Positions 1 to 53,441 of a DNA stretch of 53,441 bases are shown here, in pieces (positions within the stretch are counted from its first letter, which is position 1; each line of letters starts with the position of its first letter). The DNA is from a virus (Duplodnaviria; Caudoviricetes), in IMG/VR virus record IMGVR_UViG_3300037761_000058, positions 1-53,441 of that record, one strand, 5' to 3'. Both the position numbers and the translations under genes were made by a program. The notes beneath the pieces are model-generated. The model was given only the letters and a program-made list of their open reading frames with translations, was not told where the DNA came from and made no database searches.

Positions 1-175
1 TGAACTTGTGGGTATAGACCACTTTCGGGTAGACCGTGGACACGGCTACCATCCCAGGAGGCAGGTATCCGAACTCAAACTCATCCATCTCCTTGATGAT
101 GGCCTCGACTTTGGGGATGTCATCAGCAGATTCGCAGTAAATTCTCCCGTATCCCTTGTGTGTCAGTGTGTTCAT
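1..175 (-). CDS. hypothetical protein, truncated by window edge (MNTLTHKGYGRIYCES...)
   Basis: ATG after GAGGA RBS within linker CGACATAGAGGA; open to position 1; translated by hand. Confidence 0.6.
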   Translation of the reverse strand, partial: MNTLTHKGYGRIYCESADDIPKVEAIIKEMDEFEFGYLPPGMVAVSTVYPKVVYTHKF

Positions 176-203
176 TTGCGTTCCTCTATGTCGGAGCGGC
201 GCT

Positions 204-365
204 TCATCTCGGAAGGCTCCACGCGAGTTTCGTCAGCCACCACCACAGCCGCAGCTTCCGCCTGAAGTGGCTTAACTCTATCAGCCAAGAGCGCGGTACG
301 ATGACGCGGCAATAGAAGGTGTCCTGTACTATGTTTCTGTCCCACTGGATCATCGGTTCAACCAT
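204..365 (-). CDS. small Trp-rich hypothetical protein (53 aa, MVEPMIQWDR...WWWLTKLAWSLPR)
   Basis: Hand-translated; AGAGGGG RBS upstream; below ORF-track cutoff. Confidence 0.55.
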   Translation of the reverse strand: MVEPMIQWDRNIVQDTFYCRVIVPRSWLIELSHFRRKLRLWWWLTKLAWSLPR

Positions 366-391
366 TGTCTTTCCCCTCTGATCTAGATCGG

Positions 392-724
392 CTAATCATG
401 CGGTGTAGAGCCAGAATAAGGAAGGTCTGGTTGATCTGCTCTATCGCCGTGAAGCACGCGGTCAATCTCTCCGCGCCAGTACGGGCCGTCTGCGGTGGTG
501 TCCATCATGTCCCACTGACGCAGGCGCTCTAGAAGGTGAAGGGCTTCGCCCTCAGCTTCAGACGGCGCATCTGATAATGTCTCAGCGAGTGAACGGATGG
601 CTGTTGCTGCTGCGCTCCCAACTTCTCTAGCGTCAAGCGGCAAACCTTGAGCCTTGTTGTGGGCAGCCATTCCAGCGGTCCACGCAGCAACCGCGCATTG
701 CTCTGCAACCTGTTTCGGAGTCAT
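392..724 (-). CDS. accessory hypothetical protein
   Basis: ORF track; GAGGTG RBS; co-directional with early-left operon. Confidence 0.7.
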   Translation of the reverse strand: MTPKQVAEQCAVAAWTAGMAAHNKAQGLPLDAREVGSAAATAIRSLAETLSDAPSEAEGEALHLLERLRQWDMMDTTADGPYWRGEIDRVLHGDRADQPDLPYSGSTPHD

Positions 725-725
725 C

Positions 726-1112
726 CTATTTCACCTCTGCTGCTCTCGTTGTGGAACTGTAGACAGCGGCGTGTTCGTTGTCGGCAATCGCTTGGTCAAG
801 CATCTTGTCGAAGTCCTCGTCAAGCGTGTCGCCTAGTAACTCCCACCACCGCTCGGGCAGGACAATTCCAGATTGCACGGACGCTGACCTGATCCACCTA
901 TACCGCGCCGCATCACGCTCTGCGGCTTCCAGTTTCTCTCCCATGATTCGCACGGTTTCCTCTAGGGCGTGCTTCCAAGGATGCGTTGCACCATCGGCGT
1001 CAGAGGGCGAATCGCAAATGGTTTTCAGCTTTGCCATGAATGGCAGCGAGCATCCAAGAGCCTTGAGCCAACCGTAAGCCATTTTCAGCGTATCGCGTTC
1101 TTCTGGTGTCAT
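726..1112 (-). CDS. accessory hypothetical protein with DAARYRW module
   Basis: AAGGAG RBS; DAxRYRW motif common in phage early proteins. Confidence 0.7.
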   Translation of the reverse strand: MTPEERDTLKMAYGWLKALGCSLPFMAKLKTICDSPSDADGATHPWKHALEETVRIMGEKLEAAERDAARYRWIRSASVQSGIVLPERWWELLGDTLDEDFDKMLDQAIADNEHAAVYSSTTRAAEVK

Positions 1113-1146
1113 GCCTGCTCCTTCGTGCTAGTGGAAACTGCGGCGA

Positions 1147-1632
1147 TCACGGCATCACCGCCGTTACCTTAGTGACCTCCCCGGCAGCGTTTCTGGTCGT
1201 CAGCATCAATGGCGACGGGCCACGAACTGCGCGAGCGGCGGCTTTGATGTGCTCGGGCAACTTGCCTGTTTCGTCCGGTAGGTGCGTCGTGCAGGAGAGT
1301 CCATCGTCCTCCGGCGTCGGTATCGCAAAGGTGGCGAGCATGGCGATGTGGTGCTCGCGGCACGCGGCTACGATTTGGTCCATCAGTGGCGCGATCTTCG
1401 CGTCGTAAGCCTGTTCTTTGTTCATTCGCCGTTCCTCTCGATGTTTCCTACTCTCCGTCCGGCGAAGGTACTCAACCAGTACGCTGCGAGGAATGCGGAC
1501 CTTGACGTGGAGTTTGTTGTGGTCTGCGTCGGCATGAACTTCGATGCTTCCTTTGCTGGCATACCACCAAGCGCCACCTGGAGCATCAGTCCACAGTTTC
1601 TTAGGCGTAGCCCAATAGCGGTCGCGTTTCAT
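1147..1632 (-). CDS. hypothetical protein; in-frame fusion of an N-terminal gene with a second unit starting at 1425 (MNKEQAY...)
   Basis: Internal GAGG RBS before ATG 1425; part of the N-terminal half is duplicated at the window end. Confidence 0.65.
   Translation of the reverse strand: MKRDRYWATPKKLWTDAPGGAWWYASKGSIEVHADADHNKLHVKVRIPRSVLVEYLRRTESRKHREERRMNKEQAYDAKIAPLMDQIVAACREHHIAMLATFAIPTPEDDGLSCTTHLPDETGKLPEHIKAAARAVRGPSPLMLTTRNAAGEVTKVTAVMP
1451..1576 (+). repeat. 126-bp exact direct repeat, copy 1
   Basis: Identical to 53316-53441. Confidence 0.97.
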
Positions 1633-2384
1633 CCTTGCCCCTTGTCGCTCGCTGTTTTATCTGTCGCGCACAGGCCGCAGTTCTTGCGCCGGTAGCCGTG
1701 CGGACACTTGGCAAGATCAGGCACGGAAAGGTCGTAAGCCTTTTGCAGCGCATCGCGGTAGTTCGCCACGGAAGCGGGCTTGGCGCTGTCGTACTGGTAG
1801 CAGCACACGGCTAAGTCGTGCAGGGCCTCCATCGCTGGTGTTGCGGACAGCGCCGCTACGTGCAGTGCCTCGAAAGCATCGGCGCGGTCCTTCCAGTACG
1901 CGGCCGATAGCGTCTCGCGGTTGGCGACCTCCTGCGCCGCCTCCCTCGCCTCCTCGGCTTGGTCAGCGCGCATGTTCGCTAGGCGCTCGCGCTCGATGGC
2001 TCGCGCCAGCACGTTCCGCGCCGAGTCGCGTTCCAAGCGTGTCTGAGCCAACTCTCGCTCAAGCTGGCGGGCGTGTTCCTGCAATTTGTCCCACTTGTGC
2101 GGAGTGCAGGCGGTGCCCATGATGGGCGTGTCGCAGACCGCATCCGTCCTCGGCGTGCCTTGCTGCGGCTTCTCTGCGTTCGCCGGGAGGCCGCTTTCCG
2201 TGTCGTATAGACCCTCAGGAACGGATGGCTGCGGCTTCTCTGAGGGCGCAGGCGGATACTCACGCGCGTACTGCTCGCGGACTTCATCTTTCGCTTCAGC
2301 CACGCACGCCGGGCACGTCCTATCCCAGTGCCGCGCAGGATGGTCGGTGTGTGCTGGCTGCAAGGAGGACGAGGGCGAGGTCAT
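1629..2384 (-). CDS. mosaic accessory protein (TPRTDA module, coiled coil, CxxC ends)
   Basis: ATGA overlaps with both neighbours. Confidence 0.7.
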   Translation of the reverse strand: MTSPSSSLQPAHTDHPARHWDRTCPACVAEAKDEVREQYAREYPPAPSEKPQPSVPEGLYDTESGLPANAEKPQQGTPRTDAVCDTPIMGTACTPHKWDKLQEHARQLERELAQTRLERDSARNVLARAIERERLANMRADQAEEAREAAQEVANRETLSAAYWKDRADAFEALHVAALSATPAMEALHDLAVCCYQYDSAKPASVANYRDALQKAYDLSVPDLAKCPHGYRRKNCGLCATDKTASDKGQG

Positions 2385-2470
2385 AGTTCACCACCACAAT
2401 GAGGACAGCGATACTCAATCGTGCGCCAGACCCAACGCCGGCATTTGCCACAGAAACGAACCCAACTCAT
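2381..2470 (-). CDS. 29-aa zinc-ribbon micropeptide (MSWVRFCGKCRRWVWRTIEYRCPHCGGEL)
   Basis: Fills the gap exactly with ATGA overlaps at both ends; two CxxC; GAGGAG RBS. Confidence 0.65.
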   Translation of the reverse strand: MSWVRFCGKCRRWVWRTIEYRCPHCGGEL

Positions 2471-2868
2471 TTGCTCTCCTCGTTGCCAGACTGCGGAGAG
2501 GCCATATCGCCGTCGTCGATTACGAGCCACTGCGCCGGGTCATAGCCGAAGGTGTCGCAGATAATCTCTATTTCACGAAAGCACTCGTTGATCCGTTCGT
2601 GCGCCTCGTCGTGTCCACGCGGAGCAATCAAAACCTTCGCCGTGCCGCCTGCCGGTGTCTCCGACTGCGGCCACGGTGAAGTGTTCTCCGGTTTCTTGTC
2701 GCCGAGATACTTGGCAACTCCCTCCGGCTCGCTCCGCCGTGTCGCAGGCCGCGGCGCTCCCTGGCGACTTGTCGCAGCTTCCTCCACATTCCAGCCGGTG
2801 GCCTTTGCAAAGTGCAGCACGTTTCCGTCCTTGTCGGTAGCGATCCAGCCGGTCACTTCATGGGTCAT
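2467..2868 (-). CDS. hypothetical protein (MTHEVTGW...)
   Basis: GAGGGG RBS; ATGA overlap with upstream stop. Confidence 0.6.
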   Translation of the reverse strand: MTHEVTGWIATDKDGNVLHFAKATGWNVEEAATSRQGAPRPATRRSEPEGVAKYLGDKKPENTSPWPQSETPAGGTAKVLIAPRGHDEAHERINECFREIEIICDTFGYDPAQWLVIDDGDMASPQSGNEESK

Positions 2869-3587
2869 GGCTTCCCCCTCAGCGTGTCGCGGTAGGCGCG
2901 GATGGCTGGCCCGCATTGGATGCAGCCCCCGGCTAGCCGTACAGCCTCGTTCGCCACTTCCCGCGCGCTCGGCTGCGGTGCTTCCGGCAGGGTGGCGGCG
3001 AGCCTATCTGGGAATCCAACGCGCTCGGAAACGTCATTGAATTTAGACACCGCAGCGCGACCTAGATCAACGCCGAGCACTTCGGCCAGCAGATCAAGGT
3101 ACGTGAGCACGTCGGCGATCTCGTCTGCGAGCATTTTGTCCGTCGGCGAGAACTTGTTTCCTGCCAAGCCGTCGCGTTCGCGGTTGCGCATCTTGAGTAA
3201 CGACGCCAACTCGCCCAGTTCGCCGGTCACAGCAGTCAGCCAATCAGACGGCGACCACGATGCGATCCCGGCAGGATGCCACTTGATGCAACGCTCTACA
3301 TTGGCGCGACGAAACTCACTGAAGGTTAGGTCCGCCACCGCCCGAGCGTTCGCTGGTAGCGGCGCGGTGGCAGATAGCAGACCGATCAGTTCGTCGATCT
3401 CGGTAACGTCGAAAGTCCATTCCTCGGCGTGTGGATATTCGGCCCCTGCGCTACAGCGGTCCTCGACGGTCAGCAACAGTACGCGCGCGTCGTATTCAGC
3501 GCCGGGGCCGCGTTCCACCGTGGCCTTCGTCGCCAGCAGGAACTCGATCAGTTCTTTCCGCACTGCCTCATTGGGCGAAGGTTTCAT
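2865..3587 (-). CDS. MazG-like nucleotide pyrophosphohydrolase domain protein
   Basis: GELGEL...LADEIADVLTYLDLL...KFN acidic motifs of the all-alpha NTP-PPase family; start re-assigned to 3587. Confidence 0.8.
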   Translation of the reverse strand: MKPSPNEAVRKELIEFLLATKATVERGPGAEYDARVLLLTVEDRCSAGAEYPHAEEWTFDVTEIDELIGLLSATAPLPANARAVADLTFSEFRRANVERCIKWHPAGIASWSPSDWLTAVTGELGELASLLKMRNRERDGLAGNKFSPTDKMLADEIADVLTYLDLLAEVLGVDLGRAAVSKFNDVSERVGFPDRLAATLPEAPQPSAREVANEAVRLAGGCIQCGPAIRAYRDTLRGKP

Positions 3588-4120
3588 GCTGCCATCTCCA
3601 TTTGTTGAACTGCGACCTTGCGCTCGGCAAGGCAAATCGTGTCGTTGTGGTCGCTCCCGTGGCACACCAGGAGAAGTTCCTCGATCTCGAACCCGAGCTT
3701 GCGCCCCATGCCGGTAGAGTTCCAGCCGAAGGTCAACACGACGCCCTCTGGGCCCAGGACGCGGCAGACCTGTTCCTTCAACCGCTTGTGGAACCAGCCG
3801 CGTAGGGCGTCCCATTGCTTCATCTTCAGGCCGATGCCGTCGTAGCACTCCTTGACTTGGCGCGGGCTGTAGGGCGGGTCGATCAGGATGCAGTCCGCCT
3901 TCACGCCTTCGTCGGCCAGCTTCGCTAGGAAGTCCACCGCGTCCATGTGGTGCTCGGCGGCAGTAGCGGGGTTGAGGTCGTTGGTGTGCGTGGCCCATCG
4001 CTTGTTGCGCGCGAACGGATCGACGCTAACGCCTTGGAGATACCGGCGCACGAACTCACCCATCGGCTTACAGTCGAAGGTGTCGGCGGTGGGCATAGCC
4101 CATGCGCGGCTGAACTTCAT
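3584..4120 (-). CDS. small phage DNA (adenine) methyltransferase
   Basis: DPFA SAM-binding-like motif and DPPY catalytic motif; start MKFSRAW after GAGGGG. Confidence 0.75.
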   Translation of the reverse strand: MKFSRAWAMPTADTFDCKPMGEFVRRYLQGVSVDPFARNKRWATHTNDLNPATAAEHHMDAVDFLAKLADEGVKADCILIDPPYSPRQVKECYDGIGLKMKQWDALRGWFHKRLKEQVCRVLGPEGVVLTFGWNSTGMGRKLGFEIEELLLVCHGSDHNDTICLAERKVAVQQMEMAA

Positions 4121-4148
4121 TTCCCCTCTGGGGTACTGGACGACGGCT

Positions 4149-4457
4149 TCATACTTTCGACCTCGCTTCGTAGACTGCGGCGCGGGCTTCCTGAGAAGCA
4201 TTGCGGGCCTGTTCCTTGCGGTACTGCTTCATGTTCTCGATGGTCTGCCGGTAGTGGTCGCCGCTGACGCGCTCCAGGGCAGCGAGGATCTGCTCTGCTT
4301 CGTGCAGCGCGATCCCCGTGCTGTCCGGGTACTTGCCGAGGGCGTGCAGGTCGTCCTGCATCTGCTTGTAGGCGCGTTCGATCCTGGCGCGGGCGAGCGT
4401 GATCTCGAAGCCGAGGCGCTGCTCGACGGTTAACTTGAGTGCGTTGCTGGCTCTCAT
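4149..4457 (-). CDS. hypothetical protein
   Basis: ORF track; operon context. Confidence 0.55.
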   Translation of the reverse strand: MRASNALKLTVEQRLGFEITLARARIERAYKQMQDDLHALGKYPDSTGIALHEAEQILAALERVSGDHYRQTIENMKQYRKEQARNASQEARAAVYEARSKV

Positions 4458-4634
4458 CCTTGCCGCCTCGTTGCTAGAGGCTTGCCTGGAGTGGCTACCG
4501 CAGGGCTCTCGCTCGAAAGCGTGCCTTTTACAGCGCCCGGGTCAGGCTCGGCCAGTAATCTCTGGCTTACCCTGCCCTGCGGTGCCACGTTGACCATCAT
4601 GTTTTTTCCTTGCTGCAGTAGCTGTTCGAGGCCA

Positions 4635-5318
4635 TCACGCGAATAACCGTTCTTGGCGCTGCGCCACGTCGATGCGCTCGCAGGCGATGTTGAAGTAGGA
4701 CGGATCGATTTCCACGCCGATGAATGGGCAACCGGCACGAGCAGCAGCGACCCCTGTGGTGCCGCTGCCCATGTATGGGTCAAACACCGTCTGCCCAGGC
4801 AGCACGCGGGCTTCCTTGAGGCACCACGACATCAGGGCGATCGGCTTCTGCGTGGGATGCTGGCGGGCACCGTTGGCCTCGCCTACCTTGTCACAGGCGA
4901 TGCCCTTCCACTTCATGCTGAAGATCCTGGCGGCACGGTCTGCCGAGTGCCAAGCGAACTCGACGTCCGAGAAGCTATCCCACGGCTCCATGCCGTCCAG
5001 CTTGTCCCAAGCGAGCCACCGGCCACTGTCAGGCAGGCGCGGGTAGAAATGGTCTGCTCCCCACATCAGGACGTTCGTGAAGGCCAGCCACGGCTCTGGA
5101 TCGAACGGCGAGGCATCTCCGACGATCGGCATCTTGGCGTTGCGGCGCTTGTGCGCTCCCCGCCCGCCGCCAGAATGCTGGTGGGCGATGCCGTAGGGCG
5201 GGTCGGTGATAACGGCATCGGCTCGCAACTCCGGAAGGATTGACAGGCAATCCCCGAGGTAAAGGGTCGCATTCCCGATCTCGACCTTTCTGCAATTAGT
5301 CATTACACCGCTTCCCAC
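4635..5318 (-). CDS. N6/N4 DNA methyltransferase (beta class)
   Basis: TDPPY before HPTQKP and DPYMGSGTTG motifs. Confidence 0.9.
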   Translation of the reverse strand: MGSGVMTNCRKVEIGNATLYLGDCLSILPELRADAVITDPPYGIAHQHSGGGRGAHKRRNAKMPIVGDASPFDPEPWLAFTNVLMWGADHFYPRLPDSGRWLAWDKLDGMEPWDSFSDVEFAWHSADRAARIFSMKWKGIACDKVGEANGARQHPTQKPIALMSWCLKEARVLPGQTVFDPYMGSGTTGVAAARAGCPFIGVEIDPSYFNIACERIDVAQRQERLFA

Positions 5319-5749
5319 AGTAGTTTCTGGCCTTGCAGCAGTTCGGAGGTGTCGATCCTCGGACGGCTAGGCACGTTCCATTTGCCGCCTCCACGCTCGC
5401 CAAGGAGTTTCCAGCCAGCTGCACGAAGGCTTGAACCGCCTTCCTCCGGCAGCGTGTAGGTGACGAGCCTGCGGTAGCCCAATGCCTTTGCAGCGCGCCA
5501 CGCGGCCCCGTAGAGCATCGAGCAGGCGTTCCTGGCCCCATCGGTGCATACCCGGTTGACCTCCAGCGTGTAGCCGTTGTCGCTGTTCCTGGCGACCGGC
5601 CTGCCGACCATAGCGACCCCGCGCACCTTGCCGTCCGTGTCGCTGACGGCGACGCAGAACTTGCATCCCGGCATTGGCTTGTGGTGGCGGTGAAAGGTCG
5701 CCACGAAAGCGTTTGCCTCTGCGAAGTCGATGGGCGTCACTTGGAGCAT
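5303..5749 (-). CDS. XF1762-family conserved phage protein
   Basis: EANAFV..HRHH, GRPVAR, EVNRVCTDG..NACSMLYGAA, TYTL..E.G.SL signature. Confidence 0.75.
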   Translation of the reverse strand: MLQVTPIDFAEANAFVATFHRHHKPMPGCKFCVAVSDTDGKVRGVAMVGRPVARNSDNGYTLEVNRVCTDGARNACSMLYGAAWRAAKALGYRRLVTYTLPEEGGSSLRAAGWKLLGERGGGKWNVPSRPRIDTSELLQGQKLLWEAV

Positions 5750-5786
5750 CGTGCCTCTACAGCGCCAGTGCCGAAGACCGCAGCCA

Positions 5787-6230
5787 TTAGAAATTCCCCT
5801 CGGCCACTTGCAGGCACCGGAAGCCTCGCTTGCGCCACATCTTCACTACCTGGTCGCGGTCATCCAGCACGAGAAAGGTATTGGCTGGCCTGAAGCCGCA
5901 CCTATCGGCCATTTCCGCCTTCACGATGCAGTCCTGCCGCGTATCGCCGTCAGGACGCATTTGCAGGCTCCCCTCGGGGAACCCATGCGCGAACAGCCAC
6001 GAAGCTGTCTGTGCCCTCACACGCTCTACACGGCCAGTCAGGTAGGCTATAAGGAGGCCCTTGGCGTGCAGCAGCTTCACCAAATCACGGATGTCCTCGT
6101 GCGGCTGGTCCTCGCCGCATAGGTCATAGAACTTGTCCCAATCCTTCTTCTGCGAGCCGTCAATGAGGTACTTGCGCGGCTCCGCATTGGAACAGGTCCC
6201 GTCCAGGTCGATGATGGCGTAGAGTTTCAT
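5787..6230 (-). CDS. HAD-family phosphatase, T4 PNKP 3'-phosphatase-like
   Basis: DLDGT, LTGR, K and DDR motifs; C-terminal LQVAEGNF. Confidence 0.85.
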   Translation of the reverse strand: MKLYAIIDLDGTCSNAEPRKYLIDGSQKKDWDKFYDLCGEDQPHEDIRDLVKLLHAKGLLIAYLTGRVERVRAQTASWLFAHGFPEGSLQMRPDGDTRQDCIVKAEMADRCGFRPANTFLVLDDRDQVVKMWRKRGFRCLQVAEGNF

Positions 6231-6244
6231 AGCGGTGCAGTTAC

Positions 6245-6463
6245 CTAAACTACGACTGGAGAACCGTTGAAGATGGCCTTGATTTCCTCGGCCTTCGGGT
6301 GCTCTACCGCGCACTGGTTGAGGATGAGCGCCGCACGGCTCCATAGTTCCGGCTGCGCTTCAGGCGGCTGGTAGACGCAGCTTTGCCGTGTGCTCGCCAA
6401 TCGGTCCTTCAGGTCCGGGGCCACTTCGAGAATCTTGTCCAGAACTTCGTGTAGTTGTCTCAT
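6245..6463 (-). CDS. hypothetical protein
   Basis: AGGAG RBS before MRQLHEV. Confidence 0.6.
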   Translation of the reverse strand: MRQLHEVLDKILEVAPDLKDRLASTRQSCVYQPPEAQPELWSRAALILNQCAVEHPKAEEIKAIFNGSPVVV

Positions 6464-6493
6464 CTCATTTCTCCTATGTAGGGCCACAGAACC

Positions 6494-6859
6494 TTAAACA
6501 GTGAAGCCTTTCTCAGCTAGCCGGGCCTTGACTCGCTCGACACCTTTCTCTTGCAAAAAGGCGACTACACGCTCGGCGGCCATCTGTGGCGTCAGGCCGG
6601 AAACTCCGCTGAACGTACCAATGGTGAGCCCGCTTTCCCAATGGCTCACGACCCATGAATCGAAGAAGCTATCTTGCGCTGGCGTGGCCCATGTCTTGAT
6701 GAACTCGAAGCCCGGCACCTGGAACGCGAACCCATCAACCATCTTCTTGTGGCCTGGTTCGTGCGCGTGATCTATGAAGCCGCTAATGGGGATCATGTTC
6801 ATTCGCTGTCTCGCTCGTTGGTGTCTAACACCGGGGCCACTTGCGGTGAATCGCGTCAA
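6494..6859 (-). CDS. hypothetical protein (probable start at MNMIPI)
   Basis: ORF track; operon context. Confidence 0.55.
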   Translation of the reverse strand: MTRFTASGPGVRHQRARQRMNMIPISGFIDHAHEPGHKKMVDGFAFQVPGFEFIKTWATPAQDSFFDSWVVSHWESGLTIGTFSGVSGLTPQMAAERVVAFLQEKGVERVKARLAEKGFTV

Positions 6860-7013
6860 TGTCCACGCCGGGGAAGTCCTTGGTCGGAAGCATTCCCATG
6901 CCAGCGCGCCATTTGCGCACCTGTTCTTTGTGGCATGGGTAGCACTGCATCAACTTCCTCGGTGCTCGCAACTCGACGCCGCAATCTCTGCACTTGGCAA
7001 CGGCAGCAATCAC
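6825..7013 (-). CDS. small CxxC zinc-finger protein
   Basis: CRDC...CYPC; start overlaps recombinase stop. Confidence 0.5.
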   Translation of the reverse strand: MIAAVAKCRDCGVELRAPRKLMQCYPCHKEQVRKWRAGMGMLPTKDFPGVDIDAIHRKWPRC

Positions 7014-7972
7014 GCAGCCGCCATCAGCTTGTCGTACTTCGCGTGCAGATCCTCGGGCTTGCGGCCGTCGTAGACCTTCTCCAAGATGATCGTGTTCCGG
7101 TGCCCGCTGATGAGCCGGACTTCGTGCGGCGGCAGCACCTTCAGATACCGGCTGATGGCCTCGCGCCGGTTGTCGTGGAAGCGAAGGTCAACGATGCCCA
7201 GGGCTTTCTTCGCCAGCGTGTAGCGCGCGCCGAGTGACTTGTCGTTGTAGGGGAACACCCGTTCCGTGGGCTCGTCCGTGAGCCTCGGCTGCGCCTTGAT
7301 GATGGCAGCAAGCTCGTCGAACAGCGGGAAGGTGACGTGGTTCCCTTTCTTCTGCGTGGGGTGCTTCAGGTCGCGCACCATGTAGGTGCGCTTCTCCCAG
7401 TCGATGTCGCCCCACTGCATGCGGCAAATCTCCCCGCGGCGCCTCGTGGACGCCAGCGCGAACATCATGCAGGGCACGGCCTTGATCTTCGCGTGCTCGT
7501 CCTGCTCGCCCAGGTAGTCGATCAGGCGGTGCAGTTCATCGTCGGTCGGCCGGCGCTTCCTCGGCGTGGATTTGCCCACCAGTCCGTGCTTCGACAGCAT
7601 CGGCATAGCGGCCGTGATACAAGCGTCCGACACGTTCTCGCAATCGTCCCACCTGGAGGGCGCGTACTTCAGCACCCCGCGCAGGAACGTGATGTCGTGC
7701 ATTGCCGTGGCCGGGCAGATGCCCTCCGCACGGCGAGCCATGACGTGATCCACCACGTCTGTTTTCTTCAATTCAGCAGCCATCTTTTCGACAATCGGAT
7801 ACCGCTGCAGCCGCCGAAGGCAGTACAGATGCGACTCACCAAGTGGGTCAATTTCATTCATGGCAGTGATAAAACGGTCGATCAGGTCTTTCAGTTTCAC
7901 GTCTAATACTCCCGAAGTGAGGCAGCGCCGCGTCCTTCTCTTTACGCTGCCGGTTAAGAACTGCACATTCAT
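7010..7972 (-). CDS. second tyrosine recombinase, no obvious arm-binding domain (alternative start GTG 7900)
   Basis: RRGEI, K, FHDNR, SGH and C-terminal Tyr match the catalytic residue set. Confidence 0.88.
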   Translation of the reverse strand: MNVQFLTGSVKRRTRRCLTSGVLDVKLKDLIDRFITAMNEIDPLGESHLYCLRRLQRYPIVEKMAAELKKTDVVDHVMARRAEGICPATAMHDITFLRGVLKYAPSRWDDCENVSDACITAAMPMLSKHGLVGKSTPRKRRPTDDELHRLIDYLGEQDEHAKIKAVPCMMFALASTRRRGEICRMQWGDIDWEKRTYMVRDLKHPTQKKGNHVTFPLFDELAAIIKAQPRLTDEPTERVFPYNDKSLGARYTLAKKALGIVDLRFHDNRREAISRYLKVLPPHEVRLISGHRNTIILEKVYDGRKPEDLHAKYDKLMAAA

Positions 7973-8136
7973 TTCTGAACCCTAAATGGCTCGTCGATCC
8001 TAAATTTCTCGATCTGCTGATCCGTAGGGTTCCGCTGCTCGGTCTTCGGACATCCTGGTTGCTTGCACCACAGCGCAACGTCGGCCGGAGTCCAGGTGAT
8101 GCCGCAGATAGGGCAGCGGCCGGTTACTTGGCTCAT
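7969..8136 (-). CDS. 55-aa Cys-rich protein (MSQVTGRCPICG...)
   Basis: Hand-translated; ATGA overlaps at both ends. Confidence 0.6.
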   Translation of the reverse strand: MSQVTGRCPICGITWTPADVALWCKQPGCPKTEQRNPTDQQIEKFRIDEPFRVQK

Positions 8137-8825
8137 GCTGATCTGCTCGCAATGCCTGATTCCTGAACTACGCGAACGCCCGGGTAGATCAAGTCCTCTT
8201 TGAGAACCCGGGCTTGGTTGTTCAGGAACGTCATGTTGGCGTCCAGCGCATTCAGCGGGACGGAGCCAGCCGCTACGGCCTTGACGAGCTCCAGCTTGCT
8301 CACAACCTCGGCCCGGTAGGTGGTCCTGGTGGACAGCCCGGCGATCTTCGGCGTGGTGGGGGCGATGATGGGCGCCACTACTGCCGCCGCCGCTGCCTCG
8401 AGCGCGGCTGCCTTCTCCGTCTTCCCCTTCTCTGCGGCCTTCGCAGCCTGCGCCTCGAGCCGTTCCCGTTCCTTCCGGGCTTCCTCTTGGGCCTTGGCTT
8501 CAGCTGCGCGCCGGATCCGCTCCTGCTCCTGCTGATAGCCCAGGACGGCCCGCTTGACGTAGCCCTCGGCGTCGATCAGCGGTTGCTGGTGCTGCTTCTT
8601 CTCGGCGACCAGAGCTCGGTGAGCGTCGAATGCCCGCTTGATGTGCGGGTCGAACGTCTCGTCCAGCTTCTTCGACAGCGCCTTGATGACCTTCAGCTTG
8701 TCGGCGGATTCGATGTAGTGCTCCTCGCTCGTAACCCGGAACTCCTTGGCGACGGTGAGGGCGTTGCTGGTTTCCTGTACCAGTTCGGGCGTGGCGAGAT
8801 CGGTCACTTGTGCAGTTCCTTCCAT
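8133..8825 (-). CDS. coiled-coil protein of the recombination module
   Basis: Helical composition with C-terminal PGVRV motif; adjacent to exonuclease and annealase. Confidence 0.6.
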   Translation of the reverse strand: MEGTAQVTDLATPELVQETSNALTVAKEFRVTSEEHYIESADKLKVIKALSKKLDETFDPHIKRAFDAHRALVAEKKQHQQPLIDAEGYVKRAVLGYQQEQERIRRAAEAKAQEEARKERERLEAQAAKAAEKGKTEKAAALEAAAAAVVAPIIAPTTPKIAGLSTRTTYRAEVVSKLELVKAVAAGSVPLNALDANMTFLNNQARVLKEDLIYPGVRVVQESGIASRSA

Positions 8826-9472
8826 GCGTGGATGTTGAGCAGCGAGCGGAACACGTACTCATCGTTCTGCTCGTTGTACGAATAGAGCTTGTAGGTTCCG
8901 TCGCGTAGCAGCTGGACCCCGGCCCGCTTCTTGACCTTGATGCCGAGGCTTTCCGCGGCTGCGATGCTGTAGCCGGCCGTCTGGATGGCCGTCGCAGGGT
9001 CCATCGCCCATACGCACTTCGTATCCAAGAGCTCGTCCGGGGATTCGCTATCGAAAACGCGGGTCCCGAGCAGGTCAGGTGTGCCGGCGAATCTCAGCTT
9101 CCTCGAGTAGACGATCGGCTGATTGAGGAGTACCCGGAACCCGGTGTCCTGCTTGAAGGCAATCCAGGCCCGGAAGAAAGGCAGCACCGCAAGGTCCACG
9201 GAGTCCATGTCAAGGTCCTGCCTCTCCCATAGCGTGATCGCTGTATCCAGGGCCTTGCCGATCTGGCGCTTGTACTCCCGGGCTGCATCCGAGCCGCCCA
9301 TGCTCTGCAGCGGCCGGATGATCGTGGTCACAGAGGGAACGAGGTAGCCGTCAATCCGGTACTCGTGCCGTTCCTCGTCGAAACTGATCTCAGCCGGCTT
9401 CATCTGGTTGTCTAGTTGTTCCTGAATCCACTTGTCGTACTCGTAGTCTTCAGAGCCAGGGACGTAACTCAC
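8804..9472 (-). CDS. PD-(D/E)XK exonuclease
   Basis: PSVTTI, AGTPDL, DTK and Q..GY motifs. Confidence 0.82.
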   Translation of the reverse strand: MSYVPGSEDYEYDKWIQEQLDNQMKPAEISFDEERHEYRIDGYLVPSVTTIIRPLQSMGGSDAAREYKRQIGKALDTAITLWERQDLDMDSVDLAVLPFFRAWIAFKQDTGFRVLLNQPIVYSRKLRFAGTPDLLGTRVFDSESPDELLDTKCVWAMDPATAIQTAGYSIAAAESLGIKVKKRAGVQLLRDGTYKLYSYNEQNDEYVFRSLLNIHAWKELHK

Positions 9473-10299
9473 TCAGGCGTCTGCTCCCCGATCCAGACCA
9501 AAACGCGATTCACTTCGCCGAACGCGATGTCCTCGATCTTCTCGACCTTGAACTGCGCGCATAGCTTTTTCTCGTCCACAGTGCCGCCTTCGAGCTTCTT
9601 GCGGATGAACTTCAACTGACCGGATTCCAGCTTCTTCGAAGGATCAGCTGGCGCTGCTGCCGACTTCGCCCGCGGCTGCTGTACGGTCTGCTTCTGCTCG
9701 CCCTCGGTGACGGCTTCGCGTACCTCATCCGGCATGTCTTCGAGATCCTGGTTGAAGCAGTCGGAAGCCGCTAGGGCGGTGAGAGTGAAGTCGATTTGGC
9801 CGCGCTTCTTTGCCATCTTAAGGACCGTGTTCGCAACGTCAGCGGGCTCGGTCCTGACTTGCTGGACGGTGTAGTGTCCCTGTTGCTTGCGGCCGAACTT
9901 GACCCTACGCCGCGTTTCCGGCGTGCCGTCGAACTCCTCCTCGCAGACGGCCCGGCGCCACTTGTATTTCTCCTCGCCGCTTGAGCACTCACCGAGTCCG
10001 GTTCCGATTACGATGCCGCTGGTCTGATGGGTTCCTGTGCAGAAAACCCGGTAGCGAATCTCGTCCCCGGTTGACAGGTCCTCGACGCGAGGATTCACCG
10101 CAATGCGAAAGGTGGTGAGCAGAACTTCGGATCCGGCTTTGTAGAGCGCCGGCTTATCCGTTCCCGGGATGGTCCCGTAGTGGACTCCCTCTTTCATCAC
10201 GCTTTCCATGACACGCTGGATCAGCTGGACGTGTCCCTTAACTTCGGCCGCCGTGAGGGCTCTGGCTTCGTTCGGAATGACTGCGACTTCGGTGTTCAT
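9469..10299 (-). CDS. putative single-strand annealing (recombination) protein
   Basis: HYGTIPGTDKP.L.KAG.E, NTVLKMAKKR and F.QDLED motifs; paired with exonuclease; AAGGA RBS. Confidence 0.7.
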   Translation of the reverse strand: MNTEVAVIPNEARALTAAEVKGHVQLIQRVMESVMKEGVHYGTIPGTDKPALYKAGSEVLLTTFRIAVNPRVEDLSTGDEIRYRVFCTGTHQTSGIVIGTGLGECSSGEEKYKWRRAVCEEEFDGTPETRRRVKFGRKQQGHYTVQQVRTEPADVANTVLKMAKKRGQIDFTLTALAASDCFNQDLEDMPDEVREAVTEGEQKQTVQQPRAKSAAAPADPSKKLESGQLKFIRKKLEGGTVDEKKLCAQFKVEKIEDIAFGEVNRVLVWIGEQTPE

Positions 10300-10310
10300 G
10301 GAGTTCCTTT

Positions 10311-10637
10311 TCACAGTGTTCTCGCTCTCGCGCATGCCGGAATTGCCGGCGGCAGGGCACCATCGCCCCATGATCTGATCCACTCCTGGCCCACATCCTC
10401 GACGCCATCGTGGCGCACGCATGGCACTGGCGGCGTCAAGCGCATCAGGTCGATCGGCGACTCGAAAGCTGTCGCTGGTGGCATCCGCTCCGCCACCATC
10501 GCCTGCGTAACCACGGCTTCGTCGTAGTCCTTGGTGTGTGCCGCCACCACGAGGATCACCACCAGTGCAGCGTAGAAATACTCGCGCTTGCGTGGCTTGC
10601 CCGTAGGCAGTGGCGGCAGGTAGCGGCGCTCGGTCAT
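10311..10637 (-). CDS. single-TM hypothetical protein, first gene of the leftward operon
   Basis: Hydrophobic segment; ATG 6 nt after the PL -10. Confidence 0.6.
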   Translation of the reverse strand: MTERRYLPPLPTGKPRKREYFYAALVVILVVAAHTKDYDEAVVTQAMVAERMPPATAFESPIDLMRLTPPVPCVRHDGVEDVGQEWIRSWGDGALPPAIPACARARTL

Positions 10638-10643
10638 GGGCAA

Positions 10644-10688
10644 AGCCTAATGCGTACTTACATAGGCTGTCAATGCTTTTTTACATAG
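10644..10688 (-). promoter_or_regulatory. PL-like promoter (TTGACA-N18-TAGGCT) with two operators
   Basis: Operators CTATGTAAAAAAGCAT (10688-10673) and CTATGTAAGTACGCAT (10665-10650). Confidence 0.75.
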
Positions 10689-10733
10689 ACTTGCCAGAGC
10701 AAAGGGCAGGATCGGAGTTAACTTGTTGAGAGG

Positions 10734-10919
10734 CTAGGTTTTCTTTCGCGCCACGAAGGGGATGAGTTCTGCGGATCCGCCTTCGTAATCTGCAGCCGCG
10801 GCGTGAATGAAGTGCCGGACGTGTTCCCGGTTATCTAGGCTGCAAGCTCGATACGCTCTAACGACGAGGACTTCTTCGGCCGTCAGTAGGACTAGAGCCA
10901 CCGGAGCTTGTATCGACAT
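10734..10919 (-). CDS. small protein downstream of repressor
   Basis: ORF track; overlaps the cI 3' end. Confidence 0.45.
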   Translation of the reverse strand: MSIQAPVALVLLTAEEVLVVRAYRACSLDNREHVRHFIHAAAADYEGGSAELIPFVARKKT

Positions 10920-11265
10920 CGCGTTCGATAGCGCCTATCGCTCCTTTGGCGGCAAGGATGAGCAATTTTCGACCGTTCTCGCCAGAGTGCGCCCAGGCCC
11001 GCAGGAGTAGCAGGAACTTTTCATCACTCGCAGCCGGCATTAACAGTTGCCAACATTCTACGCCGAGCCCCATAGCGAGCGCTTCCAGATGATCGACCGT
11101 GGCGCCGTTGGTCGATCGCTCAATCCTGCTGACCGTGCTTTGGTCTACCTCGAGCCCGTGCCGCTTCGCTGCTTTGGCAACGTCCGGCTGGCTGAGCTCC
11201 TTGTCCGCCCTGATCGCCTTGATGTTCTCTGCCACGAGATCCCTTAAAGGCTTGGTTTTATGCAT
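10858..11265 (-). CDS. XRE/CI-like repressor
   Basis: NIKAIR...LSQPDVAK...QSTVSRIER HTH; divergent from cro-like gene; start MHKTKP. Confidence 0.85.
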   Translation of the reverse strand: MHKTKPLRDLVAENIKAIRADKELSQPDVAKAAKRHGLEVDQSTVSRIERSTNGATVDHLEALAMGLGVECWQLLMPAASDEKFLLLLRAWAHSGENGRKLLILAAKGAIGAIERDVDTSSGGSSPTDGRRSPRR

Positions 11266-11338
11266 AGAAACAGAGTAACCGCTCTCGCCATGCGACGTTA
11301 CCTTGACAGCCTGTGTAAACATGCATGAGAATGGCTTC
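11266..11338. promoter_or_regulatory. PR/PRM divergent switch with operators
   Basis: TTGACA 11303, operator CTGTGTAAACATGCAT 11311-11326, GAGAAT 11327; minus-strand TACTCT 6 nt before the cI ATG. Confidence 0.72.
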
Positions 11339-11563
11339 ATGGACGAACCAATTTTCGAGACGATCAAACGTCGCCTCGAGGAGTGCAAGGGGGATTTGCC
11401 ACAGATCGCAGACGAGTCAGGCGTCAACATCGCCACGATTCGGAACATCCTGAACGGCAGATCCGATAACCCGGGCGTGCAAAAGTGCCAGATGCTCCTC
11501 GACTACTTCCGCGCTCGGGACGAGATGATTTCCAAGTTGCGGCGCCAGGAAACGGCTGCGTGA
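11339..11563 (+). CDS. Cro-like HTH regulator
   Basis: LPQIADESGVNIATIRNILNG HTH. Confidence 0.82.
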   Translation: MDEPIFETIKRRLEECKGDLPQIADESGVNIATIRNILNGRSDNPGVQKCQMLLDYFRARDEMISKLRRQETAA

Positions 11564-11597
11564 GTTCCCCCGTCCGCTTCCCCCCTGAGCGGACTTT

Positions 11598-11634
11598 CCC
11601 CGGCCGGCTTGCAGGCTGGCCGGGGTTTCTTTTT
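11598..11634 (+). terminator. tR1-like intrinsic terminator
   Basis: CCCCGGCC...GGCCGGGG stem followed by TTTCTTTTT. Confidence 0.75.
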
Positions 11635-11645
11635 CTAGGCGCCTG

Positions 11646-11864
11646 ATGTCTCTCCGCGGCAAGGAAGTAAGGCCGTTTCTTGATGATGCAGTACACGAGC
11701 GGCTGTCCATCATGGCCGAGTTCAAGGACATGCAGATTGCGGAGCTCGCTGCTCGTCTGCTCGAGAAAATGATCGTGGCTGAGTGGCATGAGGTCAGTAT
11801 CCTGATCGAGCGTTCCGAGCGCCTTGGAAAAAGGTGGAAGGCCGTCGAAGGCGACGAGAAGTGA
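11646..11864 (+). CDS. small regulator at the cII position (RHH-like)
   Basis: Position after cro; strand-helix-helix pattern. Confidence 0.55.
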   Translation: MSLRGKEVRPFLDDAVHERLSIMAEFKDMQIAELAARLLEKMIVAEWHEVSILIERSERLGKRWKAVEGDEK

Positions 11865-11875
11865 GCGCCTAGGCT

Positions 11876-12598
11876 GTGTACAACAAGCTGTTCACGAAGA
11901 TTCTGGATTCGACGATTTGGCTCGAATCCGACTCTACCCGGCTGGTCTGGATCACCTTCATCGCTGCAATGGACGAGGACGGCTTTGTGGCCCTCTCCAG
12001 CGTCGGCAATGTGGCGGCTAGGGCCAGGGTATCCCTTGAGGCTGCAGCCGCAGCCATCTTGTCCCTAGAGAGCCCTGACGCGCAGGACAAGACACAAGAC
12101 CACGACGGCCGACGCATAGAGCGCGTCCCTTCAGGCTGGATGGTGCTGAACGCCGCCAAGTACCGGGACATCATTCTCCGGGCGTCAGCCAGGGAGCAAA
12201 CAAGGGCTCGTGTAGCCAAGCACAGGGCGCGTAACGCTGATGTAACGCATGGTAACGGTGAGAAACGAAATGTTACGCCATCAGTAGCAGTAGCAGTAGC
12301 AGTAGCAGAAGCAAAGAAAGACACTAGCTCGCGCAAAAACGGCGCTCGCCAAGCACGCATAGATTCTTCCCCCGTCATTCAAACCCTACCTCTACGGGAA
12401 GGGGGTGATTTTCAAGTCCACCAGTCCCTCATTGCCGAGCTTGAGCCTTTGTATCCGTCCGTGGACGTGACGACGACGATCGGCGAAATGAAGGGCTGGC
12501 TGATAGGGAACCCAACGAAGCGCAAGACCCGCCGCGGGGTTACGGCATTCATCACGCGCTGGCTGCAGCAAGAGCAGGAGAAGGCCAGTGGCGTTTAA
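11876..12598 (+). CDS. phage replication initiator
   Basis: N-terminal wHTH-like region, RV.KHR motif, internal DNA repeats, C-terminal WL..NP..R...FI.RWL. Confidence 0.75.
   Translation: MYNKLFTKILDSTIWLESDSTRLVWITFIAAMDEDGFVALSSVGNVAARARVSLEAAAAAILSLESPDAQDKTQDHDGRRIERVPSGWMVLNAAKYRDIILRASAREQTRARVAKHRARNADVTHGNGEKRNVTPSVAVAVAVAEAKKDTSSRKNGARQARIDSSPVIQTLPLREGGDFQVHQSLIAELEPLYPSVDVTTTIGEMKGWLIGNPTKRKTRRGVTAFITRWLQQEQEKASGV
12231..12311 (+). repeat. putative origin: phased GTAACG-like iterons plus (CAGTAG)4
   Basis: GTAACG at 12231, 12242, 12252; GAAACG 12262; GTTACG 12272; CAGTAG tandem 12282-12305. Confidence 0.55.
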
Positions 12599-12902
12599 GA
12601 AGGGAACGACGCAGCACGAAGAAAAGCCGTCGATAGACTGCGCGTTCGCCCCGCATTGCTTCAGGCCGGCATTGATTCGTCAGGAGACGAAGGAGGGCTT
12701 CAAGAATTTATGCCTGCAGCATTACCACGAGTACCTTGAGCGAGAGCGCAACGAGCGATGGATGGCGGCTGGTATGCCGACACGCGAGCAGTCTCTCGCC
12801 AAGGCGCGCGGCATGTTCATCAAGACAGTTGCCGGCGGGCGGTTTCAAGAACGAGAGCCAGGCGAAGACGATGAGGCGCTAGACATTGCAGGCCAAGCGT
12901 GA
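12588..12902 (+). CDS. hypothetical protein (Cys/His motif)
   Basis: ORF track; follows initiator. Confidence 0.55.
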   Translation: MAFKKGTTQHEEKPSIDCAFAPHCFRPALIRQETKEGFKNLCLQHYHEYLERERNERWMAAGMPTREQSLAKARGMFIKTVAGGRFQEREPGEDDEALDIAGQA

Positions 12903-13044
12903 CCTTGGACGAGGCGCTAAAACTGCAGGAGGAGCAAGCGAGGGCCGAGCTTGAGATGTGCTATCGGCTGACAGTGGAGGAGATCGTGGAGTACCTGCAT
13001 TGGGCTCAGTCTCAATCTAGAGCGGCACGCGCGGACACGGAAGG

Positions 13045-13551
13045 ATGATCCTCCCTGAGCAAGTGCCGGAGTTGTTGCGCGAGTTGTCGCCATACTTCAC
13101 GACGATAGTGGAGTCGCAGCTAAAGGATTACGGGGAATCTGCAAACGCGGGGTGCTGGGTATCCTTCCGATTGCCGGCGCCGGAGGATTTAGAACCATTC
13201 CGCGGGCAGGACAGGACTGGGCGCAATGCCAGGACAGGGAAGCGCTACACGCTGATGTTGATCGAGTTGACCGACCAGGACGAACATATGCCACCAGAAC
13301 CAGAAGCGAAGCCACGCAAGCTAAGCCAGATTGCCGGTGGACTGTGCCATGACGCCAAGTTCCGCGCATGGTGCGAGGCACAGTACGGCGAGCCTTGCCC
13401 GGATGAAGCGGCAGCGGCGCAACTGATCCGCGAGGTATGCGGAATCGAGAGTCGGGCGCATCTTGATGTGAACGAAGAAGCGGCCAAGGTGTTCAGGGAA
13501 TTGCTGGCCGACTACGACAAAGCGAAAGATGAGCCCAGCAGAGCGGCATAA
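13045..13551 (+). CDS. nin-region hypothetical protein
   Basis: ORF track; overlaps downstream gene. Confidence 0.6.
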   Translation: MILPEQVPELLRELSPYFTTIVESQLKDYGESANAGCWVSFRLPAPEDLEPFRGQDRTGRNARTGKRYTLMLIELTDQDEHMPPEPEAKPRKLSQIAGGLCHDAKFRAWCEAQYGEPCPDEAAAAQLIREVCGIESRAHLDVNEEAAKVFRELLADYDKAKDEPSRAA

Positions 13552-13831
13552 GACTAGGGTTGCGGCGCTGGGCTGCGTGATATGCCGGCGCCTGGGCTTT
13601 CAGCCTGCAATCCCGGCAGAGGTTCACCACGTTGCCGAGGGCTCTGGCTTACGGTCAGATTTTGCAGTGGCGGCTTTGTGCCCAGAACATCACCGCGGGA
13701 AAGCCGGGCTGCATGGCATGGGCACGAAGCACTTTTGCTCGCTCTACCGCTTGCCAGGGGAATCGGAGTATGGGCTTCTGGTCTGGGTCAATGAGGATCT
13801 TGCTCGTCACGGCGCGCAAGTGGTCTGGTGA
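13529..13831 (+). CDS. Ref-like HNH nuclease
   Basis: LGCVIC...EVHH...LCPEHH motif. Confidence 0.75.
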   Translation: MSPAERHKTRVAALGCVICRRLGFQPAIPAEVHHVAEGSGLRSDFAVAALCPEHHRGKAGLHGMGTKHFCSLYRLPGESEYGLLVWVNEDLARHGAQVVW

Positions 13832-14097
13832 GACACGCTGCGCGCACCGATGCCAGCCAGTCCGAGGTAGTTAAGGCACTGCGTGCTATCGGCGCTCAGG
13901 TGTACTACGTGAAGCTGCCGCTCGACTTGCTGGTGGCCTACCGTTCGCGGACGTTCCTGGTAGAGGTGAAAGAGAACGGTGGCCGGCTGACGAAAGAGCA
14001 GGCCGAGTTTCTTGCGATATGGTCGGGCGAGGCGCATGTGGTGCGCTCGCCCGAGGAAGCGGTGGTAGCGGCGGTGGGCCCGCAGGCAATGAAATGA
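13828..14097 (+). CDS. VRR-NUC-like nuclease
   Basis: DLLV...LVEVK...LT..Q..F motif. Confidence 0.78.
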   Translation: MRHAARTDASQSEVVKALRAIGAQVYYVKLPLDLLVAYRSRTFLVEVKENGGRLTKEQAEFLAIWSGEAHVVRSPEEAVVAAVGPQAMK

Positions 14098-14126
14098 AAA
14101 AGCCGGGCTGCTAACCCGGCTTTGTT
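14097..14126. terminator. bidirectional intrinsic terminator
   Basis: AAAGCCGGG-ctgctaa-CCCGGCTTT between convergent genes. Confidence 0.8.
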
Positions 14127-14139
14127 GGGTGGGATGAAG

Positions 14140-14547
14140 TTAGGCTGCGGCCTTGAGGTATTTCGGATATTTGCGCTTCATGGCAGCAAGGTCTCCGCTC
14201 CAGATTGGCGTGCTGTTGTCGCCGTCCACCTTGAACACTGAGATCATGAGCGGATTGCATTTGCCCTTACCGAAGTAATCCCCTTGCTTGGCGCTGATCT
14301 CGTAGCGGTATTCAAGGTCGCCATGAACTTCATGCCCTTTGGTGAAGTAGATGTTCCCGCCGCCCTCTTTTGAGCCGCGCACAAACGCAGCAGCGAAGTC
14401 CATTGCTTCAAAGCGCGGCAATGGCCACGAAAACGGTACAGCGTCAGCGATGCGCTTAACCTGATACTCCGGGTATCCGTCGCCATGCGTGTAGATGTGG
14501 AACGTGTCGCTTTCGTCCTTGATGGTGACTACGGCTCTTGTGCTCAT
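14140..14547 (-). CDS. conserved phage hypothetical protein (MSTR...Y.HGDGYP)
   Basis: AGGAGG RBS; recognisable N-terminal pattern. Confidence 0.7.
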   Translation of the reverse strand: MSTRAVVTIKDESDTFHIYTHGDGYPEYQVKRIADAVPFSWPLPRFEAMDFAAAFVRGSKEGGGNIYFTKGHEVHGDLEYRYEISAKQGDYFGKGKCNPLMISVFKVDGDNSTPIWSGDLAAMKRKYPKYLKAAA

Positions 14548-14766
14548 GTTGCCTCCTAGGTTGACCGGCTTGCAGGCCGGCAGTGCGTTAGATCGAGCGA
14601 TTAAATCCAGCGAGCCCAGACAGCAGCATCATGCGAGCGTGCGGCTTGATGCCTGCTATGCGGGTCGCGGTGTAAACCCGGAAAAGGTCTGCATCGCGCT
14701 GGTCCGCCTGCAGCTGTTTCCAGCTGAGTGCGTAGGCGTGAGCGGGCATCGTTGCGGCTTGGCGCA

Positions 14767-15036
14767 TTATTCCTCCCCGAGTTCGCGCAGGAGGGCGTAA
14801 GCACGGTCTACTGACCGTTTCGCGTTGATGCTGTAAGCCTCGCGCAGCGCTTCTACCAGCTTCGGGTAGGCGTTAGCCGCGTGCGCCAGATATGCGGCAT
14901 TCATCTTGCGGCCTTCCGGCGTGAACCTAGGCTCATTGGTGCGCGCAACCGTGTACCACTGGCCGTGAGAGATTGCCTTCACGGTGAATGCCTCGGCCCT
15001 GTATTCCAAGGGCGCGGCGGGTGTGTGCTTGGGCAT
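14767..15036 (-). CDS. KHTP...NAAYLAHAANA-type phage protein
   Basis: Motif typical of small phage early proteins; start approximate. Confidence 0.55.
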   Translation of the reverse strand: MPKHTPAAPLEYRAEAFTVKAISHGQWYTVARTNEPRFTPEGRKMNAAYLAHAANAYPKLVEALREAYSINAKRSVDRAYALLRELGEE

Positions 15037-15038
15037 GG

Positions 15039-15245
15039 TCACAGTCCGAACGACTTGGCGTTGCTCTCGGCTTGCGTCGGGCTTTCCTTGGCGCAGGCGA
15101 TGCCGAGGCGGATTTCGCGGTTCATGTCGCGCGTGGTCATGCTGCCGAAACTCGTTCCCGGCAGCAGCATGAAGCCGAACACATGGCGAGCGTTGCACTT
15201 CGGATCAATCTTGCGGATTGCTTCCTCGATGTAGCGTGGGATCAT
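15039..15245 (-). CDS. hypothetical protein (MIPRYIEE...)
   Basis: GAGGG RBS downstream of a TATAAT promoter. Confidence 0.55.
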   Translation of the reverse strand: MIPRYIEEAIRKIDPKCNARHVFGFMLLPGTSFGSMTTRDMNREIRLGIACAKESPTQAESNAKSFGL

Positions 15246-15291
15246 GGTTTTTCCCTCTCGTAACCCGGTCTTTGCAGCGACCGTATGCTGG

Positions 15292-15322
15292 ATTATATGC
15301 ATAGATGCATAGATCAGGTCAA
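15292..15322 (-). promoter_or_regulatory. leftward promoter with repressor-type operator
   Basis: TTGACC-N19-TATAAT enclosing CTATGCATCTATGCAT (15312-15297). Confidence 0.65.
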
Positions 15323-15419
15323 GGGGGAAATGGTTCCCGGGTAACTTGCCCCTATATAACCGTTTGACGAAACCCGGACACAGGGTTAGGTTCCATGCAC
15401 TTACGCATTGGGGCGCCAT

Positions 15420-15944
15420 GTGATCTACGCCATCCGTTTCGGATACCTCGGTTTCCTCAAGTTCGGCGTATCTGCAAACCCGGCTGTAAGGATTACGCAT
15501 CTTCAGATCGCGGCCCCTGTACGTCTTGAGCTCATAGCTACTGCAGACTGGCCAGATAAGTTCGAGCGGCGGGTCCATCAGTACCTCCACGAAACCCGGC
15601 TTGAGGGGGAATGGTTCAAAGGCGGGGACGATGAGCGTTCTACGCAGGTCCTCGACTGCATGCAGGACCAGCTTAACGGGCAGCGTCGCTTCCTCGACGC
15701 CTACGCCCAACACATGGATGCTGTCCGGGCCCTAGTCGCCGAGGATAAGCAACAGTCAAAGCTTAGAAAGCGCAGGATGCAAAGAATGGCTTGGTGGATG
15801 GGTGTTGGAGCCACTCAATCCTCGTGTGCGCGCTATGACTTCGACTGGGACTCGACAATCAGTAGGTGGATGAAGTCGGGCTCCCACCGCCTTGGTGCGA
15901 ATGGGCACGCACAGACGATAGATCATGGCGCTGGCGATCGGTAA
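15420..15944 (+). CDS. GIY-YIG (T5orf172/MUG113-like) domain protein
   Basis: IY.I...LKFG.S.NP..R...LQ...E..VH...R..GEWF. Confidence 0.75.
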   Translation: MIYAIRFGYLGFLKFGVSANPAVRITHLQIAAPVRLELIATADWPDKFERRVHQYLHETRLEGEWFKGGDDERSTQVLDCMQDQLNGQRRFLDAYAQHMDAVRALVAEDKQQSKLRKRRMQRMAWWMGVGATQSSCARYDFDWDSTISRWMKSGSHRLGANGHAQTIDHGAGDR

Positions 15945-16135
15945 TCAATGGCCCTCATCGACATCAACTCATTGAATGTGCGCGTATCTCGTTGCTACCA
16001 GTCAGAGCAGCGCATGCACATCAGCCCAGCTGCAGGGCCAGGAGCGCCAGGGCAGAGGCGGGACCGGCTCACCCCCCTGCTGGGCTCACGACCGTCCCGT
16101 GGCATAGACCAGCCGGCAGAGAGGAGCCTGACCCT

Positions 16136-16399
16136 ATGACGAAGTGCCGTGTCTGTGGGAACGAACACTCAGGTGGATGTGCTCAGTTTTTCGCCAGCGC
16201 CTCGCGTGCGACCCGGAGGAAGGTAGAGCCGCCCGCGGCGAAGCCAGTGGTTGACGTAGCGAACGTAGCGAACACTGCCGTAGCGAACAAAGACGTTGAG
16301 CGCGTGAAGCGATGGCGGGTTGCTAACCGCGAGAAGTACAACGCTAGGGAGCGCGAGCGGATGCGGGCTCGGCGGGCTGCGGGGCGGGTTTCGGGGTGA
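16136..16399 (+). CDS. basic hypothetical protein
   Basis: GAGGAG RBS; CxxC N-terminus and Arg-rich C-terminus. Confidence 0.55.
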   Translation: MTKCRVCGNEHSGGCAQFFASASRATRRKVEPPAAKPVVDVANVANTAVANKDVERVKRWRVANREKYNARERERMRARRAAGRVSG

Positions 16400-16845
16400 G
16401 CATGGGCTACAACAAGGACTGGTTTTACGGTCGCGGAGTTGAAGACGAGGAAGCGCGCGCCGAGCGGCACGAGCTCAGGAAGGTCATCGGCATCCTTCTC
16501 GTCGTGGGGGTGCTGGTCGGGCTATTTCTGGGTGTGGCCACCGCGCAGGAGGTTCCGGTGTACGTGCATGACAGCGACGCCCTTAAGGCGCGTCTGCTGG
16601 CGATACCCTGCAATGATCCGCGCGTCATGGAGATGCTCACGGGATACCGGCACTCAGGCAGGTTCAAGGTCATCGAGGCGAGATTCAAGATGCGCAGCGG
16701 GGGCTGGCGGGACTACTCCGGCTGTTGGGCTGAGTTCACCGCAAAGGAGGTCGGCTTCGAGGCGCTGTTCCTGCTCTTCGAGGATGGGGACAAATATCTG
16801 GTGAACAAGGCCGAGTTTCTGGCCGGCAAAGGGCAGGGGACATGA
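16396..16845 (+). CDS. membrane-anchored or exported hypothetical protein
   Basis: Hydrophobic segment ending ATAQ. Confidence 0.6.
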   Translation: MSMGYNKDWFYGRGVEDEEARAERHELRKVIGILLVVGVLVGLFLGVATAQEVPVYVHDSDALKARLLAIPCNDPRVMEMLTGYRHSGRFKVIEARFKMRSGGWRDYSGCWAEFTAKEVGFEALFLLFEDGDKYLVNKAEFLAGKGQGT

Positions 16846-17099
16846 AGCACATCTCCCACTTCCTCGCCAAGCTAGGGCTGACGAAGACTATCGGGACGGT
16901 GAAGGAAGTCCCGCTAGCCGGTCTGGATCCACAGGCCATCTACCAGTTCGGCTACGAGAACGGCTATGCCTGGGGCGAGGTTGTGGGGAGGAAGCAAGCC
17001 CTGGACGACCTGATGACGCACCTGAAACTGACCGGACGTACCAGCGAGGAGATTCAGTCTGCTGATGTACGTGATGTCCGGGTCAAGGGGACGCATTGA
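16842..17099 (+). CDS. hypothetical protein
   Basis: Overlaps both neighbours. Confidence 0.6.
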   Translation: MKHISHFLAKLGLTKTIGTVKEVPLAGLDPQAIYQFGYENGYAWGEVVGRKQALDDLMTHLKLTGRTSEEIQSADVRDVRVKGTH

Positions 17100-17899
17100 T
17101 GGACATTCCGTCGTTTTCCGCTGAATCGACTTCGGCCGCGCAGCCTTCCCCGACTGCAAATCCCCCTCCTCCTGAGGCGCAGTCACCGGCTGCGCGGCCG
17201 AACCGGGTTCTGGGAAAGCCCTTGACTGCGAAGCAGCAGACCATATACGACCTCTCCCGCCCGGTTTCCGAGGGTGGGCAGGGGAAGAAGCGCCACGAAG
17301 TCGCCGCGATCATGGGAATTTCCGTGCCGGTGGTTTCCAAGACCTTGGGGGCGGTCTACCGCAAACTCGGATTTCAAAAGCGCCCTGGATATCAGCCGCG
17401 GCCAGGAATTGAGATGCGTGAGCCGGAAGTTGCAGCAGCAGCCATCGAAGCCGCTGCCGATCCTTGGGCAAGGTCCATGAATCAGGCGATCGAGAAGGCG
17501 AACGAGCAGTTGAAACTAGCCGGGTTGCCAGAGAAGGTCAACGTAGCCCTGGTCAAGCGCCTGCGGGTGAAGTACGCAAACGCGGTCTATGCGGCCAAGG
17601 ATCTCCGGACGAAGGAAATCCTCGAAATGCTGGGCAGGAAGATCGACCTCGCTGCCTTCTACCTGGACGACAAGGTGATGGCCGAAGCCCCCGCCCGCGA
17701 CATCATGCTCGGCATGACGGCGCTCATTGAGAAGCGCAACCTCCTCAGAGGCGAGCCAACGCAGATCATCTCCGATCATGAGCGGGCGAAGATCCACGAG
17801 CTCGTGCCGAAGCTGCTCGAGGAAGCAAGGCGCCGCGGGCTGACAGTAGAAGGTCAAATAACCGGAAAAACCATTGAACCTCTCGGAAATACAGCCTAG
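17096..17899 (+). CDS. HTH protein at the small-terminase position
   Basis: LTAKQQ...EVAAIMGISVPVV...KLG LuxR/sigma4-like HTH; overlaps TerL start. Confidence 0.55.
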   Translation: MMDIPSFSAESTSAAQPSPTANPPPPEAQSPAARPNRVLGKPLTAKQQTIYDLSRPVSEGGQGKKRHEVAAIMGISVPVVSKTLGAVYRKLGFQKRPGYQPRPGIEMREPEVAAAAIEAAADPWARSMNQAIEKANEQLKLAGLPEKVNVALVKRLRVKYANAVYAAKDLRTKEILEMLGRKIDLAAFYLDDKVMAEAPARDIMLGMTALIEKRNLLRGEPTQIISDHERAKIHELVPKLLEEARRRGLTVEGQITGKTIEPLGNTA

Positions 17900-19529
17900 T
17901 AACGTCGTCAATCTGAACGACGACCAGCTGCGCGAGTTGCTGGCGTCCACGCTTCAGATCGTCGAGGAGGACCGTAAGCAGAGCCAGATCAGGTTCTATA
18001 AGCCGGTTTCCCCGAAGGCGCAGCACTTCCACGAGTCCAAGGGCCGGGTTGTAGCGGCCGGCGGCGGAAACGGCTCGGCCAAGACCGAGACGATGCTGGT
18101 CGAAGTCGTGATGTGCGCTACCGGCATCTTCCCGGATTCCCAGAAGCATCTCATCGACCAGAAGTTCCGCGGGCCGGTTCAGTGTCGGGTGACGGTCGAA
18201 TCCCTCACCACGACCCTCGAGCCGATCATCCTGCCGAAACTGCAGTGGTTCAAGTGGAGTGGGACCGACAGACCCGGAGGCGCAAGAGGCCACTGGGGCT
18301 GGGTTCCGAAATCCTGCCTCATAGATGGGGAATGGGACCGCAGCTATTCGAACAAGCTGCGCATACTCAGAGTGCTGTGCCGCGATCCGCACAACCCGGA
18401 GAAGATTCTGGGGGAGTCAACCATCCAGTTCATGTCGCTGGATCAGGATTCCACGGACTTCGCTTCAGGCGACTTTCACATCTGCGCGCACGATGAGCCG
18501 CCGAGCCTAGCGATCTGGCGGGAGAACGAAGCCCGGACGATGCGCGTTGACGGCCGGATGCTGCTTGCGATGACGTGGCCGGACGATCCGAGCATCGCTG
18601 TGGACTGGCTCTACGATGAAATCTACGAACCCGGTAGAGCAGGGACGGACCCGAGCATCACCTGGATCGAGCTCTGGACCACGGAAAACCCGCACCTGAA
18701 GCAAGAGGCTGTCTCAGCACAGGCCGAGAAGTGGTCAACCGAGATCACGAACGTACGCATCTACGGCAGGCCGATCAGGTTCTCGAACCGCATTCACCCG
18801 GACTTCACGCACGACACTAAGACGTGGTGTTTTGCCTGCGGGAAATCCGTGGTCAAGGTTCCTGCACCGAAGCCCATCTGCGGCATCTGCGGAAACGAGA
18901 ACATTGTGGACTATAACCACGTCGAGGAATTCGATCATTCCCAGACGTGGCCGACCGTGTACCTGCTGGATCCTCATCCCCGGAAACCTCACTACATGAT
19001 CTGGGTGCAGGTAGACCCGAACGATGACTGGTGGCTGGTCGCCGACAAGCAGGTAGAGGGCGACTGCGTGGAAACCCGGGATGCCGTGTTCCGGCTCGAA
19101 AAGGAAATGGGTCTGTTTGTCCCGCAGAGATACCTCGATCCAAATATGGGAGCGAGTCCGGCAAGTACGAAGCGGGAAGTCACATGGCAGGACGAGTTCA
19201 ACAGCGCCGGCCTGAAGTGCGACCTTGCGAGCGACGTTGACGTAGGGCGCTCAAGGATCAACCAGTACATGAAGCCGGACAAGGACACGCTGCGCCCGCG
19301 GATCAAGATTCACTCGCGCTGCAAGGACACGATCTACCAACTGGAACGCTACTCCTGGGCCGATTTCTCGAAGAACGTCGATCGCGGCATGAAGCAGGTT
19401 CCGAAGGACAAATACGATGACGGGCCTACGCTCTTGAAATATCTCGCCAACTCGGACCCGGTATTCCGATTCTTGAAGCAGGGCGCTCCGGTACTGAAAC
19501 GTGCCGGACGCAGAACGGGGAGCTACTGA
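17874..19529 (+). CDS. terL: terminase large subunit
   Basis: Q..FH, GGNGSAKT (Walker A), HDEPP (Walker B), NPHL, nuclease-domain LLDPH and terminal DD. Confidence 0.9.
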   Translation: MNLSEIQPSNVVNLNDDQLRELLASTLQIVEEDRKQSQIRFYKPVSPKAQHFHESKGRVVAAGGGNGSAKTETMLVEVVMCATGIFPDSQKHLIDQKFRGPVQCRVTVESLTTTLEPIILPKLQWFKWSGTDRPGGARGHWGWVPKSCLIDGEWDRSYSNKLRILRVLCRDPHNPEKILGESTIQFMSLDQDSTDFASGDFHICAHDEPPSLAIWRENEARTMRVDGRMLLAMTWPDDPSIAVDWLYDEIYEPGRAGTDPSITWIELWTTENPHLKQEAVSAQAEKWSTEITNVRIYGRPIRFSNRIHPDFTHDTKTWCFACGKSVVKVPAPKPICGICGNENIVDYNHVEEFDHSQTWPTVYLLDPHPRKPHYMIWVQVDPNDDWWLVADKQVEGDCVETRDAVFRLEKEMGLFVPQRYLDPNMGASPASTKREVTWQDEFNSAGLKCDLASDVDVGRSRINQYMKPDKDTLRPRIKIHSRCKDTIYQLERYSWADFSKNVDRGMKQVPKDKYDDGPTLLKYLANSDPVFRFLKQGAPVLKRAGRRTGSY

Positions 19530-19759
19530 TGGCCGCTAGTTTCACCTGCGACGGGTGCAGCCTGATCGTGGACAAGCCCGTGAAGATCGGCTTTGTCATA
19601 CCGCGCGAGTATTGCGGAAAGTGCGCGGAGAAGGCGAAAGCCTTTCTCGATGCCGAGGAAACTGAACGGCTGAGTCTTTCCGTCGTGTTCGCCGGCAAGC
19701 GCGAGAAGCTGATCGCTCAGTACGGCGCCGACCATTTCCTGTTACCTGACGTGCCATGA
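19529..19759 (+). CDS. small zinc-finger protein
   Basis: CDGC...CGKC; TGATG coupling. Confidence 0.6.
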   Translation: MAASFTCDGCSLIVDKPVKIGFVIPREYCGKCAEKAKAFLDAEETERLSLSVVFAGKREKLIAQYGADHFLLPDVP

Positions 19760-20028
19760 CCATTCCTCTTGATAACGCGGCCAAGGACTTTCAGGAGATG
19801 TTGAGGCGCAAGGCGTCAGCGAAGATGGTTCTCGTGCGTGCTGCCAAGGAACGCAAGCGCAAGGAGAGGGAGAAAGCTCCACCGCCTACCGTGCAGGCTT
19901 CCGTCCTAGCGAAGCTGAATGAAATTCTCGTTCTTCTAAAGCAGGGCAATTCTACGGGCCCGGTCAATTTCATCGTGACTGAGCGTGACGGGGACGGGAA
20001 GATCAAGTCGTTCAAGGTGGAAGCGTAG
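19756..20028 (+). CDS. hypothetical protein
   Basis: ATGA coupling. Confidence 0.6.
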   Translation: MTIPLDNAAKDFQEMLRRKASAKMVLVRAAKERKRKEREKAPPPTVQASVLAKLNEILVLLKQGNSTGPVNFIVTERDGDGKIKSFKVEA

Positions 20029-20376
20029 ATGGCAATCACTTGGCGCATTTACTACGGCGACGGCTCGACCTTCGATAGCGAGCAGGGCGGTCCCGAGGCT
20101 GCGCCGCCGATTGGTGTGATCTGTATCAAGGAACGAAACCGCATGCACGGCTGGGTTGTGCGCTCCGGGAAGGACTACTACATCTGGGACGACGAGGCGG
20201 TAGAGTGGTGGCCCTCGGATGCCCCCGGCTTTTGGCAACGAATGTTCCGCCCCGGCTGGAAAGCCGTGTTATTCGGGGTGAACATTACGGACGAGCGGTT
20301 CCACCAGATCATGGCGCGGGCCAACACGGACGAGGGGTTCGGCGAGAAGTCCGCCCGTAGCCCCCTAGAGGAATAA
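20029..20376 (+). CDS. Trp-rich hypothetical protein
   Basis: Abuts neighbours. Confidence 0.6.
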   Translation: MAITWRIYYGDGSTFDSEQGGPEAAPPIGVICIKERNRMHGWVVRSGKDYYIWDDEAVEWWPSDAPGFWQRMFRPGWKAVLFGVNITDERFHQIMARANTDEGFGEKSARSPLEE

Positions 20377-20377
20377 C

Positions 20378-21499
20378 GTGGACGTATTCACGCCCGTCCT
20401 TGCTCACTACCGGGTCTACGCAGACGGTACGGAGTCAGGGTCGTCGCCATCAGCGAACGAGGATGCCGCTCCCACGGTTGCGGCGCAGTTTGGCGCTGAC
20501 TCGGCCATCATCCATCTGCGAGTGCTGATTTCAAACGCGCTCGCAGCAGGCGACGGGACTGCCTCGGTCTGCCAGCTTCAGGCCGCGAACGGAGGGGCGT
20601 TTCAGGACGTAACCGCCACATCGTCCATCGTCAAGGCGGCAGATTCTGGAAGCTTGACGAACGACGGTGCGACGACGAACCGTGCGACGAATGGTCTGAC
20701 TGACCCAGCACTCGCGTTCCAGGCTGGGGTTGTAAGTGAGGACGGCGCGCTGTCGCATCAACTCGGCGCGTCCAGCTTCACAGAATATCTGTACTCGATC
20801 CAGATCGTCGGCAATGACGTAGCGAACAACGATTCCCTGACGTTCCGGGTGCTGAACGATGGCGGTACGTTCACGCACAACGTTACGCCGACGATCACCG
20901 TCAGCCAGACGAACCCGACGATCAGCGCGGCGTCGATGGCCGATGGGGACCGGGATTGGGATACGCCGTCGCAGGACATCGCCATTACCTTCAGCGAGTC
21001 CGTGGACATTACCCCAGCGCCGAGCGTAGGGGATACGGTTGCGGGGCTCACCGCGCAGGTGAACGGCGGGGCGAATGCCGCGCTCACCTATGTCTCTGGC
21101 AACGCCACGGCGAGCTGGAAGGTGCGCCGCGCCGAACTGATCCAGCAGGACGATACGCTGGTACTGGACTACGCGATGGCGAGCGGCATCATCCTGGCCG
21201 TCGATGACGAAGCCGAGTTGAGGGAGACCACCGACCAGACGGTGACGAACAACCTGACCAAGCGCGCCCGCGTCGAAGTGTTCGACAAGGACAACGCCTT
21301 AGTTACTTCTACGACCGTGGGATACACATTCGGGGATGTGAGTGGGGCGTGGAGTTCTGCGGCGACCGATGCAAGCGGGGTTTTGGATGTGCAGTACAGC
21401 GGTGCCGAGGCCGTGGGCAGCACCGCCGATTACATTGCTGTCCGTAGCCCGGAGTCTGCTCCGGCCCAGTCTCAAGTCTGGATATTCACGGTGAGATAA
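20378..21499 (+). CDS. beta-rich Ig/SwmB-like putative virion decoration protein
   Basis: ITFSESVD...AQVNG...DTLVLDY pattern; Thr/Ala/Ser rich. Confidence 0.55.
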   Translation: MDVFTPVLAHYRVYADGTESGSSPSANEDAAPTVAAQFGADSAIIHLRVLISNALAAGDGTASVCQLQAANGGAFQDVTATSSIVKAADSGSLTNDGATTNRATNGLTDPALAFQAGVVSEDGALSHQLGASSFTEYLYSIQIVGNDVANNDSLTFRVLNDGGTFTHNVTPTITVSQTNPTISAASMADGDRDWDTPSQDIAITFSESVDITPAPSVGDTVAGLTAQVNGGANAALTYVSGNATASWKVRRAELIQQDDTLVLDYAMASGIILAVDDEAELRETTDQTVTNNLTKRARVEVFDKDNALVTSTTVGYTFGDVSGAWSSAATDASGVLDVQYSGAEAVGSTADYIAVRSPESAPAQSQVWIFTVR

Positions 21500-21679
21500 A
21501 TGGCGGCGAACGCAGACACCAGATACCTGAACGACCCGACGCGAAACGCCGGATCAGCACCCAATACTGACGCTAGGACTTTGCACGATCCTACTGCCGC
21601 GCAGGGGGGTGGAGAACCGCCAGGAGGGCTGGCAATTCCGGTGGCAATGCACCATTACAAGATGCTGGAGACCGCATGA
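21500..21679 (+). CDS. 59-aa protein ending IPVAMHHYKMLETA
   Basis: Hand-translated; fills the gap, ATGA overlap downstream. Confidence 0.55.
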   Translation: MAANADTRYLNDPTRNAGSAPNTDARTLHDPTAAQGGGEPPGGLAIPVAMHHYKMLETA

Positions 21680-22548
21680 GCCAAGTGCTTCGACAGAGTA
21701 CCCAGTTTGTCGTGAGAATCGGGCCCGCTGTTGCAGTAGGCGACGGCTTCACGCCAGTAACTACGCTGGCTCTTGGCACCGCAGACGAGGCGGAACTACT
21801 GAAAGCCGCCGGTGCTGCAACGGTCAGCATTGCGGCTGCAACCTTCGCCGCGATCACTGGCGCGGATGGCTGGTATGACTTGACGCTCACAACGGCGCAC
21901 ACGGACACCATCGGGACGCTTGACGTTGTGGTGAACGATGACAGTCTGATCCTGCCGATTCACGCGCGCTTCCAGGTTATCGAAGAGGCCGCTTATGACG
22001 CGATCTATGCGGCTAGTGCTGCTCCTGCTACGGCGTCTGGCGTCTCTGCGGTTGAAACGAAGGTGGATACCGTAGACACCAATGTTGACGCTATCTTGGT
22101 GGATACAAGCACCACGTTGCAGGCGGAGCTGGACGCTATTCAGGCGGCGGTGATAACGAACGCTGCCGGCGTAGACATCGCCGCAGACATCATCGCGCTC
22201 AAGGCAGAGACGGCTGCAATTTTGGCCGACACCGGGACGGACGGGGTAGTAGTGGCTGCGGCTAGCAAGACCGGCTATGCGCTCTCCGCTGCGCAGACGT
22301 TCGATTTGACCGGAAGCATCACGGGGAATCTCTCTGGCAGTGTAGGCAGCGTTACGGGCGCAGTTGGAAGCGTAACCGGGGCTGTGGGCAGCGTGACCGG
22401 GCTTACGGCCTCCGATGTCGGCGCGATTAAGGTGCAGACCGACAAGCTCACGTTCTCTATCGCTAATCAGGTAGACGCGACTACAAAAGCAATCGTTGCC
22501 ACGCCGCTTACCGGCGATGGCAGTACAACGCCTTGGGGGCCAGCTTGA
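21676..22548 (+). CDS. putative virion fibre or decoration protein with heptad repeats
   Basis: (VGSVTGA)n repeat near 22336-22401; GGAG RBS. Confidence 0.6.
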   Translation: MSQVLRQSTQFVVRIGPAVAVGDGFTPVTTLALGTADEAELLKAAGAATVSIAAATFAAITGADGWYDLTLTTAHTDTIGTLDVVVNDDSLILPIHARFQVIEEAAYDAIYAASAAPATASGVSAVETKVDTVDTNVDAILVDTSTTLQAELDAIQAAVITNAAGVDIAADIIALKAETAAILADTGTDGVVVAAASKTGYALSAAQTFDLTGSITGNLSGSVGSVTGAVGSVTGAVGSVTGLTASDVGAIKVQTDKLTFSIANQVDATTKAIVATPLTGDGSTTPWGPA

Positions 22549-22874
22549 GTACAGTCCTTAACGGTTTCGATGATGGCCTGTGGAGCGATGGCGTCTGGGA
22601 ACCGCTAGGCGCGGAGAGCGGTGGGATGAACCTCAACCACTGGGCCGACGCCGCATGGGCCTACGATTCGTGGGTTGCTGAATCTTGGGGCGGTCTTGGC
22701 CTTTCGGAAGAAGGTATTGGCTTGGCGCCAGTAGCGAAGCCAGTTGATTTCGTACTCGATGTGGTTCCGAGACAGCGCAACGTAATCGACTTTTCCAAAT
22801 GGCGCGTAGTCAAGCAGGAGAAGACTGAGCTTCAGGAGATGATCGAGTTGTACTCACGCTGGAAGGCCGCATGA
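22545..22874 (+). CDS. hypothetical protein with W-x4-W periodicity
   Basis: WADAAWAYDSWVAESW; TTG start overlapping upstream stop. Confidence 0.5.
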   Translation: MSTVLNGFDDGLWSDGVWEPLGAESGGMNLNHWADAAWAYDSWVAESWGGLGLSEEGIGLAPVAKPVDFVLDVVPRQRNVIDFSKWRVVKQEKTELQEMIELYSRWKAA

Positions 22875-23047
22875 GTTCGCGCGAAGCAATCGTATGGTGT
22901 CCAGCGTGCCGCACCGACAAGTACGAGATTCGCCGCATTCCTACCGGGCAGGAGGGCGTATTCCGGCACGTCACCTATCCTGAATCACTGCCGGCGGAAG
23001 CAAAGAAGTTCTGCATCTGCGGTGCGGTGCTGGAAAGGAAACCGTGA
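22871..23047 (+). CDS. 58-aa Cys-rich protein
   Basis: Hand-translated (CPAC...CIC); overlaps both neighbours. Confidence 0.55.
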   Translation: MSSREAIVWCPACRTDKYEIRRIPTGQEGVFRHVTYPESLPAEAKKFCICGAVLERKP

Positions 23048-23418
23048 AGCCCTACAAAATCGGCGGGCTATGCTCACTCTGCGAAGCGCCGTGCTTCGAG
23101 ATCATGGCCGTCTGGGACAAGGGCGAGAAGAACGAGGGCGAGCCGAAGCGCATGGGCCAGCCGATGAACGATTCTGTGCGGATCACGTTCCTGCTATTCG
23201 ATGGCCGCAGGACGGACATGACGGTGTGCGGTGCCTGTGCGGAGTCCTTGACCGCAGAGCAATACGCGCTGCTGTGGCGGAAGAATCTCGCCGGATACAT
23301 GCGCGAGCAGGACGGGAACCCGGAGAAGTTCAAGCACCAGTTCACGAACGGCATTCTGTGTGAGTTGAGTCGTACAACCTGGCAAGACCTTGTGGAGCAG
23401 AGTCGTCATGGCCGCTAA
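23044..23418 (+). CDS. CxxC hypothetical protein
   Basis: CSLC...CGAC. Confidence 0.6.
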   Translation: MKPYKIGGLCSLCEAPCFEIMAVWDKGEKNEGEPKRMGQPMNDSVRITFLLFDGRRTDMTVCGACAESLTAEQYALLWRKNLAGYMREQDGNPEKFKHQFTNGILCELSRTTWQDLVEQSRHGR

Positions 23419-25783
23419 CCCGGAACTAATTGAAGGCTTGAAGGTGCGGCGTGAGCGTCCGCGAGTGGAGTCCTTTGCCCGGCTGGACAAGCCGAAGATC
23501 ATCGAGCGCATCAAGCAGTTCTACAAGGACGACAACCAAAACCGCAGTAGCGAGATCGACGCCCGCCTGCAGCGATACGCCAAGTACAGAATGTGGACGG
23601 AGCCGAAGGACTGGCCGTGGGAGGATGCGACCAACTTCGCCAACCCGGACATGATGACCGCTTCAATGCGGCTGCAGGACACGCTGCACAACGCCGTGAT
23701 GTCTTCCCGGCCCGTGGTAATGGCGAAGGCGACTAAGAAACACGATGCCGAAAAGGCCGAGCAAGTAGACCACCTGATCGACTATCAGGTGTTCGTCGAG
23801 CAACCCGGGGAGGAAACAGTCGGAATTCTCGCCCATGACTTCGTGAACGAGGGCTTCTTTACGGCCTACGTTCCGTGGGTCAAGGAAACCCGGCAGGTTG
23901 TGGACGTGATGGTGCTGGGGCCCCTAAGCCCGGAGATGGTGCCGATCGAAATGTTCATGCAGTTCCTCGAAGGCAAGTTCCCGAGGACTGAGTTGATCCC
24001 GAGCAAGGAGGGATGGGATTGGAAGATCAAGGAGGACAAGAAAACGCACCGGGCTTCGTTCTTTACCCGGCCTGACGGCGATGTGGAAGTCGAGATCGAG
24101 CGCGAGGCTATCCGCTTCGAGGGCCCGCGGGTAATCCCGAAGGACGTTCAGGACGTGCTGCACCCTGCGCGGTGCGAGAACCTGCAAATCCCGGGCCCCT
24201 CGAACCCGATGGGGGCCTCGCACGTCATTCTCCGGGACTTCCCGAGCATCGACGAGATCAAGAGGCTGGCGAAGGGCAACCATCCGTTCTACGACCTCGC
24301 CTCTACCGAGGACCTGGACAAGCTCGGCCTGAAGCGCATGAACGAGGACTACCAGGAGCGCGAGTTGCAAAAGGACGTGATGCAGGGTGTCGAGGACCGG
24401 CAGGACAAACCGAAGACCGCTGAATCGCACAAGCAGCTAACCCGGCTCATGGTGTTCGACTGCTACGACATCGACGGGGATGGGGTCGATGAGGACGTGA
24501 TCTGGTGGTACATCGTAGAAACCGAGACGCTGCTGCGGGCCCGGTATCTGACGCAGATGTTCCCATCGAACCCGCCAATCCGGCCGCTTGCCGAGTCTCA
24601 CCTGTTCCCGGTTCCTGGGCGCAGGTACTCCATTGGGCTCCTCGAGATGATGGAAGGCGTCCACGACCTGCAGAAGCAGTTTTTCGACCAAGGCGGGGAT
24701 GCTGGGACGCTGGCGAATGCCCCCTTCGGGTTCTACCGGGCGACTTCGAACATGCGGCCGGAAACCATCAGGATGTGGCCCGGGGAGATGTATCCCCTGA
24801 ACGACCCGAAGAACGATGTCAACTTCCCGCAGCTTGGAAACCAGAACCAAGCGTTCATGTTCAACATGGTCGGGCTGCTTCAGCAGATGGAGGAGCGGCT
24901 GACGACTATCGGGGAGCTCCAGCTGGGCCGGGTTCCGCACGGCAAGGCTTCAGCCCTTAGAACGGTGTCCGGGATGCAGACCGTGCTTTCCCAAGGCGAT
25001 GCGAGGCCGGAGCGGGTGCTGCGGCGCTTCTTCATCGGACTAACCCAGATTTGGAAGATTTGCCACACGCTCAACCAGGCGTTCCTGCCGAAGAACAAGC
25101 AGTACATGATCGGCGGGTACGTGGAACCCGGGAAGGACCCCTACGGTGTCATCGAGGGCCCGCAGAAGATCCAGGGCTCGTTCATGTTCGACTTCTCGGC
25201 CAATGCCCTGAATACGAGCAAGGAAGCGCTCCAGATGGCCCTGCAGGACTTGATGGGGGTCTACGTATCCGAGTTGGCGATCACGCTGGGGATCATCAAG
25301 CCGGACGGGGTTTACAGGCTGTTCCGGGACTACGGGAAGGCGAAGGGGCCGGACCCGGACAAGTACCTGTCTCCCCCGAGCCCGATGGCGTGGCAACCCC
25401 CTATCTTCGTCGAGGAAGCCTTGGCGATGATGTTCGACGGCCAGATCCCCCAAGGCTCGCCCGCGGAAGGGGCTCAGGGGCATCTGCAGAAGCTCCTCGA
25501 ATTCACGCAGTCCGACGAGTTCGGGATGATGCCGACAGAGTACGTGGGGAGCGTGTTCAAGCCCTACGTGGAGCGGGTAGCGCAGATGGCCCAGCAGGAG
25601 GCCATGCAGGCTCAGTTGATGCAAGCGGCACAGCAATTCGGCCAGAGGGTCCAGCAACCAGGGAAGTCTGGGCCGGCCGCAGGACCGCAGGCAGCGGGAG
25701 GCATGCCGATGCTGCAGGGTGCTGAACTTGCAGACGAGACGCTGCCGATGGCGGGCGGTGGAGCGAACACGGCGCCCGCATGA
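23408..25783 (+). CDS. portal protein (podovirus/P22-like)
   Basis: About 790 aa downstream of TerL; helical pattern and Gln-rich C-terminal barrel. Confidence 0.82.
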   Translation: MAANPELIEGLKVRRERPRVESFARLDKPKIIERIKQFYKDDNQNRSSEIDARLQRYAKYRMWTEPKDWPWEDATNFANPDMMTASMRLQDTLHNAVMSSRPVVMAKATKKHDAEKAEQVDHLIDYQVFVEQPGEETVGILAHDFVNEGFFTAYVPWVKETRQVVDVMVLGPLSPEMVPIEMFMQFLEGKFPRTELIPSKEGWDWKIKEDKKTHRASFFTRPDGDVEVEIEREAIRFEGPRVIPKDVQDVLHPARCENLQIPGPSNPMGASHVILRDFPSIDEIKRLAKGNHPFYDLASTEDLDKLGLKRMNEDYQERELQKDVMQGVEDRQDKPKTAESHKQLTRLMVFDCYDIDGDGVDEDVIWWYIVETETLLRARYLTQMFPSNPPIRPLAESHLFPVPGRRYSIGLLEMMEGVHDLQKQFFDQGGDAGTLANAPFGFYRATSNMRPETIRMWPGEMYPLNDPKNDVNFPQLGNQNQAFMFNMVGLLQQMEERLTTIGELQLGRVPHGKASALRTVSGMQTVLSQGDARPERVLRRFFIGLTQIWKICHTLNQAFLPKNKQYMIGGYVEPGKDPYGVIEGPQKIQGSFMFDFSANALNTSKEALQMALQDLMGVYVSELAITLGIIKPDGVYRLFRDYGKAKGPDPDKYLSPPSPMAWQPPIFVEEALAMMFDGQIPQGSPAEGAQGHLQKLLEFTQSDEFGMMPTEYVGSVFKPYVERVAQMAQQEAMQAQLMQAAQQFGQRVQQPGKSGPAAGPQAAGGMPMLQGAELADETLPMAGGGANTAPA

Positions 25784-26181
25784 TTACTGATCGCAAGGAG
25801 TTCTCCGAGACGCTGCAGAAGCGCCATACCGAGCAGCAAGCCCGGCTATTGCCTATGGCCCGGTTGCTGGCTGGCGCTGCCCCGGTCATGGATAAGTTGT
25901 CGAGGACCGAGGAGTGGACCAGGTACTGCACCTACCTGCAGGGCATTTCTGAGCAGTTTGCCGGCCGCAAGCAAGTGGCGCTGCAGAAGCTCGGCGATCC
26001 GTCCATCACGAAGGACGAGGACATCAGGAAGCTGCGGCAGGACGTGTTCATTGCCGACATTTCAATGGACACCTTGAAGCTGGCAATCGAGCTCCCCGCG
26101 GCGATTCTTGCAGGAGGGCAAGAGGCCGACGAGTTCATCCGAGGAATGGAGAAGAAGAATGAGGCTACCGGAAACTCTTAG
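25780..26181 (+). CDS. post-portal helical protein
   Basis: ATGA overlap; typical position. Confidence 0.65.
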   Translation: MITDRKEFSETLQKRHTEQQARLLPMARLLAGAAPVMDKLSRTEEWTRYCTYLQGISEQFAGRKQVALQKLGDPSITKDEDIRKLRQDVFIADISMDTLKLAIELPAAILAGGQEADEFIRGMEKKNEATGNS

Positions 26182-26452
26182 CCGCAAGGCCATCATCGTT
26201 ACATTCGACAGGCTAGAACCTGTGGTCTGGGAGAAACTGTTCGAGCGTGAGGATTCAAACGGTATCGTCCGGCATCGCGTCCCGGGCGAGGATTATCAGC
26301 GCAAGGTGTATTACCGCACCGAGGGCATCATGGCTTGGCTGGTGCGGGAGGGTTGCTACACCCTTGAAGACTACGCGACGACTCCGAGACTCGGCGGGGA
26401 AGCACCGGAACGCACATTACCGGCACCACGGCGCATCGCAATGAGCGCCTAG
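26159..26452 (+). CDS. small putative winged-helix DNA-binding protein
   Basis: RKVYY...IMAWL wing-like motif. Confidence 0.4.
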   Translation: MRLPETLSRKAIIVTFDRLEPVVWEKLFEREDSNGIVRHRVPGEDYQRKVYYRTEGIMAWLVREGCYTLEDYATTPRLGGEAPERTLPAPRRIAMSA

Positions 26453-26561
26453 CAATACCCCAATAGACCCCCAATAGCCGCAATAGAAATACAGGCGCTA
26501 GGTTCAGCGCACGGTCGGTATTTGCCCGTCGACGGGGCTGACAACGCGGAACTTAGGCGCG

Positions 26562-27383
26562 ATGACTGAAAAAGCTGGCGCTGGAGCCGGAGACGATCCC
26601 GGCCAGGCAGGAAGTGGCGCTCCTGCAGGTGGATCACCGGAAGGTGGTTCGGAGAAAGACGAGCTCGACGAGAAGTTCGAGAAGCGCATCAAGGCGGCGC
26701 TCGCCAATCAGCGGGCCCACTACGAAACGCAACTCGGAAACGTCAGAGCGGAGTTCGAGTCCTTCAAGGAAGGCGTTGGTAAGAGCCAACCAAAGGGCGA
26801 CGGGCCCAAGCGCTACACGCGGCAGGACTTGAAGGCCGCTGTAGATGGCGGGCAGATCAGCCAGGAACAGGCAGATGATGTCTGGGCCAAGCAGGTCGAA
26901 AACGACGCCGTAGAGAGGGCTACGAAGGCCGCAACAGACGCCGTTTCTCAGCGAGTTACCAAGGAGCGCATCGACTCCGACATCAGTTCGTACAAGCGGC
27001 TCAAGCCCGAGATCATGGAAAACGGGTCGGAAGTCCGGGAGAAAGTCCGAGAGGAATACAACTACCTTGTTGGCCTCGGAGCTCCAGGAAACACGGCGAC
27101 CGAACTAGCAGCGATCCGGGCGGTACTGGGCCCACTGGAAAAGCTCGAAAAGTCCTCAAGCGCAAGACGTTCAGAAGATCACGACCAGCAAGGCGGGTCG
27201 GACACTGGCGGCAAGCCCAGAGGCGGATCGAGCAAGAAGCTGGTGGACCACCTTGATGCAAGGGCGAAAGAGCACTACGACAAAGGCATCAAGCAGGGCC
27301 GCTACAAGGACTGGACGGAAGTCGAAGCGGAGTTGAAGTTCGCAACTCCCGCGCGCCGTGCTCAGATGGGGCTACCCGTCTGA
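26562..27383 (+). CDS. capsid scaffolding protein
   Basis: Low-complexity acidic N-terminus, coiled coil, upstream of capsid genes. Confidence 0.7.
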   Translation: MTEKAGAGAGDDPGQAGSGAPAGGSPEGGSEKDELDEKFEKRIKAALANQRAHYETQLGNVRAEFESFKEGVGKSQPKGDGPKRYTRQDLKAAVDGGQISQEQADDVWAKQVENDAVERATKAATDAVSQRVTKERIDSDISSYKRLKPEIMENGSEVREKVREEYNYLVGLGAPGNTATELAAIRAVLGPLEKLEKSSSARRSEDHDQQGGSDTGGKPRGGSSKKLVDHLDARAKEHYDKGIKQGRYKDWTEVEAELKFATPARRAQMGLPV

Positions 27384-27436
27384 ATCGTTCTCCAAACCAT
27401 CTGTCGGGATCCGATTCCAGTCACAAGGGATAGGCA

Positions 27437-27793
27437 GTGGAGATCATAGTTCCAGGCAGCTACACCCCGCAGGAAGTAAAGCGGGCGCACCTGAAAAGCC
27501 TGGAGTTCAGACGCAACCCGTATACGACGGGCTCTGCGAACCTGGACAACATGATCGCCCTCAACAAAGCCGTAATCCTTTGTGGCACGCACAGAAAGAA
27601 GTTCAACGCTAGGGCGGCTCGGTACGAGCTTCACCCTTCGAAGAACCTCCAGCGAGTGCGGGGAAATTGCGATGTGTGCAAGCAGTTCGATCTCGGTTTC
27701 CTCTTTATTTGTGAGAGGGACGCGGCCGATGAGCGTTTCAAGGTGGAGAAACACCGAAGAAACCTCGAATACGCGCACTTCGTAAGGGAATAG
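27437..27793 (+). CDS. hypothetical protein (C..H/CxxC)
   Basis: ORF track. Confidence 0.55.
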   Translation: MEIIVPGSYTPQEVKRAHLKSLEFRRNPYTTGSANLDNMIALNKAVILCGTHRKKFNARAARYELHPSKNLQRVRGNCDVCKQFDLGFLFICERDAADERFKVEKHRRNLEYAHFVRE

Positions 27794-27804
27794 GAGCGCG
27801 TCAC

Positions 27805-28530
27805 ATGGAGTACGCATTCGACTTGACCGGCGGATCAACCGCCGTCATCAAGCGGTATCAGGTAGCCGCGACCAAGGCTACCGCAGGAGTTCCGGTTCTT
27901 GTCGGTGTCGCCGCTGGTTCCGGCTTGGTGGTCGCAACGACTACCAGCACGGCAAAAGCGGTCGGTGTCACTGTCGACACTTCTGGGACCTACGTTACCG
28001 CGCAGCAAACGGATAACTCGGACACCGAGCGATCCGTAGGTGTCATTCTCAGTCCAACAGCGGTCTACCGGATGCTCATGAACGGTGGCGCAACCGAAGG
28101 CACCGCGATGGTTCTGCACACTGCGGCTTCAGGCGGTTCTGATGGCCTGACCATCGTCAGCGACGTGAACACCGATAGCCCGGAACTGGCGAATGGGACT
28201 TGCTTCTGCCTCTCCGGTGCGAACGTCGGGATCGCTCGCAAGATCACTTCGAACGCGACCACCACGATGACTTTCGTCGTTCCTTGGCCGAGAGACGTGA
28301 ACGCTGGCGACACGTTCGTTGTGGCTCCGTACACCCCGGTCTCAGGCATCACCCTGCAATTGACGACATTGCTTACTCAAGCAGATGCATCAATCGCGGT
28401 CGCCACCGGAGCGGCATTCAAGACGATCGAGTTGGAGTTCCGGGACGCCTCAATGGAAGGCCGAAGCAACAGCTACGTGTACGCGATGCTTGCCAACCAT
28501 GTCCTTGCCGCCACGTTGGCAGATAGTTAA
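27805..28530 (+). CDS. capsid cement/decoration protein
   Basis: Beta-rich, immediately before the MCP; AGGAG RBS. Confidence 0.6.
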   Translation: MEYAFDLTGGSTAVIKRYQVAATKATAGVPVLVGVAAGSGLVVATTTSTAKAVGVTVDTSGTYVTAQQTDNSDTERSVGVILSPTAVYRMLMNGGATEGTAMVLHTAASGGSDGLTIVSDVNTDSPELANGTCFCLSGANVGIARKITSNATTTMTFVVPWPRDVNAGDTFVVAPYTPVSGITLQLTTLLTQADASIAVATGAAFKTIELEFRDASMEGRSNSYVYAMLANHVLAATLADS

Positions 28531-28550
28531 CCGGAACCCAGGAGAAAAAC

Positions 28551-29468
28551 ATGACCACCCCAATGCAACAAGCGCAGTTCGGGGATCTTCTGGACCCACG
28601 GTTCACGAAGATTTTCCACGAGGAGAAGGACGCAGTTCCGTCGATGATCGGGGACATCTACACGACTGTCCCGCACAACGGACGGCAGAACATGACCTGG
28701 AGCGAGGTCGGGACGCTGCCGGACTGGTCCGAGTTCACCGGGACGATTCCGTTCAACAGCCTGAACCAAGGCTACGACGTGACGATGACGTTCGTGGAGT
28801 TTGCGAACGGCATCCAGGTCGAGCGGAAGCTGTTCGATGACGACCAGTATCAGATCATGGACCAGCGGCCGAGAGGGCTCGGGGCCTCGTATTCGAGGAC
28901 CCGGGAGAAGCACGCCTTCCGGCTGTTCAACAACGCTTTCGGCGTGGATTCGTTCTTCTACGCGCACTCGGAAGGCGTTGCGCTGTGTTCCAACTCCCAC
29001 ACCACGACCTCCGGGGCTTCGACCGCTACTGGATTCGACAACCTGACCACGGCTTCGCTGACGGCTACCGCTGTCGCTGCAGCCCGGATCCAGATGATCG
29101 ACTTCCGCGGCGACCAGGCCGAGAAGATCGACGTGACGCCGGACGAACTCTGGTATTCGCCGAACAACTACGAGCAAGCCTACGAGATCATGAAGGCGTC
29201 CGGGAAGGTCGATGTCGCCACCAACAACCCGAACGTTCACCAGGGCCAGTACAAGGGCTATGAGTGCCGGTACTTCACCGACACGAACAACTGGTTCATG
29301 TGCGACGGCCGCATGCGGAAGATGTACGTCTTCTGGGCCGATCGCGTGCCGGTCGAGTTTGCGATGGTCGAGGACTTCGACACGCTTGTTGCCAAGTGGC
29401 GCGGGTACAGCCGTTACGCCAACGTCTACACGAACTGGCGGTGGCTGATCGGAAGTCAGGTGACGTGA
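28551..29468 (+). CDS. major capsid protein (Mu gpT-like, HK97 fold)
   Basis: DD.Y, F...H, W.L/M and terminal Y.NWR.L.GS patterns; 305 aa; AGGAG RBS. Confidence 0.82.
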   Translation: MTTPMQQAQFGDLLDPRFTKIFHEEKDAVPSMIGDIYTTVPHNGRQNMTWSEVGTLPDWSEFTGTIPFNSLNQGYDVTMTFVEFANGIQVERKLFDDDQYQIMDQRPRGLGASYSRTREKHAFRLFNNAFGVDSFFYAHSEGVALCSNSHTTTSGASTATGFDNLTTASLTATAVAAARIQMIDFRGDQAEKIDVTPDELWYSPNNYEQAYEIMKASGKVDVATNNPNVHQGQYKGYECRYFTDTNNWFMCDGRMRKMYVFWADRVPVEFAMVEDFDTLVAKWRGYSRYANVYTNWRWLIGSQVT

Positions 29469-29686
29469 TGCCGAACAAGCGCTGGAATTCGATGCACGGC
29501 GCCAACGACAAGAGCGGCGGGGGCTATAGCAACAAGGCCCCCGGCTCGAAGCCGAATGAGTCCATGCCGGAGAAGACCGCGGCGTGGCCGGGATTGCCTG
29601 GCAGTGCTCAAGGGAAGGATCGCTCGGGCGGCACTCCTAAGAAGGGGCCGCGCGGGTCGTTTTACGTCAAGCAATCGGGCCTTTAG
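29468..29686 (+). CDS. small Gly/Lys/Pro-rich protein
   Basis: TGATG coupling to the MCP. Confidence 0.5.
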   Translation: MPNKRWNSMHGANDKSGGGYSNKAPGSKPNESMPEKTAAWPGLPGSAQGKDRSGGTPKKGPRGSFYVKQSGL

Positions 29687-29758
29687 CCCGGACTCGTAAT
29701 CTCGGGGGCGCGCGAGAGTTTGAGCGAGTGACAAGCATCGTGCCACAAGGAGATTGAA

Positions 29759-30718
29759 ATGGGTTATCTGACCAAGTACGGCACGAATTGGGGTTCGATC
29801 CCGGAAGAAGGTGGCGAAATCTTTTGGGTTGCGCCTGCCGCTTCTTACGTCACGATCGGGAGCCGCAGTTACTCGGCATCCGATGACAACGACGGTCTCT
29901 CGCCGGAACGGGCGCTGCGCACGATCAATCGCGCATGGGGGCTCGTGACCGCCAATCAGGACGAAACGATCGCCCTACTTCCAGGCACGCATAGCGCGGC
30001 CGCAGCCGGAACATCGACCGCGACCTCCATCGCGGCGAACATCGCTGGCGTGCGCATGACCGGCATTCCTAGGGGTTCGCAGACCGGAAACCCGTATCGC
30101 AAGAAGACCTTCGTCACTTGTGCCGCTGCAGACGAAACCATCAACGTCACTGCGGCGAACATCGAGATGTCGAACTTTACTCTCCTCGGAGATGTTCTCA
30201 ATACGGCCAGCGCGAACCTGAACTTGAGCGCGGCGGCAAACGGGTTCTACATGCACGACTTCGGGGTGGACGTGATTGCGCAGACCGCCGGCACCAGCAT
30301 CCTCGGAATCGACGCGACCGGCGCAGCAACAGGTGTCTGTATTCAGCGAGGGCACCTTAAAGCAGATGGTGCTTTTGGCGCGCTGGTTGATGTCACCGGG
30401 CTTGTAGATAGCTATGTGGAGGATTGCGATTTTGAACTCACGGCAGGAACGCACGCCGGGACTCTCACTGTTGGTGCTGCTGCGACCGTGACGATCCGCC
30501 GCAATAGTTTCTTCGGGGCCGGAACGCATACAGCCGCGATCAACGGAACTGGCGCAACGGTTGCAGGGGCGTGCAGGCTGCACTACAACCTGTTCAGCGT
30601 GCTTTGCACCGTGCCGATCGACGGCTTCTCGGCGACCAACCTTACCGACATGCTGAACAACTATATCGCTACGGTCGGCGCTGGCACCGGCGGAACACTT
30701 ATTTCCCTGAACACCTAA
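29759..30718 (+). CDS. right-handed beta-helix (pectin-lyase-like) virion protein
   Basis: SDDNDGLSPERALRTI..A...TIALLPGTH cap motif followed by beta-helix repeats. Confidence 0.65.
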   Translation: MGYLTKYGTNWGSIPEEGGEIFWVAPAASYVTIGSRSYSASDDNDGLSPERALRTINRAWGLVTANQDETIALLPGTHSAAAAGTSTATSIAANIAGVRMTGIPRGSQTGNPYRKKTFVTCAAADETINVTAANIEMSNFTLLGDVLNTASANLNLSAAANGFYMHDFGVDVIAQTAGTSILGIDATGAATGVCIQRGHLKADGAFGALVDVTGLVDSYVEDCDFELTAGTHAGTLTVGAAATVTIRRNSFFGAGTHTAAINGTGATVAGACRLHYNLFSVLCTVPIDGFSATNLTDMLNNYIATVGAGTGGTLISLNT

Positions 30719-30729
30719 CAGGAGAAGGC

Positions 30730-31497
30730 ATGGAAAACGCCGCAACCTTCGACACCAAGCCCCTCTACCGCCCGGACCAGTTGCAGACGGCGAAAGAGGA
30801 AATCCGGTCGCTGGAATCCAAGCTCTCCAATCCTCTGATCCAGGACAAGGGCGAGGTCGGAAAGCAGCTGCGCCGGGCCAAGCACATAACGGCGCTCCAG
30901 ACGCCGGAACCGCCTGCCACCGTCGAGGAAGAAGGCCGGATGGTAGCCCGCAGCAAGTCGCTGCTGTCCGACATCCTCCAGGGCATGCCTTCCCATGAGG
31001 AGATGCGCAAGTCTCCCCCCGGAGCGATCGACAAGCACCGTCACTGGGAAGGTCGGAACAAGGCGAAGATCCTCGAATGGAAGAACCTGCAACTGCGCCT
31101 GACGGCCGGTTCCGGGGATAGAGAGGTCGCCAACCTAGAGCGGCATCGCCCGCATGCGTCCACGCTCAACATGGACAACGCTTTCATCGCCGGCAAGAAC
31201 TTCTTCATGCCGGACACCGCCGGGCCAGCCGTGGTGTTCAGTGACGCTCAACTTGCTGTTCTGCGCAAGATGTCGCCGCAACTGGCCGACGCCATCGGGA
31301 TGATGACGAACCCGCAGCGCGAGGAAGTGAAGAACGCAATCAGCGGCATCGGGCTTGCCCAAGAACCTTCTCCCGCGTCCGTCGCCGGCAAGAAAGGGAT
31401 TGCGAAGAAACGGACCATGAGCGCGAAGCACAAGGCCGCTATGGCTGCAGGCAGAGCAGCCGCAGCCAAGCGCAATGCCGAGAAGAAGGCGGCGTAG
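30730..31497 (+). CDS. hypothetical protein with basic C-terminal tail
   Basis: AGGAG RBS; start MENAATF. Confidence 0.65.
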   Translation: MENAATFDTKPLYRPDQLQTAKEEIRSLESKLSNPLIQDKGEVGKQLRRAKHITALQTPEPPATVEEEGRMVARSKSLLSDILQGMPSHEEMRKSPPGAIDKHRHWEGRNKAKILEWKNLQLRLTAGSGDREVANLERHRPHASTLNMDNAFIAGKNFFMPDTAGPAVVFSDAQLAVLRKMSPQLADAIGMMTNPQREEVKNAISGIGLAQEPSPASVAGKKGIAKKRTMSAKHKAAMAAGRAAAAKRNAEKKAA

Positions 31498-31704
31498 ATG
31501 GCGCACGGCGACCGAATCTACGCTAGGGGCGGCAACAAAAACTCGCAGCAAGCAGAGCCATCGAGCGCGAACCGCGGCGGCGGGACGCTAGACATGCGGA
31601 TTTTGATCGAGCTGCAGGTGATCTCGATGTTGCTCGCGCAGGCGTATGAGTCCACGGAAGACCTGGCGAAACTTCGCCAAGACGTAGCTGATTCAATCAC
31701 ATAG
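31498..31704 (+). CDS. hypothetical protein
   Basis: Abuts upstream stop. Confidence 0.55.
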   Translation: MAHGDRIYARGGNKNSQQAEPSSANRGGGTLDMRILIELQVISMLLAQAYESTEDLAKLRQDVADSIT

Positions 31705-31714
31705 AGGATAGATC

Positions 31715-32365
31715 ATGTTCAACGAAATCTTGGTGGGCACCCAAAGCAATACCGATGGCGATGTCGTCAAGGCGCGCGCTGGAAAGAATGGCGACCAACT
31801 CGTATCCGGCCTTCACGGCAACTATTACGAATCCTCGAGACGTGGGCAGGTGTTTTTCGCCTCCACCGTCATCGCTGGCGTCGTGGTTCCGGTGGCCGCG
31901 GCAACGCTCAACTCCAAGTTCACGCTCTGGAACACGGCAGCCTCCGGCGTGAATGTGGAACTCATCAGCGTTTTCATGATGACCGATAACGCAACGACCG
32001 TGGTCGGGACGCACGGACTTCTCGTGCAGAGGGCTTTGGCGTCTTCAGGCGGGATTCCGACGACCGTAACAACGCCGTGCATCGCGCTGCCAGCCGGGCT
32101 CGGATCGGTTTCTAGCGGCGTAAGCGTCAACGCTCAAGCGACTCTCACGAACGCGCAAATCCCTAGTGTTGCCACCGCGCCTTACATCGGCTTCTGGCCG
32201 ATTGGCGGCTACGGTGCGACCACGGCGGCGGGCGGCGCGGATCTGACGCACGATTTCAACGGCAAACTGGTGCTGGGACCGGATTCCCTGGTCGCCCTCG
32301 TTACCAGCGTCGCCGCATCATCGGCCTGTTTCTGTTCAATCTGCTGGGCCGAGTACCCGGTCTAA
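31715..32365 (+). CDS. beta-rich virion structural protein
   Basis: GAGG RBS; composition and position. Confidence 0.6.
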   Translation: MFNEILVGTQSNTDGDVVKARAGKNGDQLVSGLHGNYYESSRRGQVFFASTVIAGVVVPVAAATLNSKFTLWNTAASGVNVELISVFMMTDNATTVVGTHGLLVQRALASSGGIPTTVTTPCIALPAGLGSVSSGVSVNAQATLTNAQIPSVATAPYIGFWPIGGYGATTAAGGADLTHDFNGKLVLGPDSLVALVTSVAASSACFCSICWAEYPV

Positions 32366-32374
32366 GGGGCTCTC

Positions 32375-33466
32375 ATGAGCATCCCGGTTACGCTAGCGCC
32401 TTCGCAGGCGATAAACGCGAAGCGTGGCTGTGCGCTTTTCTTCCCGGCTACGACGACCTACAAGATTCCAGTCTCAGGCTGGTATCGCCTGTCCGCGCTA
32501 GGTGCCGGTGGCAGTGGCGGGGCTTCGTTCACTTCCACCACCGCGCCGTGTGCTGGCGGTGGCGGCGGCGGGTCGTTTTGCGAACACGAAGTCTATCTCG
32601 CCAAAGACACCGTTCTCTCCATCACGATCGGCGCTGGCGGTGCGGCGGCGAGTTCATCCGTAGATAACACCCCGGTAAACGGTACTGCTGGCGGCGCCAC
32701 CACGATCGCATGGAATGGCGAACCAGCTCTATATGCCGGTGGCGGTGGCGGTGGCGTGGCTGGCATCACCAATCTGGCCGTCGTTGCGGGTGGCGTGGGC
32801 GGCACGGCCTATGGCGGCAACACGGTCAACGCAACCGGGGGATCCGGGGGCGCGGCTACCGGAACAACTGGAGATGGCAATGCCGGTGGTGGCGGTGGTG
32901 CCGGGAGCCCCTACGGGACGGGCGGTGCTGGCGGATCTTCGGCTTGTACCGTCATGGGAGCCGGTGGTGGCGGATCAATCCGGTTTGCTGGCGGTGCCGC
33001 GACCGGAACTACTTCTCATGGCGGTGGCGGCGGATGTGGTGGGGCCGGAGGCGCTACGGCATCTACGACGGCCAACGTCGGCGGGGTCAATGTCATCGGT
33101 CTTTCGGCGAACTCCACGAACTCGGCTGACGGGCTGCTTCGAGATGGCGTCACGGCGGGGTTCGGACAAGGTTTCGACTCTCTCACCGACCCGTTCCGAG
33201 GTTTGACAGGAGGCGGTTCACCGGGCTCCGCAACCGCGAGTGTGCGTTCTGGTAGCGGCGCGGGAACTGGCGGTGGAACAGATACGACTACTGCCGTACC
33301 TGGCCCACTTGGAGGTTCCGGCGGAGTTGCGAAGGCAGGCACAACCGTAGGAGCCGCTGCGCTTCTTGGCGGCGGCTCTGGTGGTGCTGCAGATTTAGCT
33401 GCCGGCGGCCCGGCAACCTCTGGTGCTGGCGGCGCAGGACTCGTCACTGTCGAACGAATCGGATAG
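32375..33466 (+). CDS. glycine-rich fibre-associated protein 1
   Basis: GAGGSGG...GGGGG...ITIGAGG...G.V.VE glycine-rich domain pattern. Confidence 0.72.
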   Translation: MSIPVTLAPSQAINAKRGCALFFPATTTYKIPVSGWYRLSALGAGGSGGASFTSTTAPCAGGGGGGSFCEHEVYLAKDTVLSITIGAGGAAASSSVDNTPVNGTAGGATTIAWNGEPALYAGGGGGGVAGITNLAVVAGGVGGTAYGGNTVNATGGSGGAATGTTGDGNAGGGGGAGSPYGTGGAGGSSACTVMGAGGGGSIRFAGGAATGTTSHGGGGGCGGAGGATASTTANVGGVNVIGLSANSTNSADGLLRDGVTAGFGQGFDSLTDPFRGLTGGGSPGSATASVRSGSGAGTGGGTDTTTAVPGPLGGSGGVAKAGTTVGAAALLGGGSGGAADLAAGGPATSGAGGAGLVTVERIG

Positions 33467-33493
33467 TCAACGTGTGACCTATGGGAGCGGTAG

Positions 33494-34486
33494 TTGAGCA
33501 CTACGTCGCAGCTAACCGACTTCTCTGACCTCTACACCGATTTGCAGAATAGGGTAAGGGCGCAGACAGGAGTCACGGCAACCGAGAATCAGGCGAAGCG
33601 ATACCTCAATATCGCCTTGCATGACATGCACATCGGTTTCGAGTACCGCTTTCCGTGGGCGGAGCGTTCTGCACGTCTTCTCACGCAGGCCGAGTACACG
33701 ACCGGGACCGTGACGGCGACGAAGGGCTCGACCACGATCACCGGGACGAGCACGCTGTGGGATACGAACAACGATTTCACCGTGAAGAACATGCGGGCGA
33801 ACGGGAAGACCCGCATTGCCGGGAGCCTGACGCCCTACGTCATCAGTTCGGTGACGAATGACACCACGGCGGTTCTGACTAGCAAGTTCACGGAAACGAC
33901 CGTGACGGACGAGACGTATGTCTACTACGAGGACGAGTACGACCTGGCTTCGGACTTCCTTCGGCCGGTGGACATGCAGCAGTTCTCGGATCAGATGTCG
34001 ATCGAGTTGATCGGGAGGACGGAGTTCCGCAGGCGCTACCCGGTCAATGCCACGACTGGCCGGCCGACAGTAGCAACCCTCATTGACTCTGGACCATCTG
34101 GGAATACCACGCCGGTTCGCAGAGTGAAGTTCTACAAGCCGCCCTCGACCGCGATGAACATCCCGTACACCTACATCACGTCGAACCTTGCGGTGAGCTC
34201 GGCAGGAGTTGCGGCTGCGAATATGTCTGCCGCCACGGATGAACCCATCGTCCCGCTTCGCTACCGGCATGCGCTGGTCTTTCATGCCCTGACGCACTGG
34301 TACAGGGACAAGAAGGACGACGTTCGCATGGAAGCAGCCAAGGGCGAGTACACGGACCTGATGCTGCGGATCGTGAGCGACGTGGAAGTAGGGGGCGTCA
34401 GGCCGCAAATCCGGCCGCGGGTGTCCGAGTACCGCCGGAGTGCCAATCGGCCTTGGGGCGGGCGTTCATTCACCCCGGGATCCTGA
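33494..34486 (+). CDS. head-tail adaptor protein
   Basis: LN.A N-terminus, DEP.VP..Y.HALV..AL motif, position before nozzle. Confidence 0.7.
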   Translation: MSTTSQLTDFSDLYTDLQNRVRAQTGVTATENQAKRYLNIALHDMHIGFEYRFPWAERSARLLTQAEYTTGTVTATKGSTTITGTSTLWDTNNDFTVKNMRANGKTRIAGSLTPYVISSVTNDTTAVLTSKFTETTVTDETYVYYEDEYDLASDFLRPVDMQQFSDQMSIELIGRTEFRRRYPVNATTGRPTVATLIDSGPSGNTTPVRRVKFYKPPSTAMNIPYTYITSNLAVSSAGVAAANMSAATDEPIVPLRYRHALVFHALTHWYRDKKDDVRMEAAKGEYTDLMLRIVSDVEVGGVRPQIRPRVSEYRRSANRPWGGRSFTPGS

Positions 34487-34731
34487 TGGCCGACTTCCGG
34501 GAAATGCGGCGCGTGGCCTGGACAACGATTGTGGAGGCGTTCGGGCTGTCGGTATCGGATGCTTCTACGCTTATCTTTCAGGCTCCGACGTACACGGTAT
34601 TGACTCTCCCAACCGCTGCCACCTATCCCCGCGGAGTGATTTACGTGAGCGATCAATCGACCGGGGCCGAACTTGCATTCTCGGATGGTTCGGACTGGCG
34701 GATTTTCAGCACCAGGGCGGTAGTTTCCTGA
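34486..34731 (+). CDS. small fibre-knob-like protein
   Basis: LPTAA...IYVSD...AFSDGSDWR; TGATG coupling on both sides. Confidence 0.6.
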   Translation: MADFREMRRVAWTTIVEAFGLSVSDASTLIFQAPTYTVLTLPTAATYPRGVIYVSDQSTGAELAFSDGSDWRIFSTRAVVS

Positions 34732-36332
34732 TGGCCGCCCTGAGAACCCTGACGCTGCGGCACTTCTTCGGTGGCGGGTATGCAACCGACTTCGGCCCAT
34801 CGGCTGACGTATCACCTGACGCTTCCGGCAAGGTGACGATCCCGTTTCTGGTCGATGCCGACGACGTGCTGTTCGAACTGGACGGTGGTCCCAGGAAGGC
34901 TGGTGGGGCCTCGAAGGTCAATTCCTCAGCCCTCGAGTCCGCGGCGAAGGTCATGGGGGTCTACGACTACTGGCGGCAAGGCGGATCCGGTGCCCCTGCT
35001 CGTAGGCGGATTGTGCATTGCGGAACTAAGGTGTTGGCCGATACGGACGATGCCTCGTTTGTGACAGAACTGGCTACCGGGTTCCAGTCCGAAGCGGTCC
35101 CGTCCTATTCGACCTTCGACGACCTGTTGATCTTCTCCTCAGACTCGACGGTAGACGTTCCAAGGTCATGGGACCAGACCACCGCCCAGAACCTCGCAGG
35201 AAGCCCGCCACGCTTCTCCTTCTCGGTGTCGCACAAGAACCGCCTCTGGGCTGCTGGCGTGTACTCAGCCCCCTCCAGGCTGTACTACAGCAGCAATACG
35301 GACCCGGAGGACTGGACGACTACCGGGGGCTCGATCGACATAGACCCGAACGACGGGGACATCATCACAGGGCTGGTTAGCCACAAGGACGAGCTCTGGG
35401 TGTTCAAGGGGCCGAACAAGGGCTCCATTCACCGGATCACCGGCTCGAGCCCTACCGGGTCGGACGGCTTTGCTCGGAAGAACTTCGTGGTCGGGCTTGG
35501 GGCCTGCTGGCACAACGCCATCTTCCGGTTTGCCGATGACATCGGGTTCGTCAGCCAGTACGGCTCGGTGCATAGCCTTGCGGCTACCGCGGCATACGGG
35601 GACTTCTTTCAGGCCAGTCTTTCCCGGCCGATCAACAACGGCTGGATCAAGGCGAACCTGAACTACAACCGGCTGCGGAACGTGTCCGCGGCTACGGACC
35701 CTCTTTCCGGGCTGGTGTTCATTACCGGCTCCTGGTCCGGGGCGACCTCGAACAACAAGGTCATGGTCATGGACTTCAGGAGCGCCCCGGACATCATCCG
35801 GTGGTCGAAGATCAACTCCTACGCAGCTGCAAGCCTCGGGCTGTTCGTGGATACGAGCGGGCTGAGAAGGATACTGGCCGGCGGGAATGACGGCTTCGTG
35901 CGGCGTCTGAACATCGCGGACAGGTCGATTGATACCACGACCGGACTCGCCTACAAGGTGACGACGCCTACTCTGAATTATGGCCAACCTATGACCATGA
36001 AGACCTTGGAGCGCGGGGCCATCGGGATTGCTCCCAAAGGCAACTTTTCCTTCACGTTCGCATGGACGCGGGACGATAACGCAGAGCAAACGCTGACTGT
36101 CGCTCAAGGTGGAGCGGATGTACTTGGTACTGCTTCCGCCAATCAGTTCACGCTCAATACATCTACATTGGGCGGGAGCCAGTTCGTTGACATCTTCCAC
36201 GAATTTGGTGAAGAAGGTGGAGAATGCAGAGCAGCTTCATATCGAATCACGGATAGCGCAAACGCTCAAGACATTGAGCTACATAGTCTGACGGTGGCGC
36301 TACATATAGATGCGGAAAGCACAGAAAATTAA
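34731..36332 (+). CDS. tail nozzle / tubular protein (beta-propeller)
   Basis: HKNRLW...SRLYYS...DPEDW...IITGL blade motifs. Confidence 0.75.
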   Translation: MAALRTLTLRHFFGGGYATDFGPSADVSPDASGKVTIPFLVDADDVLFELDGGPRKAGGASKVNSSALESAAKVMGVYDYWRQGGSGAPARRRIVHCGTKVLADTDDASFVTELATGFQSEAVPSYSTFDDLLIFSSDSTVDVPRSWDQTTAQNLAGSPPRFSFSVSHKNRLWAAGVYSAPSRLYYSSNTDPEDWTTTGGSIDIDPNDGDIITGLVSHKDELWVFKGPNKGSIHRITGSSPTGSDGFARKNFVVGLGACWHNAIFRFADDIGFVSQYGSVHSLAATAAYGDFFQASLSRPINNGWIKANLNYNRLRNVSAATDPLSGLVFITGSWSGATSNNKVMVMDFRSAPDIIRWSKINSYAAASLGLFVDTSGLRRILAGGNDGFVRRLNIADRSIDTTTGLAYKVTTPTLNYGQPMTMKTLERGAIGIAPKGNFSFTFAWTRDDNAEQTLTVAQGGADVLGTASANQFTLNTSTLGGSQFVDIFHEFGEEGGECRAASYRITDSANAQDIELHSLTVALHIDAESTEN

Positions 36333-36996
36333 CGGTAACTCTAAGCTGTGCAGCAAGTGTGGCATGGCGAAGCATTTGGACGACTTTTGTTTTTCAAAAA
36401 GTGGTCCCCTTGAACGCACATCGCATTGCAAATCTTGCTTGCGAGAGATGCGAACAAATAATCGCGACAAATTAATGCTGCGCCAGAAAGAACATTACCG
36501 GAGGAATAAGGAACGTTTTAGGGTGCGTCAGAACGCATACGACAAGGCTCACGCGGATCATTTCAGGGAGCTAAAGCAAACAGAAGCCTATAAGGCTAAA
36601 AAAGCTGAATGGGATAGAGCAGACTACGAGCGGCATAAAGAACAACGCAAAGCAGCAACCAAGGAATATGCGTCTTCTCATCCGGACAAATATCGTAAAT
36701 ACAGAATGGATTGGAAACGCCGCAATCCAGGATCTCACTTGAAGTACAAAGCGATCAAACGTGGCGCATTCGTGGAATACGTTAACGTAGCAGAGGTATA
36801 TGAACGTGATCTTGGTCTTTGCGGAATATGTGGATTGCCTGTTGGCTCCGGAGAATTCCAACTAGATCACCGCATCCCGTTATCACGTGGTGGGGAGCAT
36901 AGTTACGCGAACTGCCAAAGTTCACATGCGCTCTGCAACATCAAGAAATTTGATCGTATGCCAGAAGATTGCGCGCATCTTTGGAGGAGATCGTAA
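36310..36996 (+). CDS. free-standing HNH endonuclease
   Basis: CGICG...DHRIPLSRGG.H...N.Q..H..CN; N-terminal CxxC pairs; AT-richer than flanks. Confidence 0.9.
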   Translation: MRKAQKINGNSKLCSKCGMAKHLDDFCFSKSGPLERTSHCKSCLREMRTNNRDKLMLRQKEHYRRNKERFRVRQNAYDKAHADHFRELKQTEAYKAKKAEWDRADYERHKEQRKAATKEYASSHPDKYRKYRMDWKRRNPGSHLKYKAIKRGAFVEYVNVAEVYERDLGLCGICGLPVGSGEFQLDHRIPLSRGGEHSYANCQSSHALCNIKKFDRMPEDCAHLWRRS

Positions 36997-38105
36997 TGGC
37001 CTTAGCGCGAGTCACTACTTGGAGTTCGGGCGAGGTGCTCACGGCGGCGGCGCTCAACGCGGAGTACGACAACATATTGTCCAACGCCCTCTCCCTGATC
37101 TCCCCGATCACTGGAACACTCGACCTGAACGGCAATGAGCTTGTCCTAGACGTTGACGCCGACACGAGTTTGACCTCTGACACAGACGATCAGATTGATT
37201 GGCGGATTGGAGGAACGGATGTAATCGTCTGGTCGCTCACTGCGATGGTGTTCAATGAGCAGGGCGCTGACATCAATTTCCGTGTCGAGAGTGATACGAA
37301 CGCAAATGCCTTGTTCCTCGATGCGGGCCTGTTCACCGGGGTAGGGGCTATCGGGTTGGCGGCTGCGGCTACGGATGCGGCTGTAGTCCTGATCGACAAC
37401 CCGGCGCTGACGGCTACGGCGGCGACGAACATTGCGAAGCTGAGGATCGAGAACACCGCGGCGATCACCGTACCTGCTGGCGTCACCGCTCTTGCCGCTT
37501 CGCTCTCGATTGACGAGCCGAACCTTACGGCTACGGGGACGATCACGGTAGCGGCCACGGTCTATATCGAAGCGGCCCCGAGCGAGGGGAGCAGCAACTA
37601 CGCGCTGTGGATAGATGCGGGCAATACCAGGCTTGACGGCGACCTTGACATTCGTGGTGGCGATCTCACCACAGATCAGACGACCTTCAATCTTCTCGAT
37701 ACCACCGCGACGACGATCAACTTCGCTGGTGCCGCGACGACCTTGGGTATTGGGGCGGATACCGGAACAACGACCTTCGCTGGCTCGACCATACCGCAGC
37801 GGAGTTCCAGCATAGACACCACCACAGTTGCGGCAGATGCCAATGGGCATCTCCTACATCCAACAGCCGACAACAACCCGCGCACCTTCACCATCGACAG
37901 CGACGCGAACGTGCCCTATCCGGTCGGCACGGCGATCACGTTTGTCAACGAGATCAATACCCTGACCATCGCCATCACCTCCGACACATTGGTTCTCGCT
38001 GGTCCTGGAACCACCGGAAGCCGCACACTCGCGGCAATGGGAATGGCAACTGCACTGAAAAAGACAACGACGAGTTGGATCATCAGCGGGACGGGGCTTA
38101 CCTGA
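36996..38105 (+). CDS. tail fibre protein
   Basis: W..GEVLTAAALNAE..NI attachment N-terminus; terminal W.ISG.GL. Confidence 0.72.
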   Translation: MALARVTTWSSGEVLTAAALNAEYDNILSNALSLISPITGTLDLNGNELVLDVDADTSLTSDTDDQIDWRIGGTDVIVWSLTAMVFNEQGADINFRVESDTNANALFLDAGLFTGVGAIGLAAAATDAAVVLIDNPALTATAATNIAKLRIENTAAITVPAGVTALAASLSIDEPNLTATGTITVAATVYIEAAPSEGSSNYALWIDAGNTRLDGDLDIRGGDLTTDQTTFNLLDTTATTINFAGAATTLGIGADTGTTTFAGSTIPQRSSSIDTTTVAADANGHLLHPTADNNPRTFTIDSDANVPYPVGTAITFVNEINTLTIAITSDTLVLAGPGTTGSRTLAAMGMATALKKTTTSWIISGTGLT

Positions 38106-38998
38106 TGCCAATACAACAAGTCCTGACGGCTGGCGGAGGTTCAGGTAGCGGCCAGGAATTTCTTACCTCCGGTACAACGTGGGCGGTGCCTGCGGACTTC
38201 AGCACGATAAACAAGATTGAATGTATTGGTGGAGGCGCTGGTGGTGTATCGGATGCAGGAGGAGGCGGCGGCGGTGCTTACTCCAAAGTAACCAATTTCC
38301 TTGCATCCTTTGGGCAAACGCTGACGATCCAGATAGGTCAGGGCGGGGGTATCGGTGTTTCTGGAACCGATACCTGGATCAGCGATACGGGTGTCGCGCC
38401 AACAACCACCAGCGAAGGTTGTCTTGCCAAGGGTGGCTCTACTGGCAGTGGGAGCAACGGCGGAGCTGGTGGCGTAGCCGCAAGCGGTATTGGAGATACA
38501 AAGTCATCCGGCGGCACTGGCGGAAATTACGGTGCAAGCACAGGATTGGGGGGCGGCGGCGGAGCGGCAGGGCCTCTTGGTGCTGGTGCTATTGGTGGGA
38601 ATGGGGTTGGAGGCGGTGGTGGGGGCGGTGGAAATGGTGGTGGTAGTGCCGGAACCGTTGGTGGAGCGAATGACGGTGGCGCAGGCGGTAACAATCAAGG
38701 CGGCACTGGTGGGGGCGCTGGCGGCACTGCTGGGGGCGCTGGTGCAAATGGATCAAACGGCGGCGGAGGCGGTGGAGGCTCTGATTCCGCCAACAGCGGC
38801 AATGGCGGTGCCGGAATTGAGTGGACGACGCACGGCTCTGGTGGAGGGGGCGGCGGAACTGGAAGCGTAATCAGTGCCGCCGGAGCAAATGGCGGTCTTT
38901 ACGGTGGCGGTGGTGGAGGAATCTCAAGCGGCGGCTCGCCCACCGGCGGTCAGGGTGCCGATGGGCTCATCGTTATTTCGTGGGGCAGCTTTGCTTAA
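38105..38998 (+). CDS. glycine-rich fibre-associated protein 2
   Basis: FLTSGT.W.VP...IECIGGG...GADGLIVI. Confidence 0.72.
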   Translation: MPIQQVLTAGGGSGSGQEFLTSGTTWAVPADFSTINKIECIGGGAGGVSDAGGGGGGAYSKVTNFLASFGQTLTIQIGQGGGIGVSGTDTWISDTGVAPTTTSEGCLAKGGSTGSGSNGGAGGVAASGIGDTKSSGGTGGNYGASTGLGGGGGAAGPLGAGAIGGNGVGGGGGGGGNGGGSAGTVGGANDGGAGGNNQGGTGGGAGGTAGGAGANGSNGGGGGGGSDSANSGNGGAGIEWTTHGSGGGGGGTGSVISAAGANGGLYGGGGGGISSGGSPTGGQGADGLIVISWGSFA

Positions 38999-38999
38999 A

Positions 39000-39620
39000 T
39001 CAGAACTGATACAGGATTTCGACCGAGGTTGTGCTGATTCGGTCCAGATCGTTCCCCGAGCCGAACATCTCGGACTTGGGCTTGATCCGTTCGTACATCA
39101 GCCGCATTCGAAGCTGCGGAATCATCTCGTATTCCGCACCGATACCGAGGCCAAGCAGAGTCTCCGAAGCATTCGCGGATTCGCTCGACTGCGCCAGCAC
39201 TGCACAAGTCGTCGGAGTCGGGCACTGAGTCGTGATGTTCGTTTCGGAATAGCGGGCTTTCATGCGATATGCGCTTACGCGACCGATGGCCGACAGATTG
39301 GACGTGATGGGCATGGTCCCGAGAACCGACAGACTGTAGCCGCTCGCATCGTCCCACACACGCTTGGAAAAGGTGGCCGTGTCAGGTGCGACTTGAACGG
39401 AAAACGAACGCTCAAGGAGCGAATCCGGGCGGAAGGTAGAGGCTTCGACGGAAAAATACTTCGCTACTTGGTATCCAACGATCAGCGACGGGGCCGCACC
39501 AGAGTCCGATCCAACTTCGGCTTCGGCACGGATACTCGACGCACCAGCGCCCACGTACAGTTGGGCCTGAGCCGAGAAAGCGACGATGGAAAGCGCGGCG
39601 ATTGCGAGAATGCGTTTCAT
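39000..39620 (-). CDS. outer-membrane beta-barrel protein (OmpA-TM/Ail/Lom-like moron)
   Basis: Signal peptide ending AQA; YVGAG, VGYQ, GIGAEY strands; C-terminal YQF. Confidence 0.85.
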   Translation of the reverse strand: MKRILAIAALSIVAFSAQAQLYVGAGASSIRAEAEVGSDSGAAPSLIVGYQVAKYFSVEASTFRPDSLLERSFSVQVAPDTATFSKRVWDDASGYSLSVLGTMPITSNLSAIGRVSAYRMKARYSETNITTQCPTPTTCAVLAQSSESANASETLLGLGIGAEYEMIPQLRMRLMYERIKPKSEMFGSGNDLDRISTTSVEILYQF

Positions 39621-39751
39621 GATTTCTCCTTTCGTAAATACTCGGTTATGGCTCGCCGGATGTGCTCAGCGACAGAGGTATCTGTTTTCTTTGCCAAAGC
39701 CCGGAGTGCCTTCAATAGCGGCTCGGGGATGAACATCTGCAGACGCCTCAT
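39617..39751 (-). CDS. 44-aa ribbon-helix-helix (CopG-like) regulator
   Basis: MRRLQMFIPEPLLKALRALAKKTDTSVAEHIRRAITEYL; stop overlaps OMP ATG; hand-translated. Confidence 0.8.
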   Translation of the reverse strand: MRRLQMFIPEPLLKALRALAKKTDTSVAEHIRRAITEYLRKEKS

Positions 39752-39790
39752 ACACACATCATCCACATATCTGGCAAGAAGTCAAGCGAT

Positions 39791-40261
39791 ATGCTGACCA
39801 CACAGACTAGTACCACTGTTACATCGGTTAAGCCCTCGCGCGCCCAAGTGGTACGTGACTCTGTGGTGGTGCGCTTGGCCGTCGCTGAGGCTGGCCCAAT
39901 GATTGCCGAGATCCTGAAGGAGAACGACATCGAGTTGAACGGGGCTGACTGGTCTAAGGTGTTCCCGCACTGGTTGATCGCCACAGAAGGCGACCAAGTG
40001 ATAGGTTGCGTGCAGGTAGTCATGTCCAAGCCGATTGGCTACCTGGAGTTCCTGTTCGTGCGGCCGTCCGTCAGCTTCAAGCTGCGGGCGATTGCGCTAC
40101 GGAAGCTCGCCATTCAAGGCATGGCGACCCTGTATCACGGAGGTTCGCAGTACGTGGCAGGGATGGTTGCCGTCAAGGATCAGAAGTTTCTCGATGTGAT
40201 CGAGAAGCTGAACGTGAAGCCGCTCTACACTGCGCATCTTGTTTGCAAAAGGCTGGCATAG
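39791..40261 (+). CDS. GNAT-fold acetyltransferase-like protein
   Basis: VRLA...LIA....VIGC...YLEFLFVRP; position before ejection proteins. Confidence 0.65.
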   Translation: MLTTQTSTTVTSVKPSRAQVVRDSVVVRLAVAEAGPMIAEILKENDIELNGADWSKVFPHWLIATEGDQVIGCVQVVMSKPIGYLEFLFVRPSVSFKLRAIALRKLAIQGMATLYHGGSQYVAGMVAVKDQKFLDVIEKLNVKPLYTAHLVCKRLA

Positions 40262-41128
40262 ATGTCCACGAAGACCAAAGTTACAAACGCTCCGCCGACC
40301 GAGCAAGAAACGGCGCTGATGAAGTTGCAGAGCGAGTTGGCTACGCGCCAGCTTGCCCAGATCGACGAATTGCAGCCGTTCCAGACTGAGCTTGTGCGGC
40401 AGTCGATGGAGGAACTGAAGCGTCAGGGTGCTATCTCCTCGGCGATCGGTGCGGCTGTAACCCCGGAGCAGGAAGCAGAACAGTACAAGGCCGACTTCGA
40501 GCGCTCGCAACGTCTGGGCCCTATTCAGGACGAACTGCTGCAGATCCAACTGGATGCTGCAAGGCAGGGGGGCCGTCCGACCGAGGAACAGTTGGCGCTC
40601 ATCAAGGAGGCTACGGATAGAGGCATCGAATCCGGGACTGCGGACATTGATCTGTCCACGAAGCGAGGTATCGGGCTCATCTCGGACGAGCTTGCGAATT
40701 CCAGGGGGCTGAGGCTTTCGGATTCCCCGATCATGAACGAGGCCGGGAACCTAGTTGCAGGTTCCGAGGACTTGAAGGCGAATCTCATCAGGTCCATGCG
40801 GTCGAATGAAGCAAACGCCGCCCTGAACTATCCTCTTGCGGCGGCTGGAGTAACGAGCGGGATCAACTTCAACCAGCAGAATCTTGCCGAGCAGTCAAAG
40901 GCGTTTCAGGCCGAACTTCGGCAGCGTGCTTTCCAGAACCGTCTTGCCTTCACTGGGCAGACCGGGCAATCCGGGCTTGGGCTTGCTTCTGCGAGCAGGG
41001 CTCCGTTCCAGAGTTTCGGCGGCGGTGGGCAAAGTAATAGCAAGAAAGGTATCGGATTGACGGAAGCGGCACAGATTGCTGGCGCTGCTTACGGGGCATA
41101 CTCAATGTATGCGGCTGCAGCGGCATGA
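40262..41128 (+). CDS. internal virion (ejection) protein
   Basis: Gln/Ala/Gly-rich with hydrophobic C-terminus; position. Confidence 0.65.
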   Translation: MSTKTKVTNAPPTEQETALMKLQSELATRQLAQIDELQPFQTELVRQSMEELKRQGAISSAIGAAVTPEQEAEQYKADFERSQRLGPIQDELLQIQLDAARQGGRPTEEQLALIKEATDRGIESGTADIDLSTKRGIGLISDELANSRGLRLSDSPIMNEAGNLVAGSEDLKANLIRSMRSNEANAALNYPLAAAGVTSGINFNQQNLAEQSKAFQAELRQRAFQNRLAFTGQTGQSGLGLASASRAPFQSFGGGGQSNSKKGIGLTEAAQIAGAAYGAYSMYAAAAA

Positions 41129-41146
41129 AATAGACCAGAGGTAACG

Positions 41147-42655
41147 ATGGCTGAACTCTTTCAGGATGAAATGGCGGCGCTTGGCATTGCCGACACTGGC
41201 TCCGCAACTACGGCGCCCGCTTCAGGTATTGGCATGTCGCCAGCACAACCACGGGTCGATTCCAGAAGCGGCACAGACAAATTCTTTGACGTTCTCGGCG
41301 GGGCGAGCGCAGGTTTTTTCGGCAAGCCGTTGCCGAATCAAGTGCGCGCCGAAGCCGAGAGAAAGAAACGCACCCTGGAGTTGCAGGAACTCAGTACATT
41401 CACGAACGCTCTTGAGGAAGGGGTAAAGCTCACCGAGGGCTTGGAGGGGCCGGAGCGTGACAACTTCGTGAAGTCCTACAAGACGAGGCTGAATGCCTTG
41501 GAAGGCGGGCTTGGGGATACCTACGAGGCTGCGACGAAGCGGCCAGAGATGCTGACCAAGTTCCGGGAAGTCCTGCCCCATCTGCCCGAGCATCTTCGCA
41601 AGATGGCCGAGGCAAATCCAAAGGGCTTCCTGAAGTTCGCCGGCACGGCTGAGGGCGTCAAGGTAATGGGGCAGGCTGACGACCAGCGGATCCTGTCCGT
41701 CGCCACTAAGAAGGTCCAGACGACGATGATGGGCCTGCAGCAGCTTATCAAGCCGGAGAAGCTGGCCGAGTTCAACAAGGACGGCGTGCTGACGGCTTCG
41801 GAAATCCGGGAGATGCAGGCGGACCTCCCGGAACCGCTTCGCCTGTCGGACTCGGAAGCGGCTGCGATCGGCCGGAATGACGAATCGTTCTGGACCAGCC
41901 TTGGCGTTCTGTCCGGCAAGGGCGAGCAGGACTTGATGAAGAAGCGTTCTGAGAAAGCCGGTGACGCCCCGCAGTCGAGAAAAGTGCGCCGCGGTGACAA
42001 GGAAATCACTCAGGAGTTCAGGAACGGGAAGTGGGTCGATGTCGAGTCCGGGGCAGCGTTCAAGCCGAAAGAAGGCGATACGGTGAGCGAAGCCGACATC
42101 GTGAACCGGGAGTTCAAACTGTCCGATGACTACCGGGCTGATACGAAGAAGTTCGCGGAACGACGGCCGCTATTCGACTCGGCGACCGACTACATGGCGA
42201 ATCGCAAGGACGGGAAGACTTCCGCTGGCGATGCTGCGCTGATGTTCGCCTACGCGAAGATGCGCGACCCGAACGACAGGCTGGCCGTGTCCGAGACTAG
42301 GGACTTGGTGAAGCTCGGCAACATCTTCGAGCGCTTCGGGGTGAGCGTAACCGGGGTTCTCGAAAAGGGCGAGACTCTGCCTGACCGCGTGGCGAAGGAT
42401 ATGTACGCGGAAATCCGGCGTGCCTTCACCGAGCAGAACAGGCAGCAGGCGAAGATCGAAGCCGACTACCGCAGAAGGACCACAGACTACAAAGGCAATG
42501 CTGACCGCGTGGTGAGGCCCCTCGCTATCCCTGAAGATCAACTGACGGGGAAGGGCAAACCGAAGGACGGCAAGGAAGGTGAGCCAGAAGCCCGGAAGGC
42601 CATCGGCAACGTCAACTACGTGAAGATCAAGGGGCAGTGGTACGAGGAGCGATGA
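41147..42655 (+). CDS. internal virion protein
   Basis: GD.AL.F...KM.DP motif; position. Confidence 0.65.
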   Translation: MAELFQDEMAALGIADTGSATTAPASGIGMSPAQPRVDSRSGTDKFFDVLGGASAGFFGKPLPNQVRAEAERKKRTLELQELSTFTNALEEGVKLTEGLEGPERDNFVKSYKTRLNALEGGLGDTYEAATKRPEMLTKFREVLPHLPEHLRKMAEANPKGFLKFAGTAEGVKVMGQADDQRILSVATKKVQTTMMGLQQLIKPEKLAEFNKDGVLTASEIREMQADLPEPLRLSDSEAAAIGRNDESFWTSLGVLSGKGEQDLMKKRSEKAGDAPQSRKVRRGDKEITQEFRNGKWVDVESGAAFKPKEGDTVSEADIVNREFKLSDDYRADTKKFAERRPLFDSATDYMANRKDGKTSAGDAALMFAYAKMRDPNDRLAVSETRDLVKLGNIFERFGVSVTGVLEKGETLPDRVAKDMYAEIRRAFTEQNRQQAKIEADYRRRTTDYKGNADRVVRPLAIPEDQLTGKGKPKDGKEGEPEARKAIGNVNYVKIKGQWYEER

Positions 42656-45519
42656 GCCACGAGCAATCCGAGACGATTCAGTTACCGAGCGGAAAGTGGG
42701 CCAATGTCTACGGCAGTAAGACTCCCAAGGCTGGGCAGCGCTTGCCTGACGATCAAGAGTATGACTCCGCGGATCAAGCCGTATCTGCAGCCAAAGTTCG
42801 CTCTGAGGCCGCTGGAATGAAGCCCGTCACTGACCCAGCGCTCCTCGAGCAGCTTGAAGCCCGCCAGCCAATCACCGACCAGTCCATCCTGAGCCAACTG
42901 GAAGGCGAGGGTCCGCTTTCGGCCAATCTGCGTAAGATCGACGAGCAGACGAGGGCCGAGCAGTTCGAGGAACCCGGCAACTTCTCCTACCTGTTCAACC
43001 GGCTGAAGAAGGGCTTTGCCGGGTTCATGGGCCTGCCTGGAGACGTTACGCAGTTGATCCGTAGCGCTCCCCCAGCACCGACGACGATGGGAGCTTTTAC
43101 GTCCGCGGAACGCTCCGGGGCTCCGATCACGGTGGATATGCCTACGCCTACTCCCGTCATGGCTACGTCAGAACAATACAGGGAGGGTTTCGGCGTCGAT
43201 CCAAAGATGAAGACGGGAAAGGACTGGCTTCGCTATACCGGGGGCGTGGCGGAAATGGCCGGGGCTGGAGGACCGTTCGGCCTTGCCACGAATCCCGCAG
43301 CGCTGCTCCCGCTTGCTACTGGCATTACTGGGTCAGGGGTAGGCATGGAGGCTGGCGGAGACGTTGCTGAGGGCCTTGGCCTTAACCGGCAGGCAGGGGA
43401 AGCGGCTGGAGCCCTGACTGGCGGGCTTGTCAGCGCCATCGCTCCAAACGTGGCAGCGAAGGGCGTCGGAGCGCTCCATCGCAAGTTCTCGCCATCCGCC
43501 CAGAAGTCCCTTGCCGAGTCCGCAGCCAGCAAGGAAATTGGCCTGCAACTCGAGTCATACCCGCCCTCTAAAGCGAACATCGCGCGCAGCCTGGAAGTAT
43601 CCGATGAGATGGCGAAGGTCAACGCAGATTTCTCCCCGTCGCTCCCTGCCCGTAGTGGCGCCCCGGGATTACTGGCAGAGGAAAAGCGTCTCGTCGCCCA
43701 GAGCCCCAGGACCCTGAATAAAGCCGTGGAGCGGGTCGAGGAGAATCAGCAGGCCATCCGCAAATTCCTTGACGAGAAGTTTAAGCCTGTAGGTGGGCCT
43801 ACTGCGGCTTCCAAGGTGGCGGCGTTGCAGAAACAATCCGTTGTCCGGCTTGAGGGCATGAAAACGGCGATCGACGACAAGCTCGATGACGCGGTGCGGG
43901 TGTTCGAATCGAATCCCTCCAACTTCGAAAATGGCAAGCGTCTCAGGGACCTGTTCTTCAAGCAGAAGGAAGTCTATTCCGGTATCCGCGGGCAGAAGTA
44001 CCAAGCCGTCTATGAGGCGGCTGACCGGGCTGGCTTGCGGGTGAAGATCGACGACGCCGTGCAGTACGTCGATGACGTTCTCAAAAACGAGATGAACGCC
44101 TATCAGCAGTCAGAGATTCCTTCGGTATTCAGAAAACTTGCAAAGAGTGCTGGCAAGGACGTTCCGGACGATGTGAAGGACTTCGTTGCGCGTCAGATGC
44201 CGAAGCCTGAAACTCCAGAGCAGGTAGCCTCGCACCTCCAGTCTATCCGGAAAGCCGCCGCTGCCAAGCCAGAACCGCCCAAGGACATCTCATTCGCCGA
44301 ACTGCACTCACTCTATAAGAGAACGAACTCTGACATTGCCTCTCTGCGCGGCTCTATGGCAGCGGACAAGGACTTCAAGATGATGCTGCTGGATGGCCTG
44401 AAGACCAAGTTGACCGAGAAGCTGGCTACGTTCGAGGGAGCAGGTTACGGGGAAGTGGCGATCAAGTTCAAGGAAGCGAATCGTTTCTACTCCCAGGAGT
44501 ACCTGCCTCGGTTCAAGCAGGGCTTCGGCGGCGACATCGCGGCCAGATATTCGACCGGGGAATTCCGTACCGCTGACCAGATGATAACCGGCATGGTCAC
44601 GAAGGCGAACAACACGCAGGCAGCCAAGGACTTCAAGCTGCTGTTCGATGACATCCCGGAAGCGCACCAAGCACTCAGGGCCGGGTATCTGGACGAGCTC
44701 TACCGCAATACCGGAGTCATCGGCAAAGACGGCCGTATCGTCCAGCGCTCCCTCGATACGTTCCTGCGAAAGCATGAGCCGACCCTGAAGGAGTTTCCGG
44801 CCATCAAGACGGAATTGAAGCAACTCGCTCTGGACAACGAGGCGTTGCTGGCTAGACGTGCCCACATAGTCGCCGCGGAGAAGAAGCTGGCAGCGCAGGA
44901 CTTGTTCAAGCTGTTCCAGGGCCGTGATCCGACCGTTATCCTCACGGAAGCGACCACGAAGCCCAATGCCATGCGGGCTCTCGCATATCAAGCGAGAAAG
45001 GATCCGAACATGGCGAAAGGGCTTACTCGAGGAATTGCCGAGCACGTAGCGCACCAGCCGGATCCTGCGGCCTTCCTCGCCGCCAATGAAGACGCCATCC
45101 GTATCGGCTTGAAGTCTTTGGGGGATGAGCACTTCAAGAACCTGCAGACCGCTGTAGACGCTATGACGATCAACTCGAGGAACCCAGTCACCATGACTGT
45201 CGGCGCCGGCAGCATCTCTCCAGACCAGCTGGCATCCGGCATCGGTAGCTCCCCGCGGGCGCTGGTATCGGCCTACCTGAGCGTACAACGCGGCCGTACT
45301 GGGACTGAGCAGGAGGCTGCTGCCATTCTCGGGCGATGGTTCGATAAGCTGCGCCGTGAGCACAAGCTGGTTGCGATGGAGGCCGTGTTCTACGACAAGG
45401 ACACGGCCAGGGCCCTAGCGAACGTGGTCAAGAGCCCGCAGAGCGAAAAGGTCAACTTGGACTTCGTAACCCAGATGACTTCCCTCGGTGTTCGTGCGTC
45501 CGTGGCTATGCAGGAATGA
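42652..45519 (+). CDS. large internal virion / DNA transfer protein
   Basis: About 955 aa helical protein with a Gly/Ala hydrophobic stretch. Confidence 0.65.
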   Translation: MSHEQSETIQLPSGKWANVYGSKTPKAGQRLPDDQEYDSADQAVSAAKVRSEAAGMKPVTDPALLEQLEARQPITDQSILSQLEGEGPLSANLRKIDEQTRAEQFEEPGNFSYLFNRLKKGFAGFMGLPGDVTQLIRSAPPAPTTMGAFTSAERSGAPITVDMPTPTPVMATSEQYREGFGVDPKMKTGKDWLRYTGGVAEMAGAGGPFGLATNPAALLPLATGITGSGVGMEAGGDVAEGLGLNRQAGEAAGALTGGLVSAIAPNVAAKGVGALHRKFSPSAQKSLAESAASKEIGLQLESYPPSKANIARSLEVSDEMAKVNADFSPSLPARSGAPGLLAEEKRLVAQSPRTLNKAVERVEENQQAIRKFLDEKFKPVGGPTAASKVAALQKQSVVRLEGMKTAIDDKLDDAVRVFESNPSNFENGKRLRDLFFKQKEVYSGIRGQKYQAVYEAADRAGLRVKIDDAVQYVDDVLKNEMNAYQQSEIPSVFRKLAKSAGKDVPDDVKDFVARQMPKPETPEQVASHLQSIRKAAAAKPEPPKDISFAELHSLYKRTNSDIASLRGSMAADKDFKMMLLDGLKTKLTEKLATFEGAGYGEVAIKFKEANRFYSQEYLPRFKQGFGGDIAARYSTGEFRTADQMITGMVTKANNTQAAKDFKLLFDDIPEAHQALRAGYLDELYRNTGVIGKDGRIVQRSLDTFLRKHEPTLKEFPAIKTELKQLALDNEALLARRAHIVAAEKKLAAQDLFKLFQGRDPTVILTEATTKPNAMRALAYQARKDPNMAKGLTRGIAEHVAHQPDPAAFLAANEDAIRIGLKSLGDEHFKNLQTAVDAMTINSRNPVTMTVGAGSISPDQLASGIGSSPRALVSAYLSVQRGRTGTEQEAAAILGRWFDKLRREHKLVAMEAVFYDKDTARALANVVKSPQSEKVNLDFVTQMTSLGVRASVAMQE

Positions 45520-45525
45520 CTAGAA

Positions 45526-45726
45526 ATGCGCCGCCAATCCAAATACAACGTGTCACCGCTTCATAAGGATGTGAAGTACGGCTCTGGCGGCAGGGCTGCT
45601 GGTCAATTTGTCATCGGGGACGGCGAATCCAAGCCCGTCTACAACTTCCTGCTGCTGCAGGAGAACCGAATCCCAATCGCCCAGGAGGACGGAAAGCACA
45701 TCTTCCTCGAGGACGCCAATGCCTAG
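45526..45726 (+). CDS. small fibre-linker protein
   Basis: LLQEN...QEDG..I.LE motif; overlaps fibre start. Confidence 0.5.
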   Translation: MRRQSKYNVSPLHKDVKYGSGGRAAGQFVIGDGESKPVYNFLLLQENRIPIAQEDGKHIFLEDANA

Positions 45727-46975
45727 CAGCCCTCTCGGCGATCCGATTTCCTCGCTGACCGAGGCAACGAGTCTCGACGGCACGGAAACAGTCGCGGTCG
45801 TCCAGAACACCAAGACGAAGCGCAGCCTGCTGTCCACGATTGCCGATTACGTCATTCAGACGGCGACCTCCTTCGCCCAGTCCGGTACTGCACCCACTTC
45901 ACGGACGGTTGAGGACGTAGAGCGGGCGATTGTCCGGTCGGGGGACTTTGCCCTCAACGTCAACTATCTTGCCCGCCTTGAGGCCCTGACCGAGACGATA
46001 GGTGTAGCGCGACTCAACATCCAGACCGAGAACGGCATCAGGTTCCAGACAGAAGATGCGCCTTTCACCCTATCGGCCCATCAGACTACCTTCAACGGGA
46101 CGGTGGATAACGTCCTCCAGTTTGGCTACAACGTCACGGAAGGGGCGGCTGGAACAAGGATAGACACAGCAGAGCCATACCTGAAACTCTCTCTTGAGTC
46201 TGACTATAACAACGGGTCGGCTCATTTGATGGAAGTCAACCTCGACTATCTATCTGATGACGGACTCACTGCGATTCGTTTTAGTTCCTTCAATGTTGAC
46301 AGGTCAACGCATGTAGGGGCGTGGGCATTTGCTGGAACCAGCCTCAAGTTCTGGAAAACAGATGTAGAGACTGGGCCACACTTCGACATCGACCTGACAA
46401 ACCTTACCAGCACAGAAGTCATAACCCTGCGTGTTGCTGGTGGCTCAAATGAGCAATTCCAGTTCGGTCCTGCAACCGCTGGCGTCCTTACAACTTTCTC
46501 ATTTGGCTTCGGTGCTCTATCTGGTTCTGGCGGCACTTTGAGTACCACTGGAACGGAGGTAGCTCAAAAGATAGGAGCGACCTCAGTAACCATGGTCACT
46601 GCGACAGGGCTTGGGGTATTTGCCAATCCATCACAAGCTTTTGACGTCACAAAATCAAACAACGGCACGGATGTAATCGCTTTAGTTGCCAATACATCAA
46701 ACACGGCTAGTTCCGGTTCCAGGCTAAACCTTCAGGTCGCTGGTACGTCCGGCGGCGATGCGTGGATTCACATGCGCGTAGCCGGAGTAGCAAGCTGGGC
46801 GATGGGGCTGGACAACAGCGATGCGGATGCGTTCGTTATAAGCGAAGCGATTGGACTGGGTTCTAACAATCGCTTCAAGATCGCCGCTGGTGGAGTGGTG
46901 ACTATTCCTAGCCTAGCCGGAACAGGATCACGAACCGTTGTTGCTGATGCCAATGGAGTATTGAGCGCGCCATGA
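45719..46975 (+). CDS. second tail fibre / receptor-binding protein
   Basis: ISSL.EA...G.E.V..VQ N-terminus; LAGTGSR.VVADANG.L end. Confidence 0.65.
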   Translation: MPSSPLGDPISSLTEATSLDGTETVAVVQNTKTKRSLLSTIADYVIQTATSFAQSGTAPTSRTVEDVERAIVRSGDFALNVNYLARLEALTETIGVARLNIQTENGIRFQTEDAPFTLSAHQTTFNGTVDNVLQFGYNVTEGAAGTRIDTAEPYLKLSLESDYNNGSAHLMEVNLDYLSDDGLTAIRFSSFNVDRSTHVGAWAFAGTSLKFWKTDVETGPHFDIDLTNLTSTEVITLRVAGGSNEQFQFGPATAGVLTTFSFGFGALSGSGGTLSTTGTEVAQKIGATSVTMVTATGLGVFANPSQAFDVTKSNNGTDVIALVANTSNTASSGSRLNLQVAGTSGGDAWIHMRVAGVASWAMGLDNSDADAFVISEAIGLGSNNRFKIAAGGVVTIPSLAGTGSRTVVADANGVLSAP

Positions 46976-47154
46976 CCAAAGACGAAGCAAGCGTTAACGC
47001 CCTCATCCGCGAGCTTTCGGAGCAGCGCGGGATTCTAGGAAATAGATCGGCGCAAATGGCCGCATCGAATGCAGCGTTGGCTTACGAGAACGAGGAACTA
47101 AAAAAGCGTATCGCAGAGCTTGAGAAGAAGCCAGAGCCGGAAGCGCCCGTTTGA
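46972..47154 (+). CDS. coiled-coil fibre chaperone-like protein
   Basis: Heptad pattern; ATGA overlap. Confidence 0.5.
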   Translation: MTKDEASVNALIRELSEQRGILGNRSAQMAASNAALAYENEELKKRIAELEKKPEPEAPV

Positions 47155-47182
47155 ACAACCGAGGAAAGCGGGACAGCGAAGA

Positions 47183-47458
47183 ATGAACGGAGAACATCCA
47201 ATTGCAGAGGACCACGAGGGGCGCATCAGCGCTCTGGAGCGTTTGCATATGGATCTCGAAAAACGCTTTGCTGCAGCCTTCCCAGGAGGCGATCACATCG
47301 GCCACTGCCGCTATCACGACCTGATGATCGAGGACATCGCCACGAGGAAACGCCTGCGCGAGGCCATCATGCAGAAGACCCTCGCCGGGTTAGTGTGGGC
47401 GGGCGTGATCGTAGTCGGTGTCTCTATGTGGCAGTGGGTGAAATCTCTCTTACGGTGA
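47183..47458 (+). CDS. membrane protein of the lysis region
   Basis: AFPGGD..GH..YH motif and C-terminal TM. Confidence 0.55.
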   Translation: MNGEHPIAEDHEGRISALERLHMDLEKRFAAAFPGGDHIGHCRYHDLMIEDIATRKRLREAIMQKTLAGLVWAGVIVVGVSMWQWVKSLLR

Positions 47459-47462
47459 AGCC

Positions 47463-47756
47463 ATGACCAAGGAAATCGTAGCTGGCATTCTCGGACTCGC
47501 AAGCGTTGCCGGCGGTGGATTCGGCGCACACAAGTATCTGGACTCGACCTACGCCGAAATAGAGCCGGTCATGGTCGCTGGCGCTCAGGTCAATTTCATC
47601 CTGGAGCGGCAGGAGGAGGGCTTGGTACGCGAGATCGCTGCGCTTGAGCGCGAGCAAGCGCGCGTTGGGAGACTGACGCCGACGCAGCGTGACCATCTTG
47701 AGGGGCTACGCAAGCGCCTGGACGAACTGCGCCAAGTTCGGAAGGGGAAGAAATGA
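47463..47756 (+). CDS. N-terminal TM / coiled-coil protein
   Basis: ORF track. Confidence 0.55.
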   Translation: MTKEIVAGILGLASVAGGGFGAHKYLDSTYAEIEPVMVAGAQVNFILERQEEGLVREIAALEREQARVGRLTPTQRDHLEGLRKRLDELRQVRKGKK

Positions 47757-47968
47757 ACATGCCCATGCTCAAGTCACGCGGCAGGGAGAGCACCACGCTG
47801 AACTTCGTAGCCGCCTCGTGGCTGGCGATGACGGTCATGTTCATGTGGAAGGGAACGGCGGCTGACATCCTCACCTACGGCTCGGCGGTCGGGGCGATTC
47901 TTCTGGTGTGGCTCGGGCGTGAGTGGACCGAGAAGGTCAGCGTGCCCAAAATGGAGACGAGGCCTTGA
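47753..47968 (+). CDS. putative holin (2 TM)
   Basis: Two hydrophobic helices directly upstream of the endolysin. Confidence 0.6.
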   Translation: MNMPMLKSRGRESTTLNFVAASWLAMTVMFMWKGTAADILTYGSAVGAILLVWLGREWTEKVSVPKMETRP

Positions 47969-48396
47969 TTACCCTTGAGCACTATTTCCGCAAGCCGCAC
48001 AGCCAAGATCAGACTCTCGCCGCCTCAGAGTTGCTGACCAAAGTCAACTCGCTCGTCAACGAAGCCGTGTCTCTGGATGCCTACACTTGGCGGGACGATC
48101 AGGACACGTCCTGCCCGATTTCTGGTAGTCAAGGCGGGGACGGGGACGGCGGATTTCGCACGCCGGGATCTGGCACAGGAGCGCCAGCCTCCAGCCATCG
48201 CCAAGCAAAGGCGGTGGATGTGTACGACCCCAGCGACCTTCTAGACAAGTGGCTCGACCAGTTCGAGGGCGAGAACGGCGACAACGCGAAGCTCGCCAAG
48301 CATGGGCTCTACCGGGAGCACGGCAGCAAAACTCCGGGCTGGTGTCATTTGACGACTAGGGCACCGGGCAGCGGCCGGCGGACGTTCTACCCATGA
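47965..48396 (+). CDS. endolysin, peptidase M15 family
   Basis: GFR...SSH...AVD...W.H zinc motif. Confidence 0.8.
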   Translation: MITLEHYFRKPHSQDQTLAASELLTKVNSLVNEAVSLDAYTWRDDQDTSCPISGSQGGDGDGGFRTPGSGTGAPASSHRQAKAVDVYDPSDLLDKWLDQFEGENGDNAKLAKHGLYREHGSKTPGWCHLTTRAPGSGRRTFYP

Positions 48397-48854
48397 TGGG
48401 CCTACCGATCGGCTGGATCGTGGCAGGAGTGCTGGCCGTGGGTGCCGGCGGGTACATCCTGCACTGCGAGAACGTGAAGCAGGACCGCCAGCAGATCATT
48501 GCCAGCTTGGAAGCCCAAGCCGCGGAGCAGGAACGCCGGAACACGGAACGCATCGCCAGGGACAAGAAAGCCAAGGAGACAGCCGATGAAGCAGCGAAAC
48601 GCCAGATGGCTATTTTGCAGCGCACTATTGTCAGGCTGCGCAACGACCGTGAGCGCGCCCCAAGTCTGCCCGCCGCCCCCGCCACTACCAGCCGCCCTGA
48701 CCTCGCCTGTTTCGACCGAGCCGAGCTTGCTGGAGCGGTGGGAAACTTTGAGGCAGGCGTGGAAAGCCTCATTGGAGAAGGCGCAGCGGCAGCCATAGGG
48801 CTCGATACGGCTAGGGACTGGGCCAAGTCCCTCCCCGCCGCAGCCCCGCTCTGA
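48393..48854 (+). CDS. i-spanin (Rz-like)
   Basis: N-terminal TM, coiled coil, periplasmic Cys. Confidence 0.75.
   Translation: MMGLPIGWIVAGVLAVGAGGYILHCENVKQDRQQIIASLEAQAAEQERRNTERIARDKKAKETADEAAKRQMAILQRTIVRLRNDRERAPSLPAAPATTSRPDLACFDRAELAGAVGNFEAGVESLIGEGAAAAIGLDTARDWAKSLPAAAPL
48586..48798 (+). CDS. o-spanin (Rz1-like lipoprotein) embedded in the +1 frame
   Basis: AAGGAG RBS, lipobox LLSGC, CPPPPP. Confidence 0.8.
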   Translation: MKQRNARWLFCSALLSGCATTVSAPQVCPPPPPLPAALTSPVSTEPSLLERWETLRQAWKASLEKAQRQP

Positions 48855-48920
48855 GGCCACTGTGGGCCTTCCTAGGGCTATCCTGTGCAGGGCGGTCCAA
48901 GTGGTCAGGGCTTGACAGCA

Positions 48921-48975
48921 GGACTCAAAATCCGCCGGGGTCAAACCCGTGGGGGTTCAAATCCCCCTTCCGGCA
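48921..48975 (+). other. attP core: 3' half of tRNA-Leu(CAA)
   Basis: GGA-CTCAAAA-TCC, long variable arm, GGGGGTTCAAATCCCCC T-arm, TTCCGGCA; 5' half absent; abuts integrase stop. Confidence 0.85.
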
Positions 48976-48982
48976 CTAGGAC

Positions 48983-49963
48983 TTAGGCGTGTTTCTTGAG
49001 CCTTGGACGAGAATCACGTCCCCGCGCCCTCCCTGAGACGCGCGGCAGACCGTCTACAGCCTCCCTCAGATGCTCATGGGCTAGGTGGGCGTAGCGGCTG
49101 GTCACGGCGAGGCTGGAATGCCCCAGGAGATCCCTGACCACGGTGAGGCTGGAACCGCTCTGCACGAGCCAGGAGGCGTAGGTATGCCGGAGGTCATGGA
49201 ACCTGACGTGCTCCATCCCAGCCTTCCTGCGGGCCTCCCTGAAGCCCCATTCGAGGCCATCGGGGGAAAGCCGGATTGGCAGGCGGACCCCGGCAGCTTC
49301 AGGTGGCAGGGGAACGATCCGTGGCCGGCCGTTCTTCGTGTCCTTCAGGACCAGCGACCCGTCCCGACTGTCTTCGGGCTGCAGGCTCAGGAGTTCCCCG
49401 CGGCGTAACCCGGTCAGGGCGGCGAGCATGATGGCGTCCCGCACCGACCTAGAAGCGTGGCCGGCGAGCTCCTTGACTTGGGCCGGCGTGAGGAAGACGT
49501 GCCGCTGCTTCTCCCCCGGTAGGAGCGTGATCCGGTCCCCAAGCGGCTGATCGAGCCATCCCCACTGCCTCTGAGCCAGCCGGGCGACCCTACGCAGGAC
49601 AGCCAGTTTCCGGTTGACCGTGGCAGGAGCGGCTTTCCTCTTGATGGCGTCGGCCTTCAGCATCTCGGACACGTCTACTATCTCGGTGAGCGATCGGCTC
49701 TTGGCGAAGGGGTAGATCGTGCGGACCTTCTTGATGAGGTCGGCGTGGGAGCGGAGCGTTGCGGCTTCCCCGGTCAGCCAACGGTGTAGAGCTTCCTCGA
49801 GCGTGTACTGCGGCGTCCTTCCAACTCGATGATCTTCGAGCCGTCCCCGTGTCCTGCGTTCCCACTCGAAAGCATCCGCCCTACGCCCAAAAGAGCGGCT
49901 AAGTCGCCTGCCGCCAAACTGAATCCGGGATTCCCAGGTCTTTCCGTGGCGCCTGACCGGCAA
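48983..49963 (-). CDS. int: phage integrase (tyrosine recombinase)
   Basis: TGLRRGEL, TKNG, FHDLRH, LLGH, RYAH; TTG start after GGAGGAG. Confidence 0.95.
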   Translation of the reverse strand: MPVRRHGKTWESRIQFGGRRLSRSFGRRADAFEWERRTRGRLEDHRVGRTPQYTLEEALHRWLTGEAATLRSHADLIKKVRTIYPFAKSRSLTEIVDVSEMLKADAIKRKAAPATVNRKLAVLRRVARLAQRQWGWLDQPLGDRITLLPGEKQRHVFLTPAQVKELAGHASRSVRDAIMLAALTGLRRGELLSLQPEDSRDGSLVLKDTKNGRPRIVPLPPEAAGVRLPIRLSPDGLEWGFREARRKAGMEHVRFHDLRHTYASWLVQSGSSLTVVRDLLGHSSLAVTSRYAHLAHEHLREAVDGLPRVSGRARGRDSRPRLKKHA

Positions 49964-50112
49964 AGGTACTCCTCCCAAGCCTCGGCCCGGATTCTAACAA
50001 GAGCCCCAAGTCGTATGGTCTTGAGCCTGCCGGCGAGGATCTGGCGCCTGATGTGCCGCGGCGAACACTTCGCCCTGGCAGCGCAATCCTCGATCGTCAG
50101 GAGGTCAGTCAT
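49774..50112 (-). CDS. xis: excisionase (HTH_17-like)
   Basis: LLTIEDCA...S..HIRR.I..GRL....LG..VRI; overlaps int start. Confidence 0.8.
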   Translation of the reverse strand: MTDLLTIEDCAARAKCSPRHIRRQILAGRLKTIRLGALVRIRAEAWEEYLCRSGATERPGNPGFSLAAGDLAALLGVGRMLSSGNAGHGDGSKIIELEGRRSTRSRKLYTVG

Positions 50113-50264
50113 TCAAGCCAACCTAGTTTCCAGCTAACTGCTGCCATCATCACTCCACAAAGCAACCAGTAGTACCAAGGCTGCTGGCCGAATAGAGACA
50201 GAACGATGAAGTAGCCGATGACCATTCCCAAGGTCGCGCACAACACTGTTAGCAAGGATTTCAT
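50109..50264 (-). CDS. 51-aa two-TM membrane protein
   Basis: Hand-translated (MKSLLTVLCATLGMVIGYF...); stop overlaps xis ATG. Confidence 0.6.
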   Translation of the reverse strand: MKSLLTVLCATLGMVIGYFIVLSLFGQQPWYYWLLCGVMMAAVSWKLGWLE

Positions 50265-50292
50265 GCGCTGCGGTTCTGTACCGAGCGAAGGG

Positions 50293-50364
50293 TAGCCCGA
50301 GCTGGGATCGAACCAGCGACCAAGCCCTTATAAAGGACACGCTCTACCACTGAGCTATCGGGCA
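50293..50364 (-). tRNA. tRNA-Ile, anticodon UAU
   Basis: TGCCCGA-TA-GCTC-AGTGGTA-GAGC-G-TGTCC-TTTATAA-GGGCT-TGGTC-GCTGG-TTCGATC-CCAGC-TCGGGCT-A folds as a cloverleaf; U:U at 1:72 and 27:43; no encoded CCA. Confidence 0.85.
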
Positions 50365-50564
50365 TTGTCTTTTTCTAAAACCCACCCGCAAAGAGGGCAC
50401 TGTGTTGGTTCTGAAATATCTCGGCGCTGATACTCTAATTGCGTAGCTGCGGCACGGCTAAACTGCCTGATCAGTTCGCGCTCAACGTCACTAGGCGCGT
50501 TCTTTGTCATCCACGCAGTCAGCTTGTCCACGTCCCATTTCGTCAGATGTATCGGTTGGCTCAT
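50355..50564 (-). CDS. hypothetical protein ending inside the tRNA 5' end
   Basis: ORF track; CPLC motif. Confidence 0.6.
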   Translation of the reverse strand: MSQPIHLTKWDVDKLTAWMTKNAPSDVERELIRQFSRAAATQLEYQRRDISEPTQCPLCGWVLEKDNAR

Positions 50565-50568
50565 GTGA

Positions 50569-50952
50569 TTAATTCCCGTAGTCCAGAGCTACAATTTTCC
50601 CATCCAACATTCCGAAGCTGTCTATCTTCGGCTCGCATGGCACATAGTAGTCGTCACCGACTAGCCAGCCGTTAGCAATTGTCGGCTCGAAAGTGCTCCA
50701 TTGCTCCTCAGTGAGTGGCTGGGCGCGGCGCATGACTACTAGTAGTCCTCCTGGTATCGACCACACCACGGGGCACAACTCTGGCCAACCAGCGGCACTG
50801 AAATCGACCTCTTGCATATTGGCTACCAAACCGAGCAGTAGATGCTTCCAAGACGGAGCAAACGGAATCTTGAAGACGTAACGCTTCGTCAGGAACACGG
50901 CGCGTGTTGCCCCGTAGTTGATCTCGCATCTCTGACGGATTGCTTCGCTCAC
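50569..50952 (-). CDS. minimal protein-kinase-like fold protein
   Basis: G..R.V...YVFKIP, QE, LVVMRR, G...GKIVALDYG. Confidence 0.5.
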   Translation of the reverse strand: MSEAIRQRCEINYGATRAVFLTKRYVFKIPFAPSWKHLLLGLVANMQEVDFSAAGWPELCPVVWSIPGGLLVVMRRAQPLTEEQWSTFEPTIANGWLVGDDYYVPCEPKIDSFGMLDGKIVALDYGN

Positions 50953-51146
50953 GTCTTCGCCCGGTCGATGGTAGGGCGAGCGTCGTCGTGGAACTCCCAC
51001 CAGAGGCGTTGCAAGGCGTCAAGTTCGGATTTCTTCCATCCGATAGACAGACAGAAGAACAGCCATTGAGAACAGGCCTCGATCTGTTTGCGAGTCCTAT
51101 GGCTGCTATCCAGAGTAAGGCGAGGCGTCACGGCTTTGTAGTCCAC
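50949..51146 (-). CDS. hypothetical protein
   Basis: Overlaps both neighbours. Confidence 0.55.
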   Translation of the reverse strand: MDYKAVTPRLTLDSSHRTRKQIEACSQWLFFCLSIGWKKSELDALQRLWWEFHDDARPTIDRAKT

Positions 51147-51391
51147 TTCGCAGCGAACTTGCTGATTTCCTCGTCAACGGCTTTGTCCAGCGATTCCGGG
51201 TCGCTATGCGTGCTCCACGACTCCGCCACATTTCCAGCGCTATCGTGCTGGCAGGAGTGCTCTCGCAGCCACCAGTAGCGCAGCGCATAGTCGCACAGGG
51301 CGTCTGGGGATTCATGCGAGTGCCCAGCGTTTTTCCAGTATTGACGCAGAACGCCACGCATCGTTTCGATCTGGTAGCGATCTAAGGGCAT
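51128..51391 (-). CDS. hypothetical protein (ALRYWWLR module)
   Basis: GAGGAG RBS. Confidence 0.6.
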   Translation of the reverse strand: MPLDRYQIETMRGVLRQYWKNAGHSHESPDALCDYALRYWWLREHSCQHDSAGNVAESWSTHSDPESLDKAVDEEISKFAAKWTTKP

Positions 51392-51612
51392 AATTTCTCC
51401 TCGTTCTCAGAGGGCAAAGGCTTTGGCAGTGCGTTCTGGATAGCATTGCTGGGTTTGAGTGGCGCGGCCTTTTGTCCATCGCTGTTATAGACGCCCTCAG
51501 GTTCTTTACCTGCTATCAAGTACAAGTCGATTGCCGCCAACAATCCAGTCCCAAAAAACATCATAGTCACGAATAACGCTACCTCAAACTCTTGTGCTTT
51601 CCAATCATTCAT
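51382..51612 (-). CDS. single-TM hypothetical protein
   Basis: Hydrophobic segment; ATGA overlap. Confidence 0.55.
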   Translation of the reverse strand: MNDWKAQEFEVALFVTMMFFGTGLLAAIDLYLIAGKEPEGVYNSDGQKAAPLKPSNAIQNALPKPLPSENEEKLCP

Positions 51613-51866
51613 GGCTGCTGATCTCCAGACTGGCGCTCGTGAACCGAGCGGAGGTATTCCGTTGCGCGCCTCCCGATGGCCTTCATGGAAGCCTCTTGGC
51701 GGTTAGCCGCTTCCGCCGCGTCGGAAATCTCCTGAAGCAGACAATCCACAACCTCCGTTAGATGGTTGAGATTCACCAGCCTGGCAACATCGACTTCATG
51801 TTTGCCAACTGCGCGCACTGGTCCGACAAGTTCCATGACAACGTTATAGGCGTTGTAGTTGACCAT
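51609..51866 (-). CDS. hypothetical protein
   Basis: GAGGAG RBS; abuts Thg1 stop. Confidence 0.6.
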   Translation of the reverse strand: MVNYNAYNVVMELVGPVRAVGKHEVDVARLVNLNHLTEVVDCLLQEISDAAEAANRQEASMKAIGRRATEYLRSVHERQSGDQQP

Positions 51867-52628
51867 CTATTTCTCCTCTATGTCGTCGGGCGAAGGATCG
51901 GGCATCCGGTACAGAGCCTCAACGTAGCCGCGATCCTGCGTGAACACGGGCGGCTCGGTGTCGAACTGCCATTCCCGGCGCTCGCACGTCTCACCCGTCT
52001 GCGGCACGGGCTTGAGAACCTTGACCGGCTTGCAGACAGTGCCGCGCTTGTAGATCGTAGGCGTGTCCTCCCACGGCTTCCCGGCTTCACGCAGGCGGTC
52101 GATCATGCCTCGGCTGTCCACGCCATGCAGGGCTTTGTGGGAGAACTGAGCCTGCGCGCACATGCTGATGCTGTTCCTGGTGGCGTCCTGCTGTCTCCAG
52201 ATCAAGTAGTTCGTGACCTCGCTCAAGTCAGGCAGCACGAAGGCACGGCTGTCGAACTGGCGCTGCCCCCAAGCTATCGGCGCACCGCCGTTGAACGCGG
52301 CGGTAGCGATAGCGGCACTCAGACTGAGTACCTTGTTCAGCCGCTTCCCGCACCACGCCTCGGTGTTCGGCACCATGTCGTCGCGCGCCACGATGCTGAT
52401 CTCGTCGGACTGGAAGTAGGCCAGCACCGCGCCCTGAATCTGCTTGCACAGGGCTACGGCTGCAAGGCACATCTGACCGTGGAAGATGTCATCGAACGGC
52501 TTTGCCAGCTTCAGGCCGTGGAAGGCTCGCCCGTCAACGCGGATCACCATAGGCATCCGGCGCGGCAGCGAGAAGTCGAAGCACGCTTCGTAAGCCTTGA
52601 AGCGGTCTCCAATGTCGTCGCCTTTCAT
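51867..52628 (-). CDS. thg1: tRNA(His) guanylyltransferase Thg1-like protein (3'-5' polymerase)
   Basis: IRVDGRAFH, KPFD, QSDEIS, FDSR, WRQ.D..RNS; both metal-binding Asp present. Confidence 0.93.
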   Translation of the reverse strand: MKGDDIGDRFKAYEACFDFSLPRRMPMVIRVDGRAFHGLKLAKPFDDIFHGQMCLAAVALCKQIQGAVLAYFQSDEISIVARDDMVPNTEAWCGKRLNKVLSLSAAIATAAFNGGAPIAWGQRQFDSRAFVLPDLSEVTNYLIWRQQDATRNSISMCAQAQFSHKALHGVDSRGMIDRLREAGKPWEDTPTIYKRGTVCKPVKVLKPVPQTGETCERREWQFDTEPPVFTQDRGYVEALYRMPDPSPDDIEEK

Positions 52629-53068
52629 TCTTTCCCCTCTGATCTACCGGGCGCCGCTTGTTCGTGGACAATCTGTTGGCAGCGGGTCAACGCCGCACGG
52701 CTCTCGTCATAGGCGTCCTGCAACGCAAACGCAGCAGCGAGAACGCGGGTAAACGGATCGGTTGTGTCGAGGCCCAGTTCCTTGACCACGGCCGTAAGAC
52801 ATTGAGCTTTGGTCCGTGGCGTGGCGCCTTCGCGCGGAGCTTCACTGGGGCGCTCAAGCCATTGTCCGATACCGGCCAGTAGATTCTCCGCCACGTTCCA
52901 GCGGTCCTTGCATCCGAGCTTGGATTGCGGGATGCGCAGCACTTCCTTGCCGTCCTCCTTGACGACGAAGCACCACTCGTCGAAGTGCGTTTCCTCGTAG
53001 CCAAAATAGAAGCTGAAGCGCCCACCGGATACTCCTGCGTAGTCGCTGGCGCTGTAAAAGTTGCTCAT
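52625..53068 (-). CDS. two-module accessory protein
   Basis: AGGAG RBS; ATGA overlaps. Confidence 0.7.
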   Translation of the reverse strand: MSNFYSASDYAGVSGGRFSFYFGYEETHFDEWCFVVKEDGKEVLRIPQSKLGCKDRWNVAENLLAGIGQWLERPSEAPREGATPRTKAQCLTAVVKELGLDTTDPFTRVLAAAFALQDAYDESRAALTRCQQIVHEQAAPGRSEGKE

Positions 53069-53304
53069 GTCTTGCTCCTAGTGGAAACACGGCGAACCTT
53101 GCGCTTCGATGTCTTGCGCCCAAGCTGGTTGCATCGAATAGGAACTATGTGCAGCCCGTAGATGGCCCTGCCGTCTGGCAGATGTACTCGCAGCCGCACG
53201 ACGACCTGAGCGACCCAATTGCCTGCCGCATGGCGTTTGAGTGCGATGACCTTGGCGGTCTCAAGTTCCGGCTTCCACTTCTTCGGCTGCTCGATCTTAA
53301 CCAT
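53065..53304 (-). CDS. basic hypothetical protein (MVKIEQPKK...)
   Basis: ATG lies just before the stop of the gene carried in the repeat. Confidence 0.6.
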   Translation of the reverse strand: MVKIEQPKKWKPELETAKVIALKRHAAGNWVAQVVVRLRVHLPDGRAIYGLHIVPIRCNQLGRKTSKRKVRRVSTRSKT

Positions 53305-53315
53305 GCTTCGCCCTG

Positions 53316-53441
53316 CTCTCCGTCCGGCGAAGGTACTCAACCAGTACGCTGCGAGGAATGCGGACCTTGACGTGGAGTTTGTTGTGGTCTGCGTCGGCAT
53401 GAACTTCGATGCTTCCTTTGCTGGCATACCACCAAGCGCCA
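53316..53441 (+). repeat. 126-bp exact direct repeat, copy 2 (window end)
   Basis: Identical to 1451-1576. Confidence 0.97.

What the first reader, a model, noticed from the sequence alone, without database searches (positions are those of the whole stretch)
182..1450. Slot-ordered gene cassettes: three distinct linkers conserved in order around unrelated genes
Seen: reading leftward from each copy of the 126-bp repeat, arm A (1450 to 1) and arm B (53315 to 51870) encode unrelated proteins but share three short minus-strand boundary sequences in the same order. L1 is TCGCCGCAGTTTCCACTAGCACGAAGGAGCAGGCATG versus TCGCCGTGTTTCCACTAGGAGCAAGACATG (core GTTTCCACTAG at 1128-1138 and 53078-53088). 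L2 is TAGATCAGAGGGGAAAGA, 18/18 (368-385 and 52629-52646). L3 is CGACATAGAGGA, 12/12 (182-193 and 51874-51885). Each linker carries the RBS of the next gene. The L2-L3 slot holds a 53-aa ORF in arm A and the Thg1-like gene in arm B. Arm A has an extra L1-like copy (CAGTTCCACAAC, about 748-759) and two genes between L1 and L2. Known: lambdoid phages have conserved boundary sequences, and phage annealases recombine short homologies. Inference: each position of the early operon is an addressable slot with its own linker pair, so genes can be swapped while order and translation signals are kept.
Basis: partly seen in the sequence, partly recalled or inferred. Interest (0 to 1): 0.85.

Follow-up and report, generated by a model that had tools for sequence, protein, structure and literature searches.

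The report
Ordered junction linkers in mosaic phages
Two versions of one phage's accessory gene stretch, stitched into a single contig by the assembler, share short identical sequences at their gene junctions in the same order as a third phage, which looks like a clear natural case of the old "linker" model for how phages swap single genes.

Summary
L1, L2 and L3 sit at the stated coordinates, once per arm, in the same order, between proteins with no detectable similarity. Among 3160 pairs of gene-upstream windows in this contig, the four longest exact matches are all arm A against arm B.

The frame is wrong, though. The window is a metagenomic viral contig whose last 126 nt repeat 1451-1576. 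Contig depths (arm A 2-4x, arm-B-type contig 12.7x, core 12-17x) indicate that arm A is a rarer alternative haplotype appended to a circular genome of about 51.9 kb that carries arm B.

A third phage contig from another sample (L107) carries L1, L2, a weaker L3 and a further linker L4 in the same order around other unrelated genes. Its single chimeric L1/L1' linker shows that A2 is a cassette flanked by two L1 copies.

The linkers are not strict addresses:
- A Thg1-like gene sits upstream of L1 in another sample.
- An L3-type leader also precedes A1.
- Similar islands occur inside genes.

Best reading: these are conserved boundary sequences that serve as crossover points for short-homology recombination. 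That mechanism is inferred, not shown. I file it as a new member of a known kind, of moderate interest.

The parts
1451..1576 (-). Copy 1 of the 126-nt exact repeat; codes the C-terminal two thirds of small gene R
53316..53441 (-). Copy 2 of the repeat; ends at the last base of the contig, where the assembly re-enters sequence it has already used
1435..1632 (-). Gene R (about 62 aa of conserved body). It has no stop codon in arm A, so it reads in frame into A1 (161-aa ORF 1147-1632)
1..1450 (-). Arm A: minor haplotype with genes A1 1147-1425, A2 726-1112, A3 392-724, A4 204-365, A5 2-175 (cut by the contig start)
1426..1450 (-). R|A1 junction leader of arm A; L3-type (resembles the A5 leader)
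   Evidence: (score 29)
1110..1150 (-). L1 in arm A (intergenic, stop of A1 to start of A2). 25/25 identical to L107 2273-2297
720..772 (-). L1' : second L1-like copy at the A2|A3 junction. Positions 720-756 are 89% identical to L107 2247-2283
368..387 (-). L2 in arm A (intergenic, A3|A4): 18/18 with arm B, 16/16 with L107
182..193 (-). L3 in arm A (intergenic, A4|A5)
51867..53315 (-). Arm B: major haplotype with B1 53065-53304, B2 52625-53068 (two-module mosaic), B3 51867-52628 (Thg1-like). B4 51609-51866 follows
53066..53095 (-). L1 in arm B; codes the last residues of B1 (RRVSTRSKT, then stop) and overlaps the B2 start as ATGA
52629..52646 (-). L2 in arm B; codes the tail of B2 (GRSEGKE) and overlaps the Thg1 start as ATGA
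51874..51885 (-). L3 in arm B; codes the tail of the Thg1-like protein (DDIEEK)
51609..51637 (-). L4 in arm B (B4|B5 junction), shared with L107 (a 12-mer and a 7-mer plus ATGA)
   Evidence: score 29
2466..2488 (-). Further junction island upstream in the operon (3' tail GNEESK and stop of the 149-aa gene); 23/23 with L107
   Evidence: breakpoint
3331..3357 (-). Island inside a gene (PANARAVA), 27/27 with L107, L119/G002 and L120/G003; a joint in all four sequencing runs laid

Best explanation
Assembly. The window is a circular temperate-phage genome of about 51.9 kb (1451-53315, carrying arm B). The assembler appended 1.45 kb of a rarer co-occurring relative (arm A) to it through a shared 126-nt stretch. 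Arms A and B are therefore alternative haplotypes of one accessory stretch at the far end of the leftward early operon, between small gene R and the tRNA / excisionase-like (xis) / integrase (int) end.

Linkers. L1-L3, and a fourth linker L4, are real. They are islands of 12-39 nt of (near-)identical DNA at stop-to-start junctions. They keep the same order in arm A, arm B and a third phage contig from another sample (L107), while the genes between them are unrelated. Each island holds the last codons or stop of whatever gene lies upstream, and (except for the L1 core) the ribosome-binding site of whatever gene lies downstream.

Mechanism (inferred). The islands are the places where short-homology recombination between related phages crosses over, so single promoterless ORFs are exchanged in register. 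This is the Susskind-Botstein / Clark 'linker' or 'boundary sequence' model. Because the linkers differ from one another, order is kept. Where a linker is duplicated (L1 and L1' around A2), a one-gene cassette can be gained or lost, and L107 shows the single chimeric linker expected from that.

Shown: the islands, their order, the unrelated flanks, the haplotype depths, and the chimeric linker. Inferred: that crossovers occur in the islands, and which enzymes make them.
For: Assembly:
- The exact 126-nt repeat ends at the contig end, with an offset of 51865. The record is a viral contig classed linear and 100% complete.
- In run X1, arm A contigs have depth 3.2, 3.7 and 2.1. A 709-nt contig covering 1447-1658 then runs on unlike arm A. 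It has exactly one difference within 1447-1658, as arm B would give at 1450; the table does not say where the difference lies. Its depth is 12.7.
- Core contigs in X1 have depth 16.6, 12.1, 11.9 and 15.4.
- An arm-A-type junction (1445-1658, 0 differences) is also seen in run X3.

Linkers are real:
- They are the top matches among 3160 junction pairs, and their scores are high.
- Shuffles do not reproduce them.

Recurrence in L107, which was found with an L1 pattern (1 of 4 hits related):
- L107 shares 8 exact matches of 18-27 nt with the window, all on the same strand and colinear. About 0.13 would be expected from 9 such matches in 897,952 nt of 88 control loci.
- Its proteins are unrelated or only 28-34% identical over local matches of 113-117 aa.
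- Junction scores among 640 pairs: L1' 55, L1 53, L2 34 and 32, L4 29, L3 23.

L1 has four different upstream genes: A1, B1, the RNA ligase of L107, and a Thg1-like gene. The Thg1-like case rests on P0028, whose tail STSTKEQA matches L1-A read in frame at 8 of 9 residues (1 of 119 homologues). It also rests on X2 contig 9, which matches 544-1147 and then diverges. L1 has three different downstream genes (A2, B2, Y).

Other junction states:
- R homologues end in other ways: RRTERSSKT in 2 of 3 and RRVST... in 1 of 3.
- The B2 C-module keeps an L2-coded tail behind two other N-terminal parts.

Literature:
- Short conserved boundary sequences are a published model (passages of PMC3029335).
- Phage Rad52-like recombinases recombine diverged DNA (passages of PMC3945230).
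Against: - No crossover was observed. There are only three DNA-level haplotypes plus two partial ones.
- L2 (14-18 nt) and L3 (12 nt) are shorter than the 23-27 nt minimal pairing segment quoted for Red-beta. Only L1 (25-39 nt) reaches it.
- No annealase family was recognised in the window. There are two PHROG 'exonuclease' hits and no Pfam hit for 8136-10422.
- Islands of equal quality lie inside genes (4 of the 8 islands of 18 nt or more shared with L107). Junctions are therefore not the only conserved spots.
- L3 in L107 is weak (score 23, about rank 10-12 of 640) and is interrupted by a 12-nt insertion.
- The linkers were not found outside this population. The L2 18-mer gave 0 IMG/VR hits and 16 unrelated hits elsewhere. 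Of 119 Thg1 homologues, 0 had an L2 tail and 0 an L3 tail.
- A fourth relative (G002) has none of L1-L4.
- The depths come from Logan contigs, one figure per contig, not from raw reads.
- In X3 the arm-A-type unit sits behind a different upstream gene, so arm A's backbone in X1 is unknown.
Confidence: 0.6

Rival explanations
1. The islands are conserved because they work in gene expression: ribosome-binding sites, stop-start coupling, perhaps an RNA-binding or processing site. The mosaic itself was made by rare illegitimate recombination, with selection keeping only joints at gene borders (Hendrix model). On this view the linkers are survivors, not crossover sites.
For: L2, L3 and L4 contain GAGG-type ribosome-binding sites and ATGA stop-start overlaps. 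The L2 regions fold less well than shuffles, as open initiation regions should (z +1.2 and +1.6). L2 and L3 are shorter than the pairing segment quoted for Red-beta. The L2 5' half is simply the native coding end of the B2 C-module. The literature passage says most mosaic joints lack such sequences and favours illegitimate recombination.
Against: The conserved core of L1 lies upstream of the ribosome-binding site and is identical over 25 nt in two phages whose neighbouring genes are unrelated. L1 is joined to four different upstream and three different downstream genes with the same sharp edge at 1146-1150. Independent illegitimate events would not be expected to give that. Islands inside genes are identical at synonymous positions over 20-27 nt, while the surrounding proteins are 28-34% identical over local matches. 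That points to DNA exchange rather than protein-level or ribosome-binding-site selection. The chimeric L1/L1' linker of L107 is the product expected from recombination between two linker copies.
Confidence: 0.25
2. Integron-like system: the linkers are recognition sites of a site-specific recombinase, for example the second tyrosine recombinase at 7010-7972, which inserts and excises ORF cassettes.
For: The cassettes are promoterless single ORFs in one orientation. Two Phage_integrase-family genes are present (7010-7972 and 48983-49978). A2 is flanked by two L1-like copies.
Against: L1, L2, L3 and L4 are different sequences with no common core. A single recombinase would need a shared site. 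None shows an inverted repeat or a fold better than shuffles (z -1.8 to +1.6). Each linker occurs once per arm. Islands also occur in frame inside genes.
Confidence: 0.05
3. Both arms belong to one genome: gene R is duplicated and each copy is followed by its own cassette array.
For: Both arms are on one contig, which CheckV rates 100% complete.
Against: The second repeat copy stops at the last base of the contig. Arm A contigs are about 4-5 times shallower than the core and arm-B-type contigs in X1. Other runs hold arm A pieces without the rest, or R with other neighbours. Removing arm A leaves a 51,865-nt circle with xis/int following arm B, as in lambdoid left operons.
Confidence: 0.05
4. 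The matches are chance similarities between ribosome-binding regions.
For: 11- and 12-mers are common between 1450-nt blocks of this genome. One off-junction 12-mer exists between the arms. The 18-mer has 16 unrelated hits in very large collections.
Against: Junction-window statistics, shuffles and the independent recurrence in L107 with controls.
Confidence: 0.02

Closest known systems
Conserved boundary (linker) sequences of lambdoid phages: the Susskind & Botstein 1978 modular theory and Clark et al. 2001 (HK620). I saw these only as citations in passages and the reference list of PMC3029335, not the papers themselves.
   Same: Short sequences shared by phages whose neighbouring modules are unrelated. 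They lie at gene borders in an early operon of a temperate phage, keep a fixed order, and are proposed to be sites of homologous exchange.
   Different: Here the resolution is single ORFs, with at least four different linkers in a row. Upstream ORFs often read into the linker, so the linker codes their tails. The same kind of island also occurs in frame inside genes. The phages are uncultivated, from sediment metagenomes, with no DNA similarity to GenBank phages.
PeSL cassettes of T4-type phages (PMC2839356, abstract and section 16 read; PMC4122927, search listing only)
   Same: Small conserved elements flank ORFan genes in variable regions. A gene flanked by two copies in one phage corresponds to a single chimeric copy in a relative, as with A2 between L1 and L1' versus L107.
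   Different: PeSLs are elements of about 100 bp built from a sigma-70 promoter and a terminator stem-loop, and they are copies of one consensus. The linkers here are 12-39 nt, have no promoter or terminator pattern and no fold, and differ from each other.
Integron gene cassettes (attC / IntI); recalled from general knowledge, no paper read
   Same: Promoterless single-gene cassettes in one orientation behind a common promoter.
   Different: No hairpin-forming attC-like repeats and no shared core among the linkers. Exchange is probably homology-driven rather than site-specific.
Strain-variant branch in a metagenome assembly graph (general knowledge)
   Same: A contig ends in a stretch of near k-mer length that repeats an internal site, and an alternative low-coverage branch is attached.
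   Different: None for the arm A / arm B layout. That 126 equals k-1 for k = 127 is my recollection of common assembler settings; no tool call tested it.

Membership tests
Conserved boundary/linker sequences of mosaic temperate phages | Short sequence shared between genomes whose genes on both sides are unrelated | tested here: met
   arms A/B; L107.
Conserved boundary/linker sequences of mosaic temperate phages | Located at gene or module borders | tested here: met
   L1-L4 all span stop-to-start junctions. However, 4 of the 8 islands of 18 nt or more shared with L107 lie inside genes.
Conserved boundary/linker sequences of mosaic temperate phages | Same order in different genomes | tested here: met
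   L1<L2<L3 in arm A and L1<L2<L3<L4 in arm B and L107. Exceptions: an L3-type leader also sits at R|A1, and L1 is duplicated in arm A.
Conserved boundary/linker sequences of mosaic temperate phages | Crossovers actually occur within them | not testable with these tools
   Indirect only: the chimeric L1/L1' linker in L107 and the X2 contig that diverges at 1147.
PeSL (promoter-early stem-loop) cassettes | Sigma-70-type promoter in the element | tested here: not met
   One promoter-like site per region, not at a linker and not above shuffles.
PeSL (promoter-early stem-loop) cassettes | Terminator stem-loop in the element | tested here: not met
   No terminator-like site at the linkers. Fold z-scores range from -1.8 to +1.6.
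Integron cassette array | attC-type imperfect inverted repeat at each cassette border | tested here: not met
   No significant fold. No local inverted repeats in the arms among those listed. The linkers share no core.
Integron cassette array | IntI-type integrase with attI and a cassette promoter next to the array | not tested
   Tyrosine recombinases are present at 7010-7972 and 48983-49978. IntI-specific features were not examined.
Direct terminal repeat of a complete linear or circularly assembled phage contig | The same sequence at both contig ends | tested here: not met
   The end repeat matches 1451-1576, not the contig start. IMG/VR classes the record as linear.
Thg1 / Thg1-like protein (gene B3) | Match to Pfam PF04446 above the curated cut-off | tested here: met
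   74.6 bits against a cut-off of 29.2; phrog_4717 E 2.7e-67. Activity not tested.

The most novel reading that the evidence does not exclude
The early operon of this phage group carries an ordered set of mutually different 12-39 nt linkers. These act as addresses for register-preserving, homology-guided exchange of single promoterless ORFs within the phage population. This would be a recombination-based functional analogue of an integron. It would be maintained because it lets accessory genes, including RNA-repair genes (Thg1-like, RNA ligase) that may counter host defences, be reshuffled quickly without breaking translation signals.
Probability: 0.25. Interest if true: 0.8.

Novelty: new member of a known kind. 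Interest (0 to 1): 0.55.

Why it matters
The long-standing question is whether phage mosaicism arises at conserved linkers (Susskind-Botstein) or by random illegitimate joints filtered by selection (Hendrix). It has few clean natural test cases, because boundary sequences are missing at most joints (passage in PMC3029335).

Here at least four different linkers in a row separate single genes that are unrelated in three haplotypes. About fifteen sediment metagenomes seem to hold further variants (only four were laid). That makes the question testable on population data: do upstream and downstream genes assort freely across each linker?

The case is also a practical warning. A CheckV-'complete' viral contig can carry an appended alternative haplotype that looks like an internal duplication.

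Tried and rejected
- GenBank phages: blastn in 'distant' mode with both ends of the window gave no match.
- IMG/VR searches with proteins:
  - R: none.
  - Thg1: 3 loci at 37%.
  - Methyltransferase: 1 locus at 65% that shares only that gene.
  - A2: 4 loci at 35-43%.
  - A Thg1 alignment: 80 loci kept of 121. They share only Thg1, plus one weak integrase hit in L027 and one weak hit of the 279-aa gene product (window 2868-3704) in L083.
- L2 18-mer: 0 exact hits in IMG/VR. L107 carries a 14-16 nt variant and so was missed. There were 14 metagenome and 2 genome hits, and 0 of these 16 are related by blastn or tblastx.
- Island 3334-3354 as a pattern found L107, L119 and L120. L120 is cut before the arms. 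G002 (L119/L121) shares only two islands and none of L1-L4.
- Protein-tail proxy: of 119 Thg1 homologues, 0 had an L2 tail and 0 an L3 tail. One weak L1-B-like tail is no better than the shuffled-peptide control.
- R against A4: similarity E 0.001 in a single comparison. Too weak to use.
- A2 against B6: E 0.02. Not pursued.
Parts of the window without contig cover in X2-X4 say nothing either.
- Supplements of the papers were not opened. Figure S1 and Text S1 of PMC3945230 may bear on minimal homology lengths.
Full report
**What the window is.** The window is a whole IMG/VR viral record of 53,441 nt, classed linear and rated 100% complete by CheckV. GC content is 59.5%.

Its gene layout is that of a temperate phage:
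- A leftward operon runs on the minus strand from about 11.8 kb down to position 1.
- Rightward genes run from 11.9 to 48.4 kb.
- A minus-strand block at 48.4-53.4 kb ends in a tyrosine integrase (48983-49978) and an excisionase-like ORF (49774-50112).

The last 126 nt (53316-53441) are identical to 1451-1576, and the contig stops at the last base of that identity. Position 1450 differs from 53315. Removing 1-1450 leaves a circle of 51,865 nt. In that circle the leftward operon runs through small gene R into arm B and on to tRNA-Ile, xis and int.

**Arms A and B are alternative haplotypes, not two parts of one genome.** I laid Logan contigs of four sediment metagenomes on 1-4000.
- In X1, the best holder and possibly the source sample, the three contigs covering arm A have depths 3.2, 3.7 and 2.1.
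- A 709-nt contig covers 1447-1658 with exactly one difference, as arm B would give at 1450; the table does not give the position. It then continues for about 500 nt unlike arm A. Its depth is 12.7.
- Core contigs have depths 16.6, 12.1, 11.9 and 15.4.

Arm A is thus four to five times rarer than the backbone. The arm-B-type branch carries most of the depth.

These are one-figure-per-contig depths, not read counts, so the proportions are rough. In X3, a 245-nt contig shows the arm-A-type junction (1445-1658, no difference) but diverges upstream of 1658. So the arm A unit also occurs behind other genes, and how much backbone the arm A phage shares in X1 is unknown.

That 126 equals k-1 for k = 127 is my recollection of assembler settings, not a tested fact.

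**The observation.** Arm A and arm B proteins are not similar (best E 0.02). Only B3 has a strong family, Thg1 (Pfam 74.6 bits, phrog_4717). A1 matches phrog_20111 and A2 matches phrog_13871 weakly.

In arm A the linkers are intergenic. In arm B each is the coding tail of the upstream gene, ending in an ATGA or TAGATG overlap with the next start. The tails are B1 ...RRVSTRSKT, B2 ...GRSEGKE and B3 ...DDIEEK.

**Is it more than chance?** At whole-arm level, L1's 11-mer and L3's 12-mer are not remarkable.
- Other 1450-nt blocks of this genome share 0-5 matches of 11 nt or more and 0-2 of 12 or more with the arms, in 32 comparisons. None shares 14 or more.
- A fourth 12-mer between the arms lies in coding sequence in different frames.

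Position makes the difference.
- Among 3160 pairs of 48-nt upstream windows of 80 predicted genes, only five pairs share 11 nt or more.
- Four of the five are arm A x arm B in colinear order: 20 (end of the repeat), 18 (L2), 12 (L3) and 11 (L1).
- With gaps, L1 is 17 of 19 in its 5' part (score 26), L2 scores 36 and L3 scores 24. The 99.9th percentile is 25.7 and the 99th is 20.
- No shuffle of 500 reached three matches of 12 or more, or one of 18.

**The linkers form a network rather than strict addresses.**
- The leader of A1 (the R|A1 junction) resembles the leader of A5, which is L3 in arm A, with score 29. That is higher than L1 or L3 between the arms.
- The 3' end of R resembles the 5' flank of L3 in arm B (12 of 13).
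- The A3 and B6 leaders resemble the B4 leader in the ribosome-binding part.
- The 'extra L1-like copy' before A3 scores only 17 on its own.

**Relatives.** Most searches found no relative (listed under Tried and rejected). A pattern for the 5' part of L1 found four IMG/VR contigs, one of which is related: L107, the end of a 40,303-nt contig from another sample.

L107 shares 8 exact matches of 18-27 nt with the window, all on the same strand and colinear. About 0.13 would be expected from the 9 such matches (none longer than 20) in 897,952 nt of 88 control loci.

Its proteins are either unrelated to the window's or only weakly similar. Three backbone proteins are 28-34% identical over local matches of 113-117 aa. 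The arm proteins show nothing below E 0.09.

Read in operon direction, L107 has:
1. An RNA ligase gene (Pfam PF09414).
2. A linker whose first 25 nt equal L1 of arm A, and whose following 37 nt are 89% identical to the A3 leader (L1').
3. A 131-aa gene.
4. L2 (14 nt shared with arm B, 16 with arm A, plus the first codons ATGAAAG).
5. A 66-aa gene.
6. An L3-like junction (10 nt shared with arm A, then a 12-nt insertion, then an AGAGGAAC leader as before A1 and A5).
7. Another 66-aa gene.
8. A fourth linker, L4, shared with the B4|B5 junction (a 12-mer plus a 7-mer plus ATGA).
9. A 176-aa gene.

Among 640 pairs of L107 junctions with window junctions, the top scores are L1' 55, L1 53, L2 34 and 32, L1 of arm B 29 and L4 29. 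L3 scores 23, about rank 10-12.

So L1, L2 and L4 recur convincingly and L3 weakly, in the same order, around a third set of genes. The single chimeric L1/L1' linker of L107 is what recombination between the two L1 copies flanking A2 would leave, or the site into which A2 was inserted.

**Further junction states from protein tails and contigs.**
- *R homologues (3 found).* Two end ...EYLRRTERSSKT. One of these is identical to R over the first 60 residues and the other is 63% identical. The third ends ...EYLRRVSTTTKQEEL. These tails resemble the L1-coded tail of B1 (RRVSTRSKT) and L1 of arm A read in frame (VSTSTKEQA; my own reading of the frame). This suggests haplotypes in which R runs straight into L1 with no A1 or B1. 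The DNA could not be read.
- *Thg1 homologues (119 examined).* The conserved body always ends near ...LYRxP(D/E) and the tails differ. One, P0028 (79% identical), ends ...STSTKEQA, matching 8 of 9 with L1-A.
- *The P0028 contig.* Its Logan contig is 1361 nt, the length of the X2 contig that matches 544-1147 (A3 part, A2, L1) with five differences and then diverges for 753 nt. That the two are the same contig is my inference.
- *Consequence.* A Thg1-like gene lies upstream of L1 there, while in arm B it lies between L2 and L3. Genes are therefore not tied to slots.
- *B2 is itself a two-module mosaic.*
  - Residues 1-74 belong to a family of 81-109-aa proteins.
  - Residues 75-147 recur 99-100% identical behind two other N-terminal parts, with tails GRSEEKA and GRSEEK. 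They recur at 64% identity in a third protein.
  - The 5' half of L2 is thus the native coding end of that module and survives in arm A as a non-coding remnant.

**The phenomenon extends along the operon and into genes.** The other islands shared with L107 are:
- The 3' tails of two backbone genes (2466-2488, 23/23; 2865-2903).
- In-frame pieces inside genes (2645-2664; 3331-3357, 27/27; 1966-1991; 2139-2156).
- A 24-mer at 14774-14797.

Several coincide with places where contigs of all four runs break or jump (2488, 2633, 2665, 3000/3331, 1663). The 3331-3357 island is also identical in two further contigs, G002 and G003, that share almost nothing else with the window. Identity at every synonymous position over 20-27 nt, inside proteins that are otherwise about 30% identical, points to exchange or selection at the DNA level and not to protein conservation.

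**Mechanism.** The linkers have no promoter- or terminator-like pattern and no fold better than shuffles. They also differ from one another. These findings argue against PeSL-type elements and against attC-type sites for one recombinase.

The pattern fits the published linker or boundary-sequence model (passages of PMC3029335). The pattern consists of:
- different linkers in a fixed order;
- the same linker joined to several unrelated genes on either side, with sharp and recurrent edges (1146-1150 for L1);
- a chimeric linker where a cassette is missing.

Phage recombinases that tolerate short and diverged homology would supply the enzymes (passages of PMC3945230).

Against this reading:
- That paper quotes 23-27 nt as the minimal efficient pairing segment for Red-beta, which only L1 reaches.
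- I could not recognise an annealase in the window. There are two PHROG exonuclease hits, no Pfam hit, and a 317-aa neighbour of unknown family.

The main rival is that the islands are kept by selection on expression signals and that the joints arose by illegitimate recombination. It explains L2-L4 fairly well. It explains the L1 core, the intragenic islands and the chimeric linker poorly. I put the crossover-site reading at about 0.6 and the rival at 0.25.

**Novelty and verdict.** The 'two arms of one genome' frame is an assembly effect. The 'addressable slot' idea is partly supported: the order is kept and cassettes are swapped, but genes and linkers are not strictly slot-specific.

In kind this is the conserved boundary sequence of mosaic temperate phages, seen here at single-gene resolution in uncultivated sediment phages. 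I file it as a new member of a known kind. Interest is moderate, 0.55, because it offers a population in which the linker hypothesis can be tested directly.

Noticed in passing
window 51867-52628 and 5787-6344; L107 2297-2947: RNA-repair-type genes sit in or near the variable stretch: a Thg1-like gene (arm B), a PNKP-phosphatase-like gene in the backbone (Pfam PF25109), and an RNA ligase (PF09414) at the matching place in L107. This may be a tRNA-repair counter-defence theme.
   Followed up: partly
window 3331-3357; L107 4594-4629; L121 928-963; L120 353-379: A 27-36 nt stretch coding ...PANARAVA... is identical in four viral contigs that share almost nothing else. It is a joint in contigs of all four runs laid. 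It could be a DNA- or RNA-level functional site.
   Followed up: partly
window 1877-2144: Summed contig depth is 3-8 times higher than in the flanks in all four runs, with many variant letters. This segment of the 251-aa gene (RERLANMRADQAEEAR...) is shared by many different genomes in these sediments.
   Followed up: no
window 1147-1632: In arm A, gene R has no stop codon and reads in frame into A1 (161-aa ORF). A1 keeps its own ribosome-binding site and ATG. This is as expected for a recent joint.
   Followed up: partly
window 52625-53068: B2 is a fusion of two modules joined at ...PSEAPREGATPRT.... The same peptide motif recurs near the N-terminus of the 277-aa backbone protein of L107, and in weaker form in the 251-aa protein, A3 and the 131-aa protein of L107. 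It looks like an in-frame linker between domains.
   Followed up: partly
window 50291-50364, 48895-48976, 8738-8820; L107 704-888: ARAGORN calls tRNA-Ile(tat) within the operon downstream of arm B, tRNA-Leu(caa) next to the integrase gene, and tRNA-Arg(cct) antisense inside an exonuclease-like gene (possibly spurious). L107 has tRNA-Gly and tRNA-Glu at the matching place, on the other strand. A 19-nt island (50273-50291) abuts the tRNA-Ile 3' end.
   Followed up: no
window 7010-7972 and 48983-49978: Two Phage_integrase-family tyrosine recombinases. The first sits in the middle of the early operon, away from the xis/int end.
   Followed up: no
window 4635-5749: A DNA methyltransferase (phrog_67) lies next to a Mom-like DNA modification protein (phrog_1384) in the early operon.
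   Followed up: no
window 204-365: The 53-aa A4 product shows a weak resemblance to R (VIVPRSWLIE against VRIPRSVLVE; E 0.001 in a single comparison).
   Followed up: partly

Follow-up and report, generated by a model that had tools for sequence, protein, structure and literature searches.

A gene for a Thg1-like protein (TLP) lies close to a tRNA gene whose first acceptor pair is a U·U mismatch in the temperate phage analyzed here, which raises the question whether the two form a tRNA 5'-editing system, as the initial annotation had proposed, or are unrelated passengers of the same genome. The window, i.e. the whole stretch of DNA that was analyzed, comprises 53,441 nt and represents a temperate phage of about 53 kb with an integrase and a single confirmed tRNA; no related phage was revealed when 24 kb of its structural genes were compared by megablast with 50,697 phage records. 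We consider it rather probable that the accessory region preceding the xis and int genes carries the TLP and the tRNA as cargo items that are independent of each other.

The tRNA-Ile(UAU) gene

The tRNA gene (50293..50364, minus strand) was identified by both Rfam and ARAGORN and represents the sole above-threshold match to the tRNA model RF00005 in the 53,441 bases (58.6 bits at a gathering score of 29, E 3.5e-10, model positions 1-71). ARAGORN assigns the anticodon UAU, which reads AUA; the initial annotation had compared it with an E. coli tRNA that has GAU. The Infernal alignment contains exactly two non-canonical pairs, U1·U72 and U27·U43, every acceptor pair from 2:71 to 7:66 is of the Watson-Crick type, the discriminator is A73, and an A is found at position -1. 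This agrees with the first description of the gene as the one full tRNA, with U1 opposite U72, perfect pairs 2-7, A73 and a second U:U at 27:43. Because the 3' side reads A-C-C-C, the CCA end is not fully encoded. The conserved elements of the D-loop and the T-loop are present. The isoleucine identity elements of E. coli are A73, A37, A38, C4:G69 and U12:A23, and all of these occur in the phage tRNA, although this list may not fit the IleRS of the phage's host. About 45 AUA codons are distributed across the roughly 75 crude frames of the phage, and other phages also carry tRNA-Ile(UAU) genes. The tRNA-Ile(UAU) gene is real, a bona fide tRNA gene.

A tRNA-His had already been noted as missing, and none was detected in the window by ARAGORN and Rfam; the two other ARAGORN calls, Arg-CCU (8738-8820) and Leu-CAA (48895-48976), fail the Rfam threshold and neither is a tRNA-His. 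Addition of G-1 to a phage tRNA-His is ruled out for this phage, as there is no tRNA-His gene.

Positions 1-10 of the tRNA overlap the last codons of a 69-aa frame (50355..50564, minus strand), such that the third base of an Asn codon is tRNA nucleotide 1 and the TAG stop corresponds to nucleotides 8-10. This frame matches no protein-family profile (Pfam, PHROG); viral contigs yielded no relative of it, and the protein collection nothing beyond its own 90% cluster. In the protein collection the frame occurs in three variants from independent assemblies, ending in ..DNAR, ..DNAQ and ..DNAP, which all retain the Asn codon, and U1 is thus not an assembly error. It follows from these endings that a pyrimidine is retained at tRNA position 1, and that position 6 is different in each of the three near-identical variants (A6 or C6 occur). 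Since the variants are at least 90% identical, however, the pyrimidine at position 1 may reflect mere common descent. Pattern scans of viral contigs for the 5' half of the tRNA gave 0 matches. Among the contigs of four DNA sequencing runs, a 547-nt contig spans positions 50303-50796 at about 89% identity, taking in most of the tRNA plus neighbouring genes. The runs recorded as containing this DNA include no RNA run.

With two mismatches and a middling score, the tRNA may be partly decayed. That the gene is decaying or non-functional and its TLP neighbour coincidental is improbable in our view, but it is the alternative that survives best. It would account for two stem mismatches that both lie on 5' strands, for the incomplete CCA and the 58.6 bits, for an acceptor position 6 that differs from variant to variant, and for the relatives of the TLP slot that are devoid of this tRNA (see below). 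On the other hand, the tertiary-interaction and loop consensus positions align at full posterior probability, the score is normal for a phage tRNA, falling within the range of the others that we found, tRNAs of well-studied phages also show 1:72 mismatches, and the 547-nt contig retains most of the tRNA together with its adjoining genes. If the TLP and the tRNA are independent cargo items, as we favour, the latter would be a working rare-codon tRNA for AUA and U1·U72 a tolerated variant, of a kind found in about 3% of phage tRNAs.

A bacterial-type Thg1-like protein

The TLP gene (51867..52628, minus strand) is an uninterrupted frame of 253 aa. Its product matches Pfam PF04446 (Thg1) with 74.6 bits (cut-off 29.2) over profile positions 2-130 of 130, and phrog_4717 ('tRNA-His guanylyltransferase') with E 2.7e-67. 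The best solved relative is the TLP of B. thuringiensis (BtTLP; 4KGK, E 2.1e-47, residues 4-239), and matches to the eukaryotic Thg1 proteins of C. albicans and human are far weaker (E about 5e-7 to 1e-6). The metal-site carboxylates D32, D75 and E76 align with D30, D75 and E76 of BtTLP, E14, R30 and R128 with its NTP-contacting residues E12, R28 and R131, and the activation-step residues K43, S74 and N152 are present as well. Across 31 relatives the three carboxylates are invariant, and the NTP-contact and activation residues are invariant or nearly so. In Thg1, a specific segment following the WRQ motif reads the anticodon; at this position the phage protein has DATRNSI, like BtTLP, and Candida Thg1 has DCHINNL, so that the eukaryotic anticodon-reading segment is absent from both bacterial-type proteins. 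PMC3701042 names as essential or activating the BtTLP residues that are matched here.

Judged by its sequence, the phage TLP is thus a bacterial repair-type 3'-5' polymerase with intact active-site residues. It resembles BtTLP (4KGK/4KGM; PMC3701042) in its full-length alignment, similar length and shared carboxylates and NTP-contact residues, and would be expected to perform the same reaction, i.e. activation with ATP or GTP and then template-directed 3'-5' extension of 5'-truncated tRNAs. In contrast to BtTLP, it is encoded by a temperate phage of a host with about 60% G+C. According to PMC3701042, BtTLP accepts many different tRNAs, with a preference for those from which nucleotide +1 is missing, and its assay substrates include tRNA-Ile without G+1.

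Genomic context and mobility

The TLP gene and the tRNA-Ile share a strand, the end of the former being 1,503 nt upstream of the latter; the interval is filled with frames that abut or overlap, and no terminator-like site was found between the two on their strand. They are probably co-transcribed, as implied by the earlier statement that an intact Thg1-like gene lies about 1.5 kb upstream in the same operon. The interval contains three small overlapping or abutting frames of 87, 76 and 85 aa (51128..51866, minus strand), none of which reached the thresholds for a Pfam or PHROG family. For the 87-aa product there is a relative at 90% identity or more, with the source label of a Candidatus Binatia MAG contig. 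They are followed by a gene for a 143-aa phage protein (50569..51000, minus strand; phrog_4301, function not assigned, E 2.8e-21) without a Pfam match, whose nearest named Atlas cluster is, as a lead only, Phage_T7_kinase (23% of members, score 0.92); a relative search with this frame yielded one distant locus (L107). No nuclease was recognized by Pfam and PHROG among the genes neighbouring the tRNA and the TLP.

Downstream of the tRNA the operon continues leftward with an excisionase-like helix-turn-helix protein (49774..50112, minus strand; Pfam HTH_17, E 3.1e-6) and ends with a tyrosine integrase (48983..49978, minus strand; Pfam Phage_integrase, E 1.5e-23). The degenerate Leu(CAA)-like element called by ARAGORN at 48895..48976 (plus strand) adjoins the integrase gene; it has four unpaired acceptor positions, remains below the Rfam tRNA threshold and scores only 24.2 bits with the tRNA-Sec model. 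It is probably the core of an attachment site that contains the 3' portion of a tRNA of the host. The TLP gene occupies a moron-like position in the integrase-proximal accessory region, next to this probable attachment site.

We found 775 relatives of the TLP, with identities reaching 83% in soil and sediment metagenomes; its clade, a distinct one from soil and sediment, shows 54-83% identity, and the 162 matching phage records showed 29-44% identity. On the eight contigs with the closest relatives (54-79% identity) the flanks are unrelated and this tRNA-Ile is absent, and on none of the eight did Rfam detect a tRNA directly following the TLP gene. A comparison of 10 neighbouring proteins with 104 loci of TLP relatives yielded a homologue of the integrase alone, with 28% identity (locus L014). 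The TLP gene is therefore mobile and resides in an exchangeable cargo slot, as had been suspected from the start.

Such a position would also suit an enzyme with targets other than tRNA 5' ends, for example one that extends or caps small RNAs or transcripts, or a gene by which the prophage benefits its host. TLP4 of Dictyostelium (DdiTLP4) works on non-tRNA substrates according to PMC5041481, and some phages with a TLP have no tRNA at all: full-length RF00005 scans of 21 TLP-carrying records gave no tRNA for five and a single one for two more, and the complete genomes of Staphylococcus phage PMBT8 and Vibrio phage P018-4 belong to those without any. We nevertheless regard this possibility as unlikely, given that BtTLP, the closest characterized relative, repairs tRNAs in vitro and that an Rfam scan of the whole window showed no non-tRNA partner RNA.

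TLP presence and tRNA mismatches across phages

The initial annotation had interpreted the TLP and the U1·U72 tRNA as a candidate editing system and suggested a survey of whether phage Thg1 genes co-occur with 1:72-mismatched tRNAs. We compared 272 tRNAs from 16 TLP-carrying phages with 240 tRNAs from 13 TLP-less phages. In this hand-picked sample, which is confounded by host taxonomy and whose statistics ignore kinship, no association was apparent: 1:72 mismatches occurred in 6/272 tRNAs of TLP-carrying and in 11/240 tRNAs of TLP-less phages (Fisher p = 0.15), a trend opposite to that expected for editing, and mismatches anywhere at positions 1-3 in 8/272 versus 14/240 (p = 0.13). U·U at 1:72 was found four times with and five times without a TLP. 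The pairing of a TLP with a mismatched tRNA in the phage studied here is thus no more than chance. Taken together, 17 of the 512 sampled phage tRNAs (about 3%) have a 1:72 mismatch, especially U·U, with or without a TLP.

In a first, smaller sample all 1:72 mismatches of TLP-carrying phages were in tRNAs for Ile, His or Arg (4/150), and those of TLP-less phages in Met and Gln tRNAs only (0/145 among the non-Met, non-Gln tRNAs). This post hoc isoacceptor pattern was lost on enlargement of the sample (4/239 versus 2/207, p = 0.69).

In a dedicated editing pathway, U1 would be removed and the TLP would add an A opposite U72, giving a functional tRNA with A1:U72. RNase P prefers a U at position -1 of its cleavage site; removal would most plausibly consist of an RNase P cut before G2, with U1 mimicking U(-1) and G2:C71 starting the helix. 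All parts for such a pathway are present and probably co-transcribed, and a tRNA without nucleotide +1 is exactly what BtTLP-type enzymes prefer (PMC3701042). It is documented that RNase P can miscleave a bacterial tRNA by one nucleotide inward, and the product has been proposed as a TLP substrate (PMC4284800). Related phage tRNA-Ile genes retain U72 and A73 and have a purine at position 1, and A1 or G1 is therefore the expected state. Moreover, position 1 is a pyrimidine in 3/3 variants of the tRNA studied here in spite of a changing position 6, tRNA-Ile is mismatched at 1:72 in 2/12 cases in TLP-carrying phages versus 0/14 in TLP-less phages, and the TLP-carrying phage CcrColossus has a tRNA-Ile(GAU) with the same layout of A(-1), U1·U72 and A73.

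Despite these points we consider dedicated editing very unlikely. Mismatches at 1:72 or at positions 1-3 are not associated with the presence of a TLP, and the U1-G2...U72 layout is shared by five tRNAs of TLP-less phages (T5 Gln and Met, KVP40 Met, Aeromonas phage 4_4572 Gln and Bxz1 Trp). The closest TLP relatives occur without this tRNA, some TLP phages are tRNA-less, the second mismatch, U27·U43, is beyond repair by a TLP, and the pyrimidine in variants that are at least 90% identical may persist by descent. The phage does resemble the amoebozoan mitochondria with 5'-editing (Dictyostelium TLP3, Acanthamoeba; PMC5041481, PMC4284800) in combining a TLP with a 5'-mismatched tRNA gene, for which templated repair would give a Watson-Crick pair. 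In these organelles, however, most tRNAs are mismatched (12/15 in A. castellanii; PMC4284800) and editing was seen by RNA sequencing, whereas here a single tRNA is concerned and mismatches in phages do not track the presence of a TLP. Even for mitochondria, PMC4284800 names no activity that removes the mismatched 5' nucleotide. Least probable of all is a programmed version, in which tRNA-Ile(UAU) would be made with a deliberate U1, cut by RNase P between U1 and G2 and become functional only after addition of A by the TLP; if true, it would tie AUA decoding to expression of the phage's early operon and extend programmed tRNA 5'-editing beyond organelles for the first time. Of the initial interpretation, the intact bacterial-type TLP and its exchangeable slot thus stand, and the union of TLP and U1·U72 tRNA in a 5'-editing system is not supported.

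A predicted role in tRNA 5'-end repair

As an independent cargo item, the TLP would be an enzyme for general repair or surveillance of tRNA 5' ends. Judging from BtTLP, its homologue, it would activate a 5'-monophosphate end with ATP or GTP and then add the missing nucleotides in 3'-to-5' direction, with the 3' acceptor strand as template, a chemistry predicted from its family. Its main substrates in vivo would be tRNAs of the host, or of any origin, whose 5' nucleotides were lost through misprocessing or nuclease attack, and it may have a counter-defence role. Repair of host tRNAs, which the initial annotation had offered as its fallback, is the best-supported predicted role. Should RNase P occasionally cut between U1 and G2 of the tRNA-Ile, the TLP might rebuild the end as A1:U72, but this incidental rebuilding is of low probability and would be a by-product of general repair rather than a dedicated system.

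A general 5'-end repair role for phage Thg1 has already been proposed: phage Thg1 was interpreted as an enzyme restoring 5' ends (PMC7824862) and linked to RNA repair genes (PMC2904730), and for bacterial TLPs repair of RNase P miscleavage products was suggested (PMC4284800). PMC4284800 and PMC5041481 give no known physiological substrate for any bacterial or phage TLP, and our literature search for experiments on phage TLPs returned annotations, reviews and comparative genomics only. A point against a 5'-end repair role is that tRNA-directed defences, in the abstracts surveyed, cut anticodon or variable loops and not 5' ends.

The TLP may act alongside a stand-alone polynucleotide-kinase-type 3'-phosphatase domain (HAD_PNKP) encoded in the same leftward gene block (5787..6344, minus strand; Pfam PF25109, 97.8 bits at a cut-off of 27.6; phrog_415, E 8e-34, and phrog_505, E 4e-33, 'polynucleotide kinase'), possibly a second RNA-end-healing activity of the phage. 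Phage T4 heals and seals tRNAs at an anticodon-loop break with Pnkp and Rnl1. The phage studied here shares with T4 a PNKP-type phosphatase domain and thus the potential for phage-encoded RNA end repair; unlike in T4, neither a kinase domain nor an RNA ligase was found in the 37 frames scanned, about half of its roughly 75, and the TLP would rebuild lost 5' nucleotides, not anticodon-loop breaks.

Implications for phage TLPs

The locus represents one more phage TLP, from a soil and sediment clade and carried as integrase-proximal cargo. TLPs of the same family (phrog_4717), with the same proposed role of restoring tRNA 5' ends (PMC7824862 and PMC2904730), are known from large lytic and jumbo phages (Bacillus Bastille-like and Caulobacter phiCbK-like phages, 201phi2-1); in contrast to the 53-kb genome with an integrase and a single tRNA described here, these are mostly 90-500 kb in size, lytic and tRNA-rich. 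For the idea that phage TLPs go along with 5'-mismatched tRNAs, our sample gives a negative answer, and the rate of about 3% of 1:72 mismatches irrespective of a TLP is a useful background for reading phage tRNA genes. For the question which substrates TLPs act on, genetics would be simpler in an inducible temperate phage of this small size, with its single TLP and single tRNA, than in a jumbo phage.

A tRNA-Ile(UAU) gene with a mismatched first acceptor pair

Only one RNA family passes the Rfam threshold in the window, a tRNA at 50293-50364 on the minus strand (tRNA model, 58.6 bits). Rfam, ARAGORN and a reading of the frames bear out the initial annotation on every point of sequence: the U1:U72 mismatch is present, with two non-canonical pairs (U1/U72 and U27/U43) marked in the Infernal alignment, pairs 2-7 are Watson-Crick, the discriminator (position 73) is A, and neither ARAGORN nor Rfam finds a tRNA-His in the window. 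The anticodon called by ARAGORN is UAU; the tRNA thus reads AUA and is not the GAU isoacceptor. Position -1 is A and the 3' side continues with ACCC, so that CCA needs post-transcriptional completion.

A 69-aa frame stops within the tRNA gene, its last codons (AAT GCC CGA TAG) covering tRNA positions -2 to 10, with base 3 of the Asn codon at position 1. Two variants of this frame, of at least 90% identity, occur in other assemblies; the three sequences end in ..DNAR, ..DNAQ and ..DNAP and differ at tRNA position 6 (G, A or C). Because position 1 is a pyrimidine in all three, an assembly error at U1 is excluded. A different sediment run contributes a 547-nt contig spanning 50303-50796 at about 89% identity, which indicates that the tRNA and its two neighbours persist in diverged relatives. 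In a crude gene set of the phage, AUA accounts for about 45 of the roughly 629 Ile codons, and tRNA-Ile(UAU) genes are common among phages.

Beside the tRNA lies the gene of a 143-aa protein (50569-51000, minus strand; phrog_4301), whose 47%-identical relative (L107, 5001-5423) is found on a 381-kb viral contig that also carries a Thg1-like gene (G004:46321-46722) beside a cluster of 29 tRNAs. As a lead only, the nearest named Atlas cluster hints at a T7-kinase-like fold (23% of members). The 87-aa product of 51128-51391 (minus strand) has a relative of at least 90% identity on a 44.8-kb contig that NCBI places in a Candidatus Binatia MAG; this may point to the host or to a nearly identical phage.

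The Thg1-like protein and its mobility

The Thg1-like gene (51867-52628, minus strand) is indeed intact, and its end lies 1,503 nt upstream of the tRNA; the frames in between abut or overlap, and that strand shows no terminator-like site. Its product, a Thg1-like protein (TLP), matches Pfam Thg1 with 74.6 bits and PHROG 4717 with E 2.7e-67. Its closest solved structure, by a wide margin, is that of the Bacillus thuringiensis protein BtTLP (E 2.1e-47, full length), eukaryotic Thg1 matching at about 1e-6. The carboxylates D32, D75 and E76, together with E14, R30, K43, S74 and R128, align with residues given as essential in PMC3701042, and vary little or not at all among 31 aligned relatives. According to the same paper, BtTLP repairs many kinds of 5'-truncated tRNAs in vitro, with a preference for tRNA without nucleotide +1 (PMC3701042). 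The structure match, the essential residues and the behaviour of BtTLP thus place the phage protein, by sequence, within the TLP subgroup of bacteria; its active site is intact and it is predicted to be active. No experimental work on a phage TLP turned up in a literature search.

In a large protein collection the TLP has 775 relatives, reaching 83% identity and encoded for the most part on short contigs from soil or sediment; 104 loci around relatives were retrieved for flank comparison. Among ten proteins flanking the TLP, the integrase alone has a homologue in these loci (L014, 28% identity), and the window tRNA has none. Around the close relatives (L004-L021, L056) ARAGORN calls no tRNA-Ile, and the Rfam matches in eight of their contigs are just a truncated tRNA on the opposite strand (L008) and a weak one 5 kb off (L020). 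At the locus of a distant relative (L065, 43% identity) a tRNA-Ile(UAU) with a perfect stem lies 270 nt downstream of the TLP gene. ARAGORN made 35 calls no more than 10 kb from TLP genes in metagenome and genome loci; position 1 is unpaired in just two of them, both doubtful. The unrelated flanks and the absence of the tRNA near relatives show that the TLP moves as a single cargo gene, and on these comparisons the tRNA is confined to the phage itself and its closest relatives.

Probable attachment site and early gene block

The window, a single contig of 53,441 bases with a G+C content of about 59.5%, is a temperate phage. Nearly all of its DNA is present in one sequencing run, a sediment metagenome, and megablast of 24 kb of rightward genes against 50,697 phage records found no relatives. 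A long leftward gene block ends with a tyrosine integrase (48983-49978, minus strand), which closes it together with an excisionase-like HTH protein (49774-50112, minus strand). Adjoining the integrase is a degenerate tRNA-Leu(CAA)-like element (48895-48976, plus strand), an ARAGORN call below the Rfam tRNA threshold with four acceptor positions unpaired, which looks like an attachment-site core retaining two parts of a host tRNA-Leu, the T arm and the 3' acceptor strand.

In a circularly permuted record the leftward block would run on over the contig ends into 1-12,400, which contains exonuclease-like genes, DNA methyltransferases, a Mom-like protein, a second integrase-family gene, a repressor-like gene and a PNKP-type phosphatase. 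The second integrase-family gene (7010-7972, minus strand; phrog_1, E 5.5e-38) lies in the middle of this early block, additional to the integrase at 48983-49978. An ARAGORN tRNA-Arg(CCU) at 8738-8820 (plus strand), antisense to two exonuclease-like frames, is probably a false positive: its T arm is poor and Rfam does not match it.

Acceptor-stem mismatches in phages with and without a TLP

TLP genes were found by tblastn in 162 phage records, mostly of large lytic phages. Seventeen of these, hand-picked for host diversity, and four viral contigs (L001-L003 and the L107 contig) gave 21 TLP-carrying records, each scanned whole with the Rfam tRNA model. Five are without tRNA, namely three fragments and the complete genomes of Staphylococcus phage PMBT8 and Vibrio phage P018-4; a single tRNA is present in each of another two phages. 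The controls were 13 phages without any match to the Thg1 profile, seven from BLAST matches of the window tRNA and six well-known tRNA-rich ones (T5, KVP40, T4, Bxz1, S-PM2 and LP65). Acceptor stems were taken from ARAGORN structures in stretches with Rfam matches only.

The proposed co-occurrence of TLP genes with 1:72-mismatched tRNAs was not found; the difference lies in the opposite direction, with such mismatches in 6 of 272 tRNAs from 16 TLP-carrying phages versus 11 of 240 from the 13 TLP-less ones (Fisher p = 0.15; the sample is hand-picked, and the statistics ignore phage and host relatedness). Any mismatch at positions 1-3 occurs in 8/272 versus 14/240 (p = 0.13), a 1:72 mismatch outside Met and Gln in 4/239 versus 2/207 (p = 0.69), and U·U at 1:72 in 4/272 versus 5/240 (no p value); all counts include every ARAGORN call, a few doubtful ones among them. 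In both groups position 1 is mismatched about as frequently as positions 4-7, and the U1-G2...U72 layout is also seen in the TLP-less phages T5 (Gln, Met), KVP40 (Met), Aeromonas phage 4_4572 (Gln) and Bxz1 (Trp).

Three observations run against regarding the TLP and the tRNA as independent. An initial, smaller sample had the four mismatches of its TLP-carrying phages exclusively in Ile, His or Arg and the seven of its TLP-less phages exclusively in Met or Gln; tRNA-Ile is mismatched in 2/12 cases in TLP-carrying versus 0/14 in TLP-less phages; and a tRNA-Ile(GAU) of the TLP-carrying phage CcrColossus has A(-1), U1·U72 and A73, the end layout of the window tRNA. These patterns are post hoc and their numbers too small to carry weight.

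In CcrColossus, a Caulobacter phage, tRNA-His(GUG) and one of two tRNA-Ile(GAU) (L132, 3301-3375 and 9596-9671) share the leader ...TTCTGA, U1·U72 and A73, again the end layout of the window tRNA. The tRNA-His genes of seven TLP-less phages (L142, L143, L145, L163, L164, L179, L182) all have G1:C72, C73 and T at -1, so that G-1 is not encoded, whereas those of ten TLP-carrying phages (L124, L126, L128, L132, L158, L160, L162, L172, L175, L176) have A73 in six cases, C73 in three and U73 in one, with G at -1 in five; this contrast rests on small numbers and is confounded by host.

Probably two independent cargo items

We consider the TLP and the tRNA most likely to be independent cargo items. 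The tRNA would supply a rare codon, AUA, and its U1·U72 would be of a type that phage tRNAs tolerate. Editing of its 5' end by the TLP, as initially put forward, would take its most economical route if RNase P cut before G2 and the TLP then added A opposite U72. We regard this as very unlikely, given that TLP-carrying phages show no excess of 1:72 mismatches and that mitochondrial editing systems, in the account of the review PMC4284800, have mismatches in most of their tRNAs, unlike this phage. The same account describes 5'-editing as not found in bacteria or archaea and the nuclease that removes the mismatched 5' nucleotide as unknown even in mitochondria (PMC4284800), which would make editing in a phage notable if true.

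As an independent cargo gene, the TLP would most likely restore 5' nucleotides lost from host or phage tRNAs by misprocessing or nuclease damage. A stand-alone 3'-phosphatase of the polynucleotide-kinase type (HAD_PNKP, 5787-6344, minus strand; Pfam 97.8 bits; phrog_415, phrog_505), encoded in the same leftward block and about 6.6 kb upstream of the TLP if the contig is circularly permuted, is compatible with an RNA-end-healing toolkit; no RNA ligase or kinase domain was found in the 37 frames scanned, roughly half of those in the phage. The TLP might also serve in counter-defence; the tRNA-directed defences in the literature consulted cut loops, not 5' ends. Rebuilding of tRNA 5' ends has already been assigned to phage Thg1 in comparative papers (PMC7824862, PMC2904730), and for bacterial TLPs the review proposes the same repair role where it cites RNase P miscleavage of tRNA-Gln (PMC4284800).
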